This document shows, piece by piece, positions 1 through 42,067 of a stretch of 42,067 nucleotides of DNA. Each line of letters begins with the position of its first letter. Positions within the stretch are counted from its first letter, which is position 1. Below the pieces are notes generated by a model. It was not told where the DNA came from. It saw only the letters and a program-made list of their open reading frames with translations, and made no database searches. Position numbers and translations under genes: made by a program. This DNA is from Acidobacteriota bacterium. Lineage in GTDB: Bacteria; Acidobacteriota; UBA6911; JACQSX01. The stretch is taken from NCBI GenBank assembly GCA_036507075.1, contig DASXQR010000032.1:1-42067 (forward strand). The letters are read 5' to 3'.

Positions 1-50
1 GCCGTTTTAACGGCCTTTTTTCTTCTGACAGCCGGCCTTGAGGCCGGCCG
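1..50. repeat. REP-like GC-rich palindromes at the 3' end of tnpA
   Basis: gccgttttaacggc and gccggccttgaggccggc hairpins; same style as those at 537-730. Confidence 0.65.
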
Positions 51-477
51 ACTGCTCCTCCTCCTGGGTGCATTCCAATCTACTGATCAACGTCCCTCGA
101 GCATGGTGCTCTTTTTGCCTCCGGATGTAGTCGCAAACAAATTCCAAATCCTTCCTGCCAAAGCTCACCGCTCCATAGCCTTCCTGCCACTTCAGTCTGG
201 CGCGCCTACCCATCTGCTGATTGATGTAATGCGAACTGGCGCCCTTCAGGTCGCCAATCCAGGTGCTGAGGGTGATGGTGGGAGGAACACGAACTGCAAG
301 ATGGACGTGATCCTCTACTCCGCCAGTCTCAAATACGCAAGCTCCGGGTGTTTGAGTAATCCGATGGCGCAGGTATCGGTACAAACGTTCTTCCACATCC
401 GCGGTAATAACGCGAGCATTCTGCTCGGTATGCCAGGTCAGGTGAAGAAGAATCTCTGCGTAGGCTCTGTGGGCCAT
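7..477 (-). CDS. tnpA: IS200/IS605-family Y1 (HUH) transposase, possibly REP-associated (RAYT-like)
   Basis: Motifs HLTWHT, GGVEDHVHL (HUH), KGASS, WQEGYGAVS, YIRRQKEHH (catalytic Tyr). Start placed at ATG 477 because GGAGG lies at 483-487 (minus). No tnpB upstream; the downstream side is cut by the window edge. Confidence 0.9.
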   Translation of the reverse strand: MAHRAYAEILLHLTWHTEQNARVITADVEERLYRYLRHRITQTPGACVFETGGVEDHVHLAVRVPPTITLSTWIGDLKGASSHYINQQMGRRARLKWQEGYGAVSFGRKDLEFVCDYIRRQKEHHARGTLISRLECTQEEEQSAGLKAGCQKKKGR

Positions 478-536
478 GGTTGCCTCCATCAGGACATAAC
501 TGCCCAGCAGAGAAATCTGCGAAGAAATTTTCAGCT

Positions 537-730
537 GGCTAAAGCCGGTCTTGGAAGGCCGGTGAACCGGCCTTGGGACAAACGATTGGATGACGCTTAA
601 ACCCCGGCCTGGGAAGGCCGGGGCTGAAACCCTTCGGGAAAGGCCGCTGCAAGCGGCCTGAGCAGGTTTGGACGGCCCTTAGCCCCGCCGGCTTGGGTCG
701 GCCGGGCTGGAGCCCTTCGGGCAAGGGTCG
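537..730. repeat. Cluster of REP-like palindromes upstream of tnpA
   Basis: aaggccggtgaaccggcctt, ccccggcctgggaaggccgggg, aggccgctgcaagcggcct, ccggcttgggtcggccgg; cccttcggg repeated twice. Confidence 0.75.
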
Positions 731-754
731 CAACGAAACCTTTACAGACAGCCC

Positions 755-970
755 TACGTGCACGTAGCGGCAAACGTTGACGTTGACGTGATCGGTTTTT
801 GTGTTTTTCTGAAAAATCTTGTTAAAAAAACAAGAAATTACCAACAAGTGGCGCAAAGGACACAAATTTCTGCGGCTGGCTCGTCTGACTTTGTGATCTT
901 TGTGTCTTTGTGGTGAAAAAATCATTACCCGGCAAGTGGACTTTCGACTTGACCTTGAGACTTCGACTTG
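755..970. repeat. Composite spacer: hexamer (GTTGAC/GTGCAC) repeats, AT-rich core, nonamer (CTTTGTGTC-type) repeats
   Basis: acgttgacgttgacgtgatc; aaaatcttgttaaaaaaacaagaaattacc; ctttgtgatctttgtgtctttgtggt. Confidence 0.65.
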
Positions 971-972
971 CC

Positions 973-2121
973 TTACCAGGAATGCTCGTTTTCCGATGCT
1001 TCATCCGAAGAAGTCGGCGCCTCGAATTTTGCGGGAATGCGCTCCCAGGCGGTGGTCTGCCAATTGTCGACTGACATTGGCTTATAGACCCACGAAGGCA
1101 GAAGAACTTGAAAGTGGTTCGCCAGCGAATATACATACGGCTCGTACATGCCCCGCAGGTGAGCCAGTTTCTGGCGGGCTTCGGCAACATCACAAAGCGG
1201 GACGCCGGTCTGCGCCAGCGCGCACAATTTTGCCAGATCATCCGGCGGCAGGCGATCGGGATCCGGCGGCATGGGCGGCGCGTCGTATATTTGTGCCAGA
1301 TCTACGGCGGCATGGCGCGCCATGGCAAAGGTAAGGCGGGCTTGCCAGGCAATAGCGCCGGTGGTTCCCACGATGACCAAAGCGCATGCGTCTAATATGG
1401 TGGTGAGCGCCGCCAGCCAGGACTGGTTGTTGTGCTGGGAACGGAAATAGCCCAGCACCGGATAGGAAAGGTGGCTTTCCAGCACCTCGGCCGACCAGGT
1501 TTCCCATTCGCGCAGCAGTTGCCCGAGCGCGTCCAGATCTTGATAGTGCCCGTAGCGCCGCAGCAATCCTGCCGCAGTAGGGGGAGAGCCCGCCCGAGCA
1601 TCCAGTAACGAAATATTGACTTCACGCCGTGAGAACGCCTGATAAAGCGCAGGAAAGTACCCGATCACAATGGCGAGAAAACCGAAACCCATTCCCGCTT
1701 CAATAATCGTGAGCAAGCGCGCCAGCGTCGAGCGCGGTACCACGTCTCCCAAACCGAGGGTGAAAAAGGTGGTGCCGCTGAAATACAAATCCGTGGCAAA
1801 GCGAGTATTGCCTTTTGCCACACGCCACCCGGGATCGGCCGTCCATTGCAGCATGCCAAAGCCCACTACCAGTCCGGATGCCCAGACGGTCAACAGCAAT
1901 ACCATCGACAAAGGGCCATAGAGGCTCAAATAGGTGTCGCGCCGCTTGCCCGGGCGCATCCGGCGGGCGAGGCCCGACCAGGGAACCCACGTGGATCGAT
2001 AAAACAGCCGCGTCAATCTCAGCTTTCGCGCGATGCGCCGCGGCAATATAACCACTTCAAACGCATCCCACAGGATGATGACGAGCAGTGCAAATCCGAG
2101 AATAGTGATCAGGAGTCTCAT
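973..2121 (-). CDS. Potassium channel family protein (2TM+pore, Ion_trans_2-like) with C-terminal cytoplasmic domain
   Basis: Pore helix/filter DLYFSGTTFFTLGLGDVVP flanked by hydrophobic helices; likely start ATG 2121 (MRLLITILG). Confidence 0.85.
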   Translation of the reverse strand: MRLLITILGFALLVIILWDAFEVVILPRRIARKLRLTRLFYRSTWVPWSGLARRMRPGKRRDTYLSLYGPLSMVLLLTVWASGLVVGFGMLQWTADPGWRVAKGNTRFATDLYFSGTTFFTLGLGDVVPRSTLARLLTIIEAGMGFGFLAIVIGYFPALYQAFSRREVNISLLDARAGSPPTAAGLLRRYGHYQDLDALGQLLREWETWSAEVLESHLSYPVLGYFRSQHNNQSWLAALTTILDACALVIVGTTGAIAWQARLTFAMARHAAVDLAQIYDAPPMPPDPDRLPPDDLAKLCALAQTGVPLCDVAEARQKLAHLRGMYEPYVYSLANHFQVLLPSWVYKPMSVDNWQTTAWERIPAKFEAPTSSDEASENEHSW

Positions 2122-2139
2122 AAGATTCGCGCTGAACAC

Positions 2140-2261
2140 GCGGCTTTGCCGCCAGCTCTTGCGGAAAGGCTTTGCCTTTCCCTGGAGTTTCTACATTTAT
2201 CACGCGGCAGCAGCGGAAAGGAAAGGCGAAGCCTTTCCGCAAGAGCCGGCGGCAGAGCCGC
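2140..2261. repeat. REPIN-like inverted repeat, 42-bp arms
   Basis: 2140-2181 matches the reverse complement of 2220-2261 with 3 mismatches; each arm contains an internal palindrome of the ggaaaggc-N3-gcctttcc type. Confidence 0.85.
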
Positions 2262-2310
2262 TATCCGAGTCCAAATCTTTCACTAAGAATCTGGTCAAAA
2301 AGCCACATTT

Positions 2311-2440
2311 CACGGTCCGGCTGCACGACCACGTCAAGGTCCACGAGTACGTTAAACGAGTCCGTTCACATATCATTTTGATCGTCAGCGTAGACGTGGC
2401 TCGTGGTCGTTGACGTGGTCGTGCACGTGAACGTGAACGG
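2311..2440. repeat. Inverted hexamer-repeat array (CACGAC/CACGTC vs GTCGTG/GACGTG)
   Basis: tgcacgaccacgtcaa (2322-2337) is the exact reverse complement of ttgacgtggtcgtgca (2410-2425). Confidence 0.8.
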
Positions 2441-2477
2441 CTTTTCGGGTTGGATCTATGCCGCCGTTCTTTGGTGG

Positions 2478-3521
2478 CTAATCCCCGGCTGCTATCAGGC
2501 CGCGCATGAATTCGGCGGCCAACTGGGCGTTCTTTTCTGCGAATTCGATTCCGACTGTTCTGCCGTTCACAACGGGTAGCTCGTGACACAACTCATATCC
2601 GATGTAGCCCTTGTAGCCAATCTCCTTCATCGCGTTGACAAAGGGTAGATAGAAGTCGGCGCCGCGCTTGTAAGTCGGCGAGCACTTTACCTTCCCGTCG
2701 GCTTGGCGCACGTATTCGCCTCCAAAGTGAGACAAAGTCTGAAATGTTCCGACATCCAGCGCCGCCTGGCGAATATATTCCGGCGTTTTGACCGGCATGA
2801 TCGGCGCATCCAGCGAAACCTTCAGATACGGCGAGTTGACTTCGCGCACCATTCGCAGTACGTCATGATGATCGTTAATAACAGGCTTGTGATTTTGAAG
2901 CGCCAGTGTAATGCCGGTGTCGCCCGCATAGCGCGCGCACTCGGTCAATCCTTCGCGACACCAATCCCAGATTTGCTGCTCGGAAAAACCCTTACGAAAG
3001 GCTTCCCATCGGGGAATGGCAATGCCATAAGTTGCCACTTCGCCGTTGTACGTGACGCCGGGCCAGCCGAGAAATACCCGGATGGTCCTGGCTCGCAGAG
3101 CTGACGCCATGCGAATCAGTTCACGGACATAAAGGACCTGGCATTCCCGATGCTCGGGCACCGGGCTGCTGAAATCATTGTTGGCTGCCACGCCATAAAT
3201 CTCGATCCCTTCTCCATCCGCGACGGACCGTAGCTCGCGGCACCGGCTCGCCGGCAGATCAAGCGGATTGCCATGGGGCCGTTTGCCGTCAATCTCTACC
3301 CCGGCATAGCCATATTTTTTGGCCCGCTTGATTACGTCTTCCAGCGTGAGCGCGTCCCCCTGATACCAGATCCCCAGGAAAGTGATGCTGTATAGTCCGA
3401 CTTTAATGTCCCACTCCTTCGACTGCGATTTCGGCTTTGCCTCGGCCGACGCGCCCGATTGAAGCATCCCGGCCGTCGCCCCTAAACTGACACCCACAAA
3501 CTCCCTACGGTTTATGCGCAT
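2478..3521 (-). CDS. Tat-exported sugar phosphate isomerase/epimerase (xylose isomerase-like TIM barrel)
   Basis: NRREFV twin-arginine signal; GYAGVEI, LALQNH, KVSLD, GYKGYIGYEL motifs of the AP-endonuclease-2/IolE fold. Confidence 0.85.
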   Translation of the reverse strand: MRINRREFVGVSLGATAGMLQSGASAEAKPKSQSKEWDIKVGLYSITFLGIWYQGDALTLEDVIKRAKKYGYAGVEIDGKRPHGNPLDLPASRCRELRSVADGEGIEIYGVAANNDFSSPVPEHRECQVLYVRELIRMASALRARTIRVFLGWPGVTYNGEVATYGIAIPRWEAFRKGFSEQQIWDWCREGLTECARYAGDTGITLALQNHKPVINDHHDVLRMVREVNSPYLKVSLDAPIMPVKTPEYIRQAALDVGTFQTLSHFGGEYVRQADGKVKCSPTYKRGADFYLPFVNAMKEIGYKGYIGYELCHELPVVNGRTVGIEFAEKNAQLAAEFMRGLIAAGD

Positions 3522-3655
3522 AGTCGATATCCCTCCGCGATATGAGAGCCTTCGTTCCGGATATTATCCGCGCAGTCCGCATAATCCGCGGCAGGTTTTT
3601 TCCGAGGCTTCGCCTCGCCAGGGCGTGAGGGAGAGCCTCAGGCCGAAGACGAATG

Positions 3656-4051
3656 CTACTGATTGGCCAGAACCGAAATATCCTTGAGTTTGATCATTCG
3701 TCGGTCAGCAGTGACGAATGTCAATCCGAAAACTTTTGCTGTGGCGGCGAGAAAATGGTCGGCTGGATCTCGGTGCGAAAGATGTATCCGACCGGTCTGT
3801 AATGCGACTTCATGAGTTACAGGAGCCTCGGTCAGCGGTGCGGCCTGCATGGCTTTTGCGACCCACACGTCGAAAGGATCATCCAGAACCACGCGGCCTT
3901 TCCTGCAAAGGACCTGCAGCTCCCAGATACTGATTGGCGACAACCAGAGTCCATTGTCTGATTTCTCGAGTTCCTTCACGACGCGGCGGCTAAGGAGCTT
4001 GGGATCGAGAAGACTCCAGAGCCAGATATGGGTGTCGAGTAGAAGCTGCAT
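3656..4051 (-). CDS. vapC: Type II toxin, PIN domain (VapC)
   Basis: LLLDTHIWLW, SPISIWE, HRDPADHFLAATA, VTAD acidic PIN residues; overlaps the antitoxin stop codon. Confidence 0.92.
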   Translation of the reverse strand: MQLLLDTHIWLWSLLDPKLLSRRVVKELEKSDNGLWLSPISIWELQVLCRKGRVVLDDPFDVWVAKAMQAAPLTEAPVTHEVALQTGRIHLSHRDPADHFLAATAKVFGLTFVTADRRMIKLKDISVLANQ

Positions 4052-4290
4052 TACCAGAGAGCTTCCCAGTCACGCTCTTGACTTGCAGGTGAAATGATGT
4101 CGCCGCGAATAGTGCCCGAGCCGCTCATGGAGCCGATCCAAGGGGCGCGACGATCAGGCGTCGCAGGTGGGACTACCTGAGCGACAGGCTCCCCAAATCT
4201 TGTCACCAGGATCGGCTTTTTGGTTCTCCGCACTCGTTCGAGAACCGCGAGGCAAGTCGCCTTGAATTTCGAAATGGCTATTTGTTCCAC
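4051..4290 (-). CDS. Type II antitoxin, Phd/YefM family
   Basis: IAISKFKATCLAVLERVRRTKKPILVTRFGEPVAQVVP is a typical Phd N-domain; start likely GTG 4290 because the ORF-track start at 4299 overlaps the -10 box. Confidence 0.88.
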   Translation of the reverse strand: MEQIAISKFKATCLAVLERVRRTKKPILVTRFGEPVAQVVPPATPDRRAPWIGSMSGSGTIRGDIISPASQERDWEALW

Positions 4291-4298
4291 GGAACGCA

Positions 4299-4327
4299 AT
4301 TATACCATAGTCGAAGACCATGGTCCA
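4299..4327 (-). promoter_or_regulatory. sigma70-type promoter of the TA operon with overlapping operator palindromes
   Basis: Minus strand TGGACC (4327-4322), 17 bp, TATAAT (4304-4299) with extended TG; palindrome GACCATGGTC at 4316-4325 and variant TACCATAGTC at 4303-4312. Confidence 0.75.
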
Positions 4328-4869
4328 CGAGTTTAAACCCCGGGTACCTCCCAGGCGATTCTCGCGACCACCAATAGCCTGGCGGGATGTGACCGCAAAT
4401 GAAACCTGACCTTCGATCAGCCCTTTTTTGACTTCGCGCTGGCGTTGATGGCTCTTTATACCACCCAATACTAAGTGCTCCTGATTCATTTTAGTATGAT
4501 CACAGGCGTTCGGGATCACCGCGTAATCGCCTCACGCCCACACTTTGTCGCGCGCCTTCCCAAAATTCCAGGGAAGAGCCTGCTTAATAATGTCCAACGT
4601 ATTGTTAGATGATATTACGGAAGATTTCTGTAATTACTACTCTCCCATCACGCCGAAGTGCAGAATGAGTCACTCCAGGCGCCTGCGGTCGGGGGAACGT
4701 TCGTACCGATAAGCCTTCCGTAATGGTTTACATCGGGAGTGCACCCTCCGTGTGCCATTCGCGGAATGTAAATTGCCCAGGATGATCTGTTCCATGCCAC
4801 AGAGTCACAATGACACCGAGCTTAAAACAAACAGGTTTATTTCAGAGGTCTCTGTGTCTCAGTGCCTCT

Positions 4870-5100
4870 GTGGCCAACGCACATTATGGTCGGCGCCTCT
4901 GTCGGGGCACCGGTTGTGACTCCAGGCCGACCGCAAACTGAAACATTCGGTGCGCCCGCAAGATCCAGCTTTCCCGTAATCACTTCAAACGTGATCCTGA
5001 CGTTGGCTGCTGGCTGCGTGCCGCTGATTGCTGCCGCCGTGACCGTGCTTTCCTGACTCAAGGGAGCGATCGTCGGGCCGTCGACGACAAACAGCGGTTC
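4870..5100 (-). pseudogene. Possible fragment of an Ig-like (invasin/Big-type) domain gene
   Basis: Minus frame reads EPLFVVDGPTIAPLSQESTVTAAAISGTQPAANVRITFEVITG, resembling the VTATV..QP..NV.VTF.V pattern; no start or RBS; ends in nonamer repeats. Confidence 0.35.
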
Positions 5101-5164
5101 GGATCACAATTTCCGGACCTGGACCTTCTTCGCCGTCAGCGCAGCCAGCAGCCAACGTCAGGAT
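4994..5164. repeat. Perfect 25-bp inverted repeat enclosing 121 bp
   Basis: atcctgacgttggctgctggctgcg (4994-5018) is the reverse complement of cgcagccagcagccaacgtcaggat (5140-5164). Confidence 0.9.
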
Positions 5165-5283
5165 GTCGCCGAATTTAAAAGCCTTATAATCAGTAATTTA
5201 CTAGTTTTGCCCGTGTAATCCATGTCCGGATTTACCCCGGATCAGACGGAATTAAACAAGTGGCCACGATCATGGTTTGCCGA

Positions 5284-5312
5284 TTGACAAACTGAGCAAC
5301 GCACCGAATAAT
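5284..5312 (+). promoter_or_regulatory. sigma70-type promoter
   Basis: TTGACA (5284-5289), 17 bp, AATAAT (5307-5312), 11 nt before ATG 5324. Confidence 0.6.
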
Positions 5313-5323
5313 CGCCTCAAATT

Positions 5324-5584
5324 ATGAATTCAGACTGCAGATCTCTCGAGGAGTTGACCCAATTCGTATACGGACCCCTCTCGCCTCCTGAGGAAGAGAA
5401 GCGCATGGTGGATCATGTCATCGTCTGCCTGAACTGTCGCGCTCAGGTAATGTCGCTGCTGCGAAACCGAAATGATCCCAGGGAAAGGAGACGTGGCGAG
5501 GACCGTCGCCGAATCAATCTTGGTCGCCCCGAAGGGGAGTGTCGAAAAGGCGATCGGAGAGTGCGCCTGGCCGGTTTGAGGTAA
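5324..5584 (+). CDS. Small protein with anti-sigma-type zinc finger (zf-HC2/ZAS-like) and Arg-rich repeats
   Basis: C5...HVIVCLNCR fits C-x(n)-HxxxCxxC; tail ERRRGEDRR and ECRKGDRR; promoter directly upstream. Confidence 0.65.
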   Translation: MNSDCRSLEELTQFVYGPLSPPEEEKRMVDHVIVCLNCRAQVMSLLRNRNDPRERRRGEDRRRINLGRPEGECRKGDRRVRLAGLR

Positions 5585-5787
5585 AGTTCAAAGTTCAAAG
5601 TTCAAGGTTCAGGTTCAAGGTTCAAGGTTCAAAGTTCAAGGTAGGGTTCCGAGTGGTAATTTTTCCCACGTTCTGATGGGTCAATTATTCCCCCATCGTT
5701 CTGTGGAATCGATTTTGTCACGCGCTCTAAGGGTTATTCCCAAGATACTGGATTTGATGTTTTTACGCCAAACTTTGAACTTTGAAC
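5585..5787. repeat. Heptamer tandem array (AAGTTCA/AGGTTCA) with inverted partner (ACTTTGA)
   Basis: About 8 units at 5585-5640; aactttgaactttgaac at ~5772-5788 in opposite orientation. Confidence 0.85.
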
Positions 5788-5824
5788 ATCAGAGTCACGT
5801 CTTTATTTGGAATTCAAAGCTTTG

Positions 5825-7498
5825 ATGCTGCGTAATGGTCTCCTTGGAACGGCGCTTCTTATCCTTTCCAGTTCAGTTCTACTCCGCGCGCCTGATCTAA
5901 TCGGCCAACCGACTTTTGAAGACATCGCTGAACGAGCCGGAGCTCACTTCGTTCTTCGCAACGGCGCCACCGGCAAAAAGCACCTGATCGAGCCGATGAC
6001 GGGCGGTGTTGCGATTCTCGACTACAACAATGACGGCTGGCCCGATCTCTACTTTGTCAACGGAGCGACCGTCCCGGGACTGGAGAAGATCGACGAAACA
6101 TATTCAAACCGTTTGTACCGGAATAACGCCGACGGAACATTTTCCGACGTCACACGGCAGGCCGGTGTCGGCGGAACGGGTTATAGCATGGGTGTGGCTG
6201 TGGGCGACTACAACAACGATGGGTCTCCAGACATTTTTGTGGCGGGCGTCGGTGTCAATACGCTCTATCGAAACCGCGGCGATGGATCTTTTGAGGATGC
6301 TACGGCTAAGGCGCACCTGTCGAACGCCAATAGCTCGCGCAGGCTGTGGTCGGTTGCCGCCGGATGGTTTGATTATGATGCCGATGGAAAGCTCGATCTG
6401 TTTGTTGTGAATTACCTGACGTGGAATCCGGAAAACGAGCGCGTCTGCCCCAATGCCACCGCCGGTTATCGCATCTACTGCGACCCGCGTTACTACGAAG
6501 GCTTGGTTAATTCGCTTTATCACAACAACGGAGATGGCACATTCACGGATGTTTCCGCGCAGTCTGGCATCGGCGCGCACAAAGGAAAGGGAATGAGCGC
6601 TACCTTTGCTGATTACGATGGCGACGGCAAACTCGACATCTTTGTCACCAACGACACGATGCCAAATTTTCTGTTTCACAACGAGGGCGGCGGCCGCTTT
6701 CGCGAAACCGCACTCGAAGCAGGTGTGGCACTGAACGACAACGGACAGCCGGTATCTTCGATGGGAGTCGATTTTCGCGATTACAACAACGATGGGCGCG
6801 ACGACCTGATCATCACCGCGCTCGCGGGCGAGTCTTTTCCAGTTTTTCGCAATCTCGGATCAGGTATTTTCAAAGGCGCGACGTTTGAAACGGGCGTTGC
6901 GCGGGCAGTTTCGTCCAGCAGCGGATGGAGTACAGGCTTTTTTGACTTCAACAACGATGGCTACAAAGATCTGTTCACAGCCAACGGAGATGTTCAGGAC
7001 AACGTGGAAGTCTATTCCAGTCGCAGATCCAGGCAGCCGAACCTAATGCTGATGAATCGCAAGAACGGCACATTCCAGGATTGCACGGCGCAGGCTGGTG
7101 CCGGTTTTAAACAACTCGGCCTGCATCGCGGCGCAGCTTTCGGTGACTTGGATCGGGACGGCAAGATCGACATTGTGGTGACAAGGTTAAATGAACCAGC
7201 GGAAATCCTGCGCAACATCACCGGCACAAATAATAACTGGCTAACACTTCTGCTGGAAGGCAGGAAAAGTAATCGAGATGGCATCGGTGCGAGAGTCGAG
7301 GTCGCGGATGCATCCGGACTGAAGCAGTGGAATCACGTTACTACGGCGGCAGGGTACGCCAGTTCCAGTGATCGTGCGCTGCACTTCGGATTGGGCAGAA
7401 GCACAGTCGCCAGGGTTGCAATACTGTGGCCGAGTGGGCAGCGGCAGAAGCTGGAAAATGTCCACGCTGACCAGGTCTTGAAAGTGCGCGAACCATGA
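5825..7498 (+). CDS. CRTAC1-family protein (FG-GAP/VCBS repeats + ASPIC/UnbV domain)
   Basis: Repeated DYNNDGxxD/DYDxDGxxD motifs; C-terminal SNRDGIGARV...LHFGLG...WPSG; signal peptide from ATG 5825. Confidence 0.9.
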   Translation: MLRNGLLGTALLILSSSVLLRAPDLIGQPTFEDIAERAGAHFVLRNGATGKKHLIEPMTGGVAILDYNNDGWPDLYFVNGATVPGLEKIDETYSNRLYRNNADGTFSDVTRQAGVGGTGYSMGVAVGDYNNDGSPDIFVAGVGVNTLYRNRGDGSFEDATAKAHLSNANSSRRLWSVAAGWFDYDADGKLDLFVVNYLTWNPENERVCPNATAGYRIYCDPRYYEGLVNSLYHNNGDGTFTDVSAQSGIGAHKGKGMSATFADYDGDGKLDIFVTNDTMPNFLFHNEGGGRFRETALEAGVALNDNGQPVSSMGVDFRDYNNDGRDDLIITALAGESFPVFRNLGSGIFKGATFETGVARAVSSSSGWSTGFFDFNNDGYKDLFTANGDVQDNVEVYSSRRSRQPNLMLMNRKNGTFQDCTAQAGAGFKQLGLHRGAAFGDLDRDGKIDIVVTRLNEPAEILRNITGTNNNWLTLLLEGRKSNRDGIGARVEVADASGLKQWNHVTTAAGYASSSDRALHFGLGRSTVARVAILWPSGQRQKLENVHADQVLKVREP

Positions 7499-8991
7499 TT
7501 CGTCTACTACTCGGCTTCTCGCTAACTTCCTGTTTGTGTGCTGTTGTTGTGTTTGCGCAAGACCAGACACTCGCGCAAAAGTCTCAGCGCGCCAGGGAGG
7601 CCATGGAACAGGGACGGTTCTCCGAAGCGGTGCAACTCTACTCGCAATTGGTACGCGAGGTTCCCGGAGAACCGCGGATGATCATGAACCTGGCGCTGGC
7701 GCTACACTCAGCGGGAGATTACGAAAGAGCCACGCGCCAACTACGAACCGTGACTCAAATGGACCCGCGTTCCGGCGCTGCCTGGTTTTTCCTTGGTCTG
7801 GACTCCCTCAAGCTTGGGCGCACAAGTGCCGCGGTCGACGCGCTCGTTAAGGCCGTTGATCTCGATCCGGTAAACAAAATGGCGCTGGCAGAACTTGGAG
7901 GCGCGCTTCTGCTCGTGGATCGCGCGAAAGAGGCAGCAGAGTATTTTCAGCGATTGGCGGCTCTGGACGCGAGTGATCCGAAGGCGTGGCAGGGATTGGG
8001 CCTGAGTTACGCGGCGCTGTCGCAAAACGCGTTTGCGGTGCTCGACAAAATCGCGGCCGAATCCGCTTACGTGTTCGAACTGTTGGGTCACTCGCGTCTG
8101 AACGAGCGCAAATATCGCAGCGCATTTTATTTTTTTCGCAGAGCGCTTGAGCGCAATTCGCAGCTTCGCGGCGTCCATAGCGCCCTGGCCGAAATTTATC
8201 AGGCGACGGATCACCCGGCCTGGGCTGAATTGGAACGTGAGCGCGAGCGACGTCTTCAACCTGTCGATTGCGCAGCCGAACCATTGGCTTGCGCGTTCGA
8301 ACAACGTCAGTTCGACAAAATAGTGAATCAGACGCGCGGAGCTGCAACAGCCGAGGCGCTTTACTGGCAGGCGAGAGCGTACACGGAATTGTCAGCCGAA
8401 GCATTCGGCAGGCTCGCGATGCTTCCCCCATCTGTTGAAATCCACGAGCTGCTGGCAAAGGCCTATCGAATTCAGAATCTGCATGATCGTTCTGTTGCAG
8501 AATGGCAGGAGGCCTTAAAGTTCGCGCCCGCCGACACGCGTCTGCAGAAGGAGTTGGCAACATCTTACTTCCTCAATCAGGACTATGCGTCGGCTCATCC
8601 GCTGCTCGAACGCCTGCTTCATCTTGAATCGCGATCAGGCGAATTGAATCTGCTCATGGGTGAGACGCTGCTTTCGATGCAGCGACCATCCGACGCGCTG
8701 AAGCACCTGGAAGCGGCAGAGCGACTCTCGGTCGATCAGTCACGGGCTCATGCGGCACTCGGGCGCGTGTACATGGCGCTGGATTTGCCTGACAAGGCGA
8801 TCGCGCAGCTCAAACAGGTGGCTGCGAACGATCGGGATGGAACGCTGCATTACCAGCTCGCAAAGGCTTATAGCGCGACGGGGAAGACTGCGCTCGCGGC
8901 TGAAGAACTCAAACTCTATCAACGCCTCGCAGCCTCGGCAGCCGAGCGACATGCAAAGTTGAACGAGGAGTACCAGATTACAGCACCGTGA
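7495..8991 (+). CDS. Secreted tetratricopeptide-repeat protein
   Basis: Signal peptide; repeated helical TPR units (AWFFLG, AWQGLG, AHAALG, LHYQLA); ATGA overlap with upstream gene. Confidence 0.88.
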   Translation: MIRLLLGFSLTSCLCAVVVFAQDQTLAQKSQRAREAMEQGRFSEAVQLYSQLVREVPGEPRMIMNLALALHSAGDYERATRQLRTVTQMDPRSGAAWFFLGLDSLKLGRTSAAVDALVKAVDLDPVNKMALAELGGALLLVDRAKEAAEYFQRLAALDASDPKAWQGLGLSYAALSQNAFAVLDKIAAESAYVFELLGHSRLNERKYRSAFYFFRRALERNSQLRGVHSALAEIYQATDHPAWAELERERERRLQPVDCAAEPLACAFEQRQFDKIVNQTRGAATAEALYWQARAYTELSAEAFGRLAMLPPSVEIHELLAKAYRIQNLHDRSVAEWQEALKFAPADTRLQKELATSYFLNQDYASAHPLLERLLHLESRSGELNLLMGETLLSMQRPSDALKHLEAAERLSVDQSRAHAALGRVYMALDLPDKAIAQLKQVAANDRDGTLHYQLAKAYSATGKTALAAEELKLYQRLAASAAERHAKLNEEYQITAP

Positions 8992-9014
8992 GCGCGGAAA
9001 GCACTCCACCAAAG

Positions 9015-10046
9015 CTACGGTTCGGGCCCTGTGGATGTGGGCACCACCCTCGCACTCGACGCCCTAACCTTCAGCTCCACGGGAAGAATCTCACTCAGCG
9101 GCGGACCGGCCAGTTCATTTGACAAGCGTTGGACCAGCATCTCGGCGGCTCTGGAACCGAGTCTGTATCCCGGATTGTCGACCGCGGTGATCGCCGGCTT
9201 CATCAACTCGAACATTTCCAGATCGTCAAAACTCACCAGCGCGACGTCTTCCGGACAACGAACTCCAAGCTCGCTGATTGCCCGCAGACATCCCAGTGCC
9301 ATCAACCCGTTGGACACAAACAACGCCGTGGGAGGATTCGCGTGCTCGAGTAAGGTTCGACAATTTCTATAGCCTGAGTCCTGGCTCCAGTCGCCGACGC
9401 GCACCAGTCGTTTGTCAACTGCAATACCCCCCTCCTGCAAGGCTCGCTTGTAGCCGCGCAGCCGTCTGCGCGACATGAACATCTGCGACGGACCCGTAAT
9501 GATGCCGATCGCTCGATGATCATTCTCGATCAGGTGTCGCACCGCTTTGTAGCTCCCCTGAACATTGTCGGCCAGGACGGCATCGCCCGGAGCATCGTGA
9601 TATAGCCGGTCCAGGTACACCAGTGGAGCGCTTTCCCCGTTGTGACGGCGCAGATACTCAGGCGTGGTCGTCGGCGTGATCATCAAGACGAGACCATCAA
9701 CTCTTTTCTCGCAGAATGTATGGTAATACTCTTCTTCCCGCTGCTCGTCATAATCAGAATTTCCGACGATCAGGTTGTAACCCGCCCTCCGCAGGACGTC
9801 CTCTACGCCCCGCACTATGGTGGGAAAGAACGGATTGGTGATGGAGGGGAGGAGCATGCCGATCGTCCTGCTGCGGCGCGTGCGAAGACTGCGGGCAAGA
9901 TGATTGGGATGGTAATTCAATTCGCGCACCACCTTCATCACGCGCTGCTGCAGCTTGGGACTCACGTTGGCAGATTTATTCAGCACATGCGAAACGGTGG
10001 CGGTCGAGACGTCGGCCAGAACGGCGATCTGTTTGATCGTTAGCAT
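9015..10046 (-). CDS. LacI-family transcriptional regulator
   Basis: TIKQIAVLADVSTATVSHVLN HTH, YHPNHLARSL hinge, periplasmic-binding-like sensor domain; start at 10046 because the 10058 ATG overlaps a TATAAT box. Confidence 0.95.
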   Translation of the reverse strand: MLTIKQIAVLADVSTATVSHVLNKSANVSPKLQQRVMKVVRELNYHPNHLARSLRTRRSRTIGMLLPSITNPFFPTIVRGVEDVLRRAGYNLIVGNSDYDEQREEEYYHTFCEKRVDGLVLMITPTTTPEYLRRHNGESAPLVYLDRLYHDAPGDAVLADNVQGSYKAVRHLIENDHRAIGIITGPSQMFMSRRRLRGYKRALQEGGIAVDKRLVRVGDWSQDSGYRNCRTLLEHANPPTALFVSNGLMALGCLRAISELGVRCPEDVALVSFDDLEMFELMKPAITAVDNPGYRLGSRAAEMLVQRLSNELAGPPLSEILPVELKVRASSARVVPTSTGPEP

Positions 10047-10056
10047 TGAACGGGCC

Positions 10057-10217
10057 ATTATAGCCGCACTTCGGATTTAATCGTTTAAAACTTGCTGCAG
10101 CAGCGGCCTTTCAGAGGCCGCGCGAGTCCAGTTTCCCGTTTGAATCCAAATGTTTGGATCAAGGATATGCAGTGCAGATATAACCTATTGACAGCCGTAA
10201 AAACTTAATGCTTTAAT
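10057..10217. promoter_or_regulatory. Divergent lacI/TBDR control region with candidate LacI operators
   Basis: Minus TATAAT at 10062-10057; TTTAATCGTTTAAA (10076-10089); palindrome ATCCAAATGTTTGGAT (10144-10159); plus TTGACA (10188-10193), 18 bp, TTTAAT (10212-10217). Confidence 0.55.
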
Positions 10218-10319
10218 CGCGGCCACCAAACTAAGTAACAGGGCCATGAGCAACCAGTCGAACGATCAGCAACTGGTTACTCTGGCTCCTGATCACTGAC
10301 GACTTGAAAAGGAGGAGTC

Positions 10320-13300
10320 ATGAAGCCCTTCGCCAGCCGAGCCTTCCTGGTTCTCATTGTTGCTGTGATTCTGTACTGCAACGTCCCCGTCTTTGGACAG
10401 GCATTTACAGCGACGCTTTCCGGGGTTGTAACTGACCCGCAAGGTGCGCTCATACCGGGTGTCATGGTCAGGGTACAGAACCAGGCGACTCAGGATATGC
10501 GCTCAACGACCTCCACCGATGACGGCCGGTATGTTCTGTCGCAGTTGCTGCCAGGAACTTATGACGTCACGGCCGAGTTGCCAGGTTTCAAAACATTCAA
10601 ACAGGTAGGTTTTACGCTGCGGGCGAATCAGTCTGCTGAGTTAAATATCTCGCTTCAAATCGGCGAAGTCCGCGAGACGGTGCAGGTAACCTCCAAACCC
10701 GTGATGCTCGATACTCTGTCGGCCAACCAGTCATCCACTTTGACCGAGGACATGATCAAACAACTCCCGACAAATGTCCGCAGTCCGCTGGCGCTGGTTT
10801 TGACTCAGGCGGGAACTACTCCCGGAATTTTTGGGTTACCGAATAACTTCACGCAGGACCAGAACTACAGTTCATTCAGCCTGAATGGTGGACGTTCCAT
10901 GAGCACCCTAATCCTGCTGGACGGCGCGCCGGCCACGGCAGCCGACTGGGGCGGTCTGATCGTCTCTCCATCGATTGACTCGATACAGGAGATGCAGATC
11001 GCGCGCAATTCCTACGAGGCGCAGTTCAGCAAATCAGGTGGCGGCATCGTGAGCCTGGTGTCGAAAGGCGGCTCAAACAACTTTCACGGCACGGCTTTTG
11101 AATTCTTTCGCTCGGAGAATCTAGACGCGACGAGCTGGGGCAACAACCGTAACGTTGTTTGTCCGCCCAGCCTCACTCCGCATCAGTGCGACAAGCGTAA
11201 GAAGGGCGAACTAAAACGTCACCAAGTTGGCGGCAACCTCGGCGGGCCCATCTGGAGGAGCAGACATTTGTACTTCTTCGGATCCTACGAAGGGCTGCGA
11301 CAAACCACCCCGTCAAGCAGCGGCCTCAGGACCGTCCCCACGGATCTGGAACGGCAGGGGGATTTCTCGCAAACGTTCAATCCAAACGGAAGTCTTGCTG
11401 TTATTTTCAATCCGTTCACCACCCGATCGGATCCGAACAATCCTGGCCAATTCATTCGCGATGCGTTTCCTGGAAACAAGATTCCCGCGAACCTGATCGA
11501 TCCAGTCGCGGCGCGTGTGATGAGCCTTTATCCCAAGCCAAACCGGCCTGGTGATGCTGTGACCAATGCGAATAATTACTTTCAGGTCGGCTCCGGTTTC
11601 GCCACTACAGACAAAATCGACACGCGGATCGACTGGGCCAAGAGTGAAAAATTCAGCATGTTCGGACGCTTTTCAGGGCGTGTAAGGCAGAAAGATGGTC
11701 CGCCTCACTTTTACGGAAACGGCGCCGACATCGAAAAGGCGAATAACAATCCAGGGTGGCACATTTCACTCGACAATACATTCGCGCCGAACCCGACCTG
11801 GGTCATCAGCGTGCTGGTCGGGGCGAGCCGCTGGGTGGAGGAGCAGATCTCCGCAAGTACCGGTATATTACAGCCGTCCAGTGTCGGCCTTAGCGACGCG
11901 CAGTACCAGGCGCCGCTGCTGCCTCGTTTTCAGGCGAGCGGCTACGCGACTCTGGGAGATACATTCTCAAATAAGGTAAGAAAGTTTCCGCGCTATACCC
12001 ACACGCTGCAGGTCAATACAAGTAAAGAACTGAGTCATCACAGCCTGAAGTTCGGGTTCTGGGGCGAAGTTGGAATGGTAAACAACGTCGATCGCTTCAG
12101 CGGCTCGTTCGATTTTGGCCGCGGTTTCACTGCCGGTCCGATTGCGTCTACATCGAGCAGTACCAGCGGCAACTCACTGGCATCGATGCTGCTCGGGACC
12201 ATGTCATCTGCACGATCGCCGTTCCAGGCCGACATTGCAGGATCGATGCATTACTACGCCGGGTACGCGCAGGACACGTGGCGAGTGAATCGCCGCCTGA
12301 CCCTTACGCTCGGTTTGCGCTATGAGATCCAGCCTGCGATGACGGAAAGATTCAACCGGTTGTCTTTCTTTAATCCAACAATCGATAACCCGCTTGGCCA
12401 GCGCGTCGGGCTGCCGCTGAAAGGCGGATTTCAATTTGCAGACGCCGATCACCGGGGCGCGTGGAAAACGGACAAGAACGACTGGGCGCCGAGACTGGGG
12501 CTCGCTTACAAGCTCAACGACCGCCTGGTGGTGCGCGCCGGATATGGAATCTTCTATGTGCCCGCGTCCTCTCTGATCACATTCGATCATGACGGCCAGC
12601 ACCTCGGTTTTTCTACATCGACAGACGCCGTTGTCAGCGTGGGCGGTGCCGGTCTGGTGCCGCTTGCCTTGCTGCGCGATCCATTTCCGCAGGGCCTGAA
12701 TCAGCCGACAGGCAAGGCGGCGGGTCTGCTGACCGCAGTGGGACAGTTTCCGTTCCAGATCTGGCCGGCCGGTCAACACCCGACCGGCTATAAGCAGAAC
12801 TTCAGCCTTGATTTCCAGTACGAACTGACGCCGGGAAACATCGTCGAGGTTGGGTATACGGGCTTCCGGGCGCGCAAACTCGTGTACGGAAACCCGAGTC
12901 TCGATATCAACCAGTTGCCGACGAATCTTTTAAGTCTCGGCGATGCCTTGAATGAGCAAGTGCCGAATCCGTTCTTCGGCGTCATTACTTCAGGTGTTCT
13001 GTCTGGACGCACCGTGGCGAGACAGCGGCTGCTGCGTCCTTTTCCGCAATTCGGCGCGCTGACACTGACGCGATCATTTCCGGGAGCACAGAATAATTTT
13101 GACGCGTTCAGTGCACGCTACACGCGGCAGTTCAGCGGCGGGCTGATGATTATTTCCGGCTATCAGTGGTCCAAAAATCTTGACGATGCTTCTGAAGACC
13201 AGGGCTGGGGAGTTTCTCCGAGCAATCAATGGCGCGACTTCTACAACCGTCATGCTGACTACTCGATCAGTTCGCACGACGTTCCGCACAGCTTCGTCAC

Positions 13301-13898
13301 CTCGCTGGTTTACGATCTGCCGGTTGGCCGTGGACGAAAATTCGGATCCACCATGCCACGTGCTGTAGAGCATGTAGTTGGAGGATGGCAATTATCATCC
13401 ATTGTGCGGGTCACCAGCGGCACGCCCGTGTCGCCGAATGCCAACAACCGAAATGGCGACTATGGCTTCCAGCGCGGATATCCAAACCTGGTAGACTCCA
13501 AATTACTCAAGCTGGACAACCGCACGCCGGAACGCTGGTTTAACAGTTGTTCGCTGCTTCTGGATTCTTCGGGCAAGCCAACCGTACGATCCAACTGTGC
13601 CAGCGCCAGTGAACCGGTGGCCTGGATTGAAGCTCCACGGTATACCATCGGAAACGCACCGCGTTACCTTAACAGGTTGCGGCGCGATTATTACCGCAAC
13701 GTCGACCTCACATTGGCGAAGAATTTCAGCATAACGGAGACGACAAAACTGCAGGTCAGAGGTGACATCTTCAATCTCACGAACACACCGCTGTTCGGTT
13801 CGGTGAATAATTCTGTGGGCTCGTCAGGTTTTGGTCAGAATCTCGGGACGTTTAACCTGCCGCGCCAGATCCAGTTGGGGTTGAAGTTGAATTTCTGA
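10320..13898 (+). CDS. TonB-dependent receptor, Oar-like, with N-terminal carboxypeptidase-regulatory-like domain
   Basis: AGGAGG RBS; LSGVVTDPQGALIPG; plug domain SLNGGR..LLDG; YAQDTWRV..LTLTLGLRY; C-terminal PRQIQLGLKLNF. Confidence 0.95.
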   Translation: MKPFASRAFLVLIVAVILYCNVPVFGQAFTATLSGVVTDPQGALIPGVMVRVQNQATQDMRSTTSTDDGRYVLSQLLPGTYDVTAELPGFKTFKQVGFTLRANQSAELNISLQIGEVRETVQVTSKPVMLDTLSANQSSTLTEDMIKQLPTNVRSPLALVLTQAGTTPGIFGLPNNFTQDQNYSSFSLNGGRSMSTLILLDGAPATAADWGGLIVSPSIDSIQEMQIARNSYEAQFSKSGGGIVSLVSKGGSNNFHGTAFEFFRSENLDATSWGNNRNVVCPPSLTPHQCDKRKKGELKRHQVGGNLGGPIWRSRHLYFFGSYEGLRQTTPSSSGLRTVPTDLERQGDFSQTFNPNGSLAVIFNPFTTRSDPNNPGQFIRDAFPGNKIPANLIDPVAARVMSLYPKPNRPGDAVTNANNYFQVGSGFATTDKIDTRIDWAKSEKFSMFGRFSGRVRQKDGPPHFYGNGADIEKANNNPGWHISLDNTFAPNPTWVISVLVGASRWVEEQISASTGILQPSSVGLSDAQYQAPLLPRFQASGYATLGDTFSNKVRKFPRYTHTLQVNTSKELSHHSLKFGFWGEVGMVNNVDRFSGSFDFGRGFTAGPIASTSSSTSGNSLASMLLGTMSSARSPFQADIAGSMHYYAGYAQDTWRVNRRLTLTLGLRYEIQPAMTERFNRLSFFNPTIDNPLGQRVGLPLKGGFQFADADHRGAWKTDKNDWAPRLGLAYKLNDRLVVRAGYGIFYVPASSLITFDHDGQHLGFSTSTDAVVSVGGAGLVPLALLRDPFPQGLNQPTGKAAGLLTAVGQFPFQIWPAGQHPTGYKQNFSLDFQYELTPGNIVEVGYTGFRARKLVYGNPSLDINQLPTNLLSLGDALNEQVPNPFFGVITSGVLSGRTVARQRLLRPFPQFGALTLTRSFPGAQNNFDAFSARYTRQFSGGLMIISGYQWSKNLDDASEDQGWGVSPSNQWRDFYNRHADYSISSHDVPHSFVTSLVYDLPVGRGRKFGSTMPRAVEHVVGGWQLSSIVRVTSGTPVSPNANNRNGDYGFQRGYPNLVDSKLLKLDNRTPERWFNSCSLLLDSSGKPTVRSNCASASEPVAWIEAPRYTIGNAPRYLNRLRRDYYRNVDLTLAKNFSITETTKLQVRGDIFNLTNTPLFGSVNNSVGSSGFGQNLGTFNLPRQIQLGLKLNF

Positions 13899-13906
13899 GT
13901 GCGAGC

Positions 13907-14091
13907 GTATAACACCCAATGTTGTGTGTAGCACCCAATCTTGGGTATAGCACCCACAGAACCCGACGCGTAAGCGAGGGCGCACCAATCATACTCGGCG
14001 CACACCGTCGGGTCCGACACTGGTTGGCGCGCCCTCGCTTACGCGTCGGGTTCTGTGGGTGCAATATCCAACACTGGGTGCTACACACAAC
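13907..14091. repeat. Large inverted-repeat (REPIN/MITE-like) element, 63-bp arms
   Basis: 13921-13983 vs reverse complement of 14029-14091, 4 mismatches; core aacccgacgcgtaagcgaggg; the left side has a 19-bp-period tandem (gtataacacccaatgttgt / gtgtagcacccaatcttgg / gtatagcaccca). Confidence 0.9.
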
Positions 14092-14131
14092 CGGGCGCTG
14101 CCCGCTACGGACAACTGACAACTGACCTAAC

Positions 14132-14677
14132 ATGCAGAATCTGTTGACGCTCTCCCGGCGTCGGTTTTTTTTGCTGCTCAGTGCTATCGGAATTATCGGT
14201 CCGGCGAAGGCGCTTGGCGTCGCTGCAGCCGTCACTGCTCCTCCGGCCGCAGGTTTCCGAATCCTCGGTCAGTCGGAAGTGGCATTGCTCGAATTGATTG
14301 TTGAGCAGATCATCCCGGCTGACGCTGACCCCGGCGCACGCGACACCCGTGTGGTGCACTACATCGACAGAGTCCTGGCAGGCGAGCAGAATGAGAAGCG
14401 GAAACCCTATGCGGCGGGACTCACGTCTCTGGAGGCAAGCAGCGTCGCGCGCTTTGGCCGGAAGTTTCGCGACGTGAGCTTCGATCAGCAAACGACGCTG
14501 CTCAGAGACATCGAGCAAGGCAAAGTCAACGCGACAGACTGGACCGCGATCGCGGCTCCGCAATTTTTCAATATGGTATGGCGCCATACGATCGAAGGCT
14601 TCTATGGGTCACCCATTCACGGCGGCAATAAAGCTCACGCCAGTTGGAAGATGATCGGGTATCCGACTGAGCACTAA
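14132..14677 (+). CDS. Gluconate 2-dehydrogenase subunit 3 family protein (Tat small subunit)
   Basis: SRRRFF Tat motif; QIIPAD.DPGA...VVHYIDR; TIEGFYGSPIHGGN..HASWKMIGYP. Confidence 0.9.
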   Translation: MQNLLTLSRRRFFLLLSAIGIIGPAKALGVAAAVTAPPAAGFRILGQSEVALLELIVEQIIPADADPGARDTRVVHYIDRVLAGEQNEKRKPYAAGLTSLEASSVARFGRKFRDVSFDQQTTLLRDIEQGKVNATDWTAIAAPQFFNMVWRHTIEGFYGSPIHGGNKAHASWKMIGYPTEH

Positions 14678-14940
14678 AAGTTCCGAGTTCCGGGTTCCGA
14701 GTTCCGGGTTCTGGGTTCCGCGTTCTGAGTTTCCGAGTTCCGCGTTCCGTGTTTTTTTGTGCTCGAGGTGAAACGTTCTCGCGGTAAAGGCGACGGAATT
14801 TGGACTAACAGCAATCGTACGGCAGAACCCAGAACTTGGAACCCAGAACCCGGAACCCGGACCTTGGAACCCGGAATTCGGAACCCGGAACAACGGACAA
14901 CTGACAACTGACAACCGACTACAACCGACAACTGACAAAT
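14678..14940. repeat. Inverted heptamer arrays (GTTCCGR vs GGAACCC/AGAACCC) followed by an ACAACTG array
   Basis: About 10 GTTCCGR-like units at 14680-14750, about 9 inverse units at 14824-14890; ggacaactgacaactgac at 14896-14913, also at 14109-14126. Confidence 0.9.
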
Positions 14941-14942
14941 TC

Positions 14943-16649
14943 ATGAAGCTTCGCAAAGTTAATGTTGTGATCGTCGGCTCCGGGGCCGGCGGCGCTGTGG
15001 TCGCTAAAGAATTGAGCACCGCTGGACTTTCAGTAGTCCTCCTGGAGCGCGGACGACGTTACAGAATGTCTGAAGCTCATCATGACGTGCTCCGCAGCCA
15101 ATACGATAACACCGGATCTCTCGGTTACGGGCCCGCTATTAAGCCCAATCCCCGCACCTTCAGACTCGATCCTTCACAGAAAGCACAGATTCGCTATCCG
15201 AATCAGGGAGGCTACGGCCGGACGGCGGCTACCGTCGGCGGCGGCACGACGGCATACGGCTGCATGGCATGGCGTTTTGTCGAAAAAGATTTTCGGATGA
15301 AAACGCACTATGGAGTGCCGCCCGGCTCGACCCTCACCGACTGGCCGATCTCGTATTCTGACCTGGAGCCCTATTACACGAAAGCGGAGTGGGAGATCGG
15401 CATCTCCGGTGAGGCGGGTGCCAATCCCTTTGATCCTCCGCGCAGCAAGCCGTATCCGCTTCCGGCGCTGCCGCCGGATCGTCCTGCCGAAGTGTTCATG
15501 CGCGGCGCGACCGAACTGAACCTCCACCCGTTCCCGCTGCCGCTGGCGATTATCACCGAAGATTATGACGGCCGCAAAGCCTGCATTCGGTGTCTGCATT
15601 GCGAACGCTTTCAGTGCGAAGTGAATGCCAAGTCATCGATGCACGCGACTCTGATTCCGAAAGCGCTTGCGACCAGAAATTGTGAACTGCGCGAGCGCTG
15701 CATGGCTCGCGAGATTGCGGTCGACAGCCGCGGCCGCGCCTCGGGCGTGATTTACTACGGTCCTGATAAACGGGCGTTCGAGCAGCCCGCAGACCTCGTC
15801 GTCGTCTCGTGTAATGCGTCTGAAAGTCCGCGCCTGCTGCTCAATTCAAAATCAAAGTTGTTTCCCGCCGGTCTCGCCAACCGCCATGATCAGGTGGGCC
15901 GGCATGTACTGGATCACACCGGCGGCGTTACTCTGACAGGCTTTTTTGAAGAAGAGATTTTTGAGCCAATCGGGCCTGCTTTCACTGCCGGACTGGCCGA
16001 TTACGTTCATCGGAACGGCGCCGTTCTTGGCGGCGGAGTGATCACGACGCTGGCAGAATATCGTTCGCCGGTGCATTTCGCGCAGTGGGCCGTTCAGACT
16101 TCCGACGGGCGCCGCTGGGGTAAAGAAGCGAAGAATTTCGTGCGGAGAAATTTCAGCCGGTGCCTTGCGCTTTACTCACCAGGTCAGGGCATGCCCACTG
16201 AGAACAACCGCGTCGATCTTGATCCTGAAGTACGCGATGCGTGGGGAATTCCGGTTGTGCGTCTCACGCATCAGGTGCATCCGATGGATGTGCGTTCATC
16301 GCACTTCCTGCGCAATCGCATGATTGAAATCCTGCGTGCCGCCGGCGCCCTCGAAGAATTGCTGCCAAAGCCACTGAATGAAGAGCAAATCGAAAAAGCG
16401 GCAAAGGAGGCGCGCCATGGCGGCATTGGCGAGCATCAAGTGGGCGGATGTCGGATGGGCGACGATCCACGCGAGTCGGTTCTTAATCGGAATTGCCAGT
16501 CTCACGACGTGGATAATCTTTTTGTGGTCGATGGAAGCTGCTTCCCCACAATCGGAGGGTTTAACCCCTCTCTGACAATCCAGGCGAACGCATACCGTGT
16601 CAGTGACTACATCAAGCGTGAATGGCGCGGCGGCGCCCTCAGGTCGTAA
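14943..16649 (+). CDS. GMC-family FAD oxidoreductase (large subunit)
   Basis: VVIVGSGAGG FAD-binding motif; VGGGT; Cys cluster CIRCLHCERFQC; HQVGGCRMG; NPSLTIQA. Confidence 0.93.
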   Translation: MKLRKVNVVIVGSGAGGAVVAKELSTAGLSVVLLERGRRYRMSEAHHDVLRSQYDNTGSLGYGPAIKPNPRTFRLDPSQKAQIRYPNQGGYGRTAATVGGGTTAYGCMAWRFVEKDFRMKTHYGVPPGSTLTDWPISYSDLEPYYTKAEWEIGISGEAGANPFDPPRSKPYPLPALPPDRPAEVFMRGATELNLHPFPLPLAIITEDYDGRKACIRCLHCERFQCEVNAKSSMHATLIPKALATRNCELRERCMAREIAVDSRGRASGVIYYGPDKRAFEQPADLVVVSCNASESPRLLLNSKSKLFPAGLANRHDQVGRHVLDHTGGVTLTGFFEEEIFEPIGPAFTAGLADYVHRNGAVLGGGVITTLAEYRSPVHFAQWAVQTSDGRRWGKEAKNFVRRNFSRCLALYSPGQGMPTENNRVDLDPEVRDAWGIPVVRLTHQVHPMDVRSSHFLRNRMIEILRAAGALEELLPKPLNEEQIEKAAKEARHGGIGEHQVGGCRMGDDPRESVLNRNCQSHDVDNLFVVDGSCFPTIGGFNPSLTIQANAYRVSDYIKREWRGGALRS

Positions 16650-16689
16650 CTCCGGCGTCTCCGTGTCCTCTCTTTTTTCCGCTTCATCC

Positions 16690-18579
16690 GTGTTCCCCAG
16701 ACCGATAACACTGCTATTGTTGGCGTTCACATTCGCCGCCGCTCCATCTATTCCAGACGGCGAGTGGAGATTCTACGGCCATGACTCCGGAGGTGCGCGA
16801 TTTTCCCCTCTGAAACAGATCAACACGTCAAACGTCTCTAACCTGCGCCGAGCCTGGACCTACCATATGGGCGAACTGCAACGGCTTCCCAATGCCAGTC
16901 CCGACCGCGAGCCGCCGGCTTTCGAATGTACTCCGCTGATGGTCGACAACGCCCTTTATATATCTACGCCATCAGGCAGGGTCATCGCTCTGGACGCAGA
17001 GAATGGGACAAAAATCTGGCAGTTCGACTCGCAGAAGAGCAGCGCGCCCGATTCAACATCGCGGCGTTACCACCAGCATCGCGGCGTTTCATTCTGGTCC
17101 GGGCGTGTCAACGGCCGGCAGGAATCAAGAGTCCTGTTCGGTACTCTTGATGGACGATTGATCGCGCTCAGCGCGAAAACCGGAACGCCCTGCCCCGATT
17201 TCGGCGAAGGCGGTTCAGTGCAGTTGAGGAGCCCCGACCCGCGCTGGTCAGCCGCCTTGTTCGCGATTACTTCGGCGCCCGCTATTTACCAGGATCTCGT
17301 CATCACCGGATCCAGATTGCAGGAGCGACCCTCGTTGGGACCGAGCGGTGCCGTACATGCGTTTGATGTGCGCACCGGAAAACAGGCGTGGGTTTTCAAC
17401 ACGGTTCCAAAACCTGACGAACCCGGACATGAAACATGGACAGAAGACGCATGGCGCGACAGGAGCGGGACGAATGTCTGGTCCACAATCAGCGTTGATG
17501 AACAACGAGGGCTTCTATTTTTGCCGGTCGGATCTCCGGCTGAAGATTTCCGTGGAGATGATCGAAGAGGCGCCAATCTGTTTGGCGATTCGCTCGTCGT
17601 GCTGAATGCGCGAACTGGAAAACTGGTCTGGCATTACCAGATGGTGCATCACGATCTGTGGGACTACGACGTTCCCGCCCAACCAAACCTGGTTGTGGTG
17701 CGAAGCGGCGGCCGCAGCGTAGACGCCGTGGCCCAGGTCACCAAGGTCGGGCTGATATTTTTGTTCGACCGCGTGACGGGCCGACCGCTATTTCCCATTG
17801 AGGAGCGGGCGGTACCGCAAGCGGCTGTGGCCGCGCAGGCATCGTGGCCAACGCAACCGTTCCCTGTAAAACCGCCGCCACTCAGCCGCCTTTCAATCAG
17901 TGAGGCTGATCTGGTGGACGCGCCACCGGAGTCGAGACAACGTTGCCGCGACCTGTTTTTCACAGTGACAGGCAAGCAGGTGTTTACTCCGCTCGCTTGC
18001 GAGAACACGTTGATCATTCCCGGCACGCTTGGCGGCGGCAACTGGTCGGGTGCTTCTTTTGATCCGCGAACCGGGTGGCTCTACGTGAATGTTAATGAAG
18101 TGCCAGTGATTGCCGCGCTCAAATGCGATGAGTCAAGGGAAGCAAAGGAGCGAAGCGGCGCGTTGAAGAGATACATGCGTTTCACTGATGCGCGCGGAAG
18201 ACCTTGCGTCCAGCCTCCGTGGGGAACCCTGAACGCAGTCAACCTGAATACAGGCGAGCTGGTCTGGAAGGTGCCGCTGGGAAACGATGACACGCTCGGC
18301 CAACTGCGCAAAACCGGTGCGCCGAATCTTGGAGGCTCTTTTATCACGGCGGGAGATCTGGTTTTTATTGCCGCAACCACTGACAGCAAGATCCGGGCAT
18401 TCAACGCGCGCACGGGAGATGAACTCTGGTCGGCATCCCTTGAGGCACCGGGACACGCCGCCCCGATGACATATCGGGCAAGGAACGGAAAGCAGTACAT
18501 CGTCATCGCTGCCGGCGGCGGCGGATATCTAAGCAGCAACAAAACCTCCGACCCGCTGGTGGCATTTGCGTTGCCGTAG
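16690..18579 (+). CDS. PQQ-dependent glucose/quinate dehydrogenase family protein (no N-terminal membrane anchor)
   Basis: FSPLKQINTSNV, FECTPL, HHDLWDYD, PCVQPPWG, APMTY motifs; probable GTG start 16690 before a hydrophobic signal segment. Confidence 0.9.
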   Translation: MFPRPITLLLLAFTFAAAPSIPDGEWRFYGHDSGGARFSPLKQINTSNVSNLRRAWTYHMGELQRLPNASPDREPPAFECTPLMVDNALYISTPSGRVIALDAENGTKIWQFDSQKSSAPDSTSRRYHQHRGVSFWSGRVNGRQESRVLFGTLDGRLIALSAKTGTPCPDFGEGGSVQLRSPDPRWSAALFAITSAPAIYQDLVITGSRLQERPSLGPSGAVHAFDVRTGKQAWVFNTVPKPDEPGHETWTEDAWRDRSGTNVWSTISVDEQRGLLFLPVGSPAEDFRGDDRRGANLFGDSLVVLNARTGKLVWHYQMVHHDLWDYDVPAQPNLVVVRSGGRSVDAVAQVTKVGLIFLFDRVTGRPLFPIEERAVPQAAVAAQASWPTQPFPVKPPPLSRLSISEADLVDAPPESRQRCRDLFFTVTGKQVFTPLACENTLIIPGTLGGGNWSGASFDPRTGWLYVNVNEVPVIAALKCDESREAKERSGALKRYMRFTDARGRPCVQPPWGTLNAVNLNTGELVWKVPLGNDDTLGQLRKTGAPNLGGSFITAGDLVFIAATTDSKIRAFNARTGDELWSASLEAPGHAAPMTYRARNGKQYIVIAAGGGGYLSSNKTSDPLVAFALP

Positions 18580-18589
18580 TTCGGAAAGC

Positions 18590-18880
18590 CACCTTCTGCC
18601 ACAGTGCCGACACCAACACGCCGGCTTGTGAGGCCAACCCCCTGCCGCCGTTAATCGAAAAGATTACGCTTCCAGCCGGAACTGTTCCCGATCGGGAAGT
18701 TACAATCGCGTAACCGGTTCTCACCGTTCCCACGCCGGTTGTGGAAAGTTTGATCATACCATTGGCGGGAATTGTGTAGTCCAGGCTCGAGTGTGATCCA
18801 ATGCCGGACCCAAAATCGAGGAGAAGCGGATTCCCATTATCATCGAATATGGCAATTGTTCCCGCACTTTCAGTCGGATC
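18590..18880 (-). pseudogene. Truncated fragment of a secreted beta-sandwich-type protein
   Basis: Protein-like frame AGTIAIFDDNGNPL...YTIPANGMIKLSTTG...TGYAIV...GSVIFS...SQAGV with no start or RBS; upstream replaced by a nonamer hairpin. Confidence 0.5.
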
Positions 18881-18902
18881 TGACCGGCCGGCGCCTGAAC
18901 GC

Positions 18903-18965
18903 TTGTGGCCTTTGTGTCTTTGTGGTGTGAGCTTTTCCTTGACCACAAAGACACAAAGGCCACAA
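18903..18965. repeat. Nonamer-repeat hairpin, perfect 24-bp arms
   Basis: ttgtggcctttgtgtctttgtggt (18903-18926) is the reverse complement of accacaaagacacaaaggccacaa (18942-18965). Confidence 0.9.
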
Positions 18966-18984
18966 AGATTGTTGTTCGTCAATT

Positions 18985-20280
18985 TTATTGCCGGATACAG
19001 TACAACGCGTCCTGGCTGCGAAGGTAAATGCTGCCACCGACGATGGCGGGGGTGGCGATGAACGTCTGGTCGGTCAGAGTGTTGGTGGCCAGAACCTCGT
19101 ATTTCTCACCCATCCTGACTACTACTACGTCGCCGTTTTCGGTGGCCAGATACAACTTTCCATTGGCCGCAACCGGAGAAGCTTTGAAGCTGTAAGGCCT
19201 GGGCAGGCGCTGCAGGTGATAATAAGGCTCGCCGGTGACTGCATTCAGGCAACTGAGCATCCCGCTGTCGGTGACAAGGTAGAGTTTGTTGTCGTGTAGA
19301 ACCGGCGAGGCGGTGTAAGGATTGCCGCGGTTGTTGGTCCAGGCGATGGCATCCGTTCCGGTCAGGTCGCCCTGTCGGCCAAAGCGGATGGCCAGTAGGT
19401 TGGGATCGCGGTGGCCGCTCATCACGTAAACCATGCCGGCCGCGGCCACGGGCGCAGGAATGACATTGCTGCCCAGGCCGGCGCATTCCCAGATCAGCCT
19501 GCCGGTCGACGGATCGTAGGACCGGACCCTCTTTGAGGCGCTCACCACTACTTCTCTGCGCCTGTTATGAGTGACTACGAGAGGCGGAGACCAGGAGCTA
19601 AGCTCGTTCCGCTGCACGCGCCAGATTTCCTTGCCGTCGCGCTTGTCCAGCGCCAGCATGTAAGAGTCCTCTTCCTGGTCGAACTTCAAAAACAGCATAT
19701 CGCCGTCCAGGACAGCCGCTACGCCTTCGCCAAAATCGAGCCGCATGCGCATGGGCGGGAATTCCTTGCTCCAGGCAAGCTTCCCGTTCAGGTCATATTT
19801 GTACAGGCCCCGTGATCCGAAGAACGCGTACAGGTGGTTTCCATCAGTGACAGGACTGTTTGAAGCAAAGCTGCCATACTGGTAATGATAGCCTTCGCGC
19901 GGCGTGGCGATCCTGGCCACGCGCTCCCACAAGACCTTACCGTTGTGGCGATCGAGGCAAAGCACTACGAACCTGTGCTCGCGCCCGGCGCCTGCTCCGC
20001 CCCTGGGGCCGCGAGAAGCGCCTTGCGCCGCCGCCGCCGGCTCTGCGCCGGTTGGCACGGCGGTGGTGAGGAAAATTTTGTCGCCCCAGACGACCGGCGA
20101 GGAGTGGCCGCGGCCGGGAATCGCTACGCGCCAGGCGATGTTCTTGGTGTCACTCCATTCCAGAGGGGCGTCTCCGCGCGCCAGTCCATCATCTTTGGGC
20201 CCACGCCATCGGGGCCAGTCATCATTGGCTGCCGCAGCCAGACCCGCTAAGAGCAACGCTACAATCTGTACCGTGATCAT
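18985..20280 (-). CDS. PQQ-binding-like beta-propeller protein (BamB-like repeats)
   Basis: Signal peptide, DWPRWRGP, GHSSPVVWGDKIF, ASPV repeats, ATPAI..GSIYLR; GGAGG RBS at 20291-20295 (minus). Confidence 0.9.
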   Translation of the reverse strand: MITVQIVALLLAGLAAAANDDWPRWRGPKDDGLARGDAPLEWSDTKNIAWRVAIPGRGHSSPVVWGDKIFLTTAVPTGAEPAAAAQGASRGPRGGAGAGREHRFVVLCLDRHNGKVLWERVARIATPREGYHYQYGSFASNSPVTDGNHLYAFFGSRGLYKYDLNGKLAWSKEFPPMRMRLDFGEGVAAVLDGDMLFLKFDQEEDSYMLALDKRDGKEIWRVQRNELSSWSPPLVVTHNRRREVVVSASKRVRSYDPSTGRLIWECAGLGSNVIPAPVAAAGMVYVMSGHRDPNLLAIRFGRQGDLTGTDAIAWTNNRGNPYTASPVLHDNKLYLVTDSGMLSCLNAVTGEPYYHLQRLPRPYSFKASPVAANGKLYLATENGDVVVVRMGEKYEVLATNTLTDQTFIATPAIVGGSIYLRSQDALYCIRQ

Positions 20281-20306
20281 TTCCGATTGACCTCCTGGTC
20301 AGAAGT

Positions 20307-20371
20307 CTTTGTGTCCTTCGTGTCTTTGTGGTCCAACCGTTCTTGAACCACAAAGGCACAAAGATCACAAA
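20307..20371. repeat. Nonamer-repeat hairpin
   Basis: ctttgtgtccttcgtgtctttgtggt ... accacaaaggcacaaagatcacaaa; same family as 18903-18965. Confidence 0.8.
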
Positions 20372-20387
20372 TATATCGTCCGGCCAA

Positions 20388-21686
20388 TCAAACGCCTGAC
20401 GCCAGGTAGCGCTTGATGGCGGCCAAGGTTCTCTCGATCTCCTTGTGCGAATTGTAAAAATGAGGCGAGAAGCGCAGGCCCGGGCGGTCGGGTCCCAGCC
20501 TGGTGGCCCCTGCAATGTGATCTTTTTCGTAAAGGATATCCGAGAGCTTCTTTACATCCAGCGCGCCCGGCTGAAAGCTTACCACCGCGACCGAACGGCC
20601 GGGATCGGGATGGGTCCAGAGTTTTACGCCGTCGATTTTTCTTAAGCCTTCCATCAACGCCTGGGTCAATTCGCGCGCACGATCTTCGATCGCCTTTCGA
20701 CCAATCCTGATTTGGAATTTCAAGGCTTCTCCGAACGCGATGATCGCGGGTTCGTCTCGCTGTCCGAATGCTTCAAACGTCTTTGAGACCCCGACACCCC
20801 CGGGGTAAGCGCTGTAAATGCTCGGCCAGATCTTTGATTGGGCGTTTTTATTGATGTAGAGCACTCCCGTTTCCTTGGGACCGCAGGGCCACTTGTGAGA
20901 GCTGCCGCTGTAAAAGTCCGGCTGAATCTTGCCAAGATCGATATCCAGCAGTCCAAACGACTGAGCGCCATCGATCAGGGTCAGCGCTCCGCGTTCCCGC
21001 GCAATCCGACAGATTTCTTTGGCCGGAAACAGATCGCCCACCGTACTGGTCAGGTGGGTGAAGCCCACCAGCTTTGTGCGGGCATTGAACTGGCGCGTGA
21101 AGGCTTCGATGTAGTAATCATCCCCGGGATGGGGATTGACTTGTTCGACAATGCGAATCGCGAAGCCGAACCGTTTGGATTTCTGCTGCCAGGCGACGTA
21201 ATTACTCGGATGGTTGTCGGAAAAGAGAACAACTTCGTCACCCGCTTTCAGGTCGACGCCGCTGGATACCAGGTTGTTCGACTCGCTGGTGTTTCGCGTG
21301 ATGACGATTTCCTCCGGGCTCACCCGCAGAAATTCGGCGAGCAACCTTCTGGTATTCTCCTTTCCCTCGGCCATTTTGGCGCGGTTGTTAAAAGAGGCAT
21401 CACGATCGATATCCCGGGTGTTCTGGTACATGGTTTCAAGCACAGGAAGCGACGAAGGACACAGATTGGCGGCATTCATCACCGCCAGATCTGAGGGCAT
21501 CAAAAACTGTTCTCGGACCGAGTCCCAGAAGCGTTCATCGGGAGATCCCGGAGTCGGAGGTAGCGGGCGCTTCTTCTGCCATGCCAATCCCGGTTGAGTC
21601 AGCATTGCTGCGGCGCCCCCGAACGCGACGCTGCGGGCGAAATTCCTTCGATTCATTCCGGTGTTGTGAAGCCTGTTTGTTGGCAT
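20388..21686 (-). CDS. Tat-exported class V PLP-dependent enzyme (isopenicillin-N epimerase/cysteine desulfurase-like)
   Basis: NRRNF Tat motif; ITRNTSE, HPSN, DGAQ, SSHKW (PLP lysine), LRFSPHFYN; start ATG 21686 with AAGGAGG upstream. Confidence 0.9.
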   Translation of the reverse strand: MPTNRLHNTGMNRRNFARSVAFGGAAAMLTQPGLAWQKKRPLPPTPGSPDERFWDSVREQFLMPSDLAVMNAANLCPSSLPVLETMYQNTRDIDRDASFNNRAKMAEGKENTRRLLAEFLRVSPEEIVITRNTSESNNLVSSGVDLKAGDEVVLFSDNHPSNYVAWQQKSKRFGFAIRIVEQVNPHPGDDYYIEAFTRQFNARTKLVGFTHLTSTVGDLFPAKEICRIARERGALTLIDGAQSFGLLDIDLGKIQPDFYSGSSHKWPCGPKETGVLYINKNAQSKIWPSIYSAYPGGVGVSKTFEAFGQRDEPAIIAFGEALKFQIRIGRKAIEDRARELTQALMEGLRKIDGVKLWTHPDPGRSVAVVSFQPGALDVKKLSDILYEKDHIAGATRLGPDRPGLRFSPHFYNSHKEIERTLAAIKRYLASGV

Positions 21687-21720
21687 GGCAGCCTCCTTGA
21701 AAAGCTCAGCGGCGCCCGGC

Positions 21721-21770
21721 GTAGAGACGCAACATGCCGCGTCAGAGTTTGCCGCGACATGTCGGGACAC
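21721..21770. repeat. Degenerate GTAG-type REP doublet
   Basis: gtagagacgcaacatgccgcgtcagagtttgccgcgacatgtcg is homologous to the reverse complement of 26768-26821; palindrome gccgcgacatgtcgcggc also at ~21859-21876. Confidence 0.75.
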
Positions 21771-21912
21771 GTGGCTGGGTTTTTTTGATTCTATACTTTG
21801 CAGACTGGTTAAAGGTATATGCGCGGCAATTTTTTACAAGGCTTGCTACGGCAACGAGGCCGCGACATGTCGCGGCCAGGCGCTGCAAAGCAGCGCTATG
21901 GGTTGCGCAATC

Positions 21913-21940
21913 TTGACTCGATTGCCACCGATGGTATGAT
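21913..21940 (+). promoter_or_regulatory. sigma70-type promoter upstream of the riboswitch
   Basis: TTGACT (21913-21918), 16 bp, TATGAT (21935-21940) preceded by extended TG. Confidence 0.65.
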
Positions 21941-21993
21941 CCGAGTATCGGCGCGCAGGCAAAGTGCCATGCACGGGTGCGCGCTGGTATTTG

Positions 21994-22157
21994 TCTGCCG
22001 AGGCTGCAGGGCTGTTTAAAGCTCTGCGGCGCGGGGGAACCAGGTTTCACTTCGCGTGGAACAGGGGCGCATCGTCCGGATCCGATATTGGCGATCCTAT
22101 CGTAGAGCACTTTCCGGCTCGAGCCCGACAGCTAACCTCGCAGGCCAAAGGGAAGGA
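21994..22157 (+). ncRNA. c-di-AMP riboswitch (ydaO/yuaA class)
   Basis: Conserved blocks in order: GCCGA; 11-bp stem gctgcagggct/agctctgcggc; GCGGGGGAACCA; AGGGGCGCATC; GTAGAGC...GCTC; GAGCCCGACAGCTAACCTCGCAGGC; GCGGGG pairs with CCTCGC; loop CTTTCC (22110-22115) can pair with GGAAGG (22151-22156) as the known pseudoknot. Confidence 0.9.
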
Positions 22158-22358
22158 CAAAACGCCGGAGAAGTTTCCTGTCCGGATGGCCAGGTGTACT
22201 TCATGGATGGCGGAGCAAATTCGCAGAGTGACTCGTCGCGGGACCAAGCTTGACTTTCTCCCGACCACTCCTGAACGAGTGACCTTCCCCAAGCTACTAC
22301 TTACTTGCAAAAGTCATTGCACGTTGGGAAGTGGAGAGATGGCCTGAGGGCCGTCTCT

Positions 22359-22651
22359 AGACCGCGAAGCGGTCAAAGAGAATAGCCGGGGGCAAGCGCA
22401 TTTTTTTGCGCGCCGCCCCCGGTCGAGGCCCCCAATCAGGAGCGACCCTGAAAGGGTCGAAAAGCGACGTGGCGACGGCGATCTTGAAAACGATTCTGGC
22501 ACCCTTTCAGGGTGCGCTGGTTGGGGGAAGCTCACCGGGGGCGGCGCGCAAAAAACGCGCTTGCCCCCGGCTATTCTCTCTGACGCTTTCAGCGTCCAGA
22601 CCGACAATTCAATCCTTTAGACTGGTTGGCACTGCGACGTGCTCTCTTTTT
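22359..22651. mobile_element. ~290-bp non-autonomous palindromic element (MITE/REPIN-like), copy 1
   Basis: Nested IRs gagaatagccgggggcaagcg / cgcttgcccccggctattctc and ccctgaaaggg / ccctttcaggg; near-identical copy at 31462-31752. Confidence 0.85.
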
Positions 22652-22761
22652 GGTTGCGGCTCTGCCACTGTAGCCTCGTGAACATGGACGGCCTTTTGGT
22701 TGCGGCCTGCGGCCGGGCTGTGCCTTTGTGGTTGATAGGACCGATCATTTTTGGAGCAAAA

Positions 22762-23817
22762 ATGAAGCGTGACAAGCAAGCAAAAACCACAAGTCTGCTT
22801 GCAGCAACGGCAATGACGTTTCTGCTGTGCTTTGCATCGTGCGCAAAAAGCGGGCCGGGAAATGGCAGCCGGGTGACTCTGATTCTGGGAGCTTACACGA
22901 CGCCCCGCGAGGCCTACAGCAAGGCGATCATTCCATCATTCAAGCAGGTGTGGAAGAGCAATTCCGGGCAGGATGTCGAGTTTCAGGCCTCCTATCAGGG
23001 AAGCGGATCTCAGGTGCGCGCCATCATCGGCGGATTTGAAGCAGATGTCGCAGCGCTCTCTTTGTCCGAAGACATTGACAAAATCCAGCAGGCAGGATTG
23101 ATTCACCACGACTGGAAATCCAAGCCCCACGGCGGAATGGCAACGCGGTCAATTGTGGTGATCGCCGTGCGGCCGGGCAATCCAAAGGGAATCAAGGACT
23201 GGCCCGATCTTGCCAAGCCGGGCTTGAATATCCTGACACCTGACCCGAAGACATCGGGCGGCGCGATGTGGAACATTAATGCAATATACGGCGCTGCCCT
23301 CAGGGGTCATGCGGGAGTTGCAGCCAACAACGCCGCGGCGGCAGAGCAGTTTCTCAAGAGCGTCTTTAAAAATGTGACCGTCATGGATAAGGGCGCGCGC
23401 GAATCCATCACCAATTTTGAACGGGGCGTGGGCGACGCGGCTATCACTTACGAGAATGAAGTGCTGGTCGGTCAGGCGGCAGGGCAAAAATACGAGTACA
23501 TCGTTCCACGCTCCACTATTCTGATCGAAAATCCGGTTGCCCTGGTTGATCAGTATGTGGACAAACACGGCACGCGCAAGGCGGCCGATGAGTTTCTCAA
23601 CTATCTCTGGAGCAAAGAGGCGCAGCGCGCATTCACGAAATTCGGACTGCGCCCGGTCGATCCTGATGTGGAAGGGGAGGCAGTGTCCCAATTTCGAGCC
23701 GTGGAAGACCTCTGGAAGATTGACTATCTGGGAGGCTGGAAGAAAGTGATTTCCGACATCTTCGGGCCGCAGGGAGTCTACAGTCGCATGCATCAGGAAC
23801 TGCATCAGTCCAAATGA
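22762..23817 (+). CDS. sbp: Sulfate ABC transporter substrate-binding protein (probable lipoprotein)
   Basis: SYQGSGSQVRAIIGGFEADV, GNPKGIKDWPDL, PDPKTSGGAMWN, GDAAITYENE, STILIENPVA; ATG 22762 with GGAG; FASC lipobox-like site. Confidence 0.9.
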   Translation: MKRDKQAKTTSLLAATAMTFLLCFASCAKSGPGNGSRVTLILGAYTTPREAYSKAIIPSFKQVWKSNSGQDVEFQASYQGSGSQVRAIIGGFEADVAALSLSEDIDKIQQAGLIHHDWKSKPHGGMATRSIVVIAVRPGNPKGIKDWPDLAKPGLNILTPDPKTSGGAMWNINAIYGAALRGHAGVAANNAAAAEQFLKSVFKNVTVMDKGARESITNFERGVGDAAITYENEVLVGQAAGQKYEYIVPRSTILIENPVALVDQYVDKHGTRKAADEFLNYLWSKEAQRAFTKFGLRPVDPDVEGEAVSQFRAVEDLWKIDYLGGWKKVISDIFGPQGVYSRMHQELHQSK

Positions 23818-24656
23818 GAGCAGCGGCTGCAGGCACGACGGCGTCAAGGAGCATTCCGTGGGGTTGCTGGGGACTGCGATCGGCGGCCGTCGCTTACCTG
23901 TCACTGATGGTGCTGATGCCGATTGGATCGATCGTGCATTACGGCTTCAGCGACGGTGTCGCCGGTTTTTGGCGCGAAATCTCAAATCCAGTGGCTGTTG
24001 GCGCGCTGCGTCTCACTCTGGTCACCGCATTCATCGCCACTATCACCAATGCGGTCATGGGGACGCTCACGGCCATGGCAATAGTCCGCTCCGAATTCGC
24101 CGGACGACATCTGCTCAACAGTCTGGTGGACGTGCCTTTCGCAATCCCGACCCTGGTAACCGGGGTGATGCTGGTGGTGCTGTACGGCCCGCAGACTACG
24201 CTGGGCTCATTGCTTGAAGCGAAAGGCATTCGCATCATCTTCGCCAAGCCCGGCATAGTGCTGGCGCTGCTTCTGGTGACGTACCCTTTTGTGATTCGCG
24301 CCGTGCAACCTGTGTTGCTGCAATTGGAACAGGAGCAGGAAGAGGCCGCCTTCACCATCGGCGCCAGCCGGTGGACGACGTTTTGGCGGATCATTCTGCC
24401 GGAAATCACTCCGGCCGTGCTGACAGGGTCGCTTTTGAACTTCGCCCGCGCTCTGGGCGAATTCGGCGCCATTGTGCTGGTGGCAGGAAACATTCCACGC
24501 CAGACTCTGACGGCTGCGGTGCACGTTTACGGCCAGGTCGAATCACAGAACCAACTCGGCGCCAGCGCAGTTTCGCTGCTGTTGCTCGCCCTCTCATTTT
24601 CTCTTCTGTTGCTGGTGGATCGAATACAACTGAGGCGGGAGGCGCGCCGTGCCTGA
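23814..24656 (+). CDS. cysT: Sulfate ABC transporter permease CysT
   Basis: LVDVPFAIPTLVTG, PFVIRAVQPVL, EEAA..IGAS, FARALGEFGAIVLVAGNIP. Confidence 0.92.
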   Translation: MRAAAAGTTASRSIPWGCWGLRSAAVAYLSLMVLMPIGSIVHYGFSDGVAGFWREISNPVAVGALRLTLVTAFIATITNAVMGTLTAMAIVRSEFAGRHLLNSLVDVPFAIPTLVTGVMLVVLYGPQTTLGSLLEAKGIRIIFAKPGIVLALLLVTYPFVIRAVQPVLLQLEQEQEEAAFTIGASRWTTFWRIILPEITPAVLTGSLLNFARALGEFGAIVLVAGNIPRQTLTAAVHVYGQVESQNQLGASAVSLLLLALSFSLLLLVDRIQLRREARRA

Positions 24657-25503
24657 TTTTTTCAGACGCTTCAGGGCAGATCGACGGCCCCGCAACCCGC
24701 GGCGCAATGGGGCTGACATGATACTGCTGGGAGTCGCCTTCGCATACGCCGGGGTATTGCTCATCGGTCCGCTCGCGGCGCTCATCTGGAGCAGTTTGAA
24801 GGACGGGCCGGCGATCTTCCTTCGTGAAATCAGCTCACCCGATGCGCTCCATGCTCTCAAGCTTACGCTGCAATTGAGCGCGGGAGCGACGGCTATCAAT
24901 ACCGTTTTCGGGCTGGTGATGGCCTGGGTTTTCGTGCGTGACCGGTTCAAGGGAAAGGCCTGGTTTAACGGATTAGTCGATCTGCCTTTCGCCGTTTCAC
25001 CGGTAATCGCGGGTTTGATGTTAATACTGCTGTTTGGGAGGGGAGGCTGGCTCAGCGGTTTGGCTGCAGCTCTCAACATCAGGGTCGTGTTTGCCGTGCC
25101 CGGGATGTTGCTGGCGACTGTTTTTGTCACCCTGCCATTTGTGGTTCGCGAAGTAATGCCCGTGCTCGAGCAGTTCGGCATCCAGCAGGAAAGCGCGGCT
25201 TATACCATCGGTGCCACGCCCTGGCAGACATTTCGCCTGGTCACTCTGCCCGCGATCCGCTGGGGTGTGCTTTACGGAATTTCACTTACGCTTGGCAGGG
25301 CGCTCGGTGAGTTCGGAGCGCTGGTCATAGTGAGCGGCGCGCTCAGCGGTTCGACTGAAACTTCCACTCTATTCATCTTCCGTTCTCTGGACGACCGAAA
25401 CTACACGGCCGCCTATTCCATGGCGCTCGTGCTCGCCGTTGTTTCTTTCAGCGTGCTTATCTTGATGGAGTTTTTCAGGAAGCGCGCCGGGATCAAACGA
25501 TAA
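24649..25503 (+). CDS. cysW: Sulfate ABC transporter permease CysW
   Basis: DLPFAVSPVIAGL, LATVFVTLPFVVRE, LPAIRWGVLYG, RALGEFGA; alternative start ATG ~24718. Confidence 0.92.
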   Translation: MPDFFRRFRADRRPRNPRRNGADMILLGVAFAYAGVLLIGPLAALIWSSLKDGPAIFLREISSPDALHALKLTLQLSAGATAINTVFGLVMAWVFVRDRFKGKAWFNGLVDLPFAVSPVIAGLMLILLFGRGGWLSGLAAALNIRVVFAVPGMLLATVFVTLPFVVREVMPVLEQFGIQQESAAYTIGATPWQTFRLVTLPAIRWGVLYGISLTLGRALGEFGALVIVSGALSGSTETSTLFIFRSLDDRNYTAAYSMALVLAVVSFSVLILMEFFRKRAGIKR

Positions 25504-25533
25504 TCCGCATAATGATGAGTGGAACAATCATTG

Positions 25534-26658
25534 ATGAGAAAGAAACCCATTAGCAGGTACCTGATGTTGGTTCTGGCTGCTCTGCTGCTTTCATCCAGGC
25601 CGGCTCAATCACAGAACAATGCCGGTCAAACAGGGGCTGCCGGATCCCAGAACTCCAAGCCTCCTGGCATCAGCCGCTGGCTTGAGATATCGAGCCTTAC
25701 CATAAATGCCCGCTACCGCTTCATCCAAACCACAGAGGGGATCACTACGACCAGCCACCTGCAGTACAGAGACTCGGTTGTAGGGCGCTTCAAATTCGAT
25801 CAGGAAGGCCGTTACACCCTCAATGCCGGGCTGCATACCGGCAAAACCTTCATCAGTGGCTGGGATGCGAGCGGTTGGGGACGCGGCGGTAACGGCGTCA
25901 CTAATCATTACCTGAAGCAACTGTACTTCTCAGCCAAACCGATGAAAGGTCTGGAGCTGCAATACGGCGGACTTTTTCTGCTCCGCGGTGAGACGACGGA
26001 AATCACCACCTATGACAATGACGCTTACATCGTGGGCCAGCGGATCAGTCTCAAAAAGCCGAAGGATTTCTTCTTTGACGAGATTTCAGTGACATACGCC
26101 TATCTGGGCGATACGACAAGGCCGAACCTCAATAAACGATTTAATCGCCTGCAGAAGTCTAACTATCATCAGTTTCTGCTAAGCAAGAAGATCAGCCCGC
26201 GGGCGACCGTTTCGGGGGATTACACGTTTCAATCGGGAATAGAAACGCTGCGCCAAGCGGTCACCGTCAACGTCCCGGAGTTTCGTCTCATCCACCGACT
26301 GCGCTTTGAGAACTATCAACGCGTCGATGTTCGGCCGGCATACGGATTCATGCTTTACGGCGAGCGGCCGGTCCTTGGCCGCGGCAATATTGGAGGAGGG
26401 TACGCCAGTATTGACCGCAACTACAGCGTCCTGAACGCAGATCGGTTCCAATTGAATTCGGACAAGTTTCAAAAGGGCAATCGCCTGTATCTGACGGGGA
26501 GCTGCAACCTACGTCCATTTCTTACTGTGTCTGCCTTTTGGTTACCCGCTGTGGCCAACAACTACCCCGTGGCGAATCAGCAACACTTCCAGTTGGTCGT
26601 GAGCTACGATCTCAGGAAAGTCTTGGGAAGCTGGGGGCCTTTCAAGTCGCCTAAGTAG
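25534..26658 (+). CDS. Putative outer-membrane beta-barrel/porin
   Basis: Signal peptide; alternating amphipathic strands rich in Tyr/Phe/Arg (INARYRF, LKQLYF, FQLVVSYDL); lies inside the cys operon. Confidence 0.65.
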   Translation: MRKKPISRYLMLVLAALLLSSRPAQSQNNAGQTGAAGSQNSKPPGISRWLEISSLTINARYRFIQTTEGITTTSHLQYRDSVVGRFKFDQEGRYTLNAGLHTGKTFISGWDASGWGRGGNGVTNHYLKQLYFSAKPMKGLELQYGGLFLLRGETTEITTYDNDAYIVGQRISLKKPKDFFFDEISVTYAYLGDTTRPNLNKRFNRLQKSNYHQFLLSKKISPRATVSGDYTFQSGIETLRQAVTVNVPEFRLIHRLRFENYQRVDVRPAYGFMLYGERPVLGRGNIGGGYASIDRNYSVLNADRFQLNSDKFQKGNRLYLTGSCNLRPFLTVSAFWLPAVANNYPVANQQHFQLVVSYDLRKVLGSWGPFKSPK

Positions 26659-26767
26659 CCCGGCAGGAGATGCCGATGCCACGAGGACACGAAGCCACGA
26701 AGGCCAAACAAATGGGTTCTTTAACATTGGACGGACTCCAATCCGCTGTAGTGTTTGGATCGATACC

Positions 26768-26821
26768 GTAGAGACGCGACATGTCGCGTCTGAGCTCTGA
26801 CGCGGCATGCCGCGTCTCTAC
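26768..26821. repeat. GTAG-type REP doublet (REPIN)
   Basis: gtagagacgcgacatgtcgcgtct-gagctct-gacgcggcatgccgcgtctctac: two palindromic REPs in inverted orientation, GTAG at each outer end; nonamer repeats flank it. Confidence 0.85.
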
Positions 26822-26910
26822 GTCCGGAAGAGTCTTGGCGCCTTCGTGGCAGCCGCGAAAGATTTAGTTATCATTATGAGCTGTGTCCAGGTGAGCGTTT
26901 AAATCTTCGC

Positions 26911-28782
26911 ATGTCCATCGTTCTTGAAGAAGTCATAAAGCGGTTCGGCGACCACACGATCGTGGATCGGGTCTCGCTCGAGATCCAGGACAGCGAACTG
27001 TTTGTTCTACTGGGAGCAAGCGGCAGCGGCAAGACCACGATACTGCGCATCATCGCCGGGCTGGTGCAGCCCGACGGGGGAAAAGTTCTGCTGAAGGGAA
27101 GAGATGTAACCTGGCTTGCGCCCCAGCAGCGGGGAACAGGATTTGTGTTTCAGAACTATTCGATCTTTCGTCACATGAATGTGGCGCAGAACATTGAATT
27201 CGGGCTTAAGATCCGAAAAGTTGCGGCGGCCGAGCGGAAGCGAAAAAGCGATCAGTTGCTGGAAATGGTGGGCCTGACCGGCCTGGGAAACCGTTATGCC
27301 AGCCAGCTTTCAGGTGGCCAGCAGCAAAGAGTGGCTCTGGCGCGGGCACTGGCCTACGAACCGGAGGTCCTCCTTCTGGACGAACCGTTCGGAGCGCTGG
27401 ATGTAAAAATCCGGGCGCAGCTCCGGCGCAGCCTCAAAGAGATACAGCGCAGCCTTGGCGTGACGACCATCCTGGTAACACACGATCAGGAGGAAGCGTT
27501 CGAGCTGGCCGACCGCATCGGAGTTCTCGAGCGCGGACAACTGCTCGAAGTCGGAGAGGGCGACAAACTTTACCGCGAGCCGAAGACACTCTCGGTGGCT
27601 GCATTCCTGGGCGCCGGAAATGTTCTGGTGGGAATGGCGCAGCGCGGCCGCGCGCAATTCGGACCGATTTCACTTCCGATACCCGATGACGTGCCTCATG
27701 ACGACGGATCTCAGGTCCAGTTGCTGATCCGCCCCGAGCAGGTGAAGCTGCTGGAGGAGCAGCCTGAGTCGGACACGCCGGTCCTTGGAAAGGCGCGCGT
27801 GATGGAGAAGAGTTTTGCGGGGGCGGCGCAGCGGCTGCGCTTGAAGCTTCCTCATATTCCCGGCGTAAGACAGATCGCGCCTCCGACAGCATTTGGTGAG
27901 GAAGGGCTCATTCTTGAGGCCTCCATTGCAGTCGATGATCCGCTGCCGAACTCCGAACTGTGGGCGGCGCTTCGGGGATGGCATATCCTGGCCCAGCCCA
28001 GACGGCACCTGCTGGTCATCGATAGTGGTTCCGGCACGCCTGTGTCCCTTGAAATCGGAGCTTTTCTTGCCCGGCGCATGGATGCCTCCGCGACGGTGCT
28101 GGCGGTGGGGAAAAGCCCGGAATCTGCGGGACTGCTGGAAGCGGCCCTTAACAGCAGAATGGCCGCGGCAGGTTTGGATGACGCGCGGGCGCAAATCCGA
28201 CACGGAAATGTCGCCGAGCAGGTTTGCAGCGAAGCGGCTGAAGGCGTATATGAGATGTTGATCACAACACCCCAGGTCCAGCGGTTTTCCGATCGCGACG
28301 GGGCGACGGAACATCTCGGAGCCACTCTGGTCAAGATATTGAAGCGTGTGCCGATTCCGGTGCTGGTGGTTAAAGGGAGTACCAGAGAAATATCGCGCAT
28401 TCTGATTTGCACCGCGGTCGGTGAACCGGGAAAGCATGACGTCACGGTGGGAGGAAGGCTTGCCCGCCTGCTTGCCGCCGGTGCGACGCTGTTGTACGTG
28501 TCCCAAAACCCGGATCATCTGGGAAAACTGGTCAGCGCCCATCTGGAAAAGGCGGCCACTACGCTGCGTGAGATGGACGTGCCGGCGGAGGTCAGGATTC
28601 GTCGCGCAGGTTCGCCTCAAGAAGGCATCCTTGAAGAAGCGCGCGCCGGCGATTACGACTTGATCGTGGTGGGTGGGGCCCCGCCGAAATCGCGGCGATT
28701 CTCACGACTGCGAAACATTACCAGCGCCATTCTGGCGGGAGCCGACCGCCCGGTGCTGGTCGTACCCGCGAGCATGTCCTAG
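26911..28782 (+). CDS. cysA: Sulfate ABC ATPase CysA fused to two C-terminal universal stress protein (USP) domains
   Basis: GASGSGKT, FVFQNY, LSGGQQQRVALARALA, LLLDEPFGALD, VTHDQEEA; TOBE-like region; then HLLVID...IPVLVVK and RILICT...YDLIVVG...DRPVLVVP USP folds. Confidence 0.9.
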   Translation: MSIVLEEVIKRFGDHTIVDRVSLEIQDSELFVLLGASGSGKTTILRIIAGLVQPDGGKVLLKGRDVTWLAPQQRGTGFVFQNYSIFRHMNVAQNIEFGLKIRKVAAAERKRKSDQLLEMVGLTGLGNRYASQLSGGQQQRVALARALAYEPEVLLLDEPFGALDVKIRAQLRRSLKEIQRSLGVTTILVTHDQEEAFELADRIGVLERGQLLEVGEGDKLYREPKTLSVAAFLGAGNVLVGMAQRGRAQFGPISLPIPDDVPHDDGSQVQLLIRPEQVKLLEEQPESDTPVLGKARVMEKSFAGAAQRLRLKLPHIPGVRQIAPPTAFGEEGLILEASIAVDDPLPNSELWAALRGWHILAQPRRHLLVIDSGSGTPVSLEIGAFLARRMDASATVLAVGKSPESAGLLEAALNSRMAAAGLDDARAQIRHGNVAEQVCSEAAEGVYEMLITTPQVQRFSDRDGATEHLGATLVKILKRVPIPVLVVKGSTREISRILICTAVGEPGKHDVTVGGRLARLLAAGATLLYVSQNPDHLGKLVSAHLEKAATTLREMDVPAEVRIRRAGSPQEGILEEARAGDYDLIVVGGAPPKSRRFSRLRNITSAILAGADRPVLVVPASMS

Positions 28783-28793
28783 CACCTGAATAA

Positions 28794-29049
28794 CCCGCAA
28801 AGCGGGTGAAAAGAATTGTAGCCGGGGTGCGTAAGCCCCCGGATAGCCGGATTAAGTTATCCGCAAGCCGCGTAGCGGCGCCAGAATTCAGGCCGCCCCA
28901 TGATGATTTACATCGCAAATATGGATCCATTCAAGACGGTATCTGTCCGACTCAAAGCTCTGTCGCCGCGTTGCGGCTTTGTCGTCGTTATCTCGGCTAT
29001 CCGGGGGCTTACGCGCCCCGGCTACAATTCTTCGCGCCCACTTTGCGGG
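28794..29049. mobile_element. ~255-bp palindromic REPIN/MITE-like element
   Basis: Arms 28794-28849 and 28994-29049 are near-perfect inverted repeats (aagaattgtagccgggg.gcgtaagcccccggatagccg); inner IR aagccgcgtagcggcgccaga / tctgtcgccgcgttgcggctt. Confidence 0.85.
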
Positions 29050-29084
29050 CTTCATCGAATCCTTATGGTTCGATAGCGATTTTC

Positions 29085-31034
29085 ATGCGACAGATTCTGA
29101 TTCTATCTTTGAATCTTTTGCTTTACGCATACGGACAATCCCCGCTCCCGCCCAACGTTGTTCTGATAACCGTGGACACCCTGCGTCCGGATCATCTTGG
29201 TTGTTACGGCTACAGTGCGGCCAGGACTTCGGCCATCGACGGCCTGGCTGCCGAAGGCATCCGTTTCAGGACCGTTGTGGCGCAAGTTCCACTTACGCTC
29301 CCTTCCCATTGCACGATTCTGACCGGGACTTATCCGATGCTGCATGGCGTACGCGATAACGCCGGGTATCGCCTGCCATCCTCATTTACCACGCTGGCCG
29401 AGATTTTCCGGTCGCGGCATTACCGCACCGCTGCATTCGTCGGCTCCTATGTGTTGCATTCGAAATTTGGTCTGAACCAGGGGTTTGAATTCTACGATGA
29501 CCAGATTCAGGGAATCGCCTCTCCCGGCGGAATCCGCAATCTGAATCAACTCGAGCGGAGGGCCGGGGAAGTGATGCAACGGGCCGCCGGCTGGATCGAG
29601 AATGCGCGGCCTCCCTTTTTCGTCTGGGTACATCTGTATGATCCGCACGATCCCTATGATCCTCCGGCTCCATTCAACAGGGATTACGCGGGACATCCTT
29701 ACGACGGCGAGATCGCATATGCCGACAGCGAGATTGCGCGTCTGATTGCCGCGCTTCGCAGGCGAAATCTCTACGCCGATACCGTCATGGTCCTGACTTC
29801 AGACCACGGCGAAAGTTTTGGCGAGCACGGCGAGTTCACTCATGGTTATTACATCTATGATTCCACGCTGCTCGTGCCGTTGATCATCAAGCCCGCAGAG
29901 ATGATGAAGGCTCGCGTAATTGATCAACAGGTGCGGACGGTCGACATTGCCCCGACCATCCTTCAAATGCTGGCCTTGCCGAAACATGAGCAGATGCAGG
30001 GCACAGGACTGCTGGGACTGATGCTGGGACAGTCCACAGCTCCCGCCCAGGAAGCTTACAGCGAGACATATTACCCGGCCCAGTTCGGTTGGAGTTCCTT
30101 GAAGTCGCTGCGCAGCCGGGACCTGAAGTACATTGAAGCGCCGCGTCCGGAATTTTTCGATCTTAAGATCGACCCGCGGGAGTCGAGCAATCGGCTGGAA
30201 CAAAACAGCGCGCGCGCCGGTCAGATGAAAGAACGCCTCAAGTCGCTGGAGCGGTCCCTGGCGCCGCGCGGGGGAGCCATCGAGCGTTCACGCTTTGCGA
30301 GCCCTGAGACACTGGAGAAGCTGGCGGCTCTCGGTTACATCGGCGCCCCTTCGCGCGGAAATAGCTCTGCAGGCGTCCGGGCTTTACCTGATCCAAAGGA
30401 TAAGCTCGATGTCTTTCGCGTAATCTCGGAGGCGGGACAGATGGCCGCCAGCGGCCGCTGCGACTCGGCCATTCCACGGTTTTTGAAAATCCTGAGCAAC
30501 GATCCCGATATTACCGCGGTCCGATTTTTGAAAGGCCGTTGTCACTACAACCTGAAGCAATTTGAGGCGGCTCAGGATGACTTCAAAAAGGTGCTTGCTG
30601 CCGACCCCGGCAATCTGCAGGCGCGATTTTATCTGGCTGCTTCGGATTTCAATCTGCGGCGTCTGCAGGAGGCAGAGCGGGGATTTCAGAGGATTCTCGC
30701 AATCGACCGCGATTATGTCTTTGCTCACAAGTATCTCGGATTTATTTATCAGGAACGTGGATGGACTGAGCGAGCCATGGAGGAATTCCGCAAAACCGTC
30801 GAGCTGGATCCGGGTGACGCAGAAGCGCACGCAAAGCTGGGCTACCTGGCGTCGCAGCAGGGTAACTTTACTCAAGCAATCGGGCACTTCCGAAAGGTCA
30901 TCGAGCTGGACGGCCGGGATGCGGCCGCTCATTACAATTTAGGTCTTGCCTATTTGAAGACAGCTCAGTCGCAGCTCGCGCAGGAAGAATTGTCACAGGC
31001 ATGCCGGCTGGACGGGCGCTATTGCCGGCAGTAG
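29085..31034 (+). CDS. Sulfatase-like (alkaline-phosphatase superfamily) hydrolase with C-terminal TPRs
   Basis: NVVLITVDTLRPDH, PLTLPSH..ILTG, HLYDPHDPY, TSDHGE, HG..IYD; TPRs after LAALGYI; ATG 29085 begins a signal peptide. Confidence 0.9.
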   Translation: MRQILILSLNLLLYAYGQSPLPPNVVLITVDTLRPDHLGCYGYSAARTSAIDGLAAEGIRFRTVVAQVPLTLPSHCTILTGTYPMLHGVRDNAGYRLPSSFTTLAEIFRSRHYRTAAFVGSYVLHSKFGLNQGFEFYDDQIQGIASPGGIRNLNQLERRAGEVMQRAAGWIENARPPFFVWVHLYDPHDPYDPPAPFNRDYAGHPYDGEIAYADSEIARLIAALRRRNLYADTVMVLTSDHGESFGEHGEFTHGYYIYDSTLLVPLIIKPAEMMKARVIDQQVRTVDIAPTILQMLALPKHEQMQGTGLLGLMLGQSTAPAQEAYSETYYPAQFGWSSLKSLRSRDLKYIEAPRPEFFDLKIDPRESSNRLEQNSARAGQMKERLKSLERSLAPRGGAIERSRFASPETLEKLAALGYIGAPSRGNSSAGVRALPDPKDKLDVFRVISEAGQMAASGRCDSAIPRFLKILSNDPDITAVRFLKGRCHYNLKQFEAAQDDFKKVLAADPGNLQARFYLAASDFNLRRLQEAERGFQRILAIDRDYVFAHKYLGFIYQERGWTERAMEEFRKTVELDPGDAEAHAKLGYLASQQGNFTQAIGHFRKVIELDGRDAAAHYNLGLAYLKTAQSQLAQEELSQACRLDGRYCRQ

Positions 31035-31109
31035 CTATCCCGCTTCCGGAAAATCTTGCCACGAAGACACGAAGTTTTTGTATTCACCTCGCAGGGAAAA
31101 CTTCTCGAA

Positions 31110-31370
31110 ATGGTTGATAATGTTCCAAGGCATGACCTTGAGCGAGACCGCGCACCCGAAACCCTGCGATGGGAAGTCACACACCGCATGAACGGAACGA
31201 CGCCGGAGCAGTGGTGGACACCGCGGCCGGCGATTGCGGATGTCTCGCCCGAAGAATGGTCCAATGACAGCATCGACGAAGCGGCAAAATCGACCATGCA
31301 CGCACTGCAGAAGCTCGATGCGCAATTTTGGGAGCCGGTGAATCTGGATTCTCAGGAGAACGTGAAATGA
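31110..31370 (+). CDS. Hypothetical protein or gene fragment
   Basis: Trp/acidic-rich open frame co-oriented with neighbours; no recognisable motif; upstream part of the ORF call is a nonamer repeat. Confidence 0.3.
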   Translation: MVDNVPRHDLERDRAPETLRWEVTHRMNGTTPEQWWTPRPAIADVSPEEWSNDSIDEAAKSTMHALQKLDAQFWEPVNLDSQENVK

Positions 31371-31438
31371 CAAAGGGTATCACCCCAAAGACACAGCGCA
31401 GGGAAGCCGCAACCATTAACCATATTTTTCATTGCAGG

Positions 31439-34400
31439 ATGAATCTGGTTAAGCGGGCAGCAGACCGCGAAGCGGTCAAAGAGAATAGCCGGGGGCAAGC
31501 GCGTTTTTTGCGCGCCGCCCCCGGTCGAGCCCCCCAATCAGGAGCGACCCTGAAAGGGTCGAAGAGCGACGGGGTGACGGCGATCTTGAAAACGATTCTG
31601 GCACCCTTTCAGGGTGCGCTGGTTGGGGGAAGCTCACCGGGGGCGGCGCGCAAAAAACGCGCTTGGCCCCGGCTACTCTATTTGACGCTTTCAGCGTCCG
31701 GACCGGCAATTCAATCCCGTAGCTGGTTGGCACTGGGACGGGCTCTCTTTTTTGCCGCCGCGCTCCACGTCGCTTCCTGTTTCGCGCTGGCCGATCTGCA
31801 GGTCTTTGGGTCGTTTGAAGAAGCGTCAGAAGTGCAGGCCGTCCATGCCACAAACGGAGTCCGCATTACATCTTCCAAACGCTTTCCTGCCTGGAAAGGA
31901 GATTCGCTCGAGGTGATTTTCCCCGCGCAGGGCGGCGCCATCGAGTACTCGAAAATTCCAACCGATTGGCGCCGGCAGGAAGCGCTGCTTCTTTTTGTCT
32001 GGAGCGAGCAGCCGGCGCAATTGGAAATTACGCTGCGTGACTTGTCGCGCGCGTCATTCAGCAAAGCGTTCAATCTTCGCCCGGGAGCAAATCACCTGCA
32101 GCTTGCCATGGCCTCCCTGGTCGGAATCAACCGGGCACAAATGACGCAGCTTTCAATTCAATCGCGTGCGGCGGGAACTTTCTACCTGGATTATTTTGCA
32201 CTGGATCGATTTCATCCGATGCTGGAGAAGCGCGGCCGCTGGGACATCAACTACTCGATGGATGTTCCTACTCCCCACGTGCCCTGGGGCCGTCCCTTCG
32301 TCAATGGTCCGATTCATATTTATGCAATCGCCGATGTGGCCGACGGCCGCGGGGTCGTGGAGCTGGCGCAGAGGCTGGAGTCGAATTTCAAGGCAACGAC
32401 CATCGGCCGCAATACTTCCACGAACAAGTGGGGCTTTGGTGATTTTTATGAGCAGCGGAGCGCGGGAGGGGAATTCTGGATTGATGCCTACAGCCTGGCG
32501 TACACCTACATCGCCGACGATCTGATTCATGGTCCGGAATACGATGTGATCCTCTGGCCGGGTCTGCGTCCGTGGGAGAGCTATCCTGCTGAGGTTCGTG
32601 ATGCCGTTCGAAGGAGAGTGGAAAGCGGAACCGGCCTCGTCTTCTTCTACCCATTCAGCCGCGACGGGACCGCGAAGAACGAAAGCCTTTGGAATCCTTC
32701 GCCGCTGACGCGAGCGCAGGAGGTCAAGAGCGCAAGCAGCAACAATCCCTTACTCAATGATCTATCCCGGCTGGACCGCTCAATGTGGCGCCCGGCGGCG
32801 GGCCATTACATCACACGTGGTGTGCCGTTGGCGGCCTTCCCATGGGGTCATATCGGCGTGCCGGCGTCGCGTGCTGTCGGGGAGGTATTGCTCGAGACCT
32901 CCGAGAAGGTTCCAGTTCTCGCGGTGGGAAGCGCCGGCCGCGGTCGAGTGGTCGCTTTCGGATACAGTGAGAAGGGAATGATCCCGGAAATAGAACAGGT
33001 CTTCGAGACGGGATTGCACTATCCGTATCAGGAGTATCTCTGGTCGCTGGTAGCACGGGCGGTTACCTGGGCGGCTCGAAAGGAACCGGAACGCGGAATC
33101 GAGAAAATCAGTTTCCTGCAGGACCGCGTCGAAATCTCGCTCAATGGCCCAGTCCCGAACGCGCGCGCCTTGGTCTTAGTTCACAACAGCTTCGGAGAGT
33201 TGGAAGCCGAGATTTCTTCCCGCATATCCCTTTCTTCAAACAACGCGACGAGCCGTTTTCCACACTCGCTGCCGCCAGGACGACATTTTGCCGACGTGCG
33301 AGTGATCAGCGGCGACAAGGCTTTCGACTGGGCAGCGCAAGTCCTGGATGTCCCTTCGCGGCTGAAAATAGAAGTTCTCAAACTGGCGCGTGACCGGGTG
33401 GCTGCGGGAGAGGACGTCTTGGTAAACCTGCGGTTGTCTTCCAGCGAAAAAATCGAATGCCTCGCGAAGGTCCGGGTGCTGGACAATTTCGACCGGCTGC
33501 TGGATGAACAGCGTTTGCAGATCACTTTCGCCGGAGAAACAGAAAAATCAGTGACTTTGAAATCAGCCGGCTGCCTCTCTCATCTGGCACGGATTGAATG
33601 TGAAGTCTTTGCCGCAGGTGTCCGCCAGGACCGCCGTGTGGCAGAAGTGTTCATTCTTCAGCCTCGCAAATGGGATGACTACGACATCGTGATGTACCGG
33701 TTCGGGCCTGATCCAATTCCGGGGATCTGGCCCACAATCGATGCTCAGCTCCAGCGCCTCAACGTCACGACGCTGTCGTCCTACTCGCTGCAGCACAGCA
33801 AACATGCCAACTACAACGTGCAGGCGCAGACCCGTATCAGCGGCCAGGAATCTCCCGACGGGGCGGCGCGCGCCTACTATACTGCGATGAAAAAGAAATA
33901 TCTGGAGACCGGCGACAAGAATGTGCTGGTGCGGGAGTACTGTCTGGATGATCCGGCCTATCGCGCCCGCATTCGGGAGGAACTGACTCGACTGACCGCT
34001 CCCTGGGTGCCATTTTCTCCGCTGTCTTATTACGTTTTAGAGGAACCTTCGCTGACCTGTTACGGGGATGCCGTGGATATCTGTTTTTCGCCGTTCACCC
34101 TTGCGGCGATGCGACGGTGGCTGCAGAACAGCTACGGAAGCCTGGAAGCGCTGAATCAGCAGTGGAGCACGGATTTCCACCGCTGGGAAGATGTAACGCC
34201 CGACGATTCCCCCGCGGCGCAGAAGCGCGGCAATTACGCCTCCTGGGCGGATCATCGCACGTACATGGAAACGGTTTACGCCGGCACTTTCGAGTATGTC
34301 CTCCATGAACTTCAAAGGATCGACCCCGGCGGGATACTGCTCAATTCGGGTACGCAGATTTCAGGTTCGCACAACGGCTGCGATTACAGCCGGGTTGATT

Positions 34401-35884
34401 TGTTTACGCGCCATCTGAATGCCTACGAGGGGGGAAATCAGCTTGATTTCCATCGCTGTTTCAATCCGGACCTGAAAATCTCCGGCGGGGCTGGATACGG
34501 CGTTCTGGGAAAGGATGTCTTCTACAACCTGTACAACAGCCTGTTCAAGGGCGCCAACGGCGGGGCATATATCTTCTGGCAGTACTCCACCATTGATCCA
34601 GACCTTACGCTCAGCCAGAGCGGAAAAGACATGGAAGTCGGCTTTCGCGAAATTCGCGGAGATGGAATCGGGAAGCTGGTGGGACTGGCGAGACCGGACA
34701 ACAACGGAATTGCGATCCATTACTCCTACCCGAGCATTCATGGCTCCTGGATCGTGGATGGTAAAGTTCAGGAGAAGGTTACCTACCACACGAGCAGCGC
34801 GTTTGACCGGTTCAACGAAAATCGCGATGGGTGGGTCAAAATCCTGAAAGATGCAGGCTTGCAGTTCGACTTCATCGCCTACAGCGACGTCGAAAAGGGA
34901 GGATTGCTTTCGAAAAAATACCGCACTTTTATTTTGCCGATGAGTATTGCTTTAAGCGAGAGAGAAGCCGCAGCAATCCGTGAGTTTGTCCGCCAGGGAG
35001 GCACCGTGATCGCGGACGCGCTGCCCGGCATCATGGACGAACACTGCACCTTTCGGAAGCAGCGCCTGTTGGGAGACGTGTTCGGCGTGGAATGGCAACC
35101 GTCGGACCGCGACGCCTTGGTCGAGGGACGCGGCGGCGAGCAGGTGACGCTGCTGAGCGCGCAACCTTTTTTGGAGGCGGATGGAAAGCGGATTCTTTTG
35201 CGCAACCAGTTTGGCAGCGGCCGGGCTTACCTTCTCAATTACTTGCTTCACTCCTATCCGGCTGACAAGCTGGAAGGGAAATCCGGCGCGGCGCTGCTGC
35301 GTTTCAAGCGGCTTCTGGAAGATGCAGGGATCATCCCCCCAGTTCGCCTCGCTTCGGCAGGCGGGGCCGGCGTGAACGGTTGTCCCACTTATCTGTTCAA
35401 CAACGGATCGACCCAGCTTCTCGGGTTGGTTCCGGACAAAGGAAGGCGTGGAGCGGAGAAGATTCGAATCATTACGGGCGGTGGACCCCGTCACATCTAC
35501 GATGTTCGGCAGAAGCGGTACCTCGGATTTGCCGCCGAAGTGGAAACGGACATAGAACCGGCGGTCCCGCGGCTGTTCGCATTCGTCGGGCGTCCGGCCG
35601 GCAGGATTGAATTGACCGCGCCCGCCCGGATGCGTCGCGGAGCGGAGATTCAAATAGGAATCCACGTTGCGGGCGTCGACGATCTGCGCTCGGTGGCCAG
35701 AGTTGAAGTGCGGGATCCGCGCGGGCAAACGGTGCGATATTACAGCGGCAACGAAGACGTTGTTGACTCGCGCGCTGTCAAGCGGTTAATGACAGCGTTG
35801 AATGATCCTGCCGGCATCTGGCAAGTGGAGGTCACCGAAGTAATCAGCGGGAAGAAAGCATTGGCGAAAATCCGGGTTGAGTGA
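31439..35884 (+). CDS. Large secreted multidomain glycoside-hydrolase-like protein (GH42 beta-galactosidase-like TIM barrel + trimerisation domain)
   Basis: MRRWLQNSYGSLEALNQQWSTDF..WEDV GH42-type motif; C-terminal YRTFILP...AIREFVRQGGTVIAD; N-terminal CBM-like and glutamine-amidotransferase-like segments. Start uncertain (ATG 31439 or TTG 31727). Confidence 0.75.
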   Translation: MNLVKRAADREAVKENSRGQARFLRAAPGRAPQSGATLKGSKSDGVTAILKTILAPFQGALVGGSSPGAARKKRAWPRLLYLTLSASGPAIQSRSWLALGRALFFAAALHVASCFALADLQVFGSFEEASEVQAVHATNGVRITSSKRFPAWKGDSLEVIFPAQGGAIEYSKIPTDWRRQEALLLFVWSEQPAQLEITLRDLSRASFSKAFNLRPGANHLQLAMASLVGINRAQMTQLSIQSRAAGTFYLDYFALDRFHPMLEKRGRWDINYSMDVPTPHVPWGRPFVNGPIHIYAIADVADGRGVVELAQRLESNFKATTIGRNTSTNKWGFGDFYEQRSAGGEFWIDAYSLAYTYIADDLIHGPEYDVILWPGLRPWESYPAEVRDAVRRRVESGTGLVFFYPFSRDGTAKNESLWNPSPLTRAQEVKSASSNNPLLNDLSRLDRSMWRPAAGHYITRGVPLAAFPWGHIGVPASRAVGEVLLETSEKVPVLAVGSAGRGRVVAFGYSEKGMIPEIEQVFETGLHYPYQEYLWSLVARAVTWAARKEPERGIEKISFLQDRVEISLNGPVPNARALVLVHNSFGELEAEISSRISLSSNNATSRFPHSLPPGRHFADVRVISGDKAFDWAAQVLDVPSRLKIEVLKLARDRVAAGEDVLVNLRLSSSEKIECLAKVRVLDNFDRLLDEQRLQITFAGETEKSVTLKSAGCLSHLARIECEVFAAGVRQDRRVAEVFILQPRKWDDYDIVMYRFGPDPIPGIWPTIDAQLQRLNVTTLSSYSLQHSKHANYNVQAQTRISGQESPDGAARAYYTAMKKKYLETGDKNVLVREYCLDDPAYRARIREELTRLTAPWVPFSPLSYYVLEEPSLTCYGDAVDICFSPFTLAAMRRWLQNSYGSLEALNQQWSTDFHRWEDVTPDDSPAAQKRGNYASWADHRTYMETVYAGTFEYVLHELQRIDPGGILLNSGTQISGSHNGCDYSRVDLFTRHLNAYEGGNQLDFHRCFNPDLKISGGAGYGVLGKDVFYNLYNSLFKGANGGAYIFWQYSTIDPDLTLSQSGKDMEVGFREIRGDGIGKLVGLARPDNNGIAIHYSYPSIHGSWIVDGKVQEKVTYHTSSAFDRFNENRDGWVKILKDAGLQFDFIAYSDVEKGGLLSKKYRTFILPMSIALSEREAAAIREFVRQGGTVIADALPGIMDEHCTFRKQRLLGDVFGVEWQPSDRDALVEGRGGEQVTLLSAQPFLEADGKRILLRNQFGSGRAYLLNYLLHSYPADKLEGKSGAALLRFKRLLEDAGIIPPVRLASAGGAGVNGCPTYLFNNGSTQLLGLVPDKGRRGAEKIRIITGGGPRHIYDVRQKRYLGFAAEVETDIEPAVPRLFAFVGRPAGRIELTAPARMRRGAEIQIGIHVAGVDDLRSVARVEVRDPRGQTVRYYSGNEDVVDSRAVKRLMTALNDPAGIWQVEVTEVISGKKALAKIRVE
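31462..31752. mobile_element. ~290-bp palindromic element, copy 2
   Basis: Near-identical direct copy of 22359-22651; stop-free in the frame of the downstream gene. Confidence 0.85.
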
Positions 35885-35889
35885 GCAAT

Positions 35890-36231
35890 AGAATGCGGAA
35901 TGCGGAAGGCGGAAGGCGGAAGGCAGGAGGCAGAAGGCAGAAGGCGGAAGGCGGAAGGCGGAAGGCGGTAGGACGCGAATACTCTGTGCTCTCTGAAATA
36001 GTAGGTTGGCAACTTTTTGATTTTGGCAAAGTTTTTCGAAATCCCGCACAGGCGCCCCATCCGGGGCGCAAAATGGGGTACTGGAGTCTTATGACACCAC
36101 TACCCAAAATGGACGGCTTTTTTCTTGCGGTCTGCGGCTACACTGGCGCTTTGCGGTGATTGCCAGCAAAATATGAAGACCCATTCCACATTCCGCATTT
36201 CCCATTCCACATTCCGCATTCCACATTCCGC
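35890..36231. repeat. Inverted heptamer arrays (GGCGGAA/TGCGGAA vs ATTCCRC)
   Basis: About 11 units at 35890-35968; 7 units ATTCCAC/ATTCCGC/ATTTCCC at 36183-36231. Confidence 0.9.
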
Positions 36232-38347
36232 AATCGGAATTTTGGTTCTGGTCGTCCTGGCGACGCAGGCCTCGGCCCAGGTCTATTCCCCGAAGGTGCT
36301 GGTCAAGGGTCAGGTCGACACTACCGATCCGAAAGCTCTGGCTGCCGCCATTTACGCGCAGTCGGGCGCGGTCACCCCCAGGGAAAAAGCCGAGGCGATC
36401 TGGCGCTTCTTTCTTACGGACGGACGGTTCGTGGCGCCGGGATTCTGGTATCACATTGCAGGCTGGGCCTACGAAGAGCCCGTGGGCGAAGTGCTGGACC
36501 CGATAAAGCTGCTCAACAGTTACGGGTTTGGTCTCTGCTATCACATCGCACCGCTGCTGGAGGCTGTCTGGGAAGCCGGCGGCTTCAGCGATGCCCGCGT
36601 CTGGTTTCTCACCGGCCACACGGTCGCCGAGGTTTTCTACGACGGCGCCTATCATTATTTTGATTCCGATTTGCTCGGCTTCAACACAGTGGGAACGGGC
36701 GATCCGAAAAAGCTGGCGGTCGCCTCGGTACGGCAGGTCGAGGCAGACGGCGATATCATTTTGGGAAAATTGATCGCTCCCAATAAGTCCGATGCCTCCC
36801 GGGTGGTCTATCCATGGTATCCCGCCGATGTTAAGGGATCGGAAATGAACGGACTGGTGGAGCTCTTCACTTCCACGCAGGATAATTGGCTCTTTCCCTT
36901 CACCCGATATGCCGCCGGGCATCGGATGGATTTTGTTTTGCGCCCGGGCGAGCGCCTCACTCGTTTTTTCCATCCCGAGAATTCAAGCCTCTTTTATCTT
37001 CCCTACAAGCGCACTGAAAAAGGATGGGAAGAATTTCCGGAAGAGGTTGCGCACTATCGGATCCGGACGCCAGATGGCCCGCGCAGCCAGAAGGACAATC
37101 GTTACTGGGCGACCGGCAAGCTTGAATACACACCGGTGCTCTCGGACCCGAAGGCCTACTACCCGCTTTTTCAATCCGGCTACAACGAGAATCTGCGGCT
37201 GCCGGAGGGCCGAACCCAAAACGGCTTTGTTACCTGGCGGCAGCCGGGGAAAATGGCGCGCGCCGTGTTTGAAGTCCAGTCTCCCTACGTTATTATCGAT
37301 GGGAATTTTTCCGTCGATTTGGCGCTGGCGCAATTGGATCAATCACTGCTGGTCGAGACATCCATTGACGGAGGCAGGAACTGGCAGTCCGCCGGCAAAT
37401 GGAACGGACCGTTCCAGGGACGCTGCAGCGGCGCTCCGGCGGTTTTGTCCCGATCCGAACATGGGACCCTTACAGCCGTTTCAGGTCATTATGCATACCT
37501 GCTGCGTTTCACGTTTCAGGGATCAGGCTCTGTCGAACCGGTTCGGTTGAGCAACATTGTTATCAATACTCGTTTTCAACTGAATCCTCGTTCCCTGCCG
37601 AAACTCAATTCCGGTCGTAATGAGCTCGTTTACCGGTCCGGAACGGCAGAGCGCTGGCGCGCTATTCCGGTCGGGCTGGAAGCCCTGAACGATTTCGCCT
37701 TTCGTCAATCCGGCGTCCGCTACACTGCTTCGGAATCTCAAGGTTTCCTGGAATCACTGCAAGGCAGAACCGCCGAAGTAATTTTCGAAATATCCGCTCC
37801 GGGGGATTCCGCGCTGAAGGCTTTCGAGGCTGGTGGAAGATTTCTCGATCTGAACGGGGGTCTGGCCCCAGACAAGTTTACCGCTGAAGTGCGAAGGATT
37901 GCTCGGGCGCATCCATTGACCGATCCGGCGGGAGCTACATCGCTAAGCTGGTCGTTATCGCCCGGTGGTCCGTTCAAGATTCTCTGGCAATACCGGGCGG
38001 GCTGGAATGGCATGGATGGCGAGCGCGTCGATCGCGCCCTCCGCTGGCCGGAAGTTGATCGGCGGATTCTCGAGTTGCCGTCCGGAACACGGCACGTTTA
38101 TGTAAGGTACAGATTCCGGGCGATGGCGCTGGACAATATCCGTTTATCGGCGGTCAACGTGGAGAAAGACGCATCGCCGGCGCTGGAAATCACTCATGTC
38201 TGGTCGCGCGAGGGACGGCCGCAGTACCACCGTGAAGCAGTCGACCGGCCTTGGCATGCTCGCACCTACACGGTCGATACGGGCGAAGGGCCTCTGGAAA
38301 ATGAGGCAATCATTTTTTATTGCCCGAGGCCGGACGAAAAACGCTGA
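36173..38347 (+). CDS. Secreted protein with N-terminal transglutaminase-like (Cys-His-Asp) domain
   Basis: GFGLCYHIA ... GHTVAEVFYDGAYHYFDSD triad pattern; signal GILVLVVLATQASA; beta-rich C-terminus; start ATG 36173. Confidence 0.75.
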   Translation: MKTHSTFRISHSTFRIPHSAIGILVLVVLATQASAQVYSPKVLVKGQVDTTDPKALAAAIYAQSGAVTPREKAEAIWRFFLTDGRFVAPGFWYHIAGWAYEEPVGEVLDPIKLLNSYGFGLCYHIAPLLEAVWEAGGFSDARVWFLTGHTVAEVFYDGAYHYFDSDLLGFNTVGTGDPKKLAVASVRQVEADGDIILGKLIAPNKSDASRVVYPWYPADVKGSEMNGLVELFTSTQDNWLFPFTRYAAGHRMDFVLRPGERLTRFFHPENSSLFYLPYKRTEKGWEEFPEEVAHYRIRTPDGPRSQKDNRYWATGKLEYTPVLSDPKAYYPLFQSGYNENLRLPEGRTQNGFVTWRQPGKMARAVFEVQSPYVIIDGNFSVDLALAQLDQSLLVETSIDGGRNWQSAGKWNGPFQGRCSGAPAVLSRSEHGTLTAVSGHYAYLLRFTFQGSGSVEPVRLSNIVINTRFQLNPRSLPKLNSGRNELVYRSGTAERWRAIPVGLEALNDFAFRQSGVRYTASESQGFLESLQGRTAEVIFEISAPGDSALKAFEAGGRFLDLNGGLAPDKFTAEVRRIARAHPLTDPAGATSLSWSLSPGGPFKILWQYRAGWNGMDGERVDRALRWPEVDRRILELPSGTRHVYVRYRFRAMALDNIRLSAVNVEKDASPALEITHVWSREGRPQYHREAVDRPWHARTYTVDTGEGPLENEAIIFYCPRPDEKR

Positions 38348-38429
38348 ACGATTCAGGCCCGCACCAAGGAAAAGTCATTGCCTGTAACGAACAAACTGGC
38401 GTAGTTCGGATGACGGTCGGGAAGTTTCT

Positions 38430-38625
38430 GCCACAGAGGCACAAAAAACTCAGAGTTTACGCAGAGACGCCAGACTTGGCGTACTTTGCCGGCAACTTCT
38501 TGTTTTTAGGCAAGATTTCAAAGACATCGATCACGTTAACGTCCACGTAGAATTGCGATTTTTTTTCGTGAGCGTGGACGTGGTCGTTGACGTCTATCGT
38601 TGACGTGCACGTGCGCGTGGCCGTC
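38430..38625. repeat. Composite spacer: nonamer repeats, AT-rich core, inverted hexamer repeats
   Basis: Its reverse complement resembles 755-915 (gacgttaacgtgatcg...gaaatcttgcctaaaaacaagaagttgcc). Confidence 0.65.
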
Positions 38626-38652
38626 CTCGGCTTTTTTCTTTGGTTGTGGGTC

Positions 38653-41600
38653 ATGAAACACAGAATGCGGACTGTCACCTCAATATTTTTAGCTTCGTGC
38701 TCGCTTATCATTACCGCATCGGCGGCTCCCGCCTCCGTGCAGTTCCGCCGTGAAACCCTGCAGATTCCCACTTACACTTTCAGCGGGGCCGAAACCGTCG
38801 CGCCGCTGTTCAAATCCACCGATACGGGCGGCATCTACCCGTACACCGCGGTCGACCGGGATTCGATGAGCTCCAAACCTGTCCCCGTCACGTATGAAGC
38901 GCTGGTGCTGGAAAACGAATATCTGCGCGTGACACTGTTGCCCGAGTTGGGAGGGCGAATCTGGTCCGCTTACGACAAAGTGGCCGGGCGCGAAATCTTC
39001 TATTGCGCCAGCGTCATCAAACCGAGCCGGTACAACCAGCGCGGCGCCTGGCCGGTCGGCAACCTGGAACTCTACGGTCCCTTTGACGCGCACATGCTCA
39101 CCTGGCCGGGCGAGCCGTGGCCGTGGGCCGTCACTTCGAATCGCGACGGCAGCGCGACAGTGACGCTTTCCCACATCGATCATTTCTTCAGAGACAAAAT
39201 ATCGCTCAAAGTAACGCTGCGACCGGGACGGTCCTTCATCGAAACAACCGTCAGACTGCATAACGGGAATTTGTTGCCCAATCGCTATTTGCTATGGACC
39301 AATGCCGGCGTTGCCGCCGGTGATGAGACTCGCTTTATTTATCCGATGACGCGCACCATTGGCCACAACAGCGGCGAAATCGGAACCTGGCCGGTAATCG
39401 GAGGAGTGGATCTGAGCTGGCAAAAGAATAACAAGAATATGCTCGGGGTCTTCGGTCTGGATATCTACGATAATTTTATTTCCGCTTACGACTTCAAAAA
39501 GGATTACGGAACTGTCTGCTACACCGACCGGATGCTGGCGCGCGGCATCAAAACGTGGACCTGGGGGACGGGCGCAGCCGCCCTGCGCCACATGGCTTCC
39601 TACACGGATCAGGACGGACCTTACGTTGAAGTGCAAAGCGGGCGGTTCGTGTGGGACGGAAATTATGAATTCATTGATCCCGGCCGGACCGACGGATGGA
39701 CTGAGTACTGGTATGGCGCCGGCAAGCTCGGGGGTCTGACCACGGCGAGTCGCGACGTTGCCGCAGCACTCGAAATCTCTTCCCAGCGACTCGATTCCGC
39801 GCGGCTGTCCCTGGTTGCCACCGGAAACTTTCACGCTGCAACTGTACAGCTTCTGGCGGACGGTCAATCCATTTGGGAGGTGAAACAATCGCTGCGGGCC
39901 GGAGTCGCGAATCATCTCTCTGTGCCGGTTTCGCCCGACGCACAGAAGAAAGAGCTGAACCTGAAGATTCAATCGCAGGATGGGCGTGTGCTGCTCGATT
40001 ATTATCAATACCCGAACGGCGCTCATCCTGGCGCCCTGTTTGCTCTGGATTCGATTCCGCGGAACTTTGGGCCCCCAGAGACGCTCAGCGTGGAAGAGAT
40101 TTTCCAGAAAGGACTCGGTTTCGAAAAATTTGGCCGGCTCGAAAATGCGGCCGCGGCCTACAATGCAGCCCTGGCAAGGGACGACCACTACGCTCCCGCT
40201 CACATTCGACTCGGGCTGCTGGCGCTCGACCGTTCTGAGGCCGAGGCGGCGCGGCAGCACTTTGAGGCGGCTCTGGCGCGCGACCCCGCCGCGGGCGAAA
40301 GTCACTACTTCCTGGCAGTTCTTTACGTCGAGCAAGGGAATATTGTTGAAGCTCGCCGCCACCTTTTGAGATTACTGCCGTCTTCGCCCTATTTCGATCG
40401 TCGAGAGTACGCAATCGGGTTGCTTGATTTGCAGGCTAATGACTTCGAGGAAGCCGAACAGCGTTTCCAGAGCGCTGCCGATCAAAATTCGTCCGATCCC
40501 TCGGTTCTTCAAGCTTACAGCTATGTGCTCAGGAAGCTGAAACGGGAGCAGGTTGCGCGCGCCAAATTGGACTTGTTGCTCGCGCTGGATTCAACCAACG
40601 CCTTCGCCTTCGCTGAAAAACTTTTCCTCGCGCAATCGCCCGAAGCGGAAACCTTGCTCGATCGAGCCTGCGCCCGTCACTCGCAGGGTTACCTCGAGCT
40701 GGCGACACAGTATTTCCGGCTTTCCGGTTGGCGGGAAGCCGCGGCCGTGCTGGATCGGGGGATCACTCTTGCCCGGGATTCGGGTGGAGTTCCGCATCCA
40801 CTCCTTTATTACTACCGGGCTTATGCGGCGGATCGGCTCTCGCAACCGCCGGCGCTGCGAAAGGCCTTGGACTCGGCCCGGCTTTCAAACCTGAACATTG
40901 AGATCTTCCCTTTCCGCCGTGAAACCATCGCGGTTCTCCAGCGCATTCTCGAAATTGAACCGAATGACGCGAATGCTTCCGCGCTTCTGGGAGACATTCT
41001 ATATAGCCGCAATCGCCGCCTGGAAGCGCTGCAGCACTGGCGCACGGCCCTTGCAGCCGACGTCAAGCATTTTCTGGCTCATCGCGATCTGGGGATGGCC
41101 CTGTTGGAAGCAGGTCACACGGACGAGGCGCTGGGGTACCTTACGCGCGCCTCGGAGCTTCGTCCCGATCAATGGTCGACGATGCGTTTGATCGCGGGAT
41201 TGAACGCGCGGCGCGGAAATGCGGCGGCGGCGCGCCAGGTGTTGGAACGGGCGCTGCAGCAGAGGCCCGGAAATGATGTGATACTGGAGAACCTGGCATC
41301 CGTCGAGGCGCAGGCGGAAAATTACGATCGCGCTTTATCGCTGCTCGCCGGCCATACCTTTGAACCGCGCCATCAGTCCTATTCTCTGATGCAGCTTTAT
41401 CAAGGCATCAGACTGATGCTGGCGCTGCGGAGCTTGCGCCAGGGGAACCGCGAGCGGACGTTGAACGAGATTCACCTGGCCCAGCAGCCGCCGGCCAATC
41501 TGGGAGCGGATGATTTTGCGGCACTGCAAAAGCCGCGGCTGCTCGTGTTTGAAGCTCTGGCGCGCGGGCGCGCGGGCGATCGCGAGGGAGCAATGCGAGC

Positions 41601-41940
41601 CTGGCAGGCCGCTGCCAAATCCAGCGATGACGAAATCGAAGGTGAGGGATTGTTTCGAGCGATCGCCCTGCACCAGACGGGGATGAAAGAACAGGCAGAG
41701 AGCTGGATGAGAAATTTCATCGCCGTAAACGAACAACGCAAGAGCGATTCATCGCTGGACCTGCGGGTTCAAGCTTACTACCTCCAAGGGATTTATGACG
41801 TTTTCCGCGGCCAGAAGGAACAGGCTCGACTCGATTTCGGCCGTGCCCTGGAACTGGACCAATCTTACTTGTTCGCCCGTCAGGCGCTGGCCTGGCTGGA
41901 AGCGGGTGAATTTGAAATCCCGCGCGTGAGTCCCGGGTGA
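38653..41940 (+). CDS. DUF5107-domain protein with C-terminal TPRs
   Basis: LENEYLRVTLLPELGGRIWSAYDK...EIFY, WTNAGV, KTWTWG, YTDQDGPYVEVQSG; long TPR tail; signal peptide from ATG 38653. Confidence 0.85.
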   Translation: MKHRMRTVTSIFLASCSLIITASAAPASVQFRRETLQIPTYTFSGAETVAPLFKSTDTGGIYPYTAVDRDSMSSKPVPVTYEALVLENEYLRVTLLPELGGRIWSAYDKVAGREIFYCASVIKPSRYNQRGAWPVGNLELYGPFDAHMLTWPGEPWPWAVTSNRDGSATVTLSHIDHFFRDKISLKVTLRPGRSFIETTVRLHNGNLLPNRYLLWTNAGVAAGDETRFIYPMTRTIGHNSGEIGTWPVIGGVDLSWQKNNKNMLGVFGLDIYDNFISAYDFKKDYGTVCYTDRMLARGIKTWTWGTGAAALRHMASYTDQDGPYVEVQSGRFVWDGNYEFIDPGRTDGWTEYWYGAGKLGGLTTASRDVAAALEISSQRLDSARLSLVATGNFHAATVQLLADGQSIWEVKQSLRAGVANHLSVPVSPDAQKKELNLKIQSQDGRVLLDYYQYPNGAHPGALFALDSIPRNFGPPETLSVEEIFQKGLGFEKFGRLENAAAAYNAALARDDHYAPAHIRLGLLALDRSEAEAARQHFEAALARDPAAGESHYFLAVLYVEQGNIVEARRHLLRLLPSSPYFDRREYAIGLLDLQANDFEEAEQRFQSAADQNSSDPSVLQAYSYVLRKLKREQVARAKLDLLLALDSTNAFAFAEKLFLAQSPEAETLLDRACARHSQGYLELATQYFRLSGWREAAAVLDRGITLARDSGGVPHPLLYYYRAYAADRLSQPPALRKALDSARLSNLNIEIFPFRRETIAVLQRILEIEPNDANASALLGDILYSRNRRLEALQHWRTALAADVKHFLAHRDLGMALLEAGHTDEALGYLTRASELRPDQWSTMRLIAGLNARRGNAAAARQVLERALQQRPGNDVILENLASVEAQAENYDRALSLLAGHTFEPRHQSYSLMQLYQGIRLMLALRSLRQGNRERTLNEIHLAQQPPANLGADDFAALQKPRLLVFEALARGRAGDREGAMRAWQAAAKSSDDEIEGEGLFRAIALHQTGMKEQAESWMRNFIAVNEQRKSDSSLDLRVQAYYLQGIYDVFRGQKEQARLDFGRALELDQSYLFARQALAWLEAGEFEIPRVSPG

Positions 41941-42001
41941 TTCAAAACTTCAACCGCAAAGAACGCAAAGAACGCCAAGATAGCGCGGGGTGACGGCCTG
42001 G

Positions 42002-42067
42002 AGCTCAAAGCATGAAGGCCAAGGCGAAAAAACACACAATTCTTATTGGCCCTTCATGCTTTGAGCT
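42002..42067. repeat. 17-bp inverted repeat downstream of the DUF5107 gene
   Basis: agctcaaagcatgaagg (42002-42018) vs ccttcatgctttgagct (42051-42067); may extend past the window edge. Confidence 0.7.

Follow-up and report, generated by a model that had tools for sequence, protein, structure and literature searches.

A c-di-AMP (ydaO-class) riboswitch appears to stand at the head of a sulfate-type ABC importer operon in Acidobacteriota. We analyzed a 42,067-nt stretch of DNA from an Acidobacteriota bacterium (hereafter, the window) and read its riboswitch, expressed from its own promoter, as the 5′ leader of an sbp-cysT-cysW-porin-CysA-USP operon, with an ancestral linkage and a switch that is likely OFF. 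We give this reading a probability of roughly 0.6. The proposed regulatory link between aptamer and importer has good support across the clade but is only probable in the window genome, where a repeat block intervenes and no independent contig bridges it. The initial annotation had proposed c-di-AMP control of the uptake of sulfate or a related anion, with a speculative role as counter-ion or osmolyte; the full aptamer, a diadenylate cyclase gene, and the conserved linkage partly support the proposed control, while the repeat block and the unbridged join weaken it. The annotation knew of no described case, and the literature searched holds no paper on the pairing and no published c-di-AMP riboswitch ahead of a sulfate importer. 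The sulfate importer would be an unreported target of a known riboswitch class. See Table 1 for the coordinates of all features.

Table 1. Features of the riboswitch-importer locus (positions counted from the first nucleotide of the window)
Feature	Position	Strand	Evidence or remark
Sigma-70-like promoter, TTGACT-16 nt-TATGAT with upstream TG	21913–21940	+	Consensus scan, 10/12
c-di-AMP (ydaO-class) riboswitch aptamer	21986–22161	+	RF00379 full model; sole genome copy; covarying helices
Purine-rich 3′ tail of aptamer, SD-like GGGAAGG	22146–22160	+	Read from sequence
Native leader part	22162–22313	+	No extra genome copies
Nested interspersed repeat block	22314–22732		419 of the 600 nt from aptamer to sbp; dozens of genome copies
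~40-nt repeat element	22324–22360		Inside repeat block
Palindromic MITE-like element, 245 nt	22356–22600		23 near-full genome copies
~50-nt repeat element	22680–22732		Inside repeat block
sbp, sulfate-type periplasmic binding lipoprotein	22762–23817	+	TIGR00971, 240.4 bits (cut-off 155.5)
cysT permease	23814–24656	+	TIGR02139, 273.8 bits (cut-off 246.1)
cysW-like permease	24649–25503	+	TIGR00969, 295.7 bits (cut-off 240)
Porin-fold outer-membrane barrel, 379 aa	25519–26658	+	Predicted structure
Palindromic repeat, ~50 nt, porin-to-ATPase gap	26767–26827		~120 genome matches; sister copy 21716–21764
CysA-like ABC ATPase with two fused USP domains, 623 aa	26911–28782	+	ABC_tran 118.7 bits, Usp 55.2 bits
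Sulfatase-TPR protein	28806–31034	+	Sulfatase 152.4 bits plus TPR repeats

Aptamer and signal supply

The initial annotation had placed the aptamer at 21994–22157. A cmscan of the window returned RF00379 on the same strand at full length (model positions 1–134 of 134), with 59.8 bits and an E value of 1.5e-11 against a gathering score of 38 bits. This was the single gathering-level Rfam match in the 42-kb window, and across the 6.1-Mb genome RF00379 matched once, at this aptamer only. The structure line from cmscan contains nested pairs only. The covarying stems described from the sequence were borne out in an alignment of eight aptamers, where 25 of 45 pairs changed on both sides (reached by none of 500 shuffles), paired cells came to 88.1% versus 75.0% in shuffles, and slid-partner controls brought pairing down to 38–49%; because the eight sequences are related, these figures overstate independence. 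One helix carries a compensatory swap specific to the window, GAGC/GCUC versus GGAC/GUCC in relatives, which suggests that the aptamer is under selection. The genome also encodes the diadenylate cyclase whose presence had been proposed as a check, in one DAC-domain frame (284 aa, 136.4 bits), and DAC was found in four of five relatives tested, the fifth being a 77% complete assembly. By these comparisons, the aptamer is genuine, an ordinary member of its class with predicted c-di-AMP binding.

The importer operon

The gene order and shared orientation of sbp, cysT, cysW, a beta-barrel gene, and cysA stand as initially described, but the "cysA" product proved to be an ABC_tran/tandem-USP fusion. 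The best solved relatives of the sbp product are PDB 1sbp (E 9.9e-62), 5um2 (1.9e-61), and SubI 6ddn (1.3e-50), and sbp gave the only TIGR00971 match in the genome. The cysW-like permease scored 288.6 bits with the CysW equivalog TIGR02140, under its cut-off of 329.1. The barrel had no match in Pfam or NCBIfam, and none of its 577 homologues is named. Its AF2 model (pLDDT 81.9, 42-row alignment) had OmpU (E 7.8e-10), OmpM1, the Rhodopseudomonas blastica porin, and Omp32 as top Foldseek matches, at probability 1.00 and TM 0.47–0.66, and on this predicted structure the protein has the porin fold of general trimeric (16-strand) porins.

The ATPase passed no curated cut-off: it scored 310.9 bits with TIGR00968 (sulfate ATPase subfamily; cut-off 342.75), and its best curated match, PhnT2, was also under cut-off. 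Its USP half has 109 homologues, nearly all of them fusions of 605–640 aa, and homologous ABC-USP fusions are named sulfate transport ATPase in the source records. The ATPase gene is absent from the operon contig of one relative (G003). A weak promoter-like site (26846–26874, 9/12) and a terminator-like site (26843–26859) lie next to the repeat in the porin-to-ATPase gap, with site counts within shuffle expectation. The sulfatase-TPR gene, 24 nt downstream of the ATPase gene, is possibly co-transcribed with the operon; it is not kept in relatives, and G004 has a TPR-DnaJ gene at its position.

The SGG and GAR segments of 1SBP align unchanged in the window protein, and the tryptophan position (presumably W192 in the numbering of the solved sulfate-binding protein) is a tyrosine; we take all three to be sulfate-pocket residues of 1SBP. 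This tyrosine is shared by 45 of 146 motif-bearing sbp loci across many phyla and is thus not peculiar to the riboswitch clade. Furthermore, the genome has a PAPS reductase and an NIR_SIR reductase, with a marginal SulP match only, and the importer is its only Sbp-type sulfate ABC system.

Promoter, leader, and repeats

A consensus scan agreed with the promoter proposed at 21913–21940 and found no other plus-strand promoter-like site in 21600–22900. This predicted promoter ends 45 nt before the aptamer, compared with 7–13 nt (scores of 9–11/12) in G001, G003, G004, and soil contig L112; such a site is present in all five loci having upstream sequence. In MFE and centroid folds, the purine-rich tail of the aptamer pairs with CCUUCCC at 22284–22290, in a native leader (22162–22313) whose fold stability does not exceed that of shuffles (z 0.28). 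The native leader contains a C-rich, G-poor tract (22253–22312; 22 C versus 7 G in 60 nt), has a GC skew of −0.24 to −0.30, gave no terminator-like site in a hairpin/terminator scan, and does not align with relatives past the aptamer tail. Expression platforms vary across the six loci compared. Under the terminator rule, only a hairpin in L112 would qualify, with the scan covering the window and relatives' tails judged by inspection. In G003, the sbp AUG follows the same purine-rich tail after 8 nt.

The repeat block gave 89 match pieces across the genome, and its short elements gave 67 and 94 matches. It contains a 220-nt perfect hairpin and folds at −247 kcal/mol (z −13.4). It also has two plus-strand terminator-like hairpins, at 22628–22643 and 22701–22722, and together with the 220-nt hairpin these could halt or cut the transcript ahead of sbp. 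Both the repeat block and the unbridged join had been overlooked in the initial annotation. Its view that the interval from aptamer to sbp contains no convincing gene holds, as neither of the two plus-strand frames there has a Pfam match. The stretch was contained in none of the RNA runs searched for it.

Linkage across relatives

The survey of sbp upstream regions proposed in the initial annotation found the aptamer ahead of sbp in all three same-family relatives that hold sbp (G001, G003, and G004), directly before the SBP_bac_11 gene, so that four of four family genomes with sbp have it. G002 (93% complete) and G005 (92%) have neither aptamer nor sbp operon. Soil metagenome contigs add a full aptamer (L112, 77.5 bits) and a 5′-cut one (L113), each before sbp, and a third contig (L115) was counted by leader homology with these two only. 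Spacers from aptamer to sbp measure 4, 111, 147, 156, 273, and 600 nt. Among 160 sbp loci from two public collections, three have an aptamer, all in the closest clade. These patterns point to a linkage that is not due to chance and was inherited from the ancestor of a small Acidobacteriota clade.

Sister loci L029, L030, and L116, with SBPs 63–65% identical, have an Rrf2 gene (147–150 aa, 125–129 bits) 122–157 nt before sbp, and no aptamer was found in these or in L117, also Rrf2-headed. A single clade of 11 rows (support 99/85) takes in every Acidobacteriota row of the riboswitch type and of the Rrf2 type. Within it the two types are interleaved with weak inner support, so the tree does not fix the order of events. 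Rrf2 paralogues in G000 are only 34–41% identical. In the window clade, the riboswitch lies at the position where the nearest sister operons have an Rrf2 gene, and the contrast initially drawn with Cys-type regulation is consistent with this placement of the Rrf2 regulator.

Alternative readings and proposed mechanism

In the window genome, the riboswitch may have been uncoupled, with the repeats ending or cleaving the leader transcript, sbp driven by a promoter within or beyond them, and the aptamer surviving as a recent relic or in short-leader control. The 419 nt of repeats, their terminator-like hairpins and very stable fold, and the unalignable native leader all speak for this. However, the consensus scan found no plus-strand promoter-like site between 22162 and 22762, the aptamer is free of decay and carries its lineage-specific swap, and a similar repeat in the porin-to-ATPase gap is tolerated if the cluster is one transcription unit. 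We consider uncoupling unlikely, though serious enough to keep in view. An assembly artefact, with two unrelated contigs linked at a repeat that they share, is scarcely credible: public contigs of two soil runs (X1 and X2) do halt at 22370–22399 and resume at 22703, none spanning the repeats, but the aptamer-to-sbp order recurs in six further loci that lack these repeats, and contig depth is alike on both flanks (10.4/7.6 in X1, 13/13.6 in X2).

The cargo could also be another oxyanion or an osmotic solute instead of sulfate for assimilation, which would make the importer an ordinary c-di-AMP ion or osmolyte target. The pocket tyrosine and the sub-equivalog scores of CysW and the ATPase fit such a cargo, as do the known c-di-AMP targets, which are ion and osmolyte transporters in the available text of PMC7266159, and a Synechocystis member before a putative chloride exporter (available text of PMC10117731). 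Against this, SBP and CysT exceed curated sulfate cut-offs, the three best solved relatives are sulfate-binding proteins, the tyrosine form is common, an Rrf2 regulator heads the sister operons, and the genome, which has sulfate-reduction genes, contains no other Sbp-type system. A non-sulfate cargo seems quite improbable to us.

Under the preferred reading of a riboswitch-led operon, the promoter would produce a leader with the aptamer and place the sbp operon under a predicted c-di-AMP response. Bound c-di-AMP would lock helix P1 and sequester the purine-rich tail; we infer both the direction, probably OFF, and its physiological reason. In G003, translation start would be blocked, because the SD-like tail is itself the predicted ribosome-binding site. 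At other loci, premature termination is probable, either at GC-rich hairpins that end in pyrimidine tails or in Rho-type tracts rich in C. In the window genome, transcript-level control has probably been retained, because the aptamer remains intact despite the 419-nt insertion; this is the weakest step.

A bolder and highly doubtful extension is that in this clade c-di-AMP displaced an iron-sulfur-type Rrf2 regulator in the control of sulfate acquisition and acts at two levels, on expression through the riboswitch and on transport through the tandem USP domains of the CysA ATPase, which would be a second nucleotide receptor with a gating role. If true, this would parallel the known dual control of K+ and osmolyte importers and would couple the uptake of sulfur or anions to the turgor and K+ signal of the cell.

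Comparison with known systems

In the summaries of PMC7266159, c-di-AMP riboswitch targets are transporters of K+, transporters of amino acids, and cell-wall and osmotic-shock genes, and published members are said to respond to c-di-AMP as part of K+ and osmotic control (available text of PMC7266159 and PMC6488665). The window aptamer belongs to the same family (RF00379), by score and covariation, as the riboswitches of Bacillus subtilis kimA and ktrAB and B. thuringiensis kdpFABC. It likewise occupies a cis position within a 5′ leader, with a promoter of its own ahead of it, in an organism with a diadenylate cyclase. Unlike them, it precedes a sulfate-type ABC importer, has no following intrinsic terminator, and sits in a 600-nt leader with inserted repeats. 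The Synechocystis riboswitch before slr0753, a putative chloride efflux transporter, also has an inorganic-anion transporter as target. However, slr0753 is a monovalent-anion exporter with an osmotic role in the available text of PMC10117731, whereas the window target is an ABC system that imports a nutrient oxyanion.

Like the c-di-AMP receptor KdpD-USP of Staphylococcus aureus, the window ATPase has USP on a transport-control protein in a c-di-AMP-using organism, and its first USP domain has an SxS loop. The c-di-AMP-binding USP motifs given in the available text of PMC4686210 (SXS-X20-FTAXY) and PMC8214093 ((A/G/C)XSXSX2N(Y/F)) are absent from the window and G004 ATPases, as is the ATP motif G-X2-G-X9-G(S/T). 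In contrast to KdpD-USP, ABC-USP fusions are common in operons without the riboswitch.

Compared with the Sbp/CysP-CysTWA importers (Salmonella Sbp, 1SBP; Mycobacterium tuberculosis SubI-CysTWA), the window SBP, CysT, and CysW-type proteins pass sulfate subfamily cut-offs, and the SBP gives end-to-end alignments with 1sbp, 5um2, and 6ddn. Those importers have protein regulators such as CysB, whereas the window operon has a riboswitch leader, an internal porin gene, an ATPase with two C-terminal USP domains, and a tyrosine in place of the pocket tryptophan. The closest aptamer-free operons are the Rrf2-headed sbp-cysTW operons, which share the SBP clade and the gene order; L117 also has a porin gene (Porin_O_P, 136 bits) after cysW, followed by the start of a CysA-like ATPase. 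Where the Rrf2 gene sits in those operons, the window clade has a promoter and an aptamer.

Aptamer and promoter upstream of the importer genes

We searched the window using Rfam covariance models, and a single RNA family match reached gathering level across its whole length, a c-di-AMP (ydaO-class, RF00379) aptamer that lies 5' of a sulfate-type ABC importer cluster. See the table for the coordinates of all features. The initial annotation had placed a complete aptamer at 21994–22157, with covarying stems, a putative pseudoknot, and a promoter before it. The covariance model covers that aptamer in full, and the promoter coincides with a sigma-70-like site, the only promoter-like site that a consensus scan found on the + strand within 21600–22900. 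The genome (6.1 Mb, 233 contigs) contains one RF00379 match. The diadenylate cyclase proposed as a check is present as well, as one domain in a 284-aa frame (136 bits).

Next, we aligned eight aptamers. Besides that of the window, they comprise three of the same family and four belonging to a second family of the class. The Rfam-type structure pairs 88.1% of cells in this alignment versus 75.0% in shuffles, and changes on both sides are found at 25 of 45 pairs, a count that none of 500 shuffles reached, which upholds the description of the stems as covarying. Sliding the helix partners brought pairing down to 38–49%. For P1, we used Rfam's pairing to replace the RNAalifold assignment, which was wrong. 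The non-standard pairs of the window aptamer are common to its relatives, and a compensatory swap in one helix is seen in the window alone; therefore, the aptamer shows no decay. We also considered an extra helix between the 5' flank and the sequence just 3' of the Shine-Dalgarno (SD)-like tail (alignment columns 6–10/196–200), but do not claim it because its one-sided changes and 77% pairing are too weak. The window aptamer is almost certainly real, and it is an ordinary member of a known riboswitch class.

Features of the window and of sister loci (L-numbers denote fetched loci)
Sequence	Feature	Position	Strand	Evidence
Window	Class-V aminotransferase/cysteine-desulfurase-like gene	20388–21770	−	Aminotran_5, 168 bits
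Window	~50-nt palindromic repeat, first copy	21716–21764		
Window	Sigma-70-like promoter site	21913–21940	+	TTGACT, 16 nt, TG-TATGAT; 10/12 consensus matches
Window	c-di-AMP aptamer	21986–22161	+	RF00379, 59.8 bits (gathering score 38), E 1.5e-11, model positions 1–134 of 134
Window	Repeat block	22314–22732		89 match pieces elsewhere in genome
Window	~40-nt repeat element	22324–22360		
Window	245-nt palindromic MITE-like element	22356–22600		23 near-full genome copies
Window	~50-nt repeat element	22680–22732		
Window	sbp	22762–23817	+	TIGR00971, 240 bits (cut-off 155.5)
Window	cysT	23814–24656	+	TIGR02139, 274 bits (cut-off 246)
Window	cysW-type permease	24649–25503	+	TIGR00969, 296 bits (cut-off 240); CysW equivalog, 288.6 (below 329.1)
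Window	379-aa protein	25519–26658	+	No family match
Window	~50-nt palindromic repeat, second copy	26767–26827		
Window	623-aa ATPase	26911–28782	+	ABC_tran plus USP; sulfate ATPase subfamily, 310.9 (below 342.75)
Window	Sulfatase-TPR protein	28806–31034	+	Sulfatase, 152.4 bits, plus TPR repeats
Window	245-nt MITE-like element, second copy	31462–31702		95% identical to leader copy
L116	Rrf2 gene before sbp	838–1287		
L029	Rrf2 gene before sbp	242–685		
L030	Rrf2 gene before sbp	5433–5885		

Conservation of the aptamer before sbp

Using stricter search filters, RF00379 was found in 7 of 61 genomes of the class. Three of the four other genomes of the window's family carry the aptamer, each with a sulfate-type SBP gene as its immediate downstream neighbor, and one of these, G004, has the full sbp-cysT-cysW-ATPase::USP set. 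In the other family of the class, the genes behind the aptamers encode an amino-acid permease, SPFH proteins, and a peptidoglycan-binding protein, which are the usual kind of target. The aptamer is absent from the fourth family member (G002, 93% complete) and from the single genome of the sister family (G005, 92% complete), and neither protein searches nor the family model found an sbp in these two.

We then used a model made from the eight aptamers to search 160 sbp loci, of which 80 came from species-representative genomes and the other 80 from metagenome contigs. The sole match in the former set was the G004 contig. The latter yielded a full aptamer at locus L112 (Rfam 77.5 bits) and one cut by the contig end at L113, whose leader is common with that of L115, a contig that ends 130 nt before sbp. 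A survey of sbp upstream regions had been suggested earlier, and it places the aptamer before a sulfate-type SBP in all three aptamer-bearing family relatives as well as at L112 and L113. A promoter-like site is present at each of the five loci having upstream sequence; the distance from its end to the aptamer is 7–13 nt in the relatives and 45 nt in the window. We put the probability that the aptamer is the cis-regulator of sbp in this clade at about 0.8.

Genes of the importer cluster

The initial annotation read the cluster as sbp-cysT-cysW-beta-barrel-cysA. The first two assignments pass curated cut-offs and stand; the third passes TIGR00969 but misses the CysW equivalog, and the "cysA" gene is an ABC_tran-USP fusion below the sulfate ATPase cut-off. 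The window sbp is the only TIGR00971 match in the genome, which also encodes a PAPS reductase and a NIR_SIR reductase, with a marginal SulP match only. Over its full length, the SBP aligned with three sulfate-binding proteins of solved structure: 1sbp (9.9e-62), 5um2, and SubI (6ddn). It has a tyrosine at the position that we take to be the pocket tryptophan of 1sbp. Among 146 motif-bearing loci from many phyla, 45 have this tyrosine form, which is therefore a broad subfamily trait.

The ATPase carries two fused USP domains. This USP half has 109 homologues from Acidobacteriota and some Chloroflexota, nearly all of them ABC-USP fusions of 605–640 aa that their sources name plain sulfate transport ATPases. 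The fusion is not specific to riboswitch loci, as it is present in operons without the aptamer too. Neither of the motifs published for KdpD-type c-di-AMP-binding USP domains (PMC4686210, PMC8214093) is present in the USP domains here, which also lack the USP ATP motif.

The 379-aa protein has 577 homologues, all unnamed, and no Pfam model exists for the family. A single-sequence AlphaFold model was unusable (pLDDT 32.8), so a run with a 42-row alignment was used instead, and it folded the protein as a barrel (pLDDT 81.9). The best solved structure matches of the model are general porins (OmpU, OmpM1, the Rhodopseudomonas blastica porin, and Omp32), and the beta-barrel of the initial annotation is thus predicted to be a porin-fold outer-membrane protein. 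In sister locus L117, the same operon position is occupied by a Porin_O_P gene. Kinship of the barrel with this gene or with the frame downstream in L115 was rejected, as BLASTP found no real similarity. The barrel family is likewise not specific to riboswitch loci.

Beginning 24 nt 3' of the ATPase stop, a 742-aa sulfatase with a C-terminal TPR array suggests sulfate-ester scavenging beside the importer; the gene is not conserved in G004. Upstream of the promoter lies the divergent class-V aminotransferase-like gene, which scores below all specific NCBIfam cut-offs. This neighbor varies among relatives and is a TerC gene in G004.

Repeat DNA in the leader and the assembly join

In the window, 600 nt separate the aptamer end from the sbp start codon, and 419 nt of this distance is repeat DNA, which the initial annotation overlooked. 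As RNA, the leader copy of the 245-nt element is predicted to form a hairpin of roughly 220 nt, and the whole block folds at −247 kcal/mol (z −13.4) and contains two + strand terminator-like hairpins. A further ~50-nt palindromic repeat, with roughly 55–125 genome matches, lies both upstream of the riboswitch promoter and in the porin-to-ATPase gap.

Among public sequencing runs, no RNA run was listed as matching 21900–24000. DNA contigs from two public soil sequencing runs (X1 and X2) match the window and have similar depth on both sides of the repeats. They stop inside the repeats from either side, and none spans 22400–22703; therefore, the join of aptamer and sbp depends on the original assembly, and six repeat-free loci with the same gene order back it. 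In one low-depth X1 contig, 24 other letters link 21897 to 22333. A deletion allele is disfavored here, because both ends of the joint lie in repeats, and the contig is probably another locus with the same repeats.

Sister operons headed by an Rrf2 gene

Among sbp loci that lack the aptamer, L029, L030, and L116 are the closest; their SBPs are 63–65% identical. Each has an Rrf2-family gene of 147–150 aa (125–129 bits) on the same strand, 122–157 nt before sbp, and the leader of L117 is common with that of L116. Iron-sulfur-binding Rrf2 proteins have three closely spaced cysteines, and three such cysteines can be read in the L116 protein.

We built an SBP tree of 38 rows, with three tryptophan-type rows added. 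Duplicates of the window, G001, G003, and G004 (the three aptamer-bearing relatives), rows with stops, and rows below 47% identity or 280 aligned residues were left out. One 11-row clade (support 99/85) takes in every riboswitch-type row and every Rrf2-type row from Acidobacteriota; the two types are interleaved within it, and most of its inner forks have weak support. The Rrf2 paralogues in the window's own genome are only 34–41% identical. Closely related operons have therefore traded one control element for the other, the riboswitch or the Rrf2 gene, one or more times and possibly in either direction.

Proposed switching mechanism

The loci do not share a conserved expression platform. In G003, 8 nt lie between the end of the aptamer's purine-rich tail and the sbp AUG (contig L005, 507–526, minus strand), and the start codon falls 4 nt after the end of the Rfam model. 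The tail therefore looks like a ribosome-binding site, and likely is one. A ligand-stabilized P1 would then hinder translation initiation in G003, giving an OFF switch. In G001, G004, and L112, the aptamer is followed by a GC-rich hairpin whose tail is rich in pyrimidines; by the rule of our terminator scan, which was run on the window alone, our own reading of these tails would make only the L112 hairpin a terminator.

For the window, the scan found no terminator-like site in the native leader (22162–22313). The tail pairs with CCUUCCC at 22284–22290 in a predicted fold that does not improve on shuffles (z 0.28), and exact 7-nt complements to the tail are present in G004 and L113 too. A C-rich, G-poor tract at 22253–22312 (22 C versus 7 G in 60 nt), similar to one in G001, would suit Rho-dependent termination, as a compositional hint only. 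The aptamer is probably an OFF switch, and the odds lean slightly toward its still controlling sbp in the window's genome. The physiological reason may lie in balancing anions with K+, or in tying sulfur uptake to growth state.

Comparison with known c-di-AMP riboswitches

The nucleotide c-di-AMP is known mainly for governing the homeostasis of potassium, compatible solutes, and the cell wall, and the Acidobacteriota are a dominant yet poorly studied soil phylum. A conserved riboswitch before the sole sulfate importer would bring a major nutrient anion into the regulon of c-di-AMP, and this extension would fall in that phylum. Rrf2 in the same slot of sister operons makes a natural experiment in which one operon changes its controlling signal, and the roughly 420 nt of palindromic repeats taken up by the window's leader make it a useful test of the robustness of riboswitch leaders.

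The pairing of aptamer and importer is moderately surprising. The initial annotation knew of no described case, and we likewise found no published pairing of a c-di-AMP riboswitch with a sulfate importer in the full-text literature searched; early gene-association tables may list one. Within that literature, the aptamer before a sole sulfate importer in place of Rrf2 appears unreported. Published summaries give the targets of the class as transporters of K+ and of amino acids, and genes for cell-wall remodeling and osmotic shock (PMC7266159). A review places a Synechocystis c-di-AMP riboswitch 5' of a putative chloride exporter (PMC10117731), whereas the target in the window is a sulfate-type ABC importer.

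Follow-up and report, generated by a model that had tools for sequence, protein, structure and literature searches.

The locus described here raises the question of whether c-di-AMP could act twice on sulfate uptake, once through a riboswitch and once through the transporter itself. The window, the whole 42,067-nt stretch of DNA that was analysed, carries on one strand the gene order sbp-cysT-cysW-(porin-like)-cysA behind an Rfam c-di-AMP riboswitch, and the last of these genes (ORF 26911-28782, + strand) encodes a 623-aa product with the layout ABC ATPase-TOBE-USP-USP. A preliminary description of this DNA had proposed that the USP tail binds c-di-AMP and that the importer is under dual control as in kimA/ktr. 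We find that c-di-AMP, by analogy with known ydaO targets, likely controls the amount of importer made via the riboswitch; the USP domains, judged by their conserved residues, more likely sense an adenine nucleotide other than c-di-AMP.

When scanned with Pfam, the ATPase gave ABC_tran at residues 19-160, a weak TOBE_2/CysA_C_terminal match at 237-327 and Usp over two stretches, with no CBS or RCK domain; the tail halves, scanned apart, scored 27.2 and 41.9 bits for Usp (PF00582; cut-off 24), which places both in the USP family. AlphaFold2 produced two five-strand/four-helix units in the tail of the full-length model (104-sequence alignment; pLDDT 87.1, pTM 0.79) and two USP folds when the tail was modelled alone (68 sequences; pLDDT 89.3, pTM 0.89). 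Pfam, AlphaFold2 and fold searches together bear out the reported ~260 extra residues with two USP-like folds, and neither fold has an intact ATP motif, as had been stated, since G-x2-G-x9-G(S/T) is found nowhere in the protein. The tail had been located correctly, although its reported start at 27995 misses the reading frame by one base, codon 362 beginning at 27994. The label CysA calls for a similar qualification: the ATPase fell below the curated CysA models of NCBIfam (TIGR00968, 310.9 against 342.75; NF008105, 295 against 502) and its best NCBIfam match, PhnT2, was likewise under its cut-off, so that the name rests on gene context and on the first-ranked Foldseek match, CysA 1Z47 (39% identity). 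For the full ATPase, TM by query length was at most 0.52 for every solved structure among the Foldseek matches listed.

Features of the riboswitch-sulfate importer locus, in positions of the window, with the basis for each assignment
Feature	Position	Strand	Basis or remark
Sigma-70-type promoter-like site, 45 nt before aptamer	21913..21940	+	10/12, extended TG; consensus match alone
c-di-AMP (ydaO) riboswitch aptamer, RF00379	21986..22161	+	59.8 bits (gathering score 38)
305-nt palindromic repeat, in leader between aptamer and sbp	22359..22663		second copy at 31462-31752
sbp, Sbp/SubI-like lipoprotein	22762..23817	+	TIGR00971 239.8 bits (cut-off 155.5); matches to 1SBP, 5UM2, 6DDN
Permease CysT	23814..24656	+	TIGR02139 273.8 bits (cut-off 246.1)
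Permease, CysW-like	24649..25503	+	TIGR00969 295.7 bits (cut-off 240); TIGR02140 below its cut-off
Porin-like gene, 379 aa	25519..26658	+	no Pfam match; porin clusters at 0.93-0.94
ABC ATPase domain, residues 1-235	26911..27615	+	Walker A, Q-loop, signature, Walker B and H-loop all intact
TOBE/OB regulatory domain, residues 236-361	27616..27993	+	Pfam, AlphaFold2 model, Foldseek
USP1, residues ~365-486	28003..28368	+	degenerate nucleotide site, weak conservation (6/128 columns at least 90%)
USP2, residues ~496-618	28396..28764	+	conserved pocket C500, L528-Y529-V530, G588 (35/127 columns at least 90%)
Fusion-specific beta1-alpha1 loop, C500-T-A-V-G-E-P-G-K-H-D510	28408..28440	+	sequence comparison of fused and stand-alone proteins

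By homology, the cluster is likely a sulfate/thiosulfate ABC importer. Both permeases exceeded the TIGR00969 cut-off, and sulfate-binding proteins were the only matches of the Sbp in a PDB search; sbp presumably starts at ATG 22762, judging from a ribosome-binding-like GGAG. The 379-aa protein is likely an outer-membrane porin, and Porin_O_P genes occupy its position in Blastocatellia loci. Ahead of cysA lies a 252-nt gap (26659-26910) with a weak promoter-like site, which leaves its co-transcription with the riboswitch a presumption. The source genome (95.7% complete) holds one diadenylate cyclase, and cysH at a contig end; neither ATP sulfurylase nor APS kinase was found in it at that completeness. 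Elsewhere in the family, the operon lies downstream of cysD-cysNC (L059), cysNC (L160) or Rrf2 genes (L155, L173/L065 on the same contig, and L174). PF01507 (CysH/CysD) had no match in 21 of 50 fusion genomes, which are incomplete MAGs, and APS or PAPS as a general ligand of the tail is weakened by this. Two operons (L076 and L078) contain an osmolyte gene encoding a USP-USP-glucosyl-3-phosphoglycerate synthase (GpgS); a riboswitch is present in one of them and not in the other.

The riboswitch upstream of the operon, as first reported, stands: it scores above the RF00379 gathering score, its stems covary, and it is conserved before the operon in one clade. It is the only RF00379 aptamer found in the source genome. 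Among 17 sbp-linked aptamer copies, two-sided changes occurred in 15 of 42 predicted pairs, and in the window's own aptamer a pair in the last hairpin is swapped with pairing kept. Positions invariant in 36 aptamers that precede other genes are kept in 21 sbp-linked copies, save two trimmed at the 5' end; with the core the same in both sets, the sbp-linked aptamer is read as an ordinary c-di-AMP aptamer. An aptamer of altered specificity sensing APS/PAPS was considered and rejected, as no core position separates the 21 copies from the 36, in a comparison made by core positions rather than by ligand contacts mapped from structure. A review passage on ydaO targets names transporters for K+ and for amino acids, together with genes of the cell wall and of osmotic functions; sulfate is not among them (PMC7266159).

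The leader of the window's copy is unusual. The palindromic repeat, present at 38 places in the genome (15 of them at least 200 nt), extends the leader to ~600 nt, and may alter regulation in the source genome. For 14 of the 16 relatives, a hairpin with a U-rich tail lies within 130 nt of the aptamer (-18 kcal/mol or below in 8 of them; counted without a shuffle control), and no such terminator-like element was found within 130 nt of the window aptamer. Promoter-like sites in the region numbered 4, against 2.9 expected.

The fusion is far from peculiar to this genome. A search with the tail returned 115 proteins, nearly all of 590-645 aa with ABC_tran and Usp, and a DNA pattern for the USP2 loop matched at least 119 stretches in GTDB representatives; when the flanking DNA of 80 of these loci was analysed, an ABC domain lay at fusion distance in all 68 with enough upstream DNA, with the reading frame interrupted in L025 and L045. 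More than 100 uncultured bacteria from several phyla share the fusion, and the lineages among the matches listed are mostly Acidobacteriota and Chloroflexota, along with Bdellovibrionota, Bipolaricaulota, Armatimonadota, Gemmatimonadota and others. None of the 119 matches listed belongs to Pseudomonadota, which fits a need for c-di-AMP and fits lineage history equally well.

The closest free relatives of the tail are stand-alone tandem USPs, and 137 full-length fusions were compared with 40 of these, fragments and two other long proteins being excluded. GEP[GA]K occurs in 125/137 fused proteins and 0/40 stand-alone relatives, whereas the ATP motif G-x2-G-x9-G(S/T) is found in 30/40 stand-alone proteins and in a single one of the 137 fused tails. 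Conservation follows the same division: in a 104-row alignment, 35 of 127 USP2 columns are at least 90% conserved against 6 of 128 in USP1, and for the beta1-alpha1 segment alone the figures are 15/24 and 1/24. These motif counts and column conservation indicate that, along with the fusion, the former site degenerated and a new loop became fixed in USP2. In USP1, the Asp of the beta1-alpha1 loop is kept in ~66% of sequences and the first Gly is mostly lost. The TOBE domain is conserved as well (22/126 columns at least 90%).

The USP2 loop, with the consensus CTAxGEPGKxD, adjoins a retained adenosine pocket. The elements of such a pocket are a small last residue of beta1, an aliphatic-Y/H-x end of beta2 and the first Gly of beta4-alpha4 (PMC8214093), to which C500, L528-Y/H529-V530 and G588 correspond in USP2; G588 and the beta2 end are 90-99% conserved. 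By its alignment, USP2 is conserved like a functional site. An Ala replaces the adenine-contacting Asp/Ser when USP2 is aligned to TTHA0350, which counts against adenylate binding. The window's copy deviates from the family consensus at H590 (Ala) and D602 (Asn). A-x-G-E-P-G-K, after which about a quarter of the family has S, bears some likeness to a PP-loop or Walker A; that reading was set aside as no more than a resemblance.

Structural neighbours of the tail, ranked by Foldseek and a wide structural search, lead to the same tandem-USP family. The best fold match was TTHA0350 (Z 25.3, rmsd 2.6 over 233), to which the tail also has a profile match (E 1e-11), followed by UspE (Z 24.2), AF1760 (23.9) and Rv2623 (23.2); KCC/NKCC tails and TeaD matched the tail model at Z ~15, and the USP domain of KdpD (7JI4) was only a mid-rank match (Z 12.7).

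To bind c-di-AMP as KdpD does, a USP domain would require the motif (A/G/C)xSxSxxN(Y/F), in which S244A and S244D each abolish c-di-AMP binding (PMC8214093). This motif is present in 0/137 fusions. The position of KdpD Ser244 is taken by A502 in USP2 (92-96%) and by D371 in USP1 (~66%), in a register drawn from alignment to TTHA0350 and not from direct alignment to 7JI4; the USP2 equivalents of S244, S246 and N249 are Ala, Gly and Gly. The lack of an ATP motif does not itself indicate c-di-AMP, since the degenerate, motif-less C-terminal domain of TTHA0350 still binds ATP (PMC3673472), and KCC1 has a USP-like tail to which ATP/ADP binds with the help of lysines in the beta1/alpha1 loop (PMC8280820). 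With the KdpD determinants absent, the fusion far wider than the riboswitch and the fusion intact in a genome without a detectable cyclase, the proposal that the tail binds c-di-AMP is not supported. The preliminary description had also cited OpuA/OpuC as ATPases inhibited by c-di-AMP; in L. lactis OpuA, transport is indeed inhibited but the ATPase activity is stimulated (PMC7673798), so that an ATPase assay by itself could mislead.

If tail and riboswitch worked as one c-di-AMP system, the two might be expected together. Of the loci with flanking DNA (80), sbp was out of view in 27 and the upstream DNA was too short in 3, leaving 50 operons that could be scored for a riboswitch within 1 kb upstream of sbp by an nhmmer profile, with which Rfam agreed on 8 loci. 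A riboswitch preceded 10 of the 50: 10/15 operons with a window-type Sbp (at least 55% identity) and 0/35 with other Sbp types. Any RF00379 match genome-wide, under a stricter filter, was found in 18 of 50 fusion genomes. The class to which the window belongs (116 genomes) has 13 window-type sbp loci; three of them, the window included, carry the riboswitch, and Rfam found none in 20 sbp loci of that class; among the riboswitch-less window-type loci, three follow an Rrf2 gene and one follows cysNC. A proposed check, the co-occurrence of CysA-USP-USP with the ydaO riboswitch, thus gave a distribution that is largely independent.

Within a narrower range the link is real. In an even 40-genome sample of Blastocatellia (the class of G012), the fusion and a riboswitch ahead of sbp occur in precisely the same 6 genomes; 4 of them have both on one contig and strand, 5-7 kb apart, and 2 of the 6 were already in the USP2-loop pattern set. 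The other 11 riboswitch-bearing genomes of this sample have aptamers that are not followed by sbp, and of six aptamer neighbours scanned across the sets, two lacked a Pfam match while the rest comprised APC permeases, KdpA and a Band-7 protein. In all, an aptamer followed by sbp was found in 23 genomes (the 21 compared copies plus L070 and L071). In a quick tree of 57 full-length proteins, from which loci without a usable start were left out, 16/16 riboswitch-linked rows fell into one Acidobacteriota-dominated clade of 19 rows (support 85), which argues for approximately one recruitment event of the riboswitch onto an older fusion. No pocket residue tracked the riboswitch when riboswitch-clade and other tails were compared: a search for clade-specific pocket changes found 19 columns that differ (17 against 47 tails), none of them a new pocket residue, and the CTAxGEPGKxD loop differs solely at the variable position 503.

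The diadenylate cyclase (PF02457) was found in 47/50 fusion genomes and in 10/11 of a second, partly overlapping set. Its baseline in unselected relatives is 110/116 and 57/61; with the enzyme near-universal in these lineages, its co-occurrence with the fusion is uninformative and was rejected as support. The single informative case is G046, a complete genome of Bdellovibrionota: it had no PF02457 or TIGR00159 match, yet its fusion is intact, retains the whole loop and follows cysD-cysNC-sbp-cysT-cysW. Cyclase loss in this single genome, whose relatives mostly have the enzyme, may be recent.

We reason that the observations are best explained if the tandem-USP tail brakes the importer via an adenylate other than c-di-AMP, held in USP2, while c-di-AMP acts on the riboswitch alone; we would give this reading a probability of roughly 0.45. 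The tail would descend from a family of free tandem USPs in which the ATP site of the first domain is normal, and after fusion the ATP site of USP1 would have decayed while USP2 fixed the G-E-P-G-K-x-D loop at the start of helix 1. The loop lysine and backbone amides could then grip the ligand, for which ATP/ADP would be the first guess and APS/PAPS/pAp the second, by its phosphate or phosphosulfate end; binding would stiffen the tails below the TOBE domains and slow the cycle of the NBD, so that uptake would be adjusted to the energy or sulfur status. High c-di-AMP would stabilise the aptamer and shut off transcription at a terminator, as for kimA/ktrAB, whose repression by c-di-AMP serves as the model here (PMC10284832), and this riboswitch layer would be limited to one Acidobacteriota lineage. 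One observation bears against the adenylate itself: KdpD S244A lost AMP binding too (PMC8214093), and with Ala at the same position in USP2 the pocket may take no adenylate.

It is unlikely, in our estimation, that the tail binds c-di-AMP in a mode other than that of KdpD and blocks uptake, with the riboswitch adding transcriptional control. Such a mode stays conceivable through KimA, which binds c-di-AMP via a PPAT-like domain without the KdpD motif (PMC10284832), and with Ala at position 502 USP2 lacks the Asp whose presence in KdpD causes a clash with c-di-AMP (PMC8214093); the 23 riboswitch-sbp genomes, the six matching carriers in Blastocatellia, the cyclase in 47 of 50 fusion genomes, the lack of Pseudomonadota among the at least 119 loci listed and the USP-USP-GpgS gene inside two operons would all fit. 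Against these stand the KdpD motif at 0/137 with Ala/Gly/Gly at its key positions, the mid-rank fold match of 7JI4 and the absence of any pocket residue that follows the riboswitch, as well as a riboswitch distribution (0/35 with other Sbp types, 3/13 in the window's class, 16 rows in one 19-row clade) that amounts to about one event, and a cyclase baseline that robs the co-occurrence of weight, with G046 keeping the fusion without a cyclase match. Of dual control as in kimA/ktr, then, the riboswitch, the cyclase and the ABC-USP-USP architecture are in place, and c-di-AMP binding by the tail is the part that did not hold. We accordingly doubt the specific form in which c-di-AMP acts twice on sulfate import in Gram-negative Acidobacteriota, through a riboswitch from potassium-transport genes and a new CTAxGEPGKxD pocket. 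Because the USP-USP-GpgS gene sits inside the operon in two loci, a rationale for coupling c-di-AMP to sulfate uptake might lie in osmotic and charge balance.

Two further readings dispense with an adenylate. Molybdate shuts the ModBC importer, a precedent for trans-inhibition, and the glycine-lysine loop of USP2 might by analogy be an anion nest for cytoplasmic sulfate or thiosulfate that shuts the importer. The K-x-D ending arose solely where the tail was joined to an oxyanion importer, the loop persists whichever of the three Sbp types is present, also in genomes without a CysH/CysD or cyclase match, and the adenine-contacting Asp is lost; however, G588 and the beta2 end, which are ribose and adenine sites in other USPs, remain 90-99% conserved, and the TOBE domain, where a site of this kind normally lies, has been retained and is conserved, so that we regard trans-inhibition as distinctly improbable. 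The tail may instead bind no small ligand and be a docking or dimerisation module, with the conserved face of USP2 packed against TOBE/NBD, the second protomer or a partner protein. In favour of this, the tail has neither canonical ligand motif, crystals of USPs whose motifs are completely degenerate were mostly ligand-free (PMC3673472), the domains are arranged rather rigidly in the full-length model (pTM 0.79), and the tandem USP Rv2623 regulates an ABC transporter through protein contact (PMC5549992). This, too, seems improbable, given that conservation is concentrated where this fold has its nucleotide pocket, made up jointly of the beta1-alpha1 loop, the end of beta2 and the glycine of beta4. 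A non-c-di-AMP adenylate in USP2 is therefore the reading that we retain.

Two things appear to be new here: a canonical, covarying c-di-AMP riboswitch before a sulfate ABC operon in 23 genomes, although earlier gene-association lists may mention sulfate transporters, and, from the sequence comparison, the fusion-specific USP2 loop CTAxGEPGKxD. Regulation of an ABC ATPase and a ydaO regulon are kinds already known. A literature search, with most subscription journals outside its scope, found no description of an ABC-USP-USP fusion or of a riboswitch-sulfate link. Riboswitch gene associations define what a messenger controls. USP is a domain family of mostly unknown function, and the pocket of the tail is compact, sharply conserved and as old as the fusion; its ligand, once known, would show how a USP tunes an ABC importer. 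Dual control, if true, would add a second, unrelated USP mode of c-di-AMP binding and bring sulfate uptake into the osmotic c-di-AMP regulon.

Compared with known systems, the ATPase shares its NBD-TOBE core with CysA 1Z47, MalK, PotA and ModC, as well as the sbp-cysT-cysW context, and differs by the ~260 residues of tandem USP; mycobacterial CysA1 is described with no such tail (PMC7761784). The tandem USPs TTHA0350 (3AB7/3AB8), UspE, Rv2623, AF1760 and PA1789 have the two-domain fold in common with the tail (Z 23-25), but they are free proteins, whereas the tail is joined to a transport ATPase. The tails of KCC1 and its relatives are likewise USP-fold regulators of transporters, with ATP/ADP bound in KCC by way of beta1/alpha1 lysines (PMC8280820); the cation-chloride cotransporters and TeaABC are, however, secondary transporters at 11-26% identity, and TeaD is a separate protein. 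With the USP domain of S. aureus KdpD (7JI4) the tail shares the USP fold, the lack of a Walker-like motif, the first Gly and the beta2 stretch, but KdpD has a single USP in a kinase rather than a tandem on an ATPase, and its motif is absent from 137/137 fusions. OpuA/OpuC have a regulatory domain appended to a transporter, as here, with a C-terminal CBS pair in place of the USP tail. KimA/KtrAB, finally, have RF00379 upstream as here; together with OpuA/OpuC they take K+ or betaine as substrates, in contrast to what is, by homology, an oxyanion in the present case.

A second type of operon, in which a single permease gene is accompanied by a divergent Sbp (31-41% identity), was found at L003, L013, L017, L026 and about 30 similar loci; all three of the divergent Sbp proteins tested scored below the cut-off of TIGR00971, the sulfate-binding protein model. 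Because many genomes carrying this operon had no CysH/CysD match, the substrate of these importers may be other than sulfate. At L015, L033 and L067, no sbp or permease genes were found in the ~9-10 kb upstream of the fusion gene; in G012, the Blastocatellia genome containing L015, the riboswitch-sbp-cysT portion was located on a different contig. In the window's own genome (95.7% complete), cysH and cysG-like genes occupy a contig end (L190, C60:98512-100894), and Sat, CysD/CysN and APS kinase were not found.

Besides sbp, ydaO targets in Acidobacteriota included kdpA (L137), APC/KimA-like permeases (L146, L196, L201, L202, L205) and a recurrent membrane-protein gene (L147, L148, L150, L151, L152, L192, L194), which matched Band-7 in L192 and had no Pfam match in L147.

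Within the window, genes for a LacI regulator, TonB-dependent receptor, PQQ dehydrogenase, PQQ-repeat protein and GMC oxidoreductase with gluconate-dehydrogenase subunit 3 (9015-20280) likely constitute a sugar oxidation cluster. Palindromic repeats, numerous here, fall within the predicted N-termini of ORFs 28806-31034 (repeat 28794-29049) and 31328-35884 (31462-31752), and the true starts of both therefore probably lie downstream.

Coordinates of additional features
Feature	Location	Remark
IS200-type (Y1) transposase gene	window 7-489	
Ion_trans_2 channel gene	window 973-2139	
PIN-domain gene	window 3656-4051	
740-aa ORF	window 36125-38347	no Pfam match
Fluoride riboswitch	L065:3255-3328	barely above gathering score
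USP-USP-glucosyl-3-phosphoglycerate synthase fusion gene	L076:6607-8469	above NF010496 cut-off
USP-USP-glucosyl-3-phosphoglycerate synthase fusion gene	L078:6619-8469	above NF010496 cut-off

At L076 and L078, the cysA-USP gene lies immediately 3' of the USP-USP-glucosyl-3-phosphoglycerate synthase gene in the same operon. The USP part of the synthase fusion lacks GEPGK, part of the USP2 loop specific to the ATPase fusion, and is only 23% alike to the ATPase tail.
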